Shown here piece after piece: positions 1 to 64,000 of a DNA stretch of 64,000 bases. The stretch is from NCBI GenBank assembly GCA_965649825.1, contig OZ287695.1, positions 1,477,288-1,541,287 on the forward strand. Reading direction: 5' to 3'. How positions within the stretch are numbered: position 1 is the first letter of the stretch; each line of letters begins with the position of its first letter. Source of the stretch: Penicillus capitatus. Lineage: Eukaryota; Plantae; Chlorophyta. The translations under genes were made by a program, and so were the position numbers. The notes below the pieces were generated by a model. That model was given only the letters and a program-made list of their open reading frames with translations. It was not told the origin of the DNA and ran no database searches.

Positions 1-150
1 TGGAGGCCGTACAGGATTACCTACCTCATGTCTTGCTGCTGTGGGAGGCCTGGAGGCCGTCATGGATTACCAACCTGATGTCTAGCTGCTGTCGGAGGCC
101 TGGAGGCCGTCATGGATTACCTACCTCATGTCTTGCTGCTGTCGGAGGCC
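1..150. repeat. 50-bp tandem repeat (x3, may continue left of the window)
   Basis: TGGAGGCCGT recurs at 1, 51, 101 and 151 with near-identical intervening sequence. Confidence 0.95.
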
Positions 151-526
151 TGGAGGCCGTCCTGGATGTCGTATCCCTGCGTCTCGCTGTGACTGGCTGC
201 TGTATTGGATGCCCCTGACGATCTGATTGCCTGCTGGCGGCTAGTGGAGGCCGTCCTGGATGTCATATCCATGCGTCTCGCTGTGACTGGCTGCTGTATT
301 GGATGCCCCTGACGATCTGTTTGCCTGCTGGCGGCTAGTGGAGGCCGTCCTGGATGTCGTATCCCTGCGTCTCGCTGTGACTGGCTGCTGTATTGGATGC
401 CCCTGACGATCTGTTTGCCTGCTGGCGGCTAGTGGAGGCCGTCCTGGATGTCGTATCCCTGCGTCTCGCTGTGACTGGCTGCTGTATTGGATGCCCCTGA
501 CGATCTGATTGCCAGCTGGCTGCCAG
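151..526. repeat. 94-bp tandem repeat (x4)
   Basis: TGGAGGCCGTCCTGGATGTC starts at 151, 245, 339 and 433. Confidence 0.95.
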
Positions 527-3150
527 TGGAGGCAGCCAGCGCGCCCTACCTTCCGCTCTGGCCGCCAGTGGAGGCGGCAATGGCGGCCGACTGACATCTG
601 GCCGTCACTCAAGGCCTACCTTCCGCTCTGGCCGCCAGTGGAGGCGGCAATGGCGGCCGACCCAACGCTCTGGCTGCCAGTGGAGGCAGCCAGAGCACTC
701 TACCTACCTGCTCTGGCCGCGAGTGGAGGCGGCAATGGCGGCCCACAGTCATCTGGCCGCCGCTGGAGGCCGGCCCTCACGCTCTGGCTGCCAGTGGAGG
801 CAGCCAGAGCACTCTACTTACCTGCTCTGGCCGCGAGTGGAGGCGGCAATGGCGGCCAACTGACATCTGGCCGCCGCTGGAGGCCGGCCCTCACGCTCTG
901 GCTGCCAGTGGAGGCAGCCAGAGCACTCTACCTACCTGCTCTGGCCGCCGCCGCCGAAGACAAAGACAGGCGTCCAACCTGACATCTGGCCGCCGCTGGG
1001 AGGCCGGCCCTCACGCTCTGGCCGCCAGTGGAGGCAGCCAGAGCACTCTACTTACCTGCTCTGGCCGCGAGTGGAGGCGGCAATGGCGGCCAACTGACAT
1101 CTAGCCGCCGCTGGAGGCCGGCCCTCACGCTCTGGCTGCCAGTGGAGGCAGCCAGAGCACTCTACCTACCTGCTCTGGCCGCCGCCGCCGAAGACAAAGA
1201 CAGGCGGCCAACTGACGTCTGGCCGCCGCTGGAGGGCCGGCCCTCACGCTCTGGCTGCCAGTGGAGGCAGCCAGAGCACTCTACCTACCTGCTCTGGCCG
1301 CCGCCGCCGAAGACAAAGACAGGCGGCCAACTGACGTCTGGCCGCCGCTGGAGGCCGGCCCTCACGCTCTGGCTGCCAGTGGAGGCAGCCAGAGCACTCT
1401 ACCTACCTGCTCTGGCCGCCGCCGCCGAAGACAAAGACAGGCGTCCAACCTGACGTCTGGCCGCCGCTGGAGGCCGGCCCTCACGCTCTGGCTGCCAGTG
1501 AGGCAGCCAGAGCACTCTACCTACCTGCTCTGGCCGCCGCCGCCGAAGACAAAGACAGGCGTCCAACCTGACGTCTGGCCGCCGCTGGAGGCCGGCCCTC
1601 AAGCTCTGGCTGCCAGTGGAGGCAGCAGAGCACTCTACCTACCTGCTCTGGCCGCCGCCGCCGAAGACAAAGACAGGCGTCCAACCTGACGTCTGGCCGC
1701 CGCTGGAGGCCGGCCCTCACGCTCTGGCTGCCAGTGGAGGCAGCCAGAGCACTCTACCTACCTGATGCTCTGCCCGCCAGTGGAGGCGGCAATGGCGGCC
1801 GACTGACATCTGGCCGCACTCAAGGCCTACCTTCCGCTCTGGCCGCTAGTGGAGGCGGCAATGGCGGCCGACCCAACGCTCAGGCTGCCAGTGGAGGCAG
1901 CCAGGGCTTCCTACCTACCTGATGCTCTGGCCGCCAGTGGAGGCGGCAATGGCGGCCGACCCAACGCTCAGGCTGCCAGTGGAGGCAGCCAGAGCACTCT
2001 ACCTACCTGCTCTGGCCGCCGCCGCCGAAGACAAAGACAGGCGTCCAACCTGACATCTGGCCGCCGCTGGAGGCCGGCCCTCACGCTCTGGCCGCCAGTG
2101 GAGGCAGCCAGAGCACTCTACTTACCTGCTCTGGCCGCGAGTGGAGGCGGCAATGGCGGCCAACTGATATCTAGCCGCCGCTGGAGGCCGGCCCTCACGC
2201 TCTGGCTGCCATGGAGGCAGCCAGAGCACTCTACCTACCTGCTCTGGCCGCCGCCGCCGAAGACAAAGACAGGCGTCCAACCTGACGTCTGGCCGCCGCT
2301 GGAGGCCGGCCCTCAAGCTCTGGCTGCCAGTGGAGGCAGCCAGAGCACTCTACCTACCTGCTCTGGCCGCCGCCGCCGAAGACAAAGACAGGCGTCCAAC
2401 CTGACGTCTGGCCGCCGCTGGAGGCCGGCCCTCACGCTCTGGCTGCCAGTGGAGGCAGCCAGAGCACTCTACCTACCTGCTCTGGCCGCGAGTGGAGGCG
2501 GCAATGGCGGCCAACTGACATCTGGCCGCCGCTGGAGGCCGGCCCTCACGCTCTGGCTGCCAGTGGAGGCAGCCAGAGCACTCTACCTACCTGCTCTGGC
2601 CGCCGCCGCCGAAGACAAAGACAGGCGTCCAACCTGACGTCTGGCCGCCGCTGGAGGCCGGCCCTCACGCTCTGGCTGCCAGTGGAGGCAGCCAGAGCAC
2701 TCTACCTACCTGCTCTGGCCGCCGCCGCCGAAGACAAAGACAGGCGTCCAACCTGACGTCTGGCCGCCGCTGGAGGCCGGCCCTCACGCTCTGGCTGCCA
2801 GTGGAGGCAGCCAGAGCACTCTACCTACCTGCTCTGGCCGCCGCCGCCGAAGACAAAGACAGGCGTCCAACCTGACGTCTGGCCGCCACTCAAGGCCTAC
2901 CTTCCGCTCTGGCCGCCAGTGGAGGCGGCAATGGCGGCCGACCCAACGCTCAGGCTGCCAGTGGAGGCAGCCAGGGCTTCCTACCTACCTGATGCTCTGG
3001 CCGCCAGTGGAGGCGGCAATGGCGGCCGACCCAACGCTCAGGCTGCCAGTGGAGGCAGCCAGAGCACTCTACCTACCTGATGCTCTGCCCGCCAGTGGAG
3101 GCGGCAATGGCGGCCTACCCAACGCTCTGGCTGCCAGTGGAGGCAGTTCT
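527..3150. repeat. GC-rich modular satellite (~119-bp and variant units) built on a 12-bp-stem hairpin
   Basis: Repeated GCTCTGGCTGCC-AGTGGA-GGCAGCCAGAGC (e.g. 667-696, 2669-2698, 2788 onward) alternates with two linker modules. The common 119-bp period is not a multiple of 3. Confidence 0.95.
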
Positions 3151-4194
3151 GCACTGAAGCTGGCGCAAGCGGCCAAATCTGAGTCTGCCTCGGTGATCAA
3201 CGTCCTTTCATTTTAAGGAACTGATCTATAGGTTAGCTTTTCTTTTACAATCTCCTATCTAAACAGTGCGACAGTCTACAGAGACAGAGACAAGATGAAA
3301 ACACCGTTTTCAGTTGTAGAGATTCGTTTAGCAAACATGTTTGGAGGAAGACCCGTTGTCAAAGCTCTCTGTTATCTTTCTACCTGTTTTGTTTTGCCTC
3401 ATACAATGAATTGTGACATCGGAGTTTTTAGTTTATGAAAGAGTGACATGGCGTACGAATCAACTGCTGTCAGAGACCGTGCGTAATCTTCCCTTTGTCG
3501 AATGCACTAGACGATTTTTAAGGAACTTCAGCCGCCAGCTCGTTTATCTCAGATGGTGATTGCCTCCACAGAATAGAATACAGTATGGCGCCGTCGCCTA
3601 CCTATCTTGTCGTACAGAGATAACGACGTGTTTTCGCGAGTGAGAGAGCGTTACACTGCCACTGTGATCGAGTTCAGTTCTGACTAAAGTGTTGTCGACG
3701 TTTGCAATGTATATGGTGTGATGTGTGTGGCGTCAACGTTTAATATGTCTGTGCCAGATTCGATACAAACAATCAGAAACACAGCGTCAGAATGGACAAG
3801 GTTTATCAACCTGATGAAGTACAGTTCACAACATTAGGAGCAACTTCGCAGTCTTAGAACATGCAAGAGGTGGCTGTCGTAAACTGTGCCAGCTGAAGGA
3901 ATGCTCGGACATCCAGACATCGATGAATAGGAACTCAATGCACACGACACCCGAATGCAGTTCTTAACTTCAGTCTGGATATGAATCTCGGCGTCAGCAG
4001 ATTTCGGCAGTCTGATAGACACCCACAAAGCATGTCAAGGGAGCAGTAATGGCTGCTGCATGGAGAAGCAAGATGAAAACTGATCAACGAAACCGGAATA
4101 CATCCCAGCCATTGAGTCAAAGGGGATAGATGGCATGATGACTCAGTGCAGTGAGCATCACCGATCCGTTATACATTGGTGGATTCAGAGATGC

Positions 4195-5030
4195 CTACCT
4201 TCTCGGTGCCAGTGTCCTCTGTGCTCTCCTCCGTTCGGGTGTCCCTCTCTCGCACCGTATCCGAGACGCGGACGGGTTGTTCATCCTTATGCCGAGTCGC
4301 CGACGCCGACGCTGTGCCTGATGTGCGAGAAACGGGGAGAGAGCAGTGAACAGCCTTTGGTGTGTAGATGGCTGAGCGTTTGGTTGTCGTCTGGGCAGCA
4401 GAAATCCTTTCTTCGATCCCTTCTTCTTTTCAGCTTTAGTTATCGAGGACACGTAACCTTCTGTCAAAGCACCTGACTGTCTTTGTAGTTGTACCTTGGC
4501 GAGATTCGGCTTCGGCCACTTCCTCAAGTCTCTCCAGCGATCCGGCATCGATTCGATTTCATTATCTGTCATGCCACCCTTCATCTCTGAAGGCTAAAGG
4601 CGATCCCACAGAAGAGATCTCCATCTGCAATCTGTAACCTCGTTCAGTCGACGTGGCTTCGACGGCTGCTCCCCGTTCCTGGCACGCATCGGCTTCCGCC
4701 GATATGCATGTGATCTTTGATGGCTCTGCAACGATCAAGTCATTTCCATCGAGTCCATGACAGAGAGCACAACCACGGGAATGTCGCCTGGGTGAAAGAA
4801 TGGCCTCAGCTTCACATGCCGAGCACTCGACCACGTATTGACAGCCAAGATCGACGAAAACACGTTCTGCTTGTAGCACAACATTCAAAGCATCCGACCG
4901 CATTCACAGGTACCTAAATGGATGAAACAGCTGTCGCGTGCATACCCACCCAGCGTGGCAGCCCTTGATATTCTGTTCAGGTTGTGCGCGCAGTTCCGAT
5001 AGGCGCTGTAAGGTTCGGTCGATCTCTTGA
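4195..5030 (-). pseudogene. Unidentified, probably degenerate gene fragment
   Basis: Protein-like stretches (MLDPTDQEIDRTLQRLSELRAQ...GCHAGW; ALNVVLQAERVFVDLGCQYVVE; PDRWRDLRKWPKP) with a candidate short GT-AG intron, but no coherent frame. Confidence 0.3.
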
Positions 5031-5369
5031 TCGGTCGGGTCGAGCATAAGCTTTCACAGGATCCTCTGCACAATTGCTACGAATCGCGTGATGTGCCTCG
5101 CGCCTGTTGTGTTCGCTGGGACGACGCCATTGCAGAACAACTGGAATCGACAGACGGACAGTTGCGAATTGATGCGAGATAAACTTTGCGATGTGGCGCG
5201 GAGGTCGCGGCTGGTGCGATCCAAGCAACCACAGTTAACGAGAGAGTTAAGCATAGAAACATGGCATTTCTGTATCTCGCACTTTTGATACTGACGGACA
5301 CCTTTGTCACTCTTTTCTCTATCCTGGAGCCTTTTCTTGATCTCTTCCCGCTGCAGGTTCTCTCTCTGC

Positions 5370-6830
<1,461 letters not shown>

Positions 6831-8647
6831 GCACCACGCTGCCAACGATGTCGATCTCTTGCGTCGTTCGGTCGAGTAAATCACGAGCCTTGGCGAGACT
6901 CTCTTGCACGACAGCGACGAATCACATCTCCATTTCTCGCGTTCTGCGTTTCTCGTGTAGAATCTGATCATGCAAGCAGGCAAGCACGCCATATCATTTA
7001 CGATCCCTCCACACGAGAGCCACGGAAACGCACAAGCTTCTCAGTTCTCGAACGATTGAAGCATGCTCTCTCGCCACGCGCTCGTTTTCGTCGTTCTTTT
7101 CTTGAAGTGAGACCCCGATTTCAGCGAGGTCGGCGTTAGCTCTTTCCTGATGCCCTTGCATCTCTCGCTCCTCTACCTACTCACCGGGCAACCGTGATGC
7201 TCTCAGCGCAGGAGGTGTTGGCCTCGTAAAGATATCGAGATCCATCAGTTCTCTGCGCAGGATGCTCGCGTAGATGCAGTGAAAGGTAGGAACTGAATCC
7301 GCGATTGGATTCATCCCCTTCTGTCTCGTCTCGATTTGCCAGCCGAAACATCGAGGAGTGGACAGTCGCATTCTTTTAGCACCCGAACAAACTTTCTCCC
7401 ATCTGAAATCGTTTTACCGTCTACAGAGCCGCATCACGTAATGTATGTATTCTCGCACCGTTGTTTTGAGGACGCTTTGTTATGCGAATGCATTCCTCGG
7501 TATCGATCCAACGCGCCGAGTCGACAGGCATCTCGGTGTTCTGCGAGGAATGCCAGATCACAGTCCAAACGGCAGAGCCAAGAGCAGGCGTGACGTAAGT
7601 TCATGCATTCCACAGTGCACTTACCGTCCAAGAGCACGCGGACAGCACTGACGACATCGTCCAGGAACGCCCCGCGCGCAGAACATTCGGCGGTAGTTGT
7701 TTGTCTTTCATTACAGAGATGTTCGACAAGTGGTCTCCGAACAGAAGACGGACGTTCTCCGTCACAGCCACCACAGCATCAGTACTCGCAGGACACTAGA
7801 ACGGAACGGCATGGACGATTCCAACGGACGCAGCAGCATGCCATCCCTTTCCAATGACAATCTGCCTCTTTGGTGCGCTCTGCACAGTGGAATACGCCGA
7901 AGAGAAGGTAGGCGATGGCATCGGATCGCGACTGGCATCTGCCGCGATCTACAGTGCCATCGCACAAGTTGCTCTTGAAGCTGTCTGATCGATGGCATTG
8001 CAGACAGAACAGCAGTCTTGCACAGCCGACGCAAAACGCGACCCGACTGCGTTGATCGGAGCGAACGGCGCTTCCAAAACAGTCCCTCGACGCTGTGCGC
8101 GAGCATTAACTGAAACAACGACTCCGTGGCCGTCTGGTCCTCGCAGAAGGCGTCGTCGGTTCCGCCTTCCTTGTTCGAGGGAGTTAGGACGCACGCCAAC
8201 TCCTCGAACCGATTCGCGTTACACCGCGCAGAACGCTCTCTCGACGGCGTTTGCGACGGAAGCGCCCGAAACAGACGGCCGTCCAGACGCACAGTCCGTT
8301 CCGCTCCTGCGAAAGAGAACGCCCGCCGCGTTCCTCTGCCCAGGCAACGCGGAGCTGGCTCGAACGGTTCGCCGTTCTGAGATTGCGTCGCAACGGACGC
8401 GGAAAGTGCGTCGCGAGTTACACCTAGAGGACAGCACACGGGACATGTTGTAAAGCACTTCGACTGTAAAACACTCTGTGGAGCTTCCAGAACGCTCTTC
8501 CGCCCGCGTCGCGCTGCTAGACGACAGCATGCTGAGTTTCTGTCACTCTGGCAGCCATTCCTCTGTGCGGCGGCGCATGCAGGCGCTGCCAAACGGTCTC
8601 TGTTGCGATCCTCCGCTCGCCAGCCGCGGAGCACAACCGAGGCGGCC

Positions 8648-8654
8648 TATAAGA
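8648..8654 (+). promoter_or_regulatory. TATA-like box upstream of element ORF1
   Basis: TATAAGA lies ~100 nt upstream of the ATG at 8750, in a GC-rich context. Confidence 0.45.
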
Positions 8655-8749
8655 GTCCTGTCACAGACCCTTCCGCACTCGAGTTTCCGAGTTCTTGCTG
8701 TTTGTTTTCTCTGAGCGTTTCGACACCGACACCGACGACAACTGCGACG

Positions 8750-10066
8750 ATGGCAGACTCGCACATGGTCACGGAGGACGACTATGGATATCCAGGGAGA
8801 CCGTGAGTCCTGCCATCATGCTTTGACGCGCCGCGCGCCGCAGAACTCTTCGTCTGCCGCATGGATACGCTTTCTGTGCAATGCACGCGCCCGGCCTGCG
8901 ACCCTTGCGTTCGCGCTTCGTGATCCCGAGAATGCGGCTGCAGTTCTGTTCTTCGGAACACGTCTGTGTCGCTTTTCCTGTTCTTCGGGTTTCGGCGCCT
9001 TGAGACTGTCTTCTCTGGCCGATCACGGCCATGGTGCTCACAACACCAACACTCTGTGTGTGCTGCAGGTTTTCACAGGTGTCGCTCCAGGAGGTCCTGG
9101 GAAACAGTCCTCCCAGGGCCTTCCGCAACATGGAGCAGGGCGAGCGTGAGCAGTTGTTTTGGGCCTTAAAGGCCCAAACAACTGCTCAGAGGGGCGTCGA
9201 GCTGCAGCGGCAGCAGGCCCCTCCTGTTCGCTTTGGACCTCAGCGGGTCCAAAACGAACAGCCTCGCCGGGGGCGGCGAGCCAGGGTTCTCTCTTCTGCC
9301 GAGAGGAGAGAGCGCCTGGCTCAAGACCAGTCAGGCATGGAGTCCTCGGGCGGAGAGGTAACAACACCTCACAGAACTGTCATCTCTTGACAGTTTTCTT
9401 GTTTGCAGGCACATCAACAGCAAACACCGTGCAATCCGCCTTTGACTCCACCGCTGCCGTCCCAGCCTTCGTGTTCTCGGCAGCCTCCGGCCTCCCAGCC
9501 GTGCCAGCAGCAGCCTCCAGCTCAGCAGCCTCCGTGTCCTCCGGCCTCACAGCCGTGTCATCCCTATCCTCCGGCCCAGCAGCAGTACCCTCCTTGTCCT
9601 CCGGCCTCGCAGCCGTGTACCGAGCAGCCCGTGTCTCCCACCCTCATGGAATGGTCCCCCTGTTCTTTTCCTCAGCAGACCCTGTCCCCTCCCTCACTGC
9701 AGAACGTCCATCCTCCTCTCTTCCCTCCCCGTCCACAAGTTTTCTGCATCCCAGCATCCCCTCCACCTCTTATTCCTCCCCGTCCATTAAAGTTTTCACT
9801 TCCCTCATGTCCACCTCCCTTTCCAGAACGGACCTCTCGGTTTTCTCTCACCCAGCCACCTCCAATTCCCCCGCGCCCATTCATTTTTTCGGTCAGGCCA
9901 CCCGGTATCCCGCCCCGCCCATATTTCCTTTCGGGCGAATGTGTTCCTTTGGGCTCATCCGCCATCCCGGAGCGGCTATTCTTCCTTTCTGGCCAATGCG
10001 TAAGTCAATTTCTGTTACTTCTCTATTCTAATCTTGCTGTTTGTGTAGGTTGTTTTGAGTGATTAG
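8750..10066 (+). CDS. Intact spliced ORF1-position protein, Pro/Gln-rich C-terminal half (exons 8750-8802, 9069-9357, 9409-9999, 10049-10066)
   Basis: GT-AG introns in phases 2, 0, 0 keep one open frame. Exon 2 (SLQEVLG...REQLFWALK...RARVLSSAERRERL) is homologous to the copy-2 exon 2. Confidence 0.75.
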
Positions 10067-10844
10067 AGTGAGGGGCCAGTTTTTTTTGAGCTGTTTTCTG
10101 TTCGGGGGCTGAAAAATTTAAAAAAAATAAAAATTTTTATCTTCTCACATCTCACACTTTTTTTTGTGTGAGATGTTTAGAACAAAAAAAAATAAAAACG
10201 AAAGAAAAATTTTTATTCCAAGCATCTCACACTCTTCTGTGAGATTTAAAAAACAAAGAAAAAAACAAAAAGACTCAAGGGCTGTTTTCTGTTTCTATTG
10301 GGTTTTCAGCCATCTACCCTCGCTTTGTTGTACTTGGCTGTGTGTTAGTCGTTCTCACCCAGAGGCTGGTCGGAGGCTCATTTGCTCTTTGCTGCATGGA
10401 GGCTGTTATGGTTCTATCTGATGTTTTGCTGCATGGAGGCTGTGATCGTTTTATTCTCTGCTTTACTCTACTGAGGACTCTTTGTCTTACTTGCTATCTC
10501 GCTGCCTGGAGGCCGCCGTTGTTCAGTCTGCATGTCTTGCTGCAAGAAATCAATTCTCTCTGCCGAATGTTTCGTTCCAGTTGTGTTATCTGGTGTGAGA
10601 TAAGACCCAAGAGGGCGACAGCATGAAAATGCATGAAAGTTGAAGTGCTGTTTGTATCGGTCGAAGTCATGAAGAGAGTGAGTCGCTCTCAGCTCATTTT
10701 ACAGATCTCTAACTCCTCTGTCATTCTAGAACTGTCATTAGGATCGAACCAGTTTATTCGGAACTATAAGAGATCATCGAACGTTGTGTTGTGAGAGCTT
10801 TCTGGACCTCTTTCTTTGTTGCCAGCAAATGGAATACGGCAAAT

Positions 10845-13800
10845 CACACGTTAGATCGGATTCTGGAGCATTGGATGAGAGGTAATCTGGCTCTATGAGG
10901 AGGTGGAGTGAAGGTTGGACCGACATTTCGACTTATTGCGAGCAATGGAGATCATTCTCTTTACAGTTCACGTCTGCTGGCTACAAATCGTCGTGTAAAG
11001 AGCCAGTCATGCATAGGAATCGGCATGGCAGCAAAAGCAATCTTAACAGTAAGGTACAGTTCTATTATCCATTGCTAGCTGAACATCTACATTGGATGGC
11101 AGATCGTACGAAGACATCTGGATAGTCAATCTGCCTTGAAGAGGCTATTTCAGAAGAAGGGAGATAGCGAACCATCGACATCATTCGACAGAGTACAAGG
11201 TACCCGAGGAGACTGAACACGACGCTTGCAGCAGATGGAATCTGGCCATGAGACAGTTAGTTGGCTGGCAGGAGTGTCACAGAGAACTGTCGAACAGAGT
11301 GTGACGCACTTCCTGCATGACTGCACTAACAACACCCGTTAAGACTTCAATCTGAAGCGCCTTTGCTGATGTTTCTTCCAGTGCCGGACTTCAGTAACCA
11401 GTCACACTTTCCAGCCTGTTTCGACGAAGGAAGCCGCTGCTTTTGGGGATGACTGTCGACTGGGAAATCATCCCTGTGAAGAGGAAGCTGTCCGACCAAG
11501 AATGTCTCATCATCCGTTCTCCTGGTCCTCGGTGGAAATCAGCTGCAAAGTCTGCTCTGGACATTGACATTGGAGATGGTCCCGAAAAACGGAGGTTCAT
11601 GATCGAAGGGGCACTGGACAGTGACGACACGTAATCAATCATTCAGCATCCGACCTCTGGTGCAGTCCTTCGTCGTCTAGACTCTCCTGTAAGCTACACA
11701 GTGCTACTGTTTTGGCAAGATCGATCTTCATTGCTTTGAAGAAACGTAACTTGGAACAAAGGAGCAGCGATCATCTGCCTGAAGAAGCATCGAATTATCT
11801 CTCGGAGTTGGAAGGTTTCTCCGGAGAGGATTCTTCGTCGAAGATCATGTCCCATCCACTCCGTGAAGACAGGATCATCAACGGTGTTGGCTGCAGTGGA
11901 AATGGACATCCTTGACGTAAGTTCTCAATTCGATACCATTTAGCACTGTGAGCGCGTTGATGTCTCGATGGGCAGGACGAGGAAACGGTTCATGAAAGGC
12001 AATGCCCAATCCAAGCTTCGTTGATTCCGAGATCGGATCCTTGTCTCTTGGATGATCTCGTCGTTGGATGATGAAGCAGCCAATGGATGTCAACTGATCT
12101 ACGTGGACCGAGACGGGAACATAGAACAGATTGGATCCTGTTTTTGGCTTTGAACTACTCCAGCGATCAAAAGACCCCTGGCTGGGCACGGCAATGAAGA
12201 AGTGTATCGATTCCAGGCATGTCTACTTTCCCCTGTACCCTGATTGAACTTACATGTCACAGAATCAGCCAGTATTGAAGAAGAGGTGCTCGGTCTAATT
12301 CAATCTTACCAAGTGCGGAAATCCTTTGGAGAGAATAGGATGTCAGAGAGATGAATGCATTCGCTGCATATCTCAGCACAGGACAAGGATGATTCGGACA
12401 ACGAGAGCGGTCACCATACAGATGAAGGTATCCCATTCGTTTTCTCGATTGAGAAAAACGTGTGAAGTAGGCTGCGCTCATGCAAGAGACCAACAACCCA
12501 GTTTGTTTGCAGAAGGGAGTTGCACGGCAGGACATCGACTTTCTAAATCGTGGCAAACGTTGCGCAGCAATGCAGGGCTGCAACACCTCACCGATGGTCT
12601 CTATTTGGAGCTTAGTGGTAATTGACTGAGAATCTGAAGTTCACTAGTGGAAAACAAGATAAGAGGCGTCAAACTTTTCGAAGACAGCGAGAGTACAACT
12701 GAAAACATGAAGATTTGCGGACGAGTGAGAAGCTTTCCGTGACATTTTTCATTCACAGGCATCTCTGCAGGTGACCAACACGAACTTCCGGGCGGAGGGA
12801 ATCAATCGCCTTCCAGCAGACCCCGCGACTCGACTGGTATGGCCTGTCTGACCTGAGATCTCGAAGTATCCCAGATACGATGCTGTGGGTAGACCTCCTT
12901 CACGCAACCACGAGATCGATGGAACCATCCGCGGTGGAGTATCCACGCAGAAAAGGCAGAAGAAGATGATCTTCTATGCAAGCACGTTGTGCATGAGTGG
13001 TCAATGTCTCAGATGCCGTGGATTTTGTTTGAGCAACAGCCCTCGGTGAATGCTCAGTCGATCAGCGGTTCACAGCAACTTGCTATCGACAACTGCTTCC
13101 ATCGACGCATTCTGTCAGGGGCGATGAGAGGGTGGCTCGAGTGAGGTGAAAGCCGATTTTGATCTCGGCCATTCAAAGACAGAGCCCTCTATCGCAGAAC
13201 GGAGATTCCGAGTTCATCGACGATTTCTGTTTTGGCGTCAAGCAGCTCTTCCTTCGAGAAGGATTTAGCTCACTGACCGCATCGACGGTAGAAGCTGGAC
13301 TGTACATCGAAAGCTCAATGTCGAAGCAATACCAACAAACACGCTGTCATTCGTCCTCGAAGAACAGTTCATGCCGATGCAGATCCAGCATCTGGTTCTG
13401 GTTGACTGGATTCCAACTGCAGCAAGCAACCAGATGTGCCGTAAACGGAGTCTGTTCCACGAGAATAAGCACATGGAGAATCAACTCGAATCTCGGAGGA
13501 GATTGGCAGTCGAATCGCCCAGGTGAATTTCTGTGCTTGTTTACAACGGTGAGACATTCAAGGCTGGACATCAACCACGATGGGGTTTGAATCCTAGATG
13601 GCGGACGACATGCATGGTTTCGTCAAAGACTGCTGCTGCGCACACAGACAAGGCGTGGTCGACAGGAATCGACATCCGAAGCTGGAGAATTCTTGTGCCT
13701 GCAGAGTGTTCAAACTCTTTTCGCTGGCATGGCAGTTCTGCAACAGTCTACATTTTCCAACTGCTGAAGAAGCAAGCGACCTCTGTTGTTTTGTCCTGAT

Positions 13801-14500
13801 CTTAATTCAGGTATGTTCCTTTTCCGTGTTCACAGAATGAAACACTTGTGCTAGATTCAACAAGGTGCAAACGAGGAACTGTTGGCCGAAATGGACACGA
13901 GTCGACACGGCCTCGCAACTTCGACTCGTTGATATCACATGAAGCGAAGTGCTACTGGATGTTACCCAGAAGAACCTGTCCCAGAGGCCGAAGGACGTAA
14001 AATCAGGATGACAGACCACACCTGATCTTCAGAGAAAAGAGACGGGCAGGTGTGGCCTTGGAGGCAACAAATCCGGCAGGAGGAGCTTCAACTCAGATTC
14101 TGAAGCATGCTTGCAGACTGTCTTTCCAGCAATCCAGCTCTTGGAAACAGTCAACGCCGAGAGGCAGCTGCACTACTGACCAGAACACCCATTTACACAC
14201 ACGAGGCGTCAGCACTCTCCACGTCTTCGGAGGCGCATTGATCTACATGAATTGCCCTCTGGGATGCGCCACGATCTGAATGTTGAAGGTATGTCATTGC
14301 AGTGCACGAGTGGATGCCTGAAATCGACGTGGTCATCGTTGCAGATGAGTTCTGTGGATGGCAACCGAGAATCAAACGACCGAATGACTGCGAGGACAGT
14401 TTGGGAGAGTTGGCGAAGAAACATGCCGTTTCAAGATGCCACTGCTTCCTTGATGGTAACTCTGCAGACTTCATCCACGGCGGGACAGAAGGCTCCCAAC
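10845..14500 (+). pseudogene. Degenerate L1-type ORF2 (APE endonuclease - RT - CCHC)
   Basis: TLDRIL (10848) and GDH (10947) resemble APE RLDR..SDH. SQNQ..KKR, EKRVK*AALM..PVCLQKG, QGCNTSP (12573) and KIRGVKL..FADE (12714) resemble the L1 RT motifs with L1-like spacing. CPLGC (14253) and VWESWRRN (14399) resemble the L1 C-terminus. Many stops and frameshifts. Confidence 0.7.
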
Positions 14501-14934
14501 TCGCGAAGATTCATATCATCCCGAGTGTGTTCAGCAGAAGGGCTCGGATGCTGCACAGAAAGCGCAGAAAGAACAGAAAGAACCGACGTCAAGCAAAGAC
14601 ATCACGAAAGACATCAATCGACGCGGAAACCGAATCTCCGACCTGATGGACCAGATCACAGAATAACCAAGAGTTTCGACACTTCCGAGTCCATTGGAGA
14701 CCAGTCCATTGACTCGTTACGCAGACTGCTGGAGAAGCTTGACTAATCTGAAGAAGCACGGTGCCAGACCAATGCAGCAATGGAGAATCGTGTACCAAAT
14801 CCCAGCAGCAGCACAAAACACCACCCCCTGCAGCGGCGGCCGAAGACGTTTGGGAGGATGGTTGGGCGTCAGGGAGGAGAGAGCGTGGCCAGCGGCACTC
14901 GTCGAAGGAGTGCCGACAACTGTCGAGTGAATCG

Positions 14935-15461
14935 GTAAGTGAATCCCAGTCGTAGGTCTTCGGATCGGCATCCAGGGCCGTCTCTTCTGTCTCTTTTCCT
15001 TTCTCTTCCCTGGATACTCGTCTTATCGTTCTGGGCGGCGCGACTTCAATTGTTCTTCTGCGTGTTTATCTATTCACTTCCACTTCAAGCATCCTTTTTT
15101 CCGTTGTTTGCGTTTCTTGACAATCTTCTAGATGCAGCTGTCTCCTGTGTATTGTTCTCTTTTTGTATATTCTGTTTTCACCTTTTCATTTACTCCACGA
15201 CTGTAATGGATCTTTCTGTCTTTTTAAAACAATCATTCGTTGCGCCGCCCCCTATTGCATGTGTTTTCATACTCCTGTTCTTTTCTCTGTCCTACCTGCC
15301 TGTAAGTTTCCAGTTCCATGTGTGTTTCTTTTTTTTCCTGTGTGTCGTTCGTCCTCTTTCATTTGCTTTCCTTGCTGCTTCGTGTGTTTTTTCTTTTTTT
15401 CTGTTCCTGGTCCCTTTTGGACCCCTTTCCTTCATGTCCACGCAGCGCGCCGGATCCGAAG
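14935..15461 (+). other. Structured ~527-nt U-rich intron (unit 1, copy 1)
   Basis: GTAAGT donor and GATCCGAAG acceptor. Helices 14955-14969/15449-15464, 14970-14977/15008-15015, 15033-15044/15239-15250 and 15409-15413/15419-15423. Confidence 0.6.
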
Positions 15462-15858
15462 GCCGGTGCTGAGAGATTCGGCCGAATCACACTGGGAACT
15501 GTCTCCATTCCCAGCGGCTGCGTTTCGATACTGGTGCTGGCCACTGATGCTCAATCGGATGCGTCGTTGGCACCGTCAGTCGCAGGTAAACATTCGTCCA
15601 CCCTAGGAAACAGATCTCACTCTTTTGTCGCAGATGACGACGGGCTCATCCAGTTTCCGGCATTCGAGCCATTGAAAAAGATCTCTCTCCTTCACCGGCC
15701 GCCGCTTGGCAACATGGGGGACTCAGCGCACCTGGGCAGAGGAGGATATCACCGAGAAAGGGCAGGCATTGAGGAGGGGATGGGATGGGATGGAGAAGAC
15801 TCAGTGCTCCATTCCCAGCAGCACAACTGAAACAAAGAGTGACCAGATCGACTCCTGG

Positions 15859-16385
15859 GTAAGAGGCTTTCGGATCGATACCCAGAGCCGTCTTTTCTGT
15901 ACCTTTTTCTCTTCTCCTTTCTTTGGGTACCCGTTCTCTCTCGTCTGGGCGACAGAGTCTGTGTTCTTCTGCTCTTTTTTTTTCTTTTCTTGTTGATTGT
16001 CGCAGATTCTGTCGCCCCTTTCCTGCACGTGTTTGTTTCGCTCACTTTGTGTTTGTCTTTCATTTTTCATTATTTAATTTGTTTGTTCTGTACTGTGTTT
16101 ACATTTCACTGATCTTGTGTTTTTCCTATTTTGTTTTCTAACTCGTTCTCGTCGCTCAGTTTTCCTATTGTCTCGTTCTTGTTTGTTCTCATTCTGTCTG
16201 GAGCTGTATCACGTGCAGCTTCCTTACTGTCATCCCACCCTCTCCTTTCTTGATATCGTCTTTTTTTCTTTTAAATGTATGCGTGTATGTATTGCTTTTT
16301 ATTCTCTTGTGGTTTTTTCTGTTTTGAGTCCCTTTTTTGATCGGGACTCCTTAATGCATGTCCGCGAAGCGCGCCGGATCCGAAG
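15859..16385 (+). other. Structured ~527-nt U-rich intron (unit 2, copy 1)
   Basis: GTAAGA donor and GATCCGAAG acceptor. Helices 15863-15876/16377-16388, 15879-15887/15921-15929, 15947-15961/16003-16017 and 16326-16332/16343-16349. Confidence 0.6.
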
Positions 16386-17239
16386 CTCTCCGACTGGTTC
16401 ACTCACCCTGGAGACCTGCTGCTTTATCGACTAACTGCCTCTGCCTCGCCAGATTCTCTGCCCAGGTTGCACGAAAGAATCCGTCCGCTGCAAGTGTGCA
16501 ACTACTACTTTCATGGTCCAAATCTCATTCTTTGATGTGACAGCTGAGGAGTCGCAGTGCACAGATCAGTAACAGGAAGGAAGCAGAGACGGATTTAAAG
16601 ACATCTCTGGTCACGGTTTATTTCGTTCTTTCATTTTGACTTTTTGACATTCATCTGTCGTCAATTGACATCAGCTGCTTCTTTTGTGTTACCATTGTCT
16701 CTTTGGCTTTCTGGTTGATATGTGGAATTAACCACTGCAAAATGAAAACAATGATCTCCCGTTTTTGCGAGCTGTCGAACCTTTTGTTATTCTTCACGGA
16801 CTGACAGAAAAGAAGTAGAAAAGGTCGTTGAAATTAACAAAAGTATCTACCATTAGACGATGCAGTGGTCAGTCTCATAATATGTTGTGCTTGTCCCCCC
16901 ATTTTCCTCCGCAGTGAAAGCACGAGGGTGTCTGCGTGGATAGGATGTGTCATCCTGTTGTTAGGCATAGTCAGTGAGTGACGATTGTACTGCGCCAACA
17001 AAGATTAAAGTTGTGTGGAGACATGTAATCGGCATTCTTCGTTTATGCAGATGTCCGCTACCCAAAGAAGACTGGCGGAATTCGAAGTAAAGGCAGAACT
17101 CAAGAAACCCAGATTCGACATTACCGAAATGTTTGTCCCCATTCTGTTCAGTATCGAGTTTTTTTTTCCGCGTCAGATCCAACATTGAACAAGTTCACGA
17201 GGATGAGTGAGACACAGTCTGGTAACACCATAGGACATG

Positions 17240-18260
17240 CTACTTGGCACTTGCCGATCTTCGCTGCTGCGACCTATCATCCAACTGTCATGGAGGGATG
17301 CGAGATGAAATGCTCGCTATGTTTTCCGTATTTAGAATTTGTGGACATTCTTTTAGACGCCAGCTGCTCGTCCAACACGCTGAGGTGCTTCTTGTGGCGT
17401 GCGATCACGGGCTGCACTGCCGAACGACATCGCTGGAGATGAAGAAGCCGCGAAACGGTTTGTGTGTACTCGCCTCCGGAGTAGGTGACTCTGGGTAGTT
17501 TTTACACTCCACATGGGTCTCGCTGGAGTGCTCTACTAGTTACCCCGTTAGCAGAGAGGCTGAAAGTCGCCCTCTATTCCGAGTTGGCCTATAACCCTGT
17601 AACGAAAGAACGGTCTTGCCGCCGACGTAACCGTTGTTCCCTTATCGTGCATCTTCGAAGGAGAGTGTCACTGGACTGTTACGATATTGGAACTCGTCGA
17701 TGTTGCATCTCGCAAACTTGATGGCTTCTCTTCTTTGGCAACCATCAGTGAAGATGTGTCTGCTAGAAGTCAATAACGCACCTTCCTATACCATTGTTGC
17801 AGATGGACCTCTCTCGAGGTAGAAGACAGTTGGCCATCTCATTCAATGAAGTTAATCATCATTGCACACGACGCGTGACATCAACTGCCCGGAGGCAGCG
17901 GTACTCCATTCTCCTGAGGATTGGCATCACGGGAGCAGTGACGAGGTTTCCTAGTCTGAGTGCTTCGTGTGAGTTACAGCAGTTCCGTGTCACATCATCG
18001 TTGAGATTATCTATCGATCTGGTTTGCGAATGCAACAGCATCAATCTCTTGTGAACAAGATTACACTAAAGCAGCGTGGTCGCTTCGAGATTGAATGCAG
18101 ACTCCATAACAGTTCCAAGACAACAGTCATTCTATCCGAGACAGCCTCGATGTCAGACGATCCCAGAATTCGGCAAACCATCTATCTTCCCAAGCTGTTC
18201 AGCTGCAGACCCCCTTCAGCTGCTTAGTATGAAAAATCTACTTGTGGCAGCAATACAAGT
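17240..18260 (+). pseudogene. Possible degenerate LRR-type gene fragments
   Basis: LADLRCCDLSSNCHGG and PLQLLSMKNLLVAAI weakly resemble LxxLxLxxNxLxG repeats. Frames are broken. Confidence 0.25.
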
Positions 18261-19086
18261 TCGTGTATGTTTATGCATCACGGTACGAAGTACCACATTC
18301 GTTGCGAATCTACAAGATAGGAAAACCTGATTCAGATCGTATTCTGAACTGTCTGTAACCAGCATATATTATGAATGACCATCCTTGCTATGAACGAATA
18401 TGCAGCAGTCTCTCCGTGGACATAGTGTACACCTCTAAACGCGAACGCATCACGTGGCCTCCTCCATTAACTATCCCTGCACCTCTGTTGCGCCATGCGC
18501 TTTCATACCCTTGCATTCTTCATGACGAGATTCTGTGACTACCCTGGTCCCTGAGCGCCTAAAGCTCACACTTGTCACACAGATTATCAACTCTGACAGA
18601 ACAGACATGCGTTTTGCCAGAACAGCCCGTTTGTGGTGGAAACAAACTATTCGTGCAGGGTACACTTGTGTCGCTGAGATCTCGGCGCATTCGCGCCTCT
18701 TTTCAGACAGCTGAACACGTCCAGACATTGCTTGCGCCTCTGTTTTCTGCGTCAGAAAAGGAGACTCTTTGGCCGTCTTCTGTAAAGACAGTGACCAATC
18801 TCAATCGAAACTGCAAAGTTGCGTAGAAAAAAGTAAAAGAAGCACACTCTTCTTTCTGCCCGACCCACAGAACCGATTCTTGCCACTCTATCCATCACTC
18901 CGACGCTAAAGATCCTCCTGTTGACGTTCTCTTCTGGCGGTATGGCGTCTGTCGGCGCGATCTCGTTGTCACGGCTGTCGCAGCCGCAACCGGAATGTCA
19001 TCTACGGGTCGCCATCGGCAACTGCTAAACGACTTTCTTCTGCGCAGGCGTTCGTCCTCAGCTCTCTCCGACGCTCCACTTTGACG

Positions 19087-19930
19087 ATGGCTACGATGTC
19101 AATGGATGAGGCCTTTGCCCAGGCCATGAACATCTATGAGTAGGTTCTGCTTTCTTCGATACGCGTCGCTCTTCTTCGGCGGTGTGGCACTTCTGTCGGT
19201 TATTCCGGACTTCCATGACGTTGCAGCGACCTCTGTATTGTCGTTATCTTCCATGTCGCTGAACGCAGGGCGTTTCGGTTTTTTCGCTTATTCTGCAACA
19301 TTTGCTATATCCTCCCTCCTCTTTTGGCGGGAAATCTGACCGGTCTTGTGTTCTGTAGTTTGGAGAGATTGACACTCTCCAAAGTGTTGAGCTGCCTCGC
19401 CCCTGAGCCCTTTTGCAGCATGCCATTAGAGGCTCGCGAGAGTCTCTTTTGGCGGGTTAAAGTCGAGACGACCCGTGTCCAGGCGCAAGAAGTGATCCGG
19501 CAGCGCTTCCCTCCGGGAACGCAACGCCGAGGAGCGCGTGTGTTGACACGCGAAGAACGCGCTGAGCGATTGGGCTCGCACATAGACGCCGAGCAGACAA
19601 CAGCAAGATCCCGTTAACCTTGCTTTCTTACATCCAGTATTCCTTTTTACAGATACCTTCGCATCCGCCGCCACAACCCTGCCAACCTCAGTCCCAGCCG
19701 ACGCCGATGAGCTGTCCGTCGGAGGAGATGGACTGGGAAGCAGATCCCGGTCCATCTCCTCCGGCGGACGGGACATGGGGTTCCAATGGGACCGATGTCC
19801 TCATGTACTGTCAGACAATCCGCTATGTAAGTTCCTGTATTTTTTATTGACCTAATATTTTCGTCGCTAGTTTGTCGGTTGGGACATACCGCCGCCCATG
19901 GGTGCTCCGACATCCTGCCTGTTTTACTGA
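19087..19930 (+). CDS. Intact spliced ORF1-position protein, copy 2 (exons 19087-19139, 19359-19602, 19653-19826, 19871-19930)
   Basis: Intron phases 2, 0, 0 as in copy 1, with a GC-AG second intron. Open frame: MATMSMDEAFAQAMNIYD|LERLTLSKVL..RESLFWRVK..GARVLTREERAERL. Confidence 0.7.
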
Positions 19931-20073
19931 CTTTTTAATGTCAGTAGATAAAAATTAAAAGAATAAATATTCTCATAATTCTCACATATCACACTTCTGG
20001 AAAAGTGTAATAAAACAAAAAAATGAATAATCACGCTGGAAAAAAAGCAAAAAAGCACAAAAATTTCTTTCTC

Positions 20074-20163
20074 ACTGTCAGCGGGGGCTTTCTGTTTTCG
20101 TTTCTTTGCTGTTTTCGTGTTTTGACTGTCAGCGGGGGCTTTCTGTTTTCATTTCTTTGCTGT
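20074..20163. repeat. 39-bp direct repeat, 51-bp period
   Basis: ACTGTCAGCGGGGGCTTTCTGTTTTCRTTTCTTTGCTGT at 20074 and 20125. Confidence 0.9.
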
Positions 20164-20599
20164 CTTTGTATTTTGGCGCGGTCAGTCATAAGTTGGTGTT
20201 TGTTTTCATGCATGCAGACTTTCGGATCTTAGACTTTTCAGAATGGAAGAGTTCGATTACGATTATGCCTGTCCATACGAGGAAGTTGGCTGTTTTTTTT
20301 TTCTATTGAATGTGGCAATGGATGCGGACGTAAGTGATGTGGCCGATTCTGGACTAGTTCGATTTGCTGTGAAGCGGTAGATGTTTGATAGATGACCTTT
20401 TGTGGCATTTGTTTCTGACATGTTTGGTTTGCTGGGAAAGAGACGGATGCTTGATGGATGAGTAGCATGATGCAGTTATCGCAGAGTGTTCGGTTTTCTT
20501 GTGGTAGTAGATACTAAGGTGTCTGCTTCCTTTGGAAGAGGTGTCTGGCTGTCGCGATGGACTGTTTTTCTGGAGTAGATAATAGTGAGGTCTCATGCA

Positions 20600-23500
20600 G
20601 AGGTAGATCACATGTCGAATCGGATTCTGGAGCATTGGATGAGAGGCAATCTGGATCCGCGAGGAGGTGGAGTGAGCGTTGAATGGACATTTCGACTTAT
20701 TGCGAGCAACGGAGATCGTTCTCTTTACAGTTCACGTCTGCTGGCTACAAACAGTCATGAGAAGGACCAGTCATGCATAGGAATCGGCATGGCAGCAAAA
20801 GCAATCCTCACAGTAAGGTACAGTTCTGTTTTCCATTGCTAGCTGAACATCTACATTGGACGGCAGATCGTACGAAGACATCTGATAGTCAATCTGCCTT
20901 GAAGAGGCTATTTCAGAAGAAGGGAGATCAGCAAACCATCGACATCGTTCGACAGAGTACAAGGTACCCGAAGATCCTGTCCCATCCACTCTGTGAAGAC
21001 AAGATCATCAACAGTGTTGGCTGCAGTGAAAATGGACATCCTTGACGTAAGTTCTCAATTCAATGGCCGCAGCACTATGAGCGCATTTCGATAGGGGAGC
21101 ACAGAGAAAGGTCAAGAAAGTCAATGCCCAAGCCATGGTCCGTCGAGGTCCGAGATCTGATTTTCGTCCCATAGATGATTCCACTGTCAGCTAATGGTGC
21201 AGCCAACGGATGTTAACCGACCGAAGTACGTGGATCAAGATGCGGCTTAGACAGATTGGAAAATGTCTTGCCTTCAGTCTGCGATCATTCCGGAGATGCC
21301 AAACCATCGGAGGCTCTACAGTAGGCGATTCGAAGAAGTCAGGAAGCAAACATTGACAGCAAGACCAAGAAAACGAAAGACTTCAATCATGAAGTGAAAT
21401 TGAACTCTTCAGCGTCGTCCAGTTTAGTCATTTCCAGACAACTCCAGCGATCAAGAGACCCTGCTGGACACGGCAACGAAGATGTGAATCGATTCCAGGT
21501 CTGTCCACTCTCTGCTGAACACTTGATGGACGTACATGCCACAGAATCGACCGGTGTTGGAGAAGAGATGTTCGTCTGATTCGTTCTTGCCGAGTTGCGG
21601 AAATCCTTTGGACAGAATGAGACTTCAGGGACATGAATGCATTCGCTGCATACCTCAGTGCAGGACAAGGATGATTCGGATAGCGACGGTGGTCACGCAT
21701 GCAGATGAAGGTGTCTCATTCGTTTTTTTCGGTTGAGAAACAGGTGTGAAATAGGCTGAGCTCATGCAAGAGAAAACCAATCCTGTTTGTTTGCAGAAGG
21801 GAGTTGCACGGCAGGAAAACGAGTTGCCAAATCGTGGCAACGTGCTACAGCAAGACGAAGGTTGCAACACCTCATCGCTGGGTCTCTATTCGGAGCTTGA
21901 AGGCAATGGACGGAGAACTGAATCTCTAAAGTCCGCTATAGGAAAACAAGATAAGAGGCGTCACAGTTTTCGGAGACTGTGAGAGAACAACTGAAAACCT
22001 GAAGATCTGAGGACGGGTGAGGGCTTTACATGTCATTTCTCGCACAAAGGCGTCTCTGCAGGTGATCAGAAAGATCTATCAAACATCACGGCACAGTGAA
22101 TCGCCTTCCAGCGGACTCCATAACTCGATTCGTCTGGCTTAACATCTCGAAGTCTCCCAGACACGATGCAGTGGACAGACCTCCTCCGCCCGACCACGAG
22201 ACCAGCGGAACCATCCTCGGTGGAGTATCCAATCAGAAAAGGAAGAAGACGATGATCCTCTATGCAAGCACGTTGTGCATGAGTGGTCAATGTCTCAGAT
22301 GCTGATGGTTTTGTCTAGGCAACAACCCTCGGTGAGTGCTCAGTCGATCAGCTATTCACAGTGGTTTGCTATCGACAACTGCTTCCATCGACGCATTCTG
22401 TCAGAGGCGATGGGAGAATGGCTTGAGTGAGATGAGAGCCGATTTCAATCTCGATCGTTCGAAGACAGAGTCAGTCCTCCATCACAGAACGAAGATTCCG
22501 AGTGCATCGACACTTTCTATCTGGCGCCAATCAGTCCTTCTTTAAAGAAGGGTTTCACTCGCTGGCGACATTGACGGTAGAAGCCGGACCAGCTGGACTG
22601 TATGTCGAAAGCTCAATGACGAGATAATTCCAACAAACACGTTGTGACTCGTCCTCGAAGACCAGTTCGCATTGATGCAGATCAAACGACCAGGTTCTGG
22701 TTGACTGGATTTCCGCTGCGACAAGGAACCAGCTGTGCCGCAAACGGAGTCTGTTCCACGAGAATAAGCGTCTGGAGAATCCATTCGAATCTCAGAGAAA
22801 GAGTTTGGCAGTCGAATCACCCAGGTGAATTCTTGTGATTGTTTACAACGGTGAGAAATCCAAGGCTGGCCGCCAATCACTATGGAGTTTGAATCCTAGA
22901 TGGCGGACGATATGCATGGTTTCGTCAAAGACTGCTGCTGCGCACACAGACAACGGCGTGGTCGACAGGAATCAGCATCCGAAGCTGGAGAATTCTTGTG
23001 CCTGCAGAGTGTTCAAACTCTTTTCGCTAGCATGGCAGTTCTGCAACAGTCTACATTTTCCAACTGCTGAAGAAGCAATCGACCTCTGTTGTTTTGTCCT
23101 GATCTTAATTCAGGTATGTTCCTTCTCTGTGTTCACAGAATGAAACACTTGTGCTAGATTCAACAAGGTGCAAACGAGGAACTGTTGGCTGAAATGGACA
23201 CGAGTCGACACGGCCTCGCAACTTCGACTCGTTGATATCACATGAAGCGCAGTGCTACTGGATGTTACCCAGAAGAACCTGTCCTAGAGGCCGAAGGAAG
23301 TAAAATCGGGATGACGGACCACACCTGATCTTCAGAGAAAAGAGACGGACAGCTCCTTGGAGACAACAAAGTACGCAGCGGAGTCTCAAACTAAACTCTG
23401 AAGCACGTTTGCAGACTGTCTTTCCAGCAATCCAGCTCTTGGAAAGAGTCAACCCGACTCGAAACTGCATGCACTACTGACCAGAACAGCCATCGTGACA

Positions 23501-23800
23501 CGAGGCGTCAGCACTCTCCACGTCTTCAGAGGCGCATTGATCTACATGAATTGCCCTCTGGGATGCGCCACGATCTGAATGTTGAAGGTATGTCATTGCA
23601 GTGCACGAGTGGATGCCTGAAATCGACGTGGTCATCGTTGCAGATGAGTTCTGTGGATGGAAGCCGAGAATCAAACGACTGAAAGACTGCGAGGACAGTT
23701 TGGGAGAGTTGGCGAAGAAACATGTCTTCCAAGATGCCACTGCTTCCGGGATGGTAACTCTGCAGACTTCATCCACGGCGGGACAGAAGGCTCCTGACAC
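20600..23800 (+). pseudogene. Degenerate L1-type ORF2, copy 2
   Basis: Homologous to 10845-14500 (NRILEHW..GDRSL, PQNRPVLEKR, EGCNTS, KIRGVT, CPLGC, VWESWRRN), with multiple stops. Confidence 0.65.
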
Positions 23801-24231
23801 GCGAAGATTCACATCATCTTCGAGTGTGGCCAGCAGAAGGGCTCGGATGCTGCACAGAAAGCGCGGAAAGAGCCGACGGCAAGAAAAGACGTCACGGAAG
23901 ACATCAGTGACATGAACATCGAATGTCCAACCCCGGTGGACCAGATCACAGCAGACACACCAGGAGTTTCGACACTTCCGAGTCCATTGCAGATCAGTCC
24001 ATTGACTCGTTACGCAGACTGCTGGAGAAGCAGGACAGATCTGAAGAAGCACGGTGCAAGACCAATGAAGCAATGGAGTATCGTGTACCAAATCCCAGCA
24101 GCAGCAGCACAAAACACCAGCCCCCTGCAGCGGCGGCCGAAGACGTTTGGGAGGATGGTTGGGCGTCAGGGAGGAGAGAGCGTGGCCAGCGGCACTCGTC
24201 AAAGGAGTGCCGACAACTGTCGAGTGAATCA

Positions 24232-24736
24232 GTAAGTGAATCCCAGTCGGAGGTCTTCGGATCGGCATCCAGGGCCGTCTCTTCTGTCTCTGTTTCCTTC
24301 CTCTTCCCTGGATGCCCGTCTTATCGTTCTGGGCGGCGCGAATTCAATTGTTCTTCTGTGGTTTTCCCCTTTTCACTTCTGCTTCATGTATCCTCTTTGC
24401 GTTGTTTGTGAACATCTTTAGATGCAACTGTTTCCTGTGATTTTCTCTTTTTGCCCTTTTCCTTGATCCACTACTGTATGGTGGTTCTTTTCTGTTTTTT
24501 AGTTTATCATCCGTTGCGCCGCCCCCTATTGCATGTGTTTTCATACTCCTGTTCCTTTCTCTGTCCTACCTGCCTGTAAGTTTTCAGTTCCATGTTTGCT
24601 TGATTTTTTTCTGCGGGTCGTTCGTTTTCTTTTATTTGCCTTCCTTGCTGCTGCTTCCTATGTTTCTTTTTTTGTTTGTCCTTTGTCCCTTTTTGGACCA
24701 TTTCCTTCATGTCCACGCAGCGCGCCGGATCCGGAG
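24232..24736 (+). other. Structured U-rich intron (unit 1, copy 2; 505 nt)
   Basis: GTAAGT..GATCCGGAG. Helices 24252-24266/24724-24739, 24265-24274/24306-24315, 24331-24341/24514-24524 and 24685-24688/24695-24698. Confidence 0.55.
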
Positions 24737-25144
24737 GCCGACGCTGAGACGATTCGACCGAATCGCACTGGGAACAGTCTCCATTCCCAGCGGCTGCGTT
24801 TCGATACTGGTGCTGGCCACTGATGCTCAATCGGATGCATCGTGTGGCACCGTCAGTCACAGGTAAAAACATCCATTCTGCCCTACAAAACAGATCTCAC
24901 TTTTTTGCCTCAGATGACGACGGGCTCATCCAGTTGCCGGCATTTGATGCCATGGCATAGGATATCTCTCCTTCACCGGCCGCCGCTTGGCAACATGGGG
25001 GACTCAGCGCACCTGGGCAGAGGAGGATATCACCGAGAAAGGGCAGGCATTGAGGAGGGGAGGGGAGGGGATGGGATGGAGAAGACTCAGTGCTCCATTC
25101 CCAGCAGCACAACTGAAACAAAGAGTGACCAGATCGACTCCTGA

Positions 25145-25694
25145 GCAAGAGGCTTTCGGATCGGTACCCAGAGCCGTCTTTTCTGTACCATTTTCTCTTC
25201 TCCTTTCTCTGGGTGCCCGTTCTCTCTCGTCTGGGCGACAGAGTCTGTCTGTTTTCCTGCTCCGTTTCTTTTTCTTTCTTATTGATTGTCGCAGATTCTG
25301 TCGTCCTCTTCCTGCATGTGTTTCTCTCGCTCACTTTGTGTTTGTTTCCATTTTTCGTGTTTTAATTGGTTTCATTTCGTGCTGTGTTTACACCTTTGTT
25401 GTCTTGTGGTTTTCCTGTCTAGTTAGCTAACGCGTTGTTATTGCTCGGTTCCCTTTTTGTTTTTTGTTTGTTCTCTTTCTGTCCATCTTGAGCTGTTTTA
25501 CGTGCTACTTACTACCTGCTGATTCTTGTCGCACATTTTTTATCTTCACTTCCTTTTTTGATATCGTCTTGTTTTCTTTTCTAATGCATGCTTGTATGTT
25601 TTACTTTCTATTTTCATGTGCTTTCTTCTGTTCCTAGTCCCTTTTTTGATCGGGACTCCTAAGTGCATGTCCGCGAGGCGCGCCGGATCCGAAG
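25145..25694 (+). other. Structured U-rich intron (unit 2, copy 2; 550 nt, GC donor)
   Basis: GCAAGA..GATCCGAAG. Helices 25149-25162/25686-25697, 25163-25173/25207-25217, 25233-25247/25292-25306 and 25636-25641/25652-25657. Confidence 0.55.
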
Positions 25695-26689
25695 CTCTCT
25701 GACTGGTCTACTCACCCTGGAGACCTGCTGCTGTATCACTAACTGCCTCACCAGATTCTCTGCCCAGGTTGCATGAATCAATCCGTTTGCTGCAAGTGAG
25801 TGACTACCGCTTTTGAGGTCCAAACTCATTCTTTGATGTGACAGTCGAGGAGTCAGTGCGCACGAATATCAGATGCACAGAAGCCAATAAGCGAGGAGTT
25901 TGAAGCCATCAGTAGTTGGATGAGATTACCTGCTGTCGTCGGGGTTTCTTGACATTCACATGTTACAATATACAGCCGATTGCTGACGTTCATGATGGTC
26001 TTTTGGATACCTTTGTGATTTCTGGAGAAGCACCCACAGAACCAGAAAAAGCATCTCGAGCTTCTGCCAGCCATTGCCGGTCTTTCATTCTTCTCTGGAG
26101 ACGCAATCAGAATCGAAGATGTCACTGAGACCAGCCAGTCCTCTCTGCTGTTCAACGACCAACTAGTTCTCCGTCACATATGATGCTATTTACCCTTGTC
26201 CGCTTCATTCTCTTTAACACTTTGACAGTGCCTGTCCATGTGGATATTGTTTGCGATACTGTCATCAAACATACATGTGCACTTTTCTAGACGAGTGGGT
26301 GATTGCACAAGTCGTCGAAGCATGGGGGCATGCAGACTAATGCAGTTGGCATTCCTCGCTCGCTGCAAATCTGATGAGTTGTTAATTATTTCATCGTGAC
26401 ATTGGTCAGACATATCTGCATTCCAGATGTGGTTCTTGTAAAACAAGCTCCCTTACATAACCGAACTTAAAACACGCGTCTCACACAGATGCAAAGATGG
26501 TTGTATTTGGCATGTCCTGCGATAATAGAGGATGATCAGCCTCCCCGTCTGAAGAAGAATGAAATAGAAAGGTCCATGGTCATAACGTTCTTCACTTTGC
26601 ACAACAAAAGAATGCCGTCGACGCCCACATTTCGGCGCTTCTTAGACGTCAGTATGTGATGATGTATTCATCTCCATTCCATTCTTCAA

Positions 26690-27677
26690 ATGGGTTTATT
26701 CGAGAGCAAGGAAGCCAACACGAGTCGAGAGATTCAACACTTTCAGAAAATACCCGACAGATTCAATACGATCGAAGAAGTTCAAAAAGCTCTTCGTCAG
26801 GCTGGTCTCGAAGCCTGTCAGCTCATTGTTGGAATCGACTTCACGAAGTCAAACACATGGACGGGCGAGATATCCTTCAATGGTAACCTTCTTTCTATTT
26901 TCTATTGACGATCCTGACTCTGTCGTCTTTTCAGGACAAAACCTGCACTCTATTCACGGGCCACCCAATCCATACCTCAACGCCGTCTCGTTAATTGCCC
27001 GGACATTGGAAGACTTCGATGACGATCACTTGATTCCCTGTTATGGATTTGGAGATATGACGACCACTGCGTCGTCTGTCTTCTCCTTCTATCCAGGCAA
27101 CCAACCTGCCAATGGCCTCCAAGCACTCGTTCATCGATACCGAGAATTGGTTCCCTATGTGTCATTGTCTGGACCCACGTCATTCGCCCCACTGATTCGT
27201 CAAGCAATGCGTCATGTCTATCACACTGGAATGGACTTTCATCTTTTGTTGATTCTGGCAGACGGGCAGATTTCCTCCTCGTGTATGGAAGAGACGATGC
27301 GTGCGATTGAAGATGCATCTATGTTTCCGATCTCTATCGTTGTCATCGGTGTTGGAGATGGTCCCTGGAAGACAATGCGTCACTTTGATGACTCTCTGCC
27401 AAGTCGACGGTGGGACAACTTTCAATTCGTGGAGTTCAACAGAATTCTGAATGCGACATCGTCCGTCACGGAGGAACGAAGAGAGGCAAGCTTTGCATTG
27501 AATGCTTTGATGGAACTGCCAGATCAGTACAAAATCGCAGAGCATCTGATTGGCATGGCGGCGCAGGAGAGAGTGAAAGACATCGTCGCTTCTATTCCTC
27601 CTTCAATACTTAAGGATCCGCCCGTGCATTTTAGCGAGTGGCGCGAACTGCCCACTGCGCCGCCTATGCCTCTGTGA
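26690..27677 (+). CDS. Copine/vWA-domain protein (RGLG-like, no RING); intron 26883-26934
   Basis: LIVGIDFTKSNTWTG, NPY, DDDHLIPCYGFGD, SGPTSFAPLI, LLILADGQ, VGVGDGPW, WDNFQFV and ALMELPDQY; MG..S N-terminus. Confidence 0.9.
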
Positions 27678-28263
27678 TCTTCCGGTATTGTCGTTTGCCT
27701 CTATGTCAAGATTCGATGTTTGATTCGTTTATTCACGACATCATTACGGATGTTATAGCTGTTGTGCGGGAACAGGCAGTAGACGTTGATAGGATATCCT
27801 TTGCGTCTTTTCCATTCGTCATTCTAATAACTTAGAGGATTGAGAAAAACGTGCGAGAAGATTCAATCCTCAAGCATCAAGGGAGCATGTTGTTCCTGTT
27901 CTTTCCGTGTGTCTGTCTCTGAGAGTCGAAACATCGCATCCATTCAAGCAAACGAAATGCATTATCGTATGTTTAAACAATTGTTTCCGATCCGGCAAAA
28001 AATGTGGCTCACAGATCATTGATGCAGATTGTCTGAGAGCATTCTGCCGTCGATCACCAGTCACTGCGTTTATTGTTAGAGTAAGCGACGACGACGTTCA
28101 AACCCTAGATAAGCACTTCAGGGCGCATATTTATACGTTGCACCCCACCTGGGCAGAACTCCAGCAGTAGGAGGAAAGTCGACACCAACGAACAGATGAC
28201 AGATCGTTTGTAATCGAACATTTAGTCAGTTATCTTGGATCATTTCTTCATGGACTGCAAGAA

Positions 28264-28452
28264 ATGACAACCAGGAAGGCCAAGAAGGTTATCTCGCCGG
28301 ACGCCTGTGCCAGGAGATTGCGCATGGATCCGATGGTTTTGCGAGTTCTCGACATTAGAGACGGAGAAGACGAGTCCCAAACGAAGGACATACTTTCGTT
28401 CGTGACTAGTCTTTGCCAGACAGCACGGGACGCGCCCCGTCGTCATTCATGA
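28264..28452 (+). CDS. Possible small or partial hypothetical protein
   Basis: 62-aa ATG ORF in an otherwise gene-dense context; no recognised motif. Confidence 0.25.
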   Translation: MTTRKAKKVISPDACARRLRMDPMVLRVLDIRDGEDESQTKDILSFVTSLCQTARDAPRRHS

Positions 28453-28528
28453 ACGTCCCAAAGGAAGACGAGCGATGCGTTCTGATTAAACTTTCATTTG
28501 ACCTTTTGACTTTTTCGCCGTTCTCGTG

Positions 28529-29737
28529 ATGTTGAGACGATCGACGTCGCTGTTTTCACGAAAGTATGTTCGTTCACTCTCATCGAAATCGTCGTTCACG
28601 GCGACCCTCTTCCCTGGAGACGGAATTGGCCCCGAGATCGCCAACGCCGTCAAATCCATTTTTGCTGCCGCCAAAGTTCCAGTCCAATGGGACGAACAGC
28701 AGATCGGGACGTCGGTAGACGAACGTACCAACAGCATGATCACCCGCGAAAATCTCGATTCTGTGCTGGTGAGATGCACACCATGTCATCTCACATGCGT
28801 CCCTTTGTGGAAGATAGAAGCACCGCATTGGCCTTAAGGGTCCCATGATGACGCCAATTGGCAAAGGATTCCGATCTCTCAATCTCACTCTACGCAAAGA
28901 GCTACAGCTTTTTGCCAATGTCCGTCCATGTGTGAGCATCCCTGGACACAAAACACGTTACGACAGTGTCGATCTCGTGACCATTCGCGAAAACACAGAA
29001 GGCGAATACAGTGGACTGGAACACGAAGTCGTTCCGGGCGTCGTCGAGAGTCTCAAAGTGCACCCAGCCGCCACCTGATAGGCGACGTGACAGATCTCCT
29101 TGTAGGTCATTACCAGGACAGCGAGTCTGCGTGTCGCAGAGTTTGCTTTTGAGTACTGTCAGAAATCTGGAAGGAAGAAGATCTCGGCCATTCACAAAGC
29201 AAATATCATGAAACAAGCAGACGGACTGTTTCTGGAATGCTGTCGGGAAGTGCAGCCACGATACCCAGAGATCGAATACGAAGAGCTCATTGTGGACAAC
29301 GCTTGCATGCAGCTCGTCAAGGATCCAACGCAATTCGATGTCCTGGTGATGCCCAATCTCTACGGAGACATCATCAGCGATCTCGGAGCGGGTCTCATTG
29401 GTGGTCTGGGACTGACACCGAGTGGCAACATCGGTCTGCAGCTTCGTGGCCGCTTCCGCATAGCGTCATGACGGTTTGTGTAGGGTATGATGGGTTGGCT
29501 TTGATGGAGGCAGTCCATGGGACGGCTCCGGACATCGCAGGGAAGGATCTGGCAAATCCGACGGCTCTTCTGTTGAGTGGGGTCATGATGTTAGAGCATC
29601 TTGGCTTAGGAAACGAGGCTCAGCGTATCAAAAAGGCTGCACTCAAGACGATTGCTGATGGGCATTACGTTACTGGCGATCTGGGCGGCTCGGCCAAATG
29701 TTCTGAATTCACGAAAGCCATCATCGACAACTTGTAA
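28529..29737 (+). CDS. IDH3: NAD-dependent isocitrate dehydrogenase, catalytic subunit (mitochondrial); introns 28769-28817, 29058-29105, 29434-29483
   Basis: [54 protein letters not shown] and [13 protein letters not shown]. Confidence 0.95.
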
Positions 29738-29739
29738 TC

Positions 29740-30468
29740 ATGCCACGTCATCGAAATCGGCGACAACGACGCGATGTCGGGCCGGGGGCTACGAGCGAAG
29801 GACACTTGGAAGAGCATCCGGAAGGGGAGCGGGTGGGTCGAGGCGTGCGTCTGGCTCTGTGGGATTTGGGTCAATGCGACCGTAAGAAATGCACAGGAAT
29901 GCGGCTCGTTCGGCAAAACCGAGTAGAATTGCTGCGTCTGGGTGTGCGCTTTCCTGGAGTTGTCTTAACGCCTTCTGCCACGAAATGCGTCTCGCGCGAA
30001 GACGCAGAGCTCGTACGGCAGAAGGGCGTCGCGGTGGTCGACTGCTCATGGAATCGTTTGGATCAAGTGCCTTTCCATCAGACAAAAGGCGCAGCTGAGC
30101 GTCTCTTGCCCTGGCTCCTCGCTGCCAATCCCATCAACCATGGTCGCCCCTGTACCCTCTCTTGTGCCGAGGCCTTAGCCGCGATGCTCATCATCTGCGG
30201 ATTTCGAGCACAGGGAGAAGAAATCCTCTCTCAGTTTAAATGGGGACCTTCTTTTCTCACACTCAATGCAGAAAACCTAGCCATGTACGAGTCATGTGCC
30301 ACTGGGAGAGATGTCATCGAGGCGCAGGAGCAGTGGCTGAAACATATTGAACAGGAGGCTAGAGACGGAACCTACGATACACCACACTATGAATTCCCGC
30401 CGTCCTCATCTGACGAGGATTGTTTTGAAAGAGAGGATTACAGAGATGTCCCGTTTTCGTGTAACTAA
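29740..30468 (+). CDS. TSR3: 18S rRNA aminocarboxypropyltransferase
   Basis: WDLGQCDRKKCTG, VVDCSW, RLLPWLLAANPINHGRPCTLSCAEA and FKWG, plus an acidic tail. Confidence 0.95.
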   Translation: MPRHRNRRQRRDVGPGATSEGHLEEHPEGERVGRGVRLALWDLGQCDRKKCTGMRLVRQNRVELLRLGVRFPGVVLTPSATKCVSREDAELVRQKGVAVVDCSWNRLDQVPFHQTKGAAERLLPWLLAANPINHGRPCTLSCAEALAAMLIICGFRAQGEEILSQFKWGPSFLTLNAENLAMYESCATGRDVIEAQEQWLKHIEQEARDGTYDTPHYEFPPSSSDEDCFEREDYRDVPFSCN

Positions 30469-30674
30469 GGATCCTGACTGCAGGGTCTAGTGTCTTGTAT
30501 GGACTCACTCTCAAACAGCCACTCAATAAACGTACGACAAAAACAAGGGAGTCTGCATGTACAATCGCTCGTTCGGATCGGAGAGCGGAATAGCGCATTG
30601 TGCCTCGGATCTAAAAAATAATCTTATTCTCATTTCTCTATACACGATGTTTTGCCATCAATGCGCTAATGGGA

Positions 30675-32260
30675 TCAGGTCTGGCTCGAAGTGCTTTCGG
30701 GAACGGCGACATCAATGGCTAAATTGGCACCCTTCAGGATATGCGTTCCGTGGGAAATGGCTCTCTGCACACACATGTTTTTCAGATGGATGTTCGAGAT
30801 CGGCGACATGGACGTTACCTTTATGGCTGCTTCTGTCTCAAATGTCACAAATCCAAAGCCTCGGTGTTCTTTCTTGTTTTCTCTGGATCTAGGGATATAG
30901 ACGTCCATGACAAATCCGAACTGACTGAAGTAATCGGCGAGGTCCTGCTCAACGCTGTCTTTGGAGAGCTTTCCCACGAAGATGCGTGGCCCTCCACGCA
31001 CTTTTCGCACGTGTGCTAGGTTATCCGTCACTCTTTGATTTTTGTCCTTTTTCGGACTAGGCGACTTCGTCAGCTTCGCTGTCGTTTCCGAAGCGCCTGT
31101 GTTCGGTTTCACCCCCATCGATGATCGCACTCCGTGCATCGAAGCTGCTGTCGTCGTTGTATTGTCGTACAGTTCTGCTCCGAGATTTGGCATCGGAGCT
31201 GCGTCTCCAGATACATCATCACTCAGAGTACTGGGCGGTCCACGGTTATTGCCATTACTGCTTGGATAGGCAACCGGTCTCGACAGCCCATCGAAAAAAC
31301 TCGCATCGAAGGTCGGATCGTTCATCGCACTCAAAGGTCCCCCAACTGCATAGTTGTTAGCCAAGGCCTCCACAGTGGGAAAAGGCGACGGTGTCATTCT
31401 CTCGGCGGCGGATAATGGACGGGGCGATTCGCCACTGCTATCGTGTTTGTTTGGGTTCGTCTCTTTCGGAGTGGCACGGTCGACAACGACCTCTGCTCCG
31501 CCCAGAGTGTGCTTCATGGCCATAACTCGATCCACTGCAGTCGGATCGGCAAAGGTTACGAAACCGATGCCGCGGAATGTATTTTTGGCAAAGTCACGAG
31601 GGCGATAGGCATCCTCCACAACGCCATAGGCAGCAAAGTGCTGACGTAAGGCATCTTCTGACACGGTGGAAGGAATGCGTGCGACGAAAATGCGTTTGGA
31701 TTTTGGAATCTGCACAGCAAGAGGAGAGTGTCATGTCATGGACGCATGTGAGGGTATGTTTGACCTCAGACGTCACTCTCTGATGGCAATGCGATGCGTC
31801 ATTCGGATGAGATGGCAGTCCTGTCATGTCTCTTTTTTTGGTCGACGCTTGTGGCGAAGCGTCACCAACAAGCGAGAATTGCTGATCGAAAGAACCATCC
31901 CTAAAAATCCATCCATTCTCACACTTTTCATGTGTTGTATCATTTAAACGGAGCGTAAACTGGAATGCTCAGAAGGAAAGCGGTGTAGCTAGAGAGTTCC
32001 ATGGTAATTAACGCGGGTCGAATTGAGCGGCAACGGTCAACGCGAACGCGCGCAATCGCATTCCGTCTAAACGAACGCACAAACGCACACACAACATCCG
32101 AACGAACGCACGGCCGCTCGAACAACAGAAGAAAACGCAGCAACGCGAAGACATCGTGTCGGTGTGCTCAAAGAGACCGTCTCATAGGTTTTCCGTGTCG
32201 GATGACGGGGACTTACGTCGGGAAATAGTCCGTATATAGGCGAGAAACCACCCGTGTCAT
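30675..32260 (-). CDS. RRM-domain RNA-binding protein (hnRNP A/Musashi-like)
   Basis: Two RRMs (RIFVARIP..RGIGFVTF; RIFVGKL..RGFGFVTFE). A probable upstream exon is joined through a 507-nt intron at 31710-32216; the start is uncertain. Confidence 0.85.
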
Positions 32261-32476
32261 CGTAGTAACCGCTCAATCGGGTCTTTAAAGTCGGACTTCT
32301 CTTCTTATCGCGCTTCAGGCAGATGCGAAAAGTGGCGATACGTTTAAGCACCAGAACCGCATAAGAACAAAGGCATCGTCATATTCGTTCGGACAAGCAT
32401 CGCGAATCGTTTCCATACCCCCGTGGACGAATATCGGAATCTTAGAACGAATATATCGACGTGACAGCTGGCAGAC

Positions 32477-33335
32477 ATGGGCCTTGATGGAGGAACAAAG
32501 ATCACGCGGTCCGACGTGCTCAGGGGTCAGTCGTGGAGATTGGCGACGCAAGACGAGAGCCGGTCGACGAGGGGAGGTTGCATCTCAACGAGCGCCGCCT
32601 TCGTTGAGAGACAGTTGGACAAGACCACGTCAAAGTATGTTCGTTCGTTCTGCCTCAATGTCGTTATCCAACCGTCGGAATGATCGTGCAGACAGATTCG
32701 ATGGACAAGCTGCGCTCTTTCGGAACAGCCTCTCGAGATGCCAATCGTGGCGGATTTTTTGGGGAATCTTTACAACAAGACTGCCGTTCTGACATTTCTC
32801 CTGAATCGAAGAGGGAAATTTGAAGATGATCACGCCAAGCACAGCTATCACAATATTCTGCAGAGCCATGGAAGCAGATTTGCGCATCTGCAACGCCGAC
32901 GGGATGTTTTCCACATTCATGTCCAGAAAAACAGCAGTGGCCGGATCGAATGTCCCGTTACTGGCGGTGACTGCATGAGGTGCGTCATCTCAGGAAACGC
33001 CTGAGCCTCCTAAGTCTGTGCTGATGGATGACGCTGTCTGCAGTGCGCCTTTCTCGGCATTGGCATCCTGTGGACATGTCTTCTCGACGCGGGCCATCGA
33101 GCAGATGAGTGACGGTCGATGCATGGAATGCGGTGCGGTATTTGATAAAGAGACAGATGTGATTCGTCTGAACAGCGAACAGGCTGCGCTGCAGAAGCGC
33201 ATGGAAGAGAATCTGAAAAAGAGACAAAAAGCGAACCGGTCCCATCGCTCAAAACGCAAAGCCCCTGCGCTCGATGCTGATCCACCACATCTCGAGCAGA
33301 AAAGAGCAGACAAGACTTCGAAATTCAATCCTTGA
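32477..33335 (+). CDS. RTF2: Replication termination factor 2 (Rtf2)
   Basis: MGLDGGT, WTSCALSEQPL, DFLGNLYNK, CPVTG, SCGHVF and C-x2-C; two introns. Confidence 0.9.
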
Positions 33336-33367
33336 GATAACTGCGAGACATGTGTTAGAAATTTGTA

Positions 33368-34835
33368 TTAGATGACGTGCGCAGCCGCCGCGTCCTGCAA
33401 AGAGGGATCGATCTCTTGTTTCAGCGCCCGGGTCATCACATCGTCCAACATCTGGACAGGGTCTGCGTCCACTAAAGACAGAAGGGAATGCGTTTTCTTG
33501 AGTGTTGCACAGAGTGTGGCTTGCAGTGAATGACTCTGTAGATTCCTTCGATGATGGGACAGTCGATGTGCAGCTTCTGTGATAACTCGAAAGCGGCTTT
33601 GGACGTCAACACCCCTTCGGCAACAGCGACCATCGATCTCTTGATATCTCCAAGTGTCTCTCCGCGTCCCAATCGCAGACCCACCATGCGATTGCGACTC
33701 AGATCACCTCCATATCATCCAAACTGCTTCACGCGTAGATGAGAGAGTCTTTACCGGTGCAGGTTAAAACGAGATCTCCCATTCCTGCTAGACCAGCCAT
33801 TGTCAGAGGATTGGCTCCTTTGCCAACTGCCAATCTCGTGATTTCGTTCAGTCCTGACCTGGATGTTCATTTGGAGCACAGATCTAGCGGCGATACCTCG
33901 TGTAATGAGCGCGGCTCGACCGTTGCTGCCACACTCGAGACCGTCACTGATACCACAAGCAATGGCCAGAACATTTTTCAATGCCCCTCCCAGCTCCACT
34001 CCTGCGACATCTGATGTCCTGTAACATCGAAATCGCGACGTCGACAGGAGTTCCTGCACTCTCTGTGCCACTCCCGCATCCTAAATGCATCTCGCTCGAT
34101 GGACGTGTCCGAATGGCTCTAGACCGACGATGGATGCGATGGTGACTACTGTAGGTGCCTCTTGGGCCACTTCTTTTGCAAACGATGGTCCCGAGAGGTA
34201 AGTCAGACGCGAGTGGAAACTGGATGGCAGAATTCGGTGCAGGATCTCATCCACCGTCTCCAAGGTCTCGTTCAAGATGCCTTTTGTACAGGAAACCAAA
34301 ATCTTGCCGCTGTCTTCCAGCTGTGCCGCCACAGAACCTTTGACACACCACACGCCAGTCATATGACATTCGATCCTCCTTCATAGAGATGACCCAGAGT
34401 GCGTTCGACGAATGGCGTGGGCACCACCATCAACAGGACCTCTCCATGATCTACTACGTGTGCCAGATCATCTGTTGCTCGCATCCCTTGTGGAATCTTG
34501 ACTCCTGGAAGAAATCTCGTATTCTCTCTCGTCTCCTCGACGTTGATCGTTTCCACCACCTCGATACGAGACACGTTATGTCATCAAAGCTGCTCCCGAA
34601 GTGCACCTCTGTTTCGAGTGCCCAGATGAGAACATCATGTCCAATGCGAGCACAGTGTATTCCCTACACTTGACCCATTATCTCTATGATACAAAACGGC
34701 GTGGCGTTTTACGAGTGCTGTGCCCCAGGCACCGCCTCCAATCACACCGATCTATGCATGCATGAGTCGATAAGGTATCCACGAGCAGAGAAGTTGCACA
34801 TTCGTCCTTGCGATCGAATTGTTCTGATCGCTCAT
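33368..34835 (-). CDS. NAD(P)+-dependent glycerol-3-phosphate dehydrogenase
   Basis: [45 protein letters not shown] and GVLTSKAA; several ~50-nt introns. Confidence 0.9.
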
Positions 34836-34895
34836 GGCGTTCACAGGAGTTGAGGGTGATGTGACGTGACGAGAAAGCACTCGAACAGCACAGCG

Positions 34896-36074
34896 ATGGA
34901 AAGACGCGTGTCGCTACGATCTGCGGCGCCACAGGGATCGCATGGCGTGATTGGACGTGCACAAGTGCCGCTCGTGGCACAGCGTCACTCTGTTCGACGC
35001 CGACAACACCACAGTATCCCTTCACCTGCTCGGAGAGGACCATTACTGAATCTGGCTGCCTAGGCGGATCTTTTCTCAGCGGAGCAAACCACATACCTTT
35101 CAGAGATGCCTGTCTCTGGGCGCATGCATCTGACAGGACAGCGAGGATCACCGTTTGGCAAATGCTTAATTTGTTCTCTGTACCTATCGTGTTGTTTAGG
35201 TGCGAGTCAGTGCGTGCAGTGCGCCTATGAAGGTCATGATTGCCGGTCCTCCTGCATCCGGTAAAGGAACACAGAGTCAAAGAATTGTGGAAACGGTTCT
35301 GCCTTCCATTTGCATTCTCTCTGCCGAATGAACGACGACGGTGTTGACAGTATGGACTCGAGCACATTTGCGTGGGGGATCTCCTTCGCGCTGAGATCGG
35401 GGCTGGAACGCCGGCGGGAGGACGGGCGAAAGAGTACATGGATCGTGGAGATTTGGTCCCCAATGAGATCGTGGTGGACATGGTCAAGAACAGTCTCTCT
35501 TCGGACAAGGCGCTGAGCAAAGGATGGCTGTTGGATGGCTATCCTCGTAGTCTGGATCAGGCGACCGCCATCGAGAAAGAAAACATCCGTCCCGATATCT
35601 TCCTTCTCCTCAATGTCTCTCTCACACTATCAATACTCAAAAGTGTAAAAGTGTGAGATCTAGGTTCCAGATGAGGTGTTGATCGAGAGAGTTGTGGGAA
35701 GACGATTGGATCCGGAAACAGGTGATATCTATCACATCAAATTCAAACCGCCTCCTTCCGAAATAGAAGACCGATTGGTTCAACGCTTTGATGACACCGA
35801 AGAGAAGGTCGCTCCTGTGAATCAGATAAGCTTGAGAACGATATCGATGTCCTTAGGTCGTCAATCGACTCAATACCTACCACAGCAATCTCGAATCCAT
35901 CCTAGACGTCTACAAAGACGTCATCGTGGAGGTGTGCCCCTAACGTAGCAGATCAGGAGACGATGGGTGATCGAATTGCTTTAGATTAATGGAAATGGAA
36001 CGATGGAAGAGGTCTATGATCTCATCGAACAGGCCCTTTCAGCAGGGGCTCGTGCGCTCGCTGCCGAACCTTGA
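34896..36074 (+). CDS. ADK: Adenylate kinase, probably plastid-targeted
   Basis: MIAGPPASGKGTQ, GDLLRAEI, GDLVPNEIV, GWLLDGYPR and RVVGRRLDPETG; transit-peptide-like N-terminus. Confidence 0.92.
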
Positions 36075-36209
36075 TGTCCAATCAATGTGCGCGTCCGTGT
36101 CAATGCGCAAAGATGACAGTGGATCAATTGCATTTAAGGCCATTGCGTTCGCCGATATCTGTCAGCCGCCTCATTGGTTTCGCTTCGCCGTTCGTGCTCT
36201 TCCTCGACG

Positions 36210-38657
36210 ATGTTGCCGTTTCTTGGAAAAGAAGAGACGAACCTCCGTCGCGTACGATCCTGTCGATCTCTCAATCGTTTCTTTTCGCGAAGGGTATCGT
36301 CGTTGTGTCTCTAGTTGGAGTCGCAACTGCAACAACGGGAGTGTCAGATCTCGAATCTCGAAGCGACCCTCGCCAAGAGCAAAGCGGTACACGGCGCCGT
36401 GGCCACGTCGGTGAAATGACTGGGCTTCATAGGAGACGGAGCATTTCAAGGGCCTTGTCGATCAACTGCGCCACGATCTTCGCGAAACGAACGCCAAAAA
36501 TCTCCAACAGGAGCAACACATCGAGCGCTACAACAAGGTCAGGCGTTTTGGCGCGCATAAGTGGTGACACCTTTGTATGCAACGTAGGAATTAAAGCCGC
36601 GAAAAGAGCAATGCGCATGGTTGCAGGAACAGGTGGCGTATCTCAAGAAAGAGGTCGAGGCGAAGTCGGCCAGAGAGAAAGATGCCGCGAATGCCGTCCA
36701 TCACAAGACGGAAGAGATGGAACGGCTCAAGACGGAACTCCAGGCAAGGACGACCTTCTTCGCGGCTTCGGTGTTTTGAGTGAGACATCAGGGAGTGAAA
36801 CGTGAGCTTGAGCATGCAAAGGCATCACTGCAGACGACAGATGTCCATACGGCACGATTTCGCAATGAGGCACAGGCAGAAATTGATCGCCTGAAGACCG
36901 AAGTCACCACCAAGACACAGGCCATACAGTTGTTGGAGGACACATTGAATGGGGGAGAATTGACAGAAGAGCAGAAGAAGCAACTGAAGAAAGCTTCGCT
37001 GTGTGATCAATTCGAGGCAGAACTGAAGAAAGCACAGACCGAGATGAAAGTCATGAACGGCCGGATACAGGAACTTGAGAAACAACTCCATACAGCCGAA
37101 GTTGTGAAGGGGGAACTCGAACAGCTCAGGGAAGAGAATGGCCAAGTGAGGATCCCCTCCTCTGCATAGAGATCACCTATGAGTGACCCATCTTGTGCGG
37201 ATAGTTGATGCAGGAGTGTCGGATGTTGGGGAAAGGGAAAGACGAAAGTCGATTGCACGAGAAGAGGGTTGAGCAATTGGAAGCCGAGAAGCAGTCCTTG
37301 ACAGAAGGTCTGACAAAACTGGAACAGCGATGGGAGATGCAGGACAGACAGATACGGGAGATGACATTGCAGCTCGAAGCTAAAGCAATGAAAGGAGACG
37401 GATTTCAAGCTTCGGCTGAAAAGCTCCATTCAAAACTGAAGCATGCAGAACAGGAACTGAGTGGAGTTCAAGCACAGTGCGAACGATTGCAGACGGAGAA
37501 CAATCGTCTCTTTGAGCACATTGCCTATACAGAAGATCAGTTGAATAAGGCCAAAGATGTCATCAGTGCAAAACAGGTCGCGCTGTTCTGTCGCGAAATG
37601 TGTGTCGATGGTCGGTTTATCAGGGGATTCTGGAAAACGAAAGGTCCATGATCGATGGGGATCGAAAACAGCAGGAGTCTATGGGAAGGTTGGTGCAAGG
37701 ATTGCGGTCGGAATTGGAAACGAGTCGGCGTCAGATTACGGATCTCACGATCAAAGACAGTAAAGCGGCAGATGCGATTTTGGCATTGGAACGTAAAGCG
37801 GAGAGCATGAGGACGGAAGCAGCACAGCTGCAGGCACAGAATGCAAACCTCAATAAAGATCTCAAGAGCTCTCAAGTGGGCAGCACCACAGATCGCACGG
37901 CACCTCTACGAGATCTTCTGCAGGTAGAGGTATTGAGAGTGCAGCAAGAGTTGAATGCGATGACAGAGAAGATGGTCCTGTACAAAAACCGCCTTTCCAC
38001 TTTGCGCAAAGAAATGTCGGAATATGAGAAGAATGCCCAGGAGCAAGGCAGTCACGGCAGTCGATTGGCCAAACCGCCAGAATACTATGCTCTCCAAGAA
38101 CGCGTCCAGATGTTAGAAGAAGAGATCGTGGCGGAGCGCAATTCCCATAGCATTACCAAAAACATGCTGCGTCAAGAAAGTGAACACCGTAAGGCACTAC
38201 GGTACCGTGGAGAAGGGTAGACAGATCTGTCTTATCTTTAGGTGCAGCTCAGTCGGGCACAACACATGTCAGCACGCCATTTCCTGTGCCTGGATCGAGT
38301 TTTCGTTTCAGCTATCATCGTGGCGATCAAGCTTCGCTGGATAACGAGACGCCAAGTCTCACCTTTGGATCCGGATCAATGTCCGAAGGGAAAGTTTCGT
38401 GGCCGACCGATGGCACAGCTAAAGTGGAGAATGTTGCCTCCAAAGACAAGCACTCGTTGTCACCCGTCGATGAGGGCCAGCAGAAAAGGGACATCGATGA
38501 AGGCGCAATGGATGTCGATGACTTCGATGTTTCGCTGCGCTTCGCCACACCGGGTCCCAATCGCCCAGACAAGGCACCCGAAGATGACGCCGACCCCAAG
38601 ATGGCATGTCCAAGGCGAGCAACCCTCGTAAGACATGGACCATCCCTTCCCAACTAA
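36210..38657 (+). CDS. Long coiled-coil protein, multi-exon
   Basis: Heptad-rich E/Q/K/L exons linked by short GT-AG introns; no specific family recognised. Confidence 0.7.
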
Positions 38658-39029
38658 GGCATCAGCCGTGCAGGATTTTCACCAGCTCAGCGCTCAGGTC
38701 TTCCAAGAGCATGAGACTACGAGGGGCTATGAGACATAGGGATCGTGTCCTACTAATAATAGAGGCATGGGCGGAGCTGTGAGACATACATGTCATAATA
38801 GTCTGATGTAAGCTAAGCAAGAGGATTTGTTAAACAAAACAAGTCCAATTTCAAGCCCTTAAGGGTATCGGTATTCCTAATGTTCAGAGGGATAATTGTT
38901 TGCCAGATAATGAAATATGGTGTAGCTTTGAATCAGATCTTAAGATTGCGCACGACTAGAAAAGAGGAAGTAATCTACAAATATACCATCCTTTCAATTA
39001 AAACCACGCTTTAACTTTGCAGCATCCAG

Positions 39030-41020
39030 CTACAGAATCATGGCAAATCTGTTTTGATGTGCAGCGAAAGTGCGGCCGTGCACGTCAGGGACGTCGTCTT
39101 GTGAGAACGATTCTGGCAATCCATTGTTTGGTGACCATTCTGAAACATTGAAGGCAAAGTTGTCATGGAGAGCCACCATTCGAGGCGGAACTCGATCTTC
39201 TGTCAACTGCTTCACCATCAATCCTCCACTGGCAGACAGGAACCCCACCACCTCATGTGGACACACATCTGACCCATCTTGGCGTTCCAGAAAGAACGTA
39301 TGAACAGCTTGACGAATGGGCAGTCCCAAATCATCCGTCAGACATTTGACTTTAGCCCTAAACAACGCACAGGAAGTGTGCAGAGGTGTTTGCTGATTGG
39401 ATCGATGACCGTGTGACACAGAGCTGTTGTGTTTTGAAGAGATCTGCAACGCGACAGAGCAAACCTCGTTGATCCATCGTCAAGACGTGCACTTTGAGTC
39501 CATGGGGTGCACGTCTCATGATGGAAGATATTAAGAGGTCCTTCAGTTTAGCAACCTTCTCCTTGTGGAATCTATTTTCGCCAAACCGAGGACGGATGAG
39601 AAAATCTTGAAACGCTGTCTCATTCTTGTGATTGGTAACGATGGAGGCATGAAAGATCTCATAATCCAGATCAGCTAAGGTGCATAGCGTGTCGAAGAGG
39701 AGTTTGATTCTGTCCTTGCAAGTAATCGTGACGCGCCAGTACTTAAGCCTCGGCCATTCCACAATAGACACCTACCACCCAGACGCTCTGAACAGAGAAC
39801 GCAATAAGGGAACAGAATCTGACGTTGGGTGCCTCTTCTTGTCCACTTGGTGATGCCATGTCGAAGGCTGTTTGCAACGACAGATGTTCATCTCTTTGTC
39901 TTGCGACTTCTTGAAGAAGCAATCGATGGAGACGGCGTTCGTGATGGATGTAGCCCTTGACCTGAAGGAAATGAACATTTTCGTCTGGCGAAGTCATCTC
40001 ACTCATGTCACACCTTTGTGACATTGACCTTTCCCTTTTCGCCTAAGAGTTCCAGAAGATTATCTTTGAGGCTATCCATGCGTTCTTGAGAATGTAGAGG
40101 GCCGTCTTTTGTCATGACACCGATGACAAAGGCACAACTACCGTGCTGTGTCCACGCCTGAGGAACAAACGTGATGCAGGCCGTCCATTGCTCGTGATCG
40201 AACGACAACGGTTCGCACCGCTAGCGATTTGATATCTAGTCCTGCTTGACAGACGACAGTAGTGGTGTCGTGCAGCAAACCCACACGATCCTCATCCGCC
40301 ATTTCTATAACCGTATGCACACACATGCGTTCTGCGCATACATTTCGGATGTGACAGGTCAGCTGATAGACATCGATCACATACCGTCGTTTGGTCGATA
40401 ACGACAGAGATGTCGTTCAGATTCGTACTCAATCTTCAATACCTGACATCACAGTGCCTTGCTGGAAACAGAGTCTATAGGTAAGGGGTGTGAGCTGACC
40501 TGCTTAATCGTCTCTAGCTTTTTGTGATCGATGACCTTACCACCCGTCGGTTCCTCCAAGTGAAAGACTAGAGAACCAACCCGTCATCGTCGATTCCCTT
40601 TTGCAACAATGGAGATGATCATTACTGTCGACAAACCATCCCCCATCCGAACTGATCTGTGCCCTCCGTATTATCAGATTCAATTCTGTCAGACATTGCA
40701 CGACCTGAACATCATCCACGTCACATGCATCTCATTTCATTACTATCATTTCTGCTGCACCTCTACAAGTGTGCCTGGACGGTTAGCACTGTCTATGGTA
40801 ATAATGGTCTCCGTTGCGTGGGTTTTGTTATCAACCTCGACATTCGGAGGCTTTCGTCGTAGTTCGAGGTCCTTGTCATCAGCTACGGTGCCCTCTTGCG
40901 TCACGACGCTCTCGGGAGAACAGCGCGATTCGCTTTCTTTGTAGGCATCAAAGTTTTGCAAACTAACAGAACGAAAAAAGGGATGTGACTTGCTGAGCAA
41001 TGAAGCAGAATACATAGAAG
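39030..41020 (-). CDS. ACT-domain repeat (ACR-type) protein
   Basis: TIDSANRPGTLVE, QISSDGGWF, DRVGLL, CKDRIKLLFDTLCTL and DQRGLLCRVA. Confidence 0.85.
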
Positions 41021-41174
41021 CAAACAAAAAAGCGCTTGTCTACATGCAAACTCCAATATCGCACCTGCGAATCCAAGTCATGGCTGCGCCCGCGCTGTCC
41101 TGTCGATAAAAGGGATGGGACATTGACGAGGCACATCAACCGTAATGGCAATCATTTATAAGACCGTTCATATT

Positions 41175-42785
41175 CTAGGGCATCAACCGACGCAGATCGC
41201 GTGGGAATAGAGATGTTTTGCGAACATTGTCGAGTCCCAGATAGAGCATGACAACACGCTCGAGTCCCACACCCACACCACCATGAGGCGGAGCACCCAG
41301 ACGAAACGCGTTGATATACGCCGCCAGTGACTCCACCGGAATCTCATGCGCTTTGGCGCGTTGTGTGAGGAGATCGGGGTCATGAATTCGCTGTGCCCCG
41401 GAAATGATCTCCTCTCCACGCATGAAGACATCGTAGGAGTTGCTGTAGCGATCGTCATCGGCACAGGGCATCGTGTAGAAGGGCCGGATGCAGAGGGGGT
41501 AACGATAGAGGATGTAGAAATCACTGTCGTATTTGTCGGCGATGATCTTGCCGAGTGCTCGTTCCAGCATGGTATTCAAATCATCCATGGGGCCGACCTC
41601 TTCATGTCCAGCATTTCTCAAAAGCTCGATGCCCTCGGCAAACGTGAGACGAACGCGCTTGAAACGGAAAGGGATAAAGGGATACTGCTGCTGGACGGTT
41701 TGCAGTTCCGAAGCAGCTGAATTGGCAAGTCCCTCGCAGATGCTCTCGAATACGGTCTCGACGACGTCCAGTACTTCAAAGTAGTGCTCCTGAATGGCCA
41801 TCTCAAAATCCAGTCCAGTAAACTCACAGAGATGACGATGCGTGTCCGAATTCTCAGCTCGGAAAACGGGACCGATTTCGAACACGCGTCCAAAATCGGC
41901 ACAGATGGCCATTTGCTTATAGAGCTGAGGAGACTGTGCAAGACATGCCGACTGTCCCATGTAATTCAGCTGAAACACAGCAGATCCTCCCTCTGACGTC
42001 CCAGCCACGAGTTTCGGAGAGTGGATCTCTACGAATCCTTGTTGCAGCAGGCAGTCACGGAAGAGTCGACAGACATGGCTCTGAACGCGGAAGATAGCTT
42101 GATTGGCCGGCGTTCTTAAATCCAGGAAACGATTGTCCAGTCGCGTTCCTTGCTGCACACGGGTCAACTGCTCTCCAGCTTTCTTGGCTTCTTCAATCTC
42201 TGCATCGGACCGGGCGGCCGCTGTCAGCTCGAAGGGCAGCTCCTCAGCGCGGCTGATACAGTGGATGCTTGTCACCTGCAGTTCGACGTCCTTCTGTGTG
42301 CATGCCAAAATCTCAAACTCTGTTTTCTTGACCGCTGCTTCTATATCCACAATGGACTCCTTGGAAATGCCCATTGCATATTTCACCATTGTCTTGGACA
42401 CGTGGACGTCATCTGCAAAGAGAATGCACTGAATGGTGGCCGCCTGCTGTCGGAGCACCAAGAAACACGATTTCCCTTTTCCGCGGACCGTATGAATACG
42501 AGCTCGTAGATAGATAGTCTCCCCATCCATTTCGCCAGTGATGGCGGCAACCTTTGAGCCTTCCTTCGATGCCTGCTCGGTGCTCTGAATTAATTTTCGA
42601 TCTCCGTATCGTTCGTGAAGCGGATCGGATGGATCCGATTGGAGGATGGCAGTGGCCTTCTGCTGGCGATTCTCTTTCGGTTTCTTGCCTCCTTTCGATT
42701 TCGAAGTGTCTGCTGCATCGCCGTCGGGGACGGAAAGGGGAATAGCGAAACGTTCATCCCACCAGCTCATGATTGGCGGCGACAC
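41175..42785 (-). CDS. DARS1: Cytosolic aspartyl-tRNA synthetase (intronless)
   Basis: RARIHTVRGKGK, RLDNRFLDLRT, LAQSPQLYKQM, FRAENS..RHLCEF and PPHGGVGVGLERV. Confidence 0.97.
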   Translation of the reverse strand: MSPPIMSWWDERFAIPLSVPDGDAADTSKSKGGKKPKENRQQKATAILQSDPSDPLHERYGDRKLIQSTEQASKEGSKVAAITGEMDGETIYLRARIHTVRGKGKSCFLVLRQQAATIQCILFADDVHVSKTMVKYAMGISKESIVDIEAAVKKTEFEILACTQKDVELQVTSIHCISRAEELPFELTAAARSDAEIEEAKKAGEQLTRVQQGTRLDNRFLDLRTPANQAIFRVQSHVCRLFRDCLLQQGFVEIHSPKLVAGTSEGGSAVFQLNYMGQSACLAQSPQLYKQMAICADFGRVFEIGPVFRAENSDTHRHLCEFTGLDFEMAIQEHYFEVLDVVETVFESICEGLANSAASELQTVQQQYPFIPFRFKRVRLTFAEGIELLRNAGHEEVGPMDDLNTMLERALGKIIADKYDSDFYILYRYPLCIRPFYTMPCADDDRYSNSYDVFMRGEEIISGAQRIHDPDLLTQRAKAHEIPVESLAAYINAFRLGAPPHGGVGVGLERVVMLYLGLDNVRKTSLFPRDLRRLMP

Positions 42786-42853
42786 GTAAAGAACGAAAGG
42801 ATGCAGATGGCAATCTCATCAAGTTCGTTGTGATGTGGACGGCAGTGATCGCA

Positions 42854-43502
42854 ATGAGCGGAATACCACTGGCCGTTGCTCAGCCCGACGCCATGCGATC
42901 GCGGAGAATGCACTTGGCAGAATCTTCGTTTGGTGCAGGGCCGTTTCGGCGTCGGCAGGTTAGCAAGGCATATCGAAGAGCCATGCGTCCATGTGCACGT
43001 TCCCTTTCCGATATGAGCGACGAAGCGCTCCAGAAGGCATTGCAGCATCAACAACGGCAGACAAAAGAAAAACCGAAACCGCAATTCGTGTATCGATAGA
43101 CAACAGGAGAGGCAGAGAGCACAGTGGTGTCGTAGGGAGCCAACACGCGTTGAGAATAAGAGAGAGGAGGGGGAATCTCCGGAATCTAAAAAAGTCCAGG
43201 ATGACTTAGCAGACCGTTTGGGAGATCTAGCCGAGGAGCAGATGCGACGCGCCATGCAAAGACAAGTGGGAGCAACGAGGGCCGATTGGACAGATGCCAC
43301 CGATCCCGACGTGCCTATGGAGGAACCCACATCATCAGAATCCCGGGAACCGCCAAATGCGACCGAAGCTCCTCCTCCACCAAAAGTAAAAAGAGTGAGA
43401 AAAGTGAGAAAGATGAAAAGTTCTCCTTTGCAGAGCAAGACATCGCCAATGAAGCGTTTTCCGGATGGGTCGGTCTTGTACACCGCAGAACAGTTTGAGT
43501 GA
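42854..43502 (+). CDS. Hypothetical protein, possibly plastid-targeted
   Basis: Two ORF blocks joined by a short intron; ends FPDGSVLYTAEQFE. Start uncertain. Confidence 0.5.
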
Positions 43503-43605
43503 AGCGACGTCGAACGCACATGTGTGACGAAATCAGAAGCCTGGCGCCATTATCCATGTTCACATTTTTGGATGGGGTGTGTGGTCGATGCACGATGTTC
43601 GAATG

Positions 43606-44495
43606 TCAGTTTTGTGCAAAGGGAATGTTCATTTTTCTGTAGAAGGTGTCACGTATAATGGGCTTTCTCGCAAATGCCGGCTTCTCGAACGTCGTTGGCG
43701 ATCGATGAGTGAGCGCATAGGTCGTTTGCATGGAACCGAAATGACGTTCCTTCTGCCGAACAACACGTCCGTCCGTTTCTCCCTGCTCGGCGTCTCCTCG
43801 GCAGAAACGCCCTGCCGATTTTCCAAACACTCGGTCGTAGAGAAACTGCAACCACATTCACCGACCGCATTCAGAGTGACCGGAGGACGTACATCATCCT
43901 GCGGGATTGCCTCCGACGTAGGGACTTCGATCGGTGTCCCTGCTGTCTCGAGCGCCGCTTTCGCAAACTTCTGTTCTTGCTGTCGAAGCATCACACATCG
44001 AACGGTGCTATGAGATGGTGGATGGTCGACTTTGAGCTGCTCTCGCCATTGCTCTGTTCGAATGGTGTTCGAGAATTCGTCTCTGCGTCGGAAGTCGCCT
44101 GTCAAGAATCCTTTCGCCTTGTCCTTCTGCACCTCGGCGTAACGCGTTCGGTCGACGAAAGCATCTCCCTACATCGAACCGCCTTTTCTCCGACGGCATC
44201 ACACAATTTCAAAGACGTCGGCGATCCATTCATGCTTCGGCGTGAAATACGTATTGGGTGTTTTGCCACTCTTTGACGATGTCGCAGTAAACTGCTTTCC
44301 TCCAAAGTTGCTCCGATCTGCTTTCTTTTCACCATAGAGCTCAGGCTGACTGCCGACCGAATACAGAGAAATGAAGCGAGTGCGATTGCAGGGTCGACGA
44401 TACTCTTTCGTGCCGACGGTAATGTATGAGGCCTTGGAGAAAACCCCTTTGCCTCTGCTCAAAATCGCGGCTTCGTCTGTCCTGTTATTGTTCAT
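43606..44495 (-). CDS. Conserved hypothetical protein, possibly flagellum-associated
   Basis: Spliced exons FSKASYITVG, GKQFTAT and GFLTGDFRRRDEFSNTIRTEQWREQLK. The family assignment is from memory and unverified. Confidence 0.55.
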
Positions 44496-44556
44496 GTCGG
44501 CGATCTCCTGTGAGAACGATCGACGGGTGTCATCATGACTGGATCGACACCGACAG

Positions 44557-45656
44557 ATGCAAAGCCACGGTCCGACCACGCTCTGCAGGCGTCCGGTCGA
44601 CGTTCGAGGACTGTCGTGTCCAAATCTGATAAAACAGCGCACGCGAACGCCACTCGTCTTACTAAAACCGTGCCTGCGAAGCAACCCGACGACCATCATG
44701 AAACCGTCGTTTGTCTCTCGAGCCGTCATGGCTTTCGATGCGGAAAAGCTTCAGTCGGTGACAGTGGGAGGCATTCTTGCTCAGGACATCGTGGCGTTCT
44801 GCGTCTGTTGTCTGGGGTCCTATCTCTGGATTAAGCTTTTTGGTCTATTATCGGACAGAGACGTTGTCGATGGGGTATAGCCACTTGTCCGCCGCCAGTT
44901 CACAACTGACAGATGCCTCTCCTGTCCACAGAAAACATCCAGAAAGCTTTTGCATATTACGACCGGTCCTCTTTCCGTGATGACATGGATACTCTTCAGG
45001 TAAGCCTTCTGCCATTGTCGCTCAGGAAGAGAATTGCGATTCGGTAGCGCCACATCCGGAGGGCAGTTGATTGCTGCTTTAGTTCCGTTGACCAATGTTC
45101 TTCGTATTGCTGCCAATGGTATTGGCTTCCTAGGAGATCAGAGTTTTGTGAAATCTATGAGTCGCGAAGGATCCAAATCTGAACTCCTCACTGGCCCTCT
45201 GTTCTATTGTCTAACCATCTTGTTTGTCACTTCCTGCTTCTGGAGACAAAGCATCACGTCGTTCCTTGCCGTCGGAGTCATGGCCGGCGGAGATGGAATG
45301 GCAGACATCGTTGGGCGGAGATTTGGAAAAAACAAACTGCCTTACAACGAGAAGAAATCCGTGGAAGGCTCTCTTGCTTTCATCGTTTTTGGATCCCTCA
45401 TGACTCTTGGGTACACACGAATCTCCAAATCTCGGATAGAGAACACGGACTGCGTTTTAGGTTGGCAGGTTTCTTTTACTGGACTGGATTTTTGAAGTTG
45501 CATAACAGCTTTTCGTTTGTTTCGCTTCAGATTGTGTTGATCACGATGCTCTGTGCATTGGTCGAGTCGTCGCCTCTGACGTCTAAGTTTGATGATAATC
45601 TGCTTGTGCCGACGGTTGCCATTGCTTTGAGCACATTCTTGTCGCAAGGACTATGA
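44557..45656 (+). CDS. VTE5: Phytol/farnesol kinase (cytidylyltransferase family)
   Basis: SRKLLHITTG, SMSREG..ELLTGPLFY, GDGMADIVGRRFG, KKSVEGSLAF and DDNLLVP. Confidence 0.88.
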
Positions 45657-45880
45657 ATGGAAAGAAACCATTGGACGAATTAAAGACAAATGAGGAAGGT
45701 TGTAAGTTGATCATTGAGATGGGGCGCTGCTGAATTGCACAATAGAAAGGCAACTCGCACAGCAAACGACACACCCTTAGCCGAGACAAAAATAAAGAAA
45801 TGTATGTTCGTGTGCGCTGCCTGAATAAACGCAGCATGCATGAACAGAGAGATGTCAGACAGAGGGACAGAATTTGACGA

Positions 45881-47300
45881 TTATGCCGAAATGGTGCTCA
45901 AGTACTGATCCGCTTTCTCTTTGCCGAGCAGCGCCTGTGCAACTTCCAGCCAAGAATCCGTTATGTAAAGAGTTTTCTGATCTGCAACAACAGCACTGTC
46001 TGATGATCGCGGTGGATGACTTTACCTGTTGCCGCTGCACTTGGTGGATGAAGCAATGCGTCGGACAGCGGCCTCAACTGAATCCCAAAGTGCTCAGCAA
46101 ATAAAAGAAATGCTTTGCTTTGACCCATAACAATACCAACATCCGCCTTCGATGCCAAAACGGTGGATGCATACTCAAAACAGTGCATAACGGTGTACCA
46201 TGAGAAGTGGCTGGATATCATTGTAAGAATCGCCGATGAAGACAGACCTGCGCTCGCTCTGACTGTTCGAAGACTGGCCTTCCTGCAAGAGCTTTCGCAA
46301 CAGTGCTGCTTTGTCCCGGCCACTCTCCATTCGTCTACAGCAGAGATCACAGACACATCGATCGATCGATCGCAGACGCAGACGGCAGTCTCACATGGAA
46401 AGGTCGCCTGTCGATATCTCGTCCTCGTAGAGCATTTCATTGGAGTAGATCTTGACGCGGCCTTCCAGAACGCTCGAGCCGCTAGACACATCCATCAGAA
46501 GACAGACAATCGATGGACATGTCACTTGTCTGAGGCTACCGAGCTGTTGGGCCCGATCACTCTTTGGATCCAGTCGGCTGACCAGTTGATGCTCAGAATC
46601 ATGACTTCCGCTCCAGATTCTTGCATGGCTTGAATGGTCTCTAATGCATGGATCTTTACTGGCGTCGTCGGAGCCATTTTCAGAAATTCATCGCGTTTCA
46701 CGCCTGTATGGACGAACGACACCCATATCTGACCATTTCTGCTGAAGGAGATACGCGCCTGCAAACAGCCTGTTCTCGATGCCAATCTGACTCCATTTCT
46801 GATCGACTTCTGCGCGCATGTCCAATGCCTGATCGATGTTCGCCATATTGAATTCTCCTGGAGGGAACTGCGCCAAGGTCGACATCAGTTGTTTATCGTG
46901 ATCTGCCTCATACTCCACTGTCAGTTTACCGACCAATGCCTTGCGTTCCTGTACAAATGCTGCCGCTTCCTCTGCAGATGACATTCCCTGGATGCGTGCA
47001 GGCGGAGTGTGCCGAGAGCTTTGTGTAGAAACAGCCACGATACTTTGGCAATGCCGGCGATGACCGCCCGGACCTGGACAGTCGCTGAGAGCCCTTCCGT
47101 AATGGTCTCGTCAAAATCTAGATAGACACGGTGCAAAGGCCCTGCCAGACATCGAGATATCTCAAATCTGCCGCCTTCAAAGGTATCTGACCAAAAACGG
47201 TTGCCAAAGCAAAGGTGGAGCCATTGCCATTGTCTGGATCGACTGCACCGGCAGATATCTGCTGCATCGTTCTACCTGCGTGGCAGCGCATACGTTCCAA
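45881..47300 (-). CDS. HAD-family phosphatase, TH2 (thiamine monophosphate phosphatase)-like HAD domain
   Basis: DFDETIT, ILSINWSADWI and KADVGIVMG..FGI; multi-exon, start uncertain. Confidence 0.65.
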
Positions 47301-47519
47301 CAGCGCTTTACGGAACCCCGTTCTCACATGGGCTCGATTTCAGTCCATATGTCCAATGCGATGTGTTTTGCTGCCGTTTGCTCTGCGCAGAGGCCTTTGC
47401 AGAAAACTGCTTACCGCGTGCAGCGTTTGAGTGACTTTGCCAGACGGCTCCGACAATGGACATCTGATCGAGACACTGTAAACAACGGCCACGCATCGTA
47501 CGTCTCTTCGAGATACGTC

Positions 47520-48640
47520 ATGCACGGAATTTGGAGAAGGCTCTTCAAGAGAGTGCGCGCAAAGAGCGCCCTTTCAACCGGTCCTTTCTTCATTCCAGTC
47601 TATTTTTTCGTCATTTTTGGCCGAAAGCGGTCACAGCTGACGGTCGAGTGCGTGGAACGACTGAATGCTGAAATCCAACCGACTGACCGTGAAGAAGACG
47701 ATGCACTTTCGGTCTCGACCTTCTTCACCTGTTTTTCCGTTTTTCAAGAGAATTCGGATGGAACCGCCAACGAAGATCTCCTCGTTCCTCTTCTAGGCGC
47801 ATCGCACACCTTCCTGCACTACATTTCTTATTCAAATCTACAGCGGATTGCAATGGAATGCCTGGAAAAAATGAATAATCACTTTGCAGAGGGGTACACA
47901 TGGAACGGCGAGGACACGATGGGGAAGTACCTCTGTCCTGGACTCGGATGGGAAGTCCGACCGGATGAGACAGGGCCAAATATCCTGACAACGACGGACA
48001 TGAGTCAAATCGCTGGACTTTGGCGAACTGATCTGGAATGCAGTGACGATCCAGGACCGCTGTTGGATGTCATGGAGATGGCATGGTTCTACAAAAAAGC
48101 TGCTCGACTCGTACATTACACAGAAGTGCATTAAACACACCGTCACTCTTTTCAGAAGAGTGAGTAATGTCGTGCCGTTTCAGGTTCATGCCAACAATGA
48201 AAGAATTGGCCTCTATCCGAAAGTTCTTGGACTGACCTTCCCGACGGTTTCTTACTGGACAAGAGAAGGAAAAATAACGCCAAGACGCGATTTGCGAAAG
48301 GGCCTGGCACGGATCTCGACCGTGACAACAACATTTGGATTCCGTCAATTGTGTGATCACATACCGACCTCTCATTCATCTGTCCTCATCACTCTATACG
48401 CTCTGTAGTGTGCAGTGGGGACAACCGTATGCAGGATTTGCTGTTGTCGAAGGTCAGCTGTCGCAGGATATGAATTCTTTTGAAATCCTGACATTCACTC
48501 AGAGATACGAAGGGCCCCATTGTTGCCTAAGGTATACATTGCGCAGAGCTGATCGGTGTGTGACCTCTTCTGTAGATCTGTTTTTCGAAGGGTCCTCAAG
48601 TAATGCTGTAGAGCACATTGCTGTAAGAATCGAATTGTAG
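47520..48640 (+). CDS. Hypothetical protein
   Basis: Long ORF plus spliced exons (AGLWRTDLECSDDPGPLLDVMEMAW..; WGQPYAGFAVVEG); no family recognised. Confidence 0.5.
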
Positions 48641-48702
48641 CCTTCGTGGCCTTTTGTCAAGTTGCTTAGTAAAGATCCGGCCATTGGCATTTCGTAAAGC
48701 CT

Positions 48703-49248
48703 CTAACGCAGATTGTACGATGCATCCCACGGAAATCTGTGAAGCACCTCGACGTGGGGGTTTGCATTTGTCACACGTCCGGTGCCTTTCTTAGCCATAT
48801 ACTCCTCCAAGACAGCTGGTTCATCCAAACGCATCACCGTGTAACGCACGGAGGCAATGGACCCTCTCTCCTCGGCCTTCCTCAGAGCATAGAGTCTACA
48901 GCAATCGCACCGTAAAAATGTATCGTATGTGCGTTCTTCTCCACACCTTCTGTTGTCCAGAGAGCGCCATGTGTGATCGACCGTGTCGTAGATGATGCGT
49001 ATGGGTTCGATATTGAGTGCCAGCGGATCGCCGTAGAGCACGAGATCGTCAATCAGGGACTTGAGTGATGTGCGTTCTCCAGTCGGCGTCGCGATGTCAT
49101 TGGTAATAGAAGCGGTCGTGAATTGAATGTCTGAAGGACGGCGCGGACGCAAATGCGTTGTGGGTTTCAGTTCGCAGAACAGGCGAAACAGAACATAACA
49201 GACGATGGCGGCGAGCAAGAAAAGATTCGAAATCTCGACCAACGTCAT
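48703..49248 (-). CDS. Hypothetical protein with an N-terminal hydrophobic segment
   Basis: 181-aa ATG ORF with LFLLAAIVCYVLF at the N-terminus. Confidence 0.55.
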   Translation of the reverse strand: MTLVEISNLFLLAAIVCYVLFRLFCELKPTTHLRPRRPSDIQFTTASITNDIATPTGERTSLKSLIDDLVLYGDPLALNIEPIRIIYDTVDHTWRSLDNRRCGEERTYDTFLRCDCCRLYALRKAEERGSIASVRYTVMRLDEPAVLEEYMAKKGTGRVTNANPHVEVLHRFPWDASYNLR

Positions 49249-49901
49249 AAGAGAACAAACAGACGAGAGAGAACAGTGCCGTGTGCAACAACGGATATGC
49301 GACAGGGAGTGTGACGATATGTGACGTCAGATAGATAACCATCATGTCATGGCAGACGACAGCCTCTCGAATGTGACCAACTGATCATTCAGATTCTGCG
49401 AAGCGTTTGTGTGACGTCACACTTTTGCGGTTCAAAGAAACAGGTGGTTCTAACTGTGAAGCTCCCGCATTTTTTGTTCCTTTGCGAAATCTCGCGATTG
49501 GGAGATTGCGCATCGGATGAAGAAGACTTCTCATAGATATGTTGCAGAGAATGAAGAATGATCAGGGTTGTTAGGGGAGATACCATTGTTTCTGTTCTTT
49601 AAGCTTGTGCCTGATTTTAGGCAACGCTTTCCGATACACAACATTTCAATGACATCGTTGATGGGACATAAACAAGGCAATCTTCGTAACAAGCCAGTTT
49701 GATCCACCGACTTTGACACGTCCACAGAAAGAGTGACATGTGACTTAAACAGATTCTACCGCTGTCACCATAACTGTCCCCTTTCTTTCGACTATCGTCA
49801 GCACTCTAATTTCCGAAGGCATAGCCGATTGAGCGAAAAATAATGGTCATTTAGAATTGAATTCGTTCGAAGAAGTGCTCGGATGGCAAACAGCAAAACG
49901 C

Positions 49902-50861
49902 TCAAGGACGTATCTCAAACTGCTTGATCATAGCGTTTTCAGTCTGCAAATGATCTCTTAGCTTTTTTACAGCCATGTCGTCACCATGACCATGTTGTTG
50001 GACAAACAAGGTGATCACATGACCCAGTTCTTCAATGGCAGCCTGTTTGCTAACTGTCATTGCGTGATCAGACACCACACTTCCCATGGTCTGATCAACA
50101 GGATCTACCAGTGCAAAGTGGTTGAAATCATCAAATTCGATGTAGATACCCGATCCATCCGATTTCAGACATTCTGCGAATGTCCGTCGGACAGGTTCTG
50201 CCGCAGAGGTCCATTTTACGCCGTATCGAGATGAAAATCTTTCGATGACACCATCACGATTGCCCACCAGAAGAAGAGTCGGCATCGAGATGACGTTTCG
50301 AGGAAAGATCTCTTGATTACCATCTCCAGGTTGAGCGTGATGAGCCCCGTAACAAAAGACTGCTGCAATCTCCGTTCTTTCCTCTGACGCCGCGTATTCA
50401 AGTGCCAGCCCTCCGCCAGTTGAATGGCCGCCAAGGAGAATACGATTCAGATCCATCATCCCAGCTAACTTACTGTTCTCGTTGTGATCGTGCAGTTTTG
50501 CGAGCGCCTTTTCCAGTGCTTTCGCCGTCGAATTGATCGCATCTTTTCTACACAAAGGCATAAGAACTGCAAAATCCTCCAGTGAAATCATAGCGTCGCA
50601 GCATACGCATACAACCTTGGCGTCTCTGACGAGACGCTCAGCAAGCCACTGGTATCTGTTCATCTCGATAGATCCACCGACGAGAAAGATAACGACTGGA
50701 TATGGTGCACCGAGTCTGTTCGGCCCTTGTTCTCCTTCCATGTCGACTGTCGCAGGATAGAATATCTTCATACGCCCCGCGTTGTAAGGAACATCGCAGT
50801 CTGGAAAGTGATAAGCGTCATACACGGCAAGCACCTCTGCCGAATCTTCATTTGTCGACAT
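49902..50861 (-). CDS. Alpha/beta hydrolase (chlorophyllase/dienelactone hydrolase-like fold)
   Basis: YPVVIFLVGG, GHSTGG nucleophile elbow, LLLVGNRDG and FNHF; intronless. Confidence 0.8.
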   Translation of the reverse strand: MSTNEDSAEVLAVYDAYHFPDCDVPYNAGRMKIFYPATVDMEGEQGPNRLGAPYPVVIFLVGGSIEMNRYQWLAERLVRDAKVVCVCCDAMISLEDFAVLMPLCRKDAINSTAKALEKALAKLHDHNENSKLAGMMDLNRILLGGHSTGGGLALEYAASEERTEIAAVFCYGAHHAQPGDGNQEIFPRNVISMPTLLLVGNRDGVIERFSSRYGVKWTSAAEPVRRTFAECLKSDGSGIYIEFDDFNHFALVDPVDQTMGSVVSDHAMTVSKQAAIEELGHVITLFVQQHGHGDDMAVKKLRDHLQTENAMIKQFEIRP

Positions 50862-51886
50862 TCTTTTGAGACTTTCGAAACTACGACGTGATCGTCTCCT
50901 TATAGAACGCGCTCCTTCAATTTGTAAAGATGATCTGTATGTTCGCCGAAAAGCCGGCCACGCAGAAAGCGAAAAACAAGGAAAGACGCGCAACATCTGA
51001 TGATAGCAAGGTCGTTGGGTTTACGCGCGTCCATTTTCTTCTACATTACGATCCGACCTTCTAGATAGTCTATTCACATTGTGCTCCCACGACCAAAGAA
51101 AAGCGACTATGCCATGTCCAAGATTCAGACCATTCCAACGAAAGCGAACGACGTTGTTAGTCCTGAGAATGGAGCGTAATAATCTCTGCATATCCTTGTC
51201 CAACAAAGCTTTTGTTATCCAGATTCCGATACAGTCAAACATTTCACGCGTATCTCCTTACCCTTAGTGATAAAACCCCCGATGAATAGTCTGTCGAGTC
51301 TTCACTCGTCAGCAACATCGAGGATATGTCGAAGCGGTTTATCCGTGCTTCATTTCTTGACAGTCCTTCGATCCATGCGACAGACAGTCGTACAAAACCC
51401 AAAGAGCGATGACTTGCACAACAGCTGTATTGCTTCTGTGTAACGCATAGGCATCTACGTCACACAATGGAGGTACGATGCACAAAAGTAACATGCAATA
51501 CAGTCAGTTAGTAGCACACGTTCCAGTGCAGAAATGCTTTTCTGATCTACATTATGTATTCCTATACGCCGTCCTCAAACTGCAAAGCGAATGTCCTCAG
51601 CAACAACCCTCATCTCTGTCCTTCGATCCCCCAACTCGTTGCGTCGATCTCTGGTGCATATTCACACGTCTTAACATAGCCTTCCGTTAAGAGAACGTCG
51701 AGCTGTTGTCTGTGAAAGCAGTGGCGTTTCCAACGTCGACATCCGAGGCCATTAGCGACAGATATTCATTCATTCCGGACATTGAGTCGAGCCAAGCGAC
51801 GATTCTAGTTCCGTCATAGCATTCCCAACTTGCCTTGTCTACCACCTTCCATAGCGAATAGAATTCGATTGATTGCTTTACGAGCA

Positions 51887-52721
51887 ATGACAACACTCGA
51901 CCTCTGTGGTTTTTTGAGGAGTGTCTATTGGCTGGGCACTCAAGAAGCGGCAACGCATAGCCCTAAACGCATCGTACACGACGTCCCACTCGTCAAACAG
52001 ACATCCAGCTGGTCTGCCTCTCTACTCTCACACAAAATCCACCCATTCTCTCATCGTCATATAGGGACTGCGGTTTGGCTTGTGTACTCATGGCCTTACG
52101 ATACAGTGACGACCAACTGACCAGTCTCGAAACCTTAGCAGAGATGTGTTCAGTAAACAGGTGCTTCACATCTGGTGTGAGAATGTGTGAGATATTCTCT
52201 ACAGTATATGGACAATTGATTTAGCATATCTGATGAAAAGACTGAACATGAGGTTCGTCTTTCTGACCAAGACAATCGGGGCAAATCCCGATTTTGCAAC
52301 ACTGCCTTACTATTCCGAACAGATGCTCGAAGATCAGCTTCGAGTCAATCGGCTGTTTAACAGATCACAGTCGGAGAACATTCCAATTCTGCACCAGACC
52401 CTTCACATACGATACCTAAGGCGCATCTGCCTCTCTTCCTGCTGTCTTGTGATTTTACTCGTCGATGGACGGAAACTCAGAATGCTGAACGCTGATGATG
52501 TCACCTGGATTCTCTGCTGCTTGAATATCGATCTGGGAATTGGGGATGAGTTAGGGTACGAGGGTCATTATGTCATGCTGTCGGGATATGATGAACGTAC
52601 AAGGCGATTTCATATCCATGATCCTACACAGGGGTGCTACTGGATTTCGGAGACCCTTCTGGATGCAGCGAGAGTCAGCTACGGCACAGATGAAGACACC
52701 ATAATAGTCTACATCGCTTGA
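51887..52721 (+). CDS. GUCD1: GUCD1-family protein
   Basis: VPLVKQTSSW|DCGLACVLM, IWTIDLAYL, GHYVMLSGYD and GTDED. Confidence 0.85.
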
Positions 52722-52998
52722 TTCTTGATTCATGTCCACACAGAATGAAAATGTCGCCCGCGTCCATTCCGTTGCATTCATGTGCTGTCTGAGATTCGCG
52801 AGTGTGAGTGACTGTGTTTTAATTGAGAGTGTCATTGTGCACATCCTTCGAACGCATGATCGATTGACAGATGACCTCGTTGACTGAAACTTAGCCGTAC
52901 CCCACGCCATCGAAACGAAAGGCGATTGGTGCGTTGCAGAATGAGTGACAGATCAAGCGACTCCAATGACTATTCCGACGACTTTGAAGTAAAGACAC

Positions 52999-54777
52999 AT
53001 GAATTGCATGCGACCGATGATTGACGTTCAGGAGTATCTGCCTCCTGATGTGACTATACTGTGCGCTGACGTTTCTTACGAAGAGGTGCACTTTCAGCGA
53101 CAGGACGTCTTGTTGTTGATGCTTGTGCTCCAGTCTTTTGCAGCATTTCGCAGAAAGGAACTGCTGAAGGGAGAAAGTGCAGGTCTAAGAGCAGTCGATG
53201 ATGCATCGGATCCACCAAGTAACCACGTTGGTCACATCATCCCCCTATAGGCAGGAGTCAAGGGAGAGCATGCAGGTCAAGTTGACTGTAGAGTGCTTTG
53301 AAGACTTGCTCTCTAAGACCATCTTCGAAATTGAGGATACTTCACCGAACGAGCAATCTCGCCTTACGGATAAGACGGCCAAGGTGTGGGATCGCTTTAA
53401 TGTCTCCACGACTCGTCCACTGTATGGCATAGAGTAATGACTGCATTTCGTTGTTGTTGGAATGGGACCAGAAAGGCAGCAGCATGTCAGAACAGCTGTC
53501 TTTTCATGTCCAAGAGAAGAGCTTTGTGTGTTTGGGCTTCGTGGCTGAAACATCGATCATCTACGCGGCATACCGAGAGATCGAGATGGATCGTTGCTTG
53601 TCCAGTAAGATGCACAAGGAAAGGCACCGACTGAACTACAACGGTAACGGATGGATCGCAGGCGGCGTTGTGCTGTTTGGTGCGGAGAACAAGAGACTTC
53701 AAAGTCTATTGCTCTGTCCACGACCTCTCACTTGCTGCACAGCTTTTGCTAACTGGCTGCTCGGAGGTCACTTAAGCAGGCGTTTGATGAGGGCCGAATT
53801 CTGAACGAACAGGGATGGATGATGGGAGGATATCACTGTGGTCCTTGGATTCAGCCCACGCTCGAGCAGTTTGTACTCCATCCGTCACCATCACCTACGG
53901 AAGATACACAGCTTCTGTTTCTTGCATAAGCATGTTAACCGTAGAAGCACAAAACAATCAAGTCAAAACAGTGTTGTTTTTGCTGGATGCGCTGGGGGAA
54001 CTAAGAATGCTGGAATACAACCCCAGTCATTCCTTGAAATCGAACATGAAAGGTAGATGTGTTGTCTGCTAGGCAACGATGATCCTTGTATGAACGTCTG
54101 TCTGTTTACCTTAGATGTGTGCCTGTACGAAACTGTAATGTCTCAAAGCATTGTCCAGGTCAGCCTCGTTCGCCATTAGCCCGTCGCCGCCAGGCAATGT
54201 CCTGTAGGGATGTGACTGCTTCGAGATCTCCGGAAACAACAAACTCCTTTACACACAGAACGGGGAAATCGGCTGCGTCCTCATAGACGTCCTGCTTCGT
54301 CCAGGAACAAAGAAACCCATTCTGCAAACATTCCATCTGGGGAGATATACAAAACCCGCTATCCTATGCATGAAGTGGGTCAACCCCAACAGCGTTCTGT
54401 GCGGTTGCTCCAATGGCAGTCTAGCACACTATCTGCTGCACAACGATGCCATCCGCATTCACGAATGGCGCCATGTGACAAAAGGATTTGTCACCCATAT
54501 TGAGATAGACCCAGAAGACAAGAACAGATTCATTGCCATCGATACACTCTCTCAGATGCATGTCGGTCGAGTGGACACTCGAGCTTCAGACTCTATCCGA
54601 AGCATGACGCTCGTCGATGATGAGAAAACAACTGGGTCACGGCAACTCGTCCTGATTGATCGCATTCCCACTTTGCTGATGGGACACATTGATGGGACAG
54701 CGCAACTGCGACAATGGACAACACTTGCACAGAAGACTTGTCAAATCGCTCTTTTCTCGCCAAACAAGCCAAGATGA
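52999..54777 (+). CDS. Hypothetical WD40/beta-propeller-like protein
   Basis: Beta-rich exons (DGRISLWS, VLCGCSNGSL, MGHIDGTAQL) with short introns; the model is approximate. Confidence 0.45.
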
Positions 54778-54866
54778 CAGACACCCTTGCTGTCCAACGC
54801 GCCTTACAGAGATGTATATAATGTATGTACGACAAACAACTTTCCTGAAGATTCCCCTGATCTCAC

Positions 54867-55417
54867 TCAGCCCCTTTGAGGATAGAGCATCACTCGCACA
54901 GGTCTCCCCTGCAGTCACATCATTTCACCACGGATCCAAAGATGGGTACTGCTGCTCGACATACCATGGCGGCCGGTGGCAAATTCCGTTTGAACTTTGC
55001 TCTCACTGTTCCTGAATTTCCGTGGGCACTCACGATCTGAACACATTGTCACTCTTTTGTAATCTCTGTGTGCCACCAATCCAAATGGCGTTCGTACTTT
55101 GCCCCAGATTGCACGATGACGTGTTCCCTTTTTCTCTGTCCTTGCCTTGTACGGAAAACAGACGCGCTTTCCGACATACCAATCTACTTCTCCACGGGAA
55201 ACGACTCCATCGATCGTCAACAGAGCCAAATTGCAGTTCTGCTTCACTCGATTTCTGCATAACGCCTCCGCCACCTCCATCTGGTCATCAAAGATCGCAG
55301 CTTACCTTCGATACCCTGTAAACCGTCCATTGACGTGCAATCTACAGCAACGCGTCAAGTGGCGTTGTCATCGAACGAAAGGGAAAACCGGATCGGACGG
55401 TGCTTCTGCTCAGACAT
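54867..55417 (-). CDS. RPL35A: 60S ribosomal protein L35a
   Basis: MSEQKHRPIR|LHVNGRFTGYRR..WYVGKRVCFPYKA..IWGK..HGNSGTVRAKF..VRVMLYP; four short introns. Confidence 0.92.
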
Positions 55418-55437
55418 CGTGGCGAAATGCGATGCGA

Positions 55438-57056
55438 ATGGCGCCGCCGTCGATGATGAATGGAGAATCGCTGTGGGATGTCGACGTGACGTCCATCGGA
55501 TCCTGTACCCAGCAATCTCCCTTTCGTCTGCAGCCTGCCTCTCTGCCTAGAACACTGTCACCACCCGCATCGGCATGGAGGTATCGTTTAGGCACGCGAT
55601 TTTAATATCGTGCCCTTATCGCTTTGTTGTTATGGGCCCGTCGAGCACATCTGTATTCAGATTGCCGAAGACAACGTCGATGTCAAGCAATTCGAGAGTG
55701 AGAAGTCACACGTTGCGTTCATACTAACAGCATTGTCTATACCGAAGATGATCTGAAGCCACCTATGGTCGAATACAAAAAAGAGGTCCTGGTTGCGCGT
55801 CTCGAAAAGATGGCCGAAACAAACGACGAAGGGAATTGTGTCGAAGTGAGCACCTCTGGCACACTCGGCGCTTTTTACATCATCCATCGTTATGCGCAGA
55901 TTCGCATCATGCCCGAGTACATGTCGGTTAACCACAAACCGGTTGTCTGTCCGGCATCGTACATTTTCAGTGATGTTAATGCCAGAGGGAGTGCACTTAG
56001 GTGAAGAATCGTCAGCTGTATGGTGATTTGGCGTACACCCACGATTCGGATATTGTGGCGGTGTTGATGCACTTGGGCTACTTCCGGATGATGGACACGA
56101 CTCCCATCGGAATGGTCACTGTCAAAGCGATCATTCGCGTCATACCAGATCAGATGGTCTATCCCAGCACACTGCGAAACGGTCTCCTGTCCAGGCCATG
56201 GAATTTCGCAGCCACGCAGAAAAAGACATGCAGCTACAAAGTCATCATCTCATCCATTACAAAGCGTTGTCCTTATGCCCAGATGTGATGTGACAGGTGG
56301 AGGGTTGCTGGTTAGTCAAACGAGATGGCACCATTCTCTCGCTGAAGAAGAACATCACTGGGTCATCAGATTACGTCCCAACCTACGTTCCAGCATGCAG
56401 CGATCGAGCAGTTACGACGCGCAGTACGACAGCGACAGCTGAAAGGCGACAGAGAAATCTGCCAGAGCAATCTTTTGTGTTTAATCTCTCCAATGAAGTG
56501 TGCATGAAGTATTCGATCTTCACAGTGGCGGACCGTGGACTGCGTCCCTGGCAGTGGACATCATCTCGACTCCAAGGTGAAGTCCTGTATCTCGAGACCC
56601 GAAAGTCGGCATTCCATTTGGACGCCACTCCTGCCCCCTCATGCGTCATCATGTCTGCAGAGAGCGTTATGAAGTATCGCGGCAGAATGGGAAGTCGAAC
56701 GCCGTCGTGTCAGAGCAGAAAGAGAATACGGTTCGCTTAGCTCCCTTTCTAGAGAGGTATTGCATCATACGATGCTGTCTGTCTGCGTACAGGAGTACTA
56801 TTCCTGGAAGAAATGTCACAAGATTCTGTCGCAGTTTGCCATGAGTTCTCTCGGTGTGCCCCTTCCTTCGCATCTCACTCAGATACTGCACGTCGATCTC
56901 GGCTGGGAAGACATTCAGGTCACATCTCTAACCATCATAGATGGTCACATCTGTCAGCATCACTCATGCGTCTGTTTGTAGTGGGCACCGACCTACGTCA
57001 GAGTCGATGGCGTCCAGTACAATATCGTCCGTCTTTACTTCCTCTGCCGTTCATGA
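55438..57056 (+). CDS. Rxt3-domain histone deacetylase complex protein (HDC1-like)
   Basis: VKNRQLYGDLAYTHDSDIVAVLMHLGY, YPSTLRNGLLSRPW, FNLSNEVCMKYS and LYLET. Confidence 0.8.
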
Positions 57057-57069
57057 AGGATGGGTTCCT

Positions 57070-57609
57070 CTATTCCTTTGAATTTGGACGACAGATATTC
57101 TCTAATGCATGTTTCTTCACAAAGTCATAATAGAAATGACGTGACCATCCTGCCGTCCGTGCCATCATGTGCCACTCAGAGGACGTCCGTGCGCGTTGCC
57201 ACACTTTGAGAGATCCTTCTCCAGTCAATGCATGACCAGATTTGAGTGGCTGAGGCTGAGGGCCTCTCAGTCCTTTTCCATTCTCCAATACTTCAGACGA
57301 CGTCTCCACTCGCATTTTGTCCAGCGATGAGGTAAAGGATGCATTGGCCTCTTCTAACTTGCGACGACGGTGACGGAGGATGCTTTCTTGGTTTTCTTGT
57401 TTGTACTGAGCAATCTGAGATTCGACTTTGTCAAGGTCATGTCCGGAGATAAGAGCAAAGACGACGTCTTCGCGCATCTCGAGATAGTCATCGTACTCGG
57501 CTTGCGTTTCGAAGTCGCTCTGTTCTTTTGTGTAAATCTCGTAGATGCGTTTTCGCGTCTTGAGCTCTTCGCGGAAGGCACCTTCGTCACTGTCCATTGA
57601 CTCAGTCAT
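57070..57609 (-). CDS. MAT1: CDK-activating kinase assembly factor MAT1 (RING-less)
   Basis: REELKTRKRIYEIYTK..DF..EYDDYLEMREDVVFALI. Confidence 0.85.
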   Translation of the reverse strand: MTESMDSDEGAFREELKTRKRIYEIYTKEQSDFETQAEYDDYLEMREDVVFALISGHDLDKVESQIAQYKQENQESILRHRRRKLEEANASFTSSLDKMRVETSSEVLENGKGLRGPQPQPLKSGHALTGEGSLKVWQRARTSSEWHMMARTAGWSRHFYYDFVKKHALENICRPNSKE

Positions 57610-57641
57610 GCATTTCGTGAATGAAGTGCATTTTGCGAACC

Positions 57642-59540
57642 ATGTCGCTCGAAATCGAAGCAACCGAGTACACACAAGTCGTCGAGTGGATACCGATCGA
57701 GATGTGTTTGACTTGATTTGCAGTGTGATCAAAGTCATCCTACAGTTTTGCAAGGAGAATGGACTGCACGCCTCGTTTAAAGCGATTCAGGCACGAGCGA
57801 TGAGATACTGCAAAGGAGAAAGAACAGGAGGAATGTGTGTGGTAACAGGAGGAGTGTCAAGTTTCGTTGAATACTGTGGAGAGCGTGGAGAACTTCGTGG
57901 CTGATATTCAGAACGGACGGTGGGATGCTGTTCTGCCTGTTGCGTCCCAACTCAAACTGCCCAAAGAAAAACTCGAGAATCTATACGAACTGGTCTTCCC
58001 TCTCTCACTCACTCGCACCGAGGAGCTATCGCCCGCATAGGTGGTCATGGAAATGATGGAGCTCAAAGAGATCGACACGGCACGAGCGATGCTACGCCAA
58101 ACACAGGTTGTGCATTTCATAGATCGACGATGGATAAAGATGGAAAGCACGTTGTCAGGTGTTTCAGATAATGAAGCGCGAGGACCCTGAGCGTTATCTC
58201 AGACTGGAGCGCCTGTGCAATCAGACATACTTCGATGCTCGTGAAGTCTATCAGAAGCTCTCCAAAGAAAAGAGAAGGGGACAGATTGCCCACGCTTTGT
58301 CCGAGGAGGTGACGACGGTCCCTCCTTCGAGATTGATGGATCTAATTGGCCAAGCGTTAAAGTGGCAGCAATCCCAAGGCATCTTACCGTTCGGCACGGC
58401 ATTTGACATTTTCCGCGGGATGGCCCAAGGCCGAAAGGATGAAGTGGAGATTTTTCCAACGGTCCTGCAGACAGAGATCCGGGTTCCGAAGGAGTGCCAT
58501 CACGAATGTGCACTCTTCACACCAGACGGGCAGATGTTGATCACAGGCAGTGTGGACGGAATGATTGAAGTGTGGGATTTTCTTTCCGGAAAGCTCAGAC
58601 AAGACTTGGCCTATCAGACAGAAGAGAATTTCATGTTCCACGAATCGGCCGTTTTGTCTCTGGATGTCACACGAGACAGTGAGTTATTGGCCTCTGGTGC
58701 AGCGAGTGGAGAGATGAAAATCTGGAGACTGCGTTCTGGACAATGTTTGCGAAAACTGTCCCGTGCACATACAGAAGGCATCACCTCCGTTCGTTTCTCA
58801 GCAGATGGCAGTCATGTCCTGAGCGCCTCGTTTGACACCGGTTGTGCTATATCTTGTCCCTAAGAGGCTCATGAGGGGCGTCGTATTGTTAGTGATACGC
58901 ATTCATGGACTGAAATCTGGAAAGGTGCTGAGAGAGTTTCGTGGCCATCAGTCATTTGTCAACATGGCTATCTATACCCCTGGCAAGTCACATCATACAT
59001 CTCGATATGATGTGACGTATGTATGTAGATGGCAGTCAGATCATGAGCTGCTCGAGTGACTGCACCGTGCGTTTCTGGGATGCAAAGCATCCAGAATGTC
59101 TAAATTCCATTAAGCCACCTCACACGCAAGCAGCTGAGCCAGCCATTCTTTCCATCTGTCTGCATCCCAAGACCCCTGGGCACTACATTCTGCTCCCACG
59201 TTCCTCCACTATGTTGCTCATGCATCAGCAGGGGACAGTGCTGAAGACGATGCAGTCGGATAAGAGAGATGGCGAGTTTGTGGGATGCACGATGGGTCCC
59301 AGAGGTGAATGGTACTACGCTTTGGGCGAAGAGAGCATTCTCTACTGTTTCGAAGCTTCCACCGGGAAACTCCAACACAAATTGCAGGTCACACTCACGC
59401 GAGATTCATAGCTGATGTGACAGCGAGGGAGATTGTAGGCGCACGAGAAGGGTGGCATTGGCCTCTGTCACCATCCCCATCGCAATCTCATCGCGACGCT
59501 CAGCTCGGAAGGGGAGACGAAAATTTGGAAGGCGGCCTGA
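57642..59540 (+). CDS. SMU1: WD40 spliceosomal protein SMU1
   Basis: MSLEIEAT|[41 protein letters not shown] and [16 protein letters not shown]. Confidence 0.95.
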
Positions 59541-59992
59541 GATAGCAGAAAAGCCGTTTACGATTATGATTTACAGTAACGGATCAGTAACCAAATAGAA
59601 TGATCACTCCCATGGCCGTACATCCAAGAAACACCCACGGCGATAATCTCTCACCTAACGCAATACCTATCGTCTTTTCGCACACTTCTTGATTTGATGA
59701 TCCTACCGATCCGAGCCGCTTTCCATGAAAGACCCCTGAAACTGAGCAAACAGAGGCGTGCATGTTGGGCTGTGCGTTCCTTCCTTCGGAAGCATTCTTA
59801 CCCTGTGCGTTCTTTGAAGAGACCCGGGACAGATGCCTTGAGAAACGTACACGTGCATATAGCGAGGAGCACGACGCTCAGAAAGGAATTGAAGTCGAAG
59901 AGCGCTGACATGACGTCTCAGTTCATGACACAAGGAAAACAGCACATTCAACACGTAGCTCTGCGAAATTTGCATCAAACAAGTGAACAACA

Positions 59993-60871
59993 ATGAAGCG
60001 CGTATTCGGAACGAGGCAGGGTGGCAAACCACAACAAGCACCCGCCTCTATTCAAGATGTCTCGGCCAACATGGATACACGCGGAAACACGTATGACCGT
60101 TGTTCAAGGAGCATTTGGAAATGAGGGCTCTAACCGATGCAGGTTGGACTTGAAGATAGAGAAACTCGACGAGCAGCTTGTGAAACTGCGCGAACAGATT
60201 TCTCGAACACGTCCAGGTCCAGCACAAGAGGCGACAAAACGTCGCGCCTTGCAAGTCCTGCTGACACGCGTTTTATTCTATCTATAGCGTTCTTGCTTAG
60301 CTGCTCAAGCAAAAGCGCCTCTATGAGGGTCAAAGGGAGCAGCTGTATAACCAACAGTTCAATTTAGATCAAGTGGCTTTTACGACGGAGTCTGTCAAGG
60401 AGACCGTCACCACCGTCCAAGCGTTAAAGAATGCAAAGAAAGATCTGTCGAAACAGATGAAGGCGAAAGAATTCAACATTGACAAGATTGATCAACTCCA
60501 GGACGATATGGTAGACTTGATGGACCGCCAGAAAGAGATTCAGGAGGCGCTGGGAACATCCTACGATGTTCCTGATGTCGATGAATCGGAGTTGATGGAA
60601 GAGTTGGACGCTCTGGACTATGAAATGGCGACGGATAGGACGGCCGCCGAGGCAGGAGGCGTTCCAAGCTATCTACAACCGGAACCGGAAAGGGCACTTC
60701 CGGTAGCACCAACTGGAGAAACGTATGCGCCCATGGCACCGCAGCAGCAGCAACAAGGTGAGAGCCGCGCCGATAGGAGCGATCGGTGGATAGGAATGTG
60801 CTTTTCCTGTAGAGGAGCCACCAATGCAGTTGGATACTTACGGTCTGCCGGCTGCGCCTCAAAGACATTAG
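59993..60871 (+). CDS. VPS60: ESCRT-III VPS60/CHMP5
   Basis: MKRVFG, KRRALQVL, QFNLDQVAFT and QEALGTSYDVPDVDESELMEELDAL. Confidence 0.92.
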
Positions 60872-60962
60872 AAGACGATGTATGGTGCCAGGCTCTTTTC
60901 TCAACATCAGGCGCGCTGTGCTTAAACGTGTTTATGTGTGTTCTCTCCCCGGTTAGGATACT

Positions 60963-62556
60963 TCAGTGAGCGAGCTTTGCTCGTTTGTTGAATCCCTCTT
61001 CGGATTTCGGTTCATTTGTATTCGTATCATCGTAACTGTGAGGAATGTTTTGATCTGCTAACAAAACGCGTGACTTGACAAGAGAGCATTCGAGTGGCAC
61101 CTGGGGGTGTGTACGGCACAGCCTCGATGGCAGTAAGGGGATATTTGCAGTAACACTTGAGTCGTAGCTGTCGGTGCTGCGTTGTGTGGACACGGAGAAA
61201 TCGGTCCAAACCGACAGAGGCAATGAGGTGATGCGAGGCAAAGTCAAACAGCCTCATGCTTCGAATAGAACCGGCCACCTGTCCCGTCAAAGATCCTGGT
61301 CACACAAATGGTCACACAAATGGTCACACATTTCTGGAGATGTGTTTGATGGAACCTTTGATGTATTTCTTCCTCAAATCGAATCGATCGACGTAACCCA
61401 TGGCATTGGCCGTCCAGATTTCGTACCCTGTACACAGATCCCTATCCCCGATCTCGCAAATCGTGGAAAGCGGACCGTTCTCCTCGGGACACACGCAAGT
61501 CACACGGGCTTCTCTCCAAGGCTCTATAGAGAACACTGGTCGTCTGCTGCAGCGGATATCATAGAGAAAGAGTTCATGCTCTGCATTGCCCCCATACAAT
61601 AGCTGCCCTGGCATACGCACAAATGTCTCCTTGTGTTCGAAAAACGGATGGAGAACACCGTTGGACTGAGGAACGAAGCAACAGGCCGTTGTCCAGTGAC
61701 GCTTAGCGATTTGATAAGGATTCTTAGGAGGTTTGGCAACGAAAGTGAGTTTGTGAGACGTCACATCACAAACAGACACTTGAACATCTTCCCCTCCAAA
61801 CACGACCTGTGATCGCTCTCTGCATAAATCCTAAAAACAGAGAAATCGGCAAGGCAATCTCAAGATGGCCTGCTGCACAGCTGTGGTGATCTGTTCCGAA
61901 ACTTTGAGCCTGCAGAGATCTTTCAGCCGCGTTGGATTGCTTTCCTCGTGACCATCGATGAGCCAGTTCTGCATTTTGCGTTGAAACCGCGAGAGACGAA
62001 TCCATCCATCATTCCAGACAGACATTAGTGTGGGAATTCTGTCACACACAGACACATAAGAATCGTCGACGGAATCTCTCTGCCAATGAGGACCCACAGT
62101 TGCTCTCCAGATTGTTGCATGGGTGTGATATAGAGTGGATAGGATTCGCTTTTCGGAGACGCTTCCGCGCAGATCTGCATATTCTCCTTGAGATAGATCT
62201 GCAGTTCTCCACTCTTTCGACCCACACACAGCAACGTCTGCTCCATTGCCAGTAGAGACCCCATACATTTCACACTCTTTTCCCGATTCGGTATGCCACT
62301 AGGTCACACGCATTGTCTTTCGCTTCCTCATCTGAATAACGCGCACTGACGACTCTTCACGGTGGCCGAAGTCAGATCACTCTGCTTCACCAAATCCACC
62401 GCTACATTCACGCATGTCGCCCCCAGAGCAGAGAACGGCCTCCGTTTTACTTCTTACGATGCCGAGTTCATCGCCAACGATAAGACGGATGGGTGATGCT
62501 TCGATCTGCTCCGACTCCGAATCCAACGTCGATGCTTCATCGCTGGTGGTTGACAT
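60963..62556 (-). CDS. NSA1: Ribosome biogenesis WD protein NSA1/WDR74-like
   Basis: [35 protein letters not shown] and [12 protein letters not shown]. Confidence 0.8.
61297..61332. repeat. 12-bp tandem repeat x3 inside an NSA1 intron
   Basis: TGGTCACACAAA x3. Confidence 0.9.
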
Positions 62557-62595
62557 GAGACAAAGCAGCCTTCGATGTGTCCATCATTTCAGAAA

Positions 62596-63030
62596 ATGAT
62601 TCGCTTTATTCTGTTGCAGAATCGTGCAGGCAAGACACGGCTGGCAAAGTACTACGTCCCGTTAGAAGATGCCGAAAAACACAAACTCGAATACGAAGTG
62701 CATCGCCTCGTTGTCTCGCGGGACCCCAAGACCAGCACAAACTTTGCAGAATTCCGCACACACAAAGTGATATACAAGCGCTATGCTGGACTCTTCTTCA
62801 CCATCTGCTGTGATGTTACCGATAACGAGTTCGCATTGCTGGAGTCGATTCATCTATTCGTGGAGATTCTGGACCATTTCTTCCAGAATGTCTGCGAGTT
62901 GGACCTCGTCTTTAACTTTCATAAAGTCTATCTCATCCTTGACGAATTTATTCTGGCTGGCGAAGTGCAGGAGACCAGCAAAAAAGTCATTTTGGATAGA
63001 CTCAAAGAACTGGAATCGATGGACACATAA
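62596..63030 (+). CDS. AP2S1: AP-2 complex sigma subunit
   Basis: [29 protein letters not shown] and [14 protein letters not shown]. Confidence 0.95.
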
Positions 63031-63192
63031 AGCTGTTGTCTCACGCACTGTATGACAACGCAGATCTTCTGCTGTTCTGATCGGCAATGCCTATCGATTT
63101 TGCCTAAGGATAACGATACGCTGCGCATTCGTGAACAGGAAGAGGGGACAGTTAGTTTAAGGGATTGCATTCCAACAGGACTGCCTTCGTTA

Positions 63193-64000
63193 TCAGTCTA
63201 AGAACAGAGGTGCCATGACCAGTGTAATGGTCGCCAGCATCTTGATCAATACGTGCAGAGAGGGTCCTGCTGTGTCCTTGAATGGATCGCCAACGGTGTC
63301 GCCAGTAACGGCTGCTTTGTGCGCATCACCTCCCTTTCCATTGTGAGCACCCGTTTCGATATATTTCTTGGCATTGTCCCATGCTCCTCCCGCTGTGTTG
63401 AGAAAGAGAGCCATCAGAATACCCGCAACGGTTGCGAACATAAGGAAGGCGGCCACAGCTTTGGCACCCAACAATGACTGGCCAGTATAGTAGCCCAGAC
63501 ATCGAAAGACGACACCCACAATGCAGGGAGAAGACACTGCCAGTATCCCTGGCTTCACCATTTCTTTCAGAGCAGACGCTGCCACAATACTGACACAACG
63601 TGCGTAGTCCGGTTTCTCGCTATAGGTCATGATCCCTGGCCGTTCTTGGAATTGACGCCGGACTTCGTTTACCACTTCCTGTGCGCTCCTGCCAACAGCC
63701 ACGCACGCCCAGGAGGTAAACAGATAAACCAAGGCCGATCCCAAGAAACCACCCACAAACACCTCAGGCAATGCAATATCCACATTTTTCAGTGGCGTGT
63801 CAGAGAACGAGGACACTTCGTCCATGTATGCACTGAACAGCAGGAAAGATGCCAAGCCTAAGCGAGAGAGCGATCCATTGGGTGATGGAAGCAATTGATA
63901 TAGACATACCGGCACTTCCAATGGCGTAGCCTTTCGTTGTTGCTTTGGTTGTGTTGCCCACAGCATCGAGCAGATCTGTGATTTCTCTTACAGATTCCGG
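63193..64000 (-). CDS. Membrane H+-translocating pyrophosphatase, type II (AVP2-like); C-terminal part, continues beyond the window
   Basis: [39 protein letters not shown] and [15 protein letters not shown]. Confidence 0.93.

Follow-up and report, generated by a model that had tools for sequence, protein, structure and literature searches.

Two U-rich units that open on a GTAAG donor sequence and are predicted to fold into several helices lie close together in the 3' part of a repeated DNA segment. They raise the question of whether they belong to a new family of structured RNAs, as a preliminary description of the locus proposed, or are inserts of a kind already known. Our analysis of the window (the whole 64,000-nt stretch of DNA) and of related loci did not demonstrate a new structured RNA family; the features match those of known introner-like elements. 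The inverted-repeat ends and compensated hairpins place the units nearer to the introner-like structured introns of fungi and algae than to a new RNA class. As the best explanation we propose, tentatively, that they may be long, structure-compacted spliceosomal introns of introner-like or MITE-like origin that were duplicated in tandem, a reading that we place somewhat short of probable.

Units, inverted-repeat arms and copies

The units, the segment that carries them and their paralogues in the window are located as follows.

10843-16563, + strand: host segment copy 1, ~5.7 kb, with the units in its 3' part and no recognisable protein domain
14935-15461, + strand: unit A (A1), U-rich candidate intron, 527 nt
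15462-15858, + strand: spacer from A to B (the "middle exon" of the preliminary description), 397 nt, including a typical 48-nt GT-AG intron at 15586-15633
15859-16385, + strand: unit B (B1), U-rich candidate intron, 527 nt
20448-26416, + strand: host segment copy 2
24232-24736, + strand: unit A2, paralogue of A in host segment copy 2, 505 nt
25145-25694, + strand: unit B2, paralogue of B, 550 nt

Much of the preliminary outline of the units was confirmed. Both are indeed U-rich (44-47% T, 12% A), GTAAG is present at 14935 and 15859, and GATCCGAAG terminates at 15461 and 16385. The homology of A and B at both ends is also sound (BLAST E ~1e-7 for each end; nhmmer E 1e-18 to 1e-30), with BLAST matches pairing 14959-15037 with 15869-15951 and 15395-15461 with 16313-16385, and it is limited to the arm-to-arm span. 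The common length of 527 nt, in contrast, is true of A1 and B1 only and is a coincidence, the other six copies measuring 505, 534, 537, 550, 555 and 556 nt. In unit B2 the donor GT has become GC, and the TGG just before it TGA.

Eight distinct unit copies were found: the window holds four, and two further loci of the same metagenome assembly, ENA ERZ25074695, supplied the rest. A related assembly, ERZ26696514, is ~88% identical to it in the syntenic stretch. Both units are present in all five host-segment copies (window copies 1 and 2, L001, L003 and L004), with no empty sites among them. Profiles of both unit ends searched with nhmmer yielded no copy beyond the host segment in the window and L001-L005 (~150 kb), and exact-motif scans gave 0 matches in JGI metagenomes (both unit ends), GTDB genomes and IMG/VR. 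At L005, the satellite and flank region is present and carries no unit. Comparison of the surroundings of A and B for a tandem duplication that included the flanks gave weak collinear matches (z ~3 and ~2), and the near flanks were not significant.

Within the two units of host segment copy 1, the following elements were distinguished.

14934-14969, + strand: unit A left inverted-repeat arm GGTAAGTGAATCCCAGTCGTAGGTCTTCGGATCGGC, containing the proposed donor GTAAG (14935) and the P1 5' arm (14955-14966)
14967-15018, + strand: unit A hairpin P2 (GGCATCCAGGG / CCCTGGATACT), its pyrimidine loop conserved between A and B
15033-15250, + strand: unit A stem P3 (GGGCGGCGCGAC / GTTGCGCCGCCC) around a variable 194-nt loop
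15256-15266, + strand: unit A conserved motif TGCATGTGTTT, directly 3' of P3
15409-15423, + strand: unit A small hairpin P4 (GGTCC CTTTT GGACC), without covariation and broken in A2
15433-15464, + strand: unit A 3' block CATGTCCACGCAGCGCGCCGGATCCGAAGGCC, with two candidate acceptor AGs and the P1 3' arm (15453-15464)
15837-15876, + strand: unit B left arm, with an outer remnant GAGTGACCAGATCG, an extra ~12 nt that hold the donor GTAAG (15859), and the P1 5' arm GAGGCTTTCGGATC (15863-15876)
15877-15931, + strand: unit B hairpin P2 (GATACCCAGAG / CTTTGGGTACC)
15947-16017, + strand: unit B stem P3 (GGGCGACAGAGTCTG / CAGATTCTGTCGCCC) around a 41-nt loop
16024-16034, + strand: unit B conserved motif TGCACGTGTTT
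16326-16349, + strand: unit B hairpin P4 (GAGTCCC / GGGACTC), mismatched in B2, B3 and B4
16357-16407, + strand: unit B 3' block and right inverted-repeat arm, holding CATGTCCGCG; the arm itself, GCCGGATCCGAAGCTCTCCGACTGGTTCACTCACC, is 16373-16407

The arms follow the pattern GGTRAGTGAA..CCAGTCGGAG..CTTCGGATC. The left arm of A and the reverse complement of the right arm of B agree at 31 of 37 positions, with a score of 36 where shuffles gave 13.7 +/- 2.3. An inverted repeat within A pairs 14955-14969 with 15449-15464 at 15 of 16 positions, and across the spacer the right arm of A could pair with the left arm of B at 11 of 12 positions. The GGTAAGT that starts the left arm of A is mirrored in the right arm of B as GGTGAGT, and both are consensus 5' splice sites. 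Because the arms continue past both proposed splice sites (by 22 nt beyond the previously proposed intron end in the right arm of B), so that P1 forms the core of a longer, TIR-like inverted repeat, a DNA MITE with TIRs stands as a rival to the intron reading. The GAATC on either side of unit A (14929-14933 and 15484-15488) could be a 5-bp target-site duplication and is also half of the palindrome GATTCGGCCGAATC; the flanks of unit B hold no exact repeat, the best pair being CTGAA and CTGGA.

The proposed donor precedes the repeat core by 23 nt in A and by 9 nt in B, and the two donors occupy non-homologous positions. Each 3' block offers two AGs: in A, the first after the pyrimidine tract is at 15444-15445 and the acceptor proposed earlier at 15460-15461; in B, they are at 16368-16369 and 16384-16385. 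The acceptor proposed earlier sits within the P1 helix, and 16 nt of the 3' block (CGCGCCGGATCCGAAG) are identical between A and B. With GTRAG at the left end and AGs at the right, an introner-like intron is a reasonable reading of these ends.

P2 and P3 carry compensatory changes

All four helices of the preliminary description, P1-P4, appear in both the minimum free energy and the centroid folds, and P1-P3 were recovered independently by RNAalifold. The two motifs reported with them, TGCAYGTGTTT and CATGTCCRCG, occur in every copy. Across the eight distinct copies, 96.9% of the 288 P1-P3 pair cells are standard pairs, a proportion that falls to 35-56% in controls with the partners offset by 1-3 columns. 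This pairing is kept while A and B differ at 21 of 72 stem positions (29%), about as in the adjoining unpaired columns (45 of 130). The covariation score of 0.270 was reached by none of 500 shuffles (0.184 +/- 0.014), and the offset controls scored far below it.

The claim that the stems persist while both of their arms change stands for P2 and P3, with six or seven double changes, and falls for P1 and P4, with none. P2 and P3 account for three double changes each, and a seventh, in P3, is masked by an alignment gap; those in P2 are dispersed over 3 of 11 positions, and those in P3 are clustered. All are confined to the single A-B branch, which makes the covariation one A-versus-B contrast. 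No P1 pair changed on both sides; the unit B version needs a C·C mismatch or two bulges, and the helix decays independently in A and B. P4 retains a common GTCC/GGAC core in A and B and is disrupted in A2, B3 and B4. Single copies carry disruptive changes in P4 and in parts of P2 and P3. Identity among copies is 90-98% at the unit ends and 54-84% in the interiors, lowest in the P3 loop and at least 92% in the region of the conserved motif 3' of P3; along the copies it forms a mosaic that fits gene conversion.

The non-Watson-Crick pairs had been described as G·T throughout and taken as a sign of an RNA fold on the + strand. Neither part of that argument survives. Besides 11 G·U events, A·C occurs three times and U·C and C·C once each, and the excess of G·T fits a mutation bias of the + strand, where the substitution rate per base is 0.150 for C>T and 0.049 for G>A (approximately threefold). 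Since this bias by itself predicts approximately two-thirds G·U (binomial p ~0.24), the excess is not significant as an argument for an RNA fold. Folding z-scores on the + and - strands are -1.8 and -3.4 for A1 and -4.9 and -4.5 for B1, and thus prefer neither strand.

Rfam offered no closer identification. The window has no match at the gathering score, and when 14800-16500 was scanned at E <= 5 the lone match was a lncRNA fragment of no relevance. Group I and group II self-splicing introns were considered and rejected: no Rfam intron or ribozyme match appears at E <= 5, there is no domain V-like hairpin, and the 5' end is GUAAG.

A non-coding host with very short introns

The host segment exists as a few copies of ~6 kb in repeat-rich, transposon-rich, segmentally duplicated surroundings. 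Its introns are canonical GT-AG introns of 48-51 nt on the same (+) strand as the units. Native introns measure 48, 49, 50 and 52 nt, and the three isocitrate dehydrogenase (IDH) introns are verified by the uninterrupted 349-aa reading frame that their removal leaves. The + strand excess of C>T is the pattern expected of a non-template strand, and together with the ~50-nt GT-AG introns on that strand it suggests that the + strand of the host segment is probably transcribed.

Coding capacity, by contrast, is not seen in the host segment. Its substitutions lack codon periodicity (113, 117 and 118 mismatches by codon position, with no significant sliding window), and Pfam domains number zero in the three sense frames and in the called ORFs. 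Removal of the units had been said to restore a consensus reading frame; in the four copies examined (window copies 1 and 2, L003 and L004) and their consensus, no ORF crosses both junctions with either acceptor. A match to a 2967-aa protein at 28% identity, the only one of the spacer outside the locus, is weak and repeat-driven and aligns through a translated intron, and was dismissed as spurious; otherwise an exhaustive representative protein search matched only the locus's own ORFs. Two further large protein searches, with concatenated ORFs of the region and with the conceptual spliced product, gave no match, but they also missed a database ORF (P0121) that shares 36 identical residues with the queries, so that their blanks do not indicate absence.

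These observations bear directly on the earlier proposal of a retrotransposed element, in which the units would be introns in a retrotransposon 3' module, with a structure that prevents splicing and leaves unspliced RNA to be copied. In its favour, the host segment occurs in several copies, and a 206-bp piece of its start reappears after its end in L003 and L004. However, no Pfam domain turned up in the segment, and neither did a reverse transcriptase, integrase or protease; the RVT_1/rve frame of L004 is carried by a young LTR element of its own (identical 157-bp LTRs) that inserted into the segment. On the basis of this independent insertion the retroelement hypothesis was rejected. Several sense-strand introns are kept that retrotransposition of spliced RNA would delete, and the copies are few, in segmentally duplicated surroundings. 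The 3'-module reading is thus largely refuted, and we regard it as scarcely credible.

Introns, transposon relics or functional RNA

If the units are structure-compacted introns, the host would be a transcript unit that was spliced on the sense strand, is now non-coding, and bears the units as inserts. The spliceosome would remove them from a donor G|GTRAG in the outer end of the left arm to an acceptor AG within, or just ahead of, the right arm. Folding of P1, P2 and P3 would take up most of the 500 nt and draw the splice sites together, in a setting where native introns are just 48-52 nt; a fold that approximates the splice sites would explain why pairing in P2 and P3 has been kept by matching changes despite sequence drift. 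A and B would descend from one ancestral unit, for which a local tandem duplication seems likelier than two insertions of one element. In long yeast introns, complementary segments shorten the effective distance between 5' splice site and branch point, and the stems here are likewise proposed to loop out excess length where short introns are the norm. The yeast stems, however, are single and gene-specific, whereas these lie in a repeated unit that has inverted repeats at its ends.

Several observations favour this intron reading: homology that extends from arm to arm only, with 96.9% pairing at 29% stem divergence; GGTAAGT and GGTGAGT at the arm ends, with a 3' pyrimidine tract followed by AG; and canonical 48-51-nt introns on the same strand, with the threefold C>T bias. 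As the flanks show no coding constraint and no frame crosses the junctions, there may be nothing left for splicing to preserve. Against the intron reading are the non-homologous donors and the two AGs 16 nt apart that compete as acceptor, arms that run past both splice sites, folding without preference for the + strand, and the lack of extra copies in ~150 kb or in the public collections scanned. Covariation drawn from one A-versus-B contrast, with P3 changes clustered as in a single template switch, also weighs against it.

Alternatively, the units may be unspliced relics of a non-autonomous DNA transposon (MITE), with arms that were TIRs once bound by a transposase and with GTAAG and AG incidental; we consider this unlikely, though deserving of serious weight. 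Their hairpins would then be DNA palindromes that arose by replication template switching, which can mimic compensatory stem changes without selection (PMC8794818), or that were once needed in single-stranded DNA during transposition. The changed P2 pairs are nevertheless scattered (3 of 11) and not clustered, and the hairpin loops are conserved together with two single-stranded motifs. A MITE would account for the long inverted repeat (31 of 37 between A left and B right, 16 bp inside A), for its extension beyond the proposed intron borders and for a P1 that lacks covariation and decays separately in A and B, but the pronounced skew of T over A along the entire unit on one strand is unlike a symmetric foldback, and P2 and P3 lie in the 5' half only, unmirrored at the other end. 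The GAATC around unit A is a possible duplication, yet it is a half-palindrome, and unit B has no clear target-site duplication. The size of ~0.5 kb, the lack of coding content and a region full of repeats and transposons are in keeping with a MITE, as are the equal folding of both strands and the G·T excess accounted for by mutation bias. Against it, no copy was found outside the host segment in the sampled sequence.

A functional RNA fold, be it a regulatory structure or an intronic RNA that stays stable after excision, is quite improbable in our estimation. In such a fold the four complementary arms could compete, with skipping or circularisation of the 397-nt spacer or masking of the 3' splice site as the outcome; the complementarity of A-right to B-left over the spacer (11 of 12 positions) and the position of the previously proposed acceptor AG within P1 are consistent with this. 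Covarying stems occur together with conserved loops and motifs, but the covariation is a single evolutionary contrast, and P4 and parts of P2 and P3 are disrupted in single copies. Five old, family-wide wobble-type pairs are all G·U on the + strand with no A·C, although the measured mutation bias leaves the wobble excess without significance. The ends are 90-98% identical and the interiors 54-84%, a mosaic that also fits gene conversion; moreover, Rfam returned no match and the host resembles decaying non-coding DNA. That the stems and loops are selected elements of a new type of self-compacting long intron, whose competing arms govern removal, spacer skipping and back-splicing of the spacer into a circle, in a eukaryote with a spliceosome otherwise confined to introns of ~50 nt, or that they belong to a stable excised non-coding RNA, seems to us very doubtful.

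Under the preferred intron reading, the closest parallels are fungal introner-like elements (ILEs), which, as summarised in PMC3609843, exceed regular introns in length, fold stably, show compensatory mutations and can also be present as low-copy duplicates inside one gene. According to that summary of van der Burgt et al. (2012), the features shared with our units include a length exceeding that of regular introns (here 505-556 versus 48-52 nt), GT...AG ends with a pyrimidine tract, a stable predicted structure with compensatory changes, duplicates within the same gene and degeneration over time. The fungal elements as described there differ in that near-identical copies, numbering tens to hundreds, occupy unrelated genes and their splicing is verified, whereas here two diverged putative introns lie in one repeated non-coding host, in another lineage with ~50-nt introns.

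Introners of Micromonas, Aureococcus, dinoflagellates and others are MITE-like, intron-creating DNA transposons with terminal inverted repeats and no coding capacity, as here (PMC11282704, PMC9860276). In introners, too, an element end carries a splice site, for which G|GTRAGT at the outer end of the left arm is the candidate here; they have short target-site duplications beside the repeats and many copies, whereas our units show a doubtful GAATC (A only) and no further copies were found. Covarying internal hairpins such as P2 and P3 are absent from the introner features listed in PMC11282704. The internally symmetrical sister (stw)introns of Hypoxylaceae have terminal inverted repeats of 45-55 nt and no target-site duplication, and share with our units end-pairing repeats, a lack of flanking duplications and kinship to canonical introns; they are nearly fully symmetrical, short, placed at many new gene positions and experimentally spliced (PMC8469720). 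Our units, in contrast, are symmetrical at the ends alone, with an asymmetric, T-rich body and no proliferation seen. Euglenid intermediate introns combine end pairing with conventional borders, and euglenid intermediate and nonconventional introns resemble our units in that RNA structure joins the ends and a MITE-like origin has been proposed; their ends pair over just a few nucleotides, at fixed offsets, and non-canonical borders are frequent, compared with arms of 16-37 nt and GT...AG here (PMC4770533, PMC3935182).

The locus carries a caution, since inverted-repeat ends, a biased excess of G·T and forced reading frames let a transposon-like insert mimic a new structured RNA. The case is a small one, comprising two diverged units in few copies of a decaying non-coding repeat, with published precedent for every feature. 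Should the units prove to be spliced, they would exemplify introner-like introns that bear inverted repeats, in a lineage whose native introns are extremely short, and it is in a lineage with introns of ~50 nt that the need for folding to present distant splice sites should be strongest. If this is true, the link among transposon-like ends, intron gain and structure-assisted splicing would become testable in a new organism.

Paired stems in units A and B

The sequence agrees with the coordinates and motifs assigned in the preliminary description to the two intron-like inserts, unit A (14935-15461) and unit B (15859-16385). Their proposed homology holds at the ends (~80 nt at the 5' and ~70 nt at the 3' side, 75-77% identity), while the interiors do not align and the common length of 527 nt is coincidental, the remaining copies measuring 505-556 nt. 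The unit-closing helix P1 and the internal stems P2, P3 and P4 all appear in the + strand minimum-free-energy and centroid folds, and RNAalifold independently recovered P1-P3 once the conserved modules had been aligned. Standard pairs fill 96.9% of the 288 cells in this alignment, shifting the 3' partners by 1-3 columns lowers this to 35-56%, and the covariation score is 0.270 versus 0.184 +/- 0.014 for shuffles.

Conservation of pairing with change on both arms, initially claimed for all four stems, applies to P2 and P3 only: six pairs differ in both partners when A is compared with B, three in each stem, and a seventh in P3 (C-G vs U-A) is masked by an alignment gap. No P1 pair changed on both sides, and in unit B the helix forms only with a C·C mismatch or a pair of bulges; in P4, A and B share one GTCC/GGAC core, disrupted in three of the other unit copies (A2, B3 and B4). 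Since stem sites differ between A and B at 21/72 positions and adjacent unpaired columns at 45/130, the stems drifted in sequence yet stayed paired. This drift under maintained pairing is real and well beyond chance, and the structure of the units is real. That they represent a new structured intron or ncRNA family is not established; Rfam returned no match to the units.

Folding showed no preference for the + strand (z scores of -1.8 on the + strand vs -3.4 on the - strand for A1, and -4.9 vs -4.5 for B1, the units of host copy 1), the strand on which an RNA fold was originally proposed. Nor are the non-Watson-Crick pairs all G·T: we counted ~11 independent G·U events and 3 of A·C, with one C·C and one U·C. 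Polarised singleton substitutions in the units, per base on the + strand, comprise C>T at 0.150 vs G>A at 0.049, with T>C similar to A>G. Because this bias by itself predicts about two thirds G·U, 11/14 is unremarkable (binomial p ~0.24 for the excess, by our estimate). The old, family-wide wobble-type pairs are G·U in 5/5 cases, which is suggestive, although not significant. The roughly threefold excess of C>T over G>A across all copies of A and B fits transcription with the + strand as sense.

Inverted-repeat arms and candidate splice sites

P1 is a portion of a longer inverted repeat, so the arms overrun the proposed intron borders. The left arm of unit A is:

14934-14969, + strand, unit A left arm, GGTAAGTGAATCCCAGTCGTAGGTCTTCGGATCGGC

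Against the reverse complement of the B right arm (16373-16407), it agrees at 31/37 positions (score 36; shuffles 13.7 +/- 2.3), and the B right arm extends 22 nt past 16385. The internal inverted repeat of A1 is 16 bp, with an imperfect version over 46 alignment columns in A3; the B left arm is interrupted by ~12 additional nt bearing its GTAAG. The outer arm end reads GGTAAGT and its mirror in the B right arm GGTGAGT, both consensus 5' splice sites. An 8-nt palindrome, CGGATCCG, lies within the right arm of each unit, and a perfect 14-nt palindrome, GATTCGGCCGAATC, directly 3' of unit A (15474-15487). A 5-bp direct repeat, GAATC, surrounds unit A (14929-14933 and 15484-15488) as a candidate target-site duplication, which is not established because GAATC is half of the 14-nt palindrome and unit B lacks a clean equivalent.

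The first AG past the pyrimidine tract (15445 in A, 16369 in B) lies 16 nt upstream of the acceptor first proposed, whose AG falls within the predicted P1 helix. Each unit therefore has two candidate acceptors, and the choice between them is beyond sequence alone. A further consensus 5' splice site, GTAAGT, occurs inside unit A (15305-15310) and at the equivalent position in A2-A4, within one of the best-conserved internal stretches, CCTGCCTGTAAGTTT; B lacks an equivalent, and the long unit might conceivably be removed in steps. In B2, the donor GT is changed to GC (25145-25146) and the preceding codon from TGG to TGA, with the identical change in the allele on L001, a 99.4% identical ENA record.

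Native introns are uniform and very short, at 48-52 nt (window coordinates):

26883-26934, native intron
28769-28817, native intron
29058-29105, native intron
29434-29483, native intron

With three candidate introns (49, 48 and 50 nt) taken out, the isocitrate dehydrogenase (IDH) gene reads as an uninterrupted 349-aa frame, and the copine gene intron is 52 nt; by this measure the units are ~10x normal intron length. The native introns carry a branch-like yT[GC]AC 11-23 nt ahead of the 3' AG, and their 5' splice sites vary beyond GT. Typical short + strand introns also occur at 15586-15633 and about 16494-16543 in the host segment, the ~6-kb repeat holding both units.

The host segment and its copies

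The host segment is present twice in the window (10843-16563 and 20448-26416) and once in L001, which is contig ctg339690 of ENA metagenome assembly ERZ25074695 and aligns with window 20607-37677. The window and L001 differ structurally by ~10 kb at 10400-20600, and the difference in copy number reflects either strain or haplotype variation or a collapsed assembly. This contig also matches the copine/RGLG-like ORF (26826-27677) at 100% identity, and relatives of the ORF at 83-68% identity lie on other ENA contigs. Two further host copies in ERZ25074695, on a 792-kb contig (L003) and a 36-kb contig (L004), were reached by way of called ORFs that share protein clusters at 90% identity. Both units are present in every host copy, with eight distinct sequences (A1-A4, B1-B4); those of L001 (A2'/B2') equal A2/B2 in all segments compared. 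The host copies show mosaic identity, the outlier changing from one copy to another along the sequence, a pattern that fits gene conversion, and the unit ends always rank among the best-conserved parts. Profiles of both unit ends found no additional copy in the window or L001-L005, and no exact match to unit motifs turned up in JGI metagenomes, GTDB genomes or IMG/VR.

Window 1-3167 is occupied by satellite arrays of high GC content (64-68%), whose periods are about 50, 88, 94 and 119 nt. Related arrays recur in L003 and in a further locus, L005, which makes this a repeat-rich, possibly subtelomeric region. In a related species (L002, a 1.67-Mb contig of ERZ26696514), identity is about 88% across 9.5 kb on the downstream side of the copine gene; on the upstream side, 2-oxoglutarate dehydrogenase and a kinase take the place of the host segment, and synteny thus ends exactly where the repeats begin to differ from it.

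Removal of the units had been said to restore a reading frame, which does not hold. Across window copies 1 and 2, L003, L004 and their majority consensus, no open frame spans both junctions with either candidate acceptor. Each host copy has a private frameshift or stop, copies 1 and 2 mismatch about equally often at each codon position (113/117/118), periodicity is absent from all sliding windows, and indels between them are numerous. Pfam detected no domain in the host-segment sense frames or in any called ORF, and an exhaustive protein search matched only the locus's own ORFs, plus one weak hit judged spurious. A retroelement reading is likewise without support, since the reverse transcriptase/integrase ORF of L004 is part of an independent LTR retrotransposon inserted in the host. 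The 157-bp LTRs of this young Ty3/gypsy-type element (L004 2498-7341) show 100% identity, and its two ORFs are 526 aa and 985 aa long (RVT_1, Integrase_H2C2, rve). The element lies in host copy 4 at a site corresponding to window 22961-22965, with an apparent 5-bp overlap, and looks recently active.

Origin and likely nature of the units

Forward-sense homology between the A and B flanks is weak (z ~3 and ~2) and not significant in the near flanks; tandem duplication of one ancestral unit is slightly favoured over two insertions. Most likely, the units represent a low-copy introner-like element, a T-rich insert between inverted repeats. The main rival explanation is an unspliced MITE relic, with template switching as the process that shaped its palindromes (PMC8794818). 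A stand-alone RNA with a function of its own, or a switch between competing helices, is possible but unsupported.

All main features of the units already have precedents. Introners are MITE-like (PMC11282704), and introner-like elements of fungi exceed regular introns in length, form stable structures with compensatory mutations and are known also as low-copy duplicates within one gene (PMC3609843). Hypoxylaceae sister introns have terminal inverted repeats of 45-55 nt without flanking duplications (PMC8469720), and the ends of euglenid intermediate introns pair (PMC4770533). In an introner-like element of this kind, the left arm would supply the 5' splice site, with the AGs at the right arm, and the units would be removed as long spliceosomal introns; P1-P3 may then fold away the surplus length, the organism being geared to introns of 50 nt.
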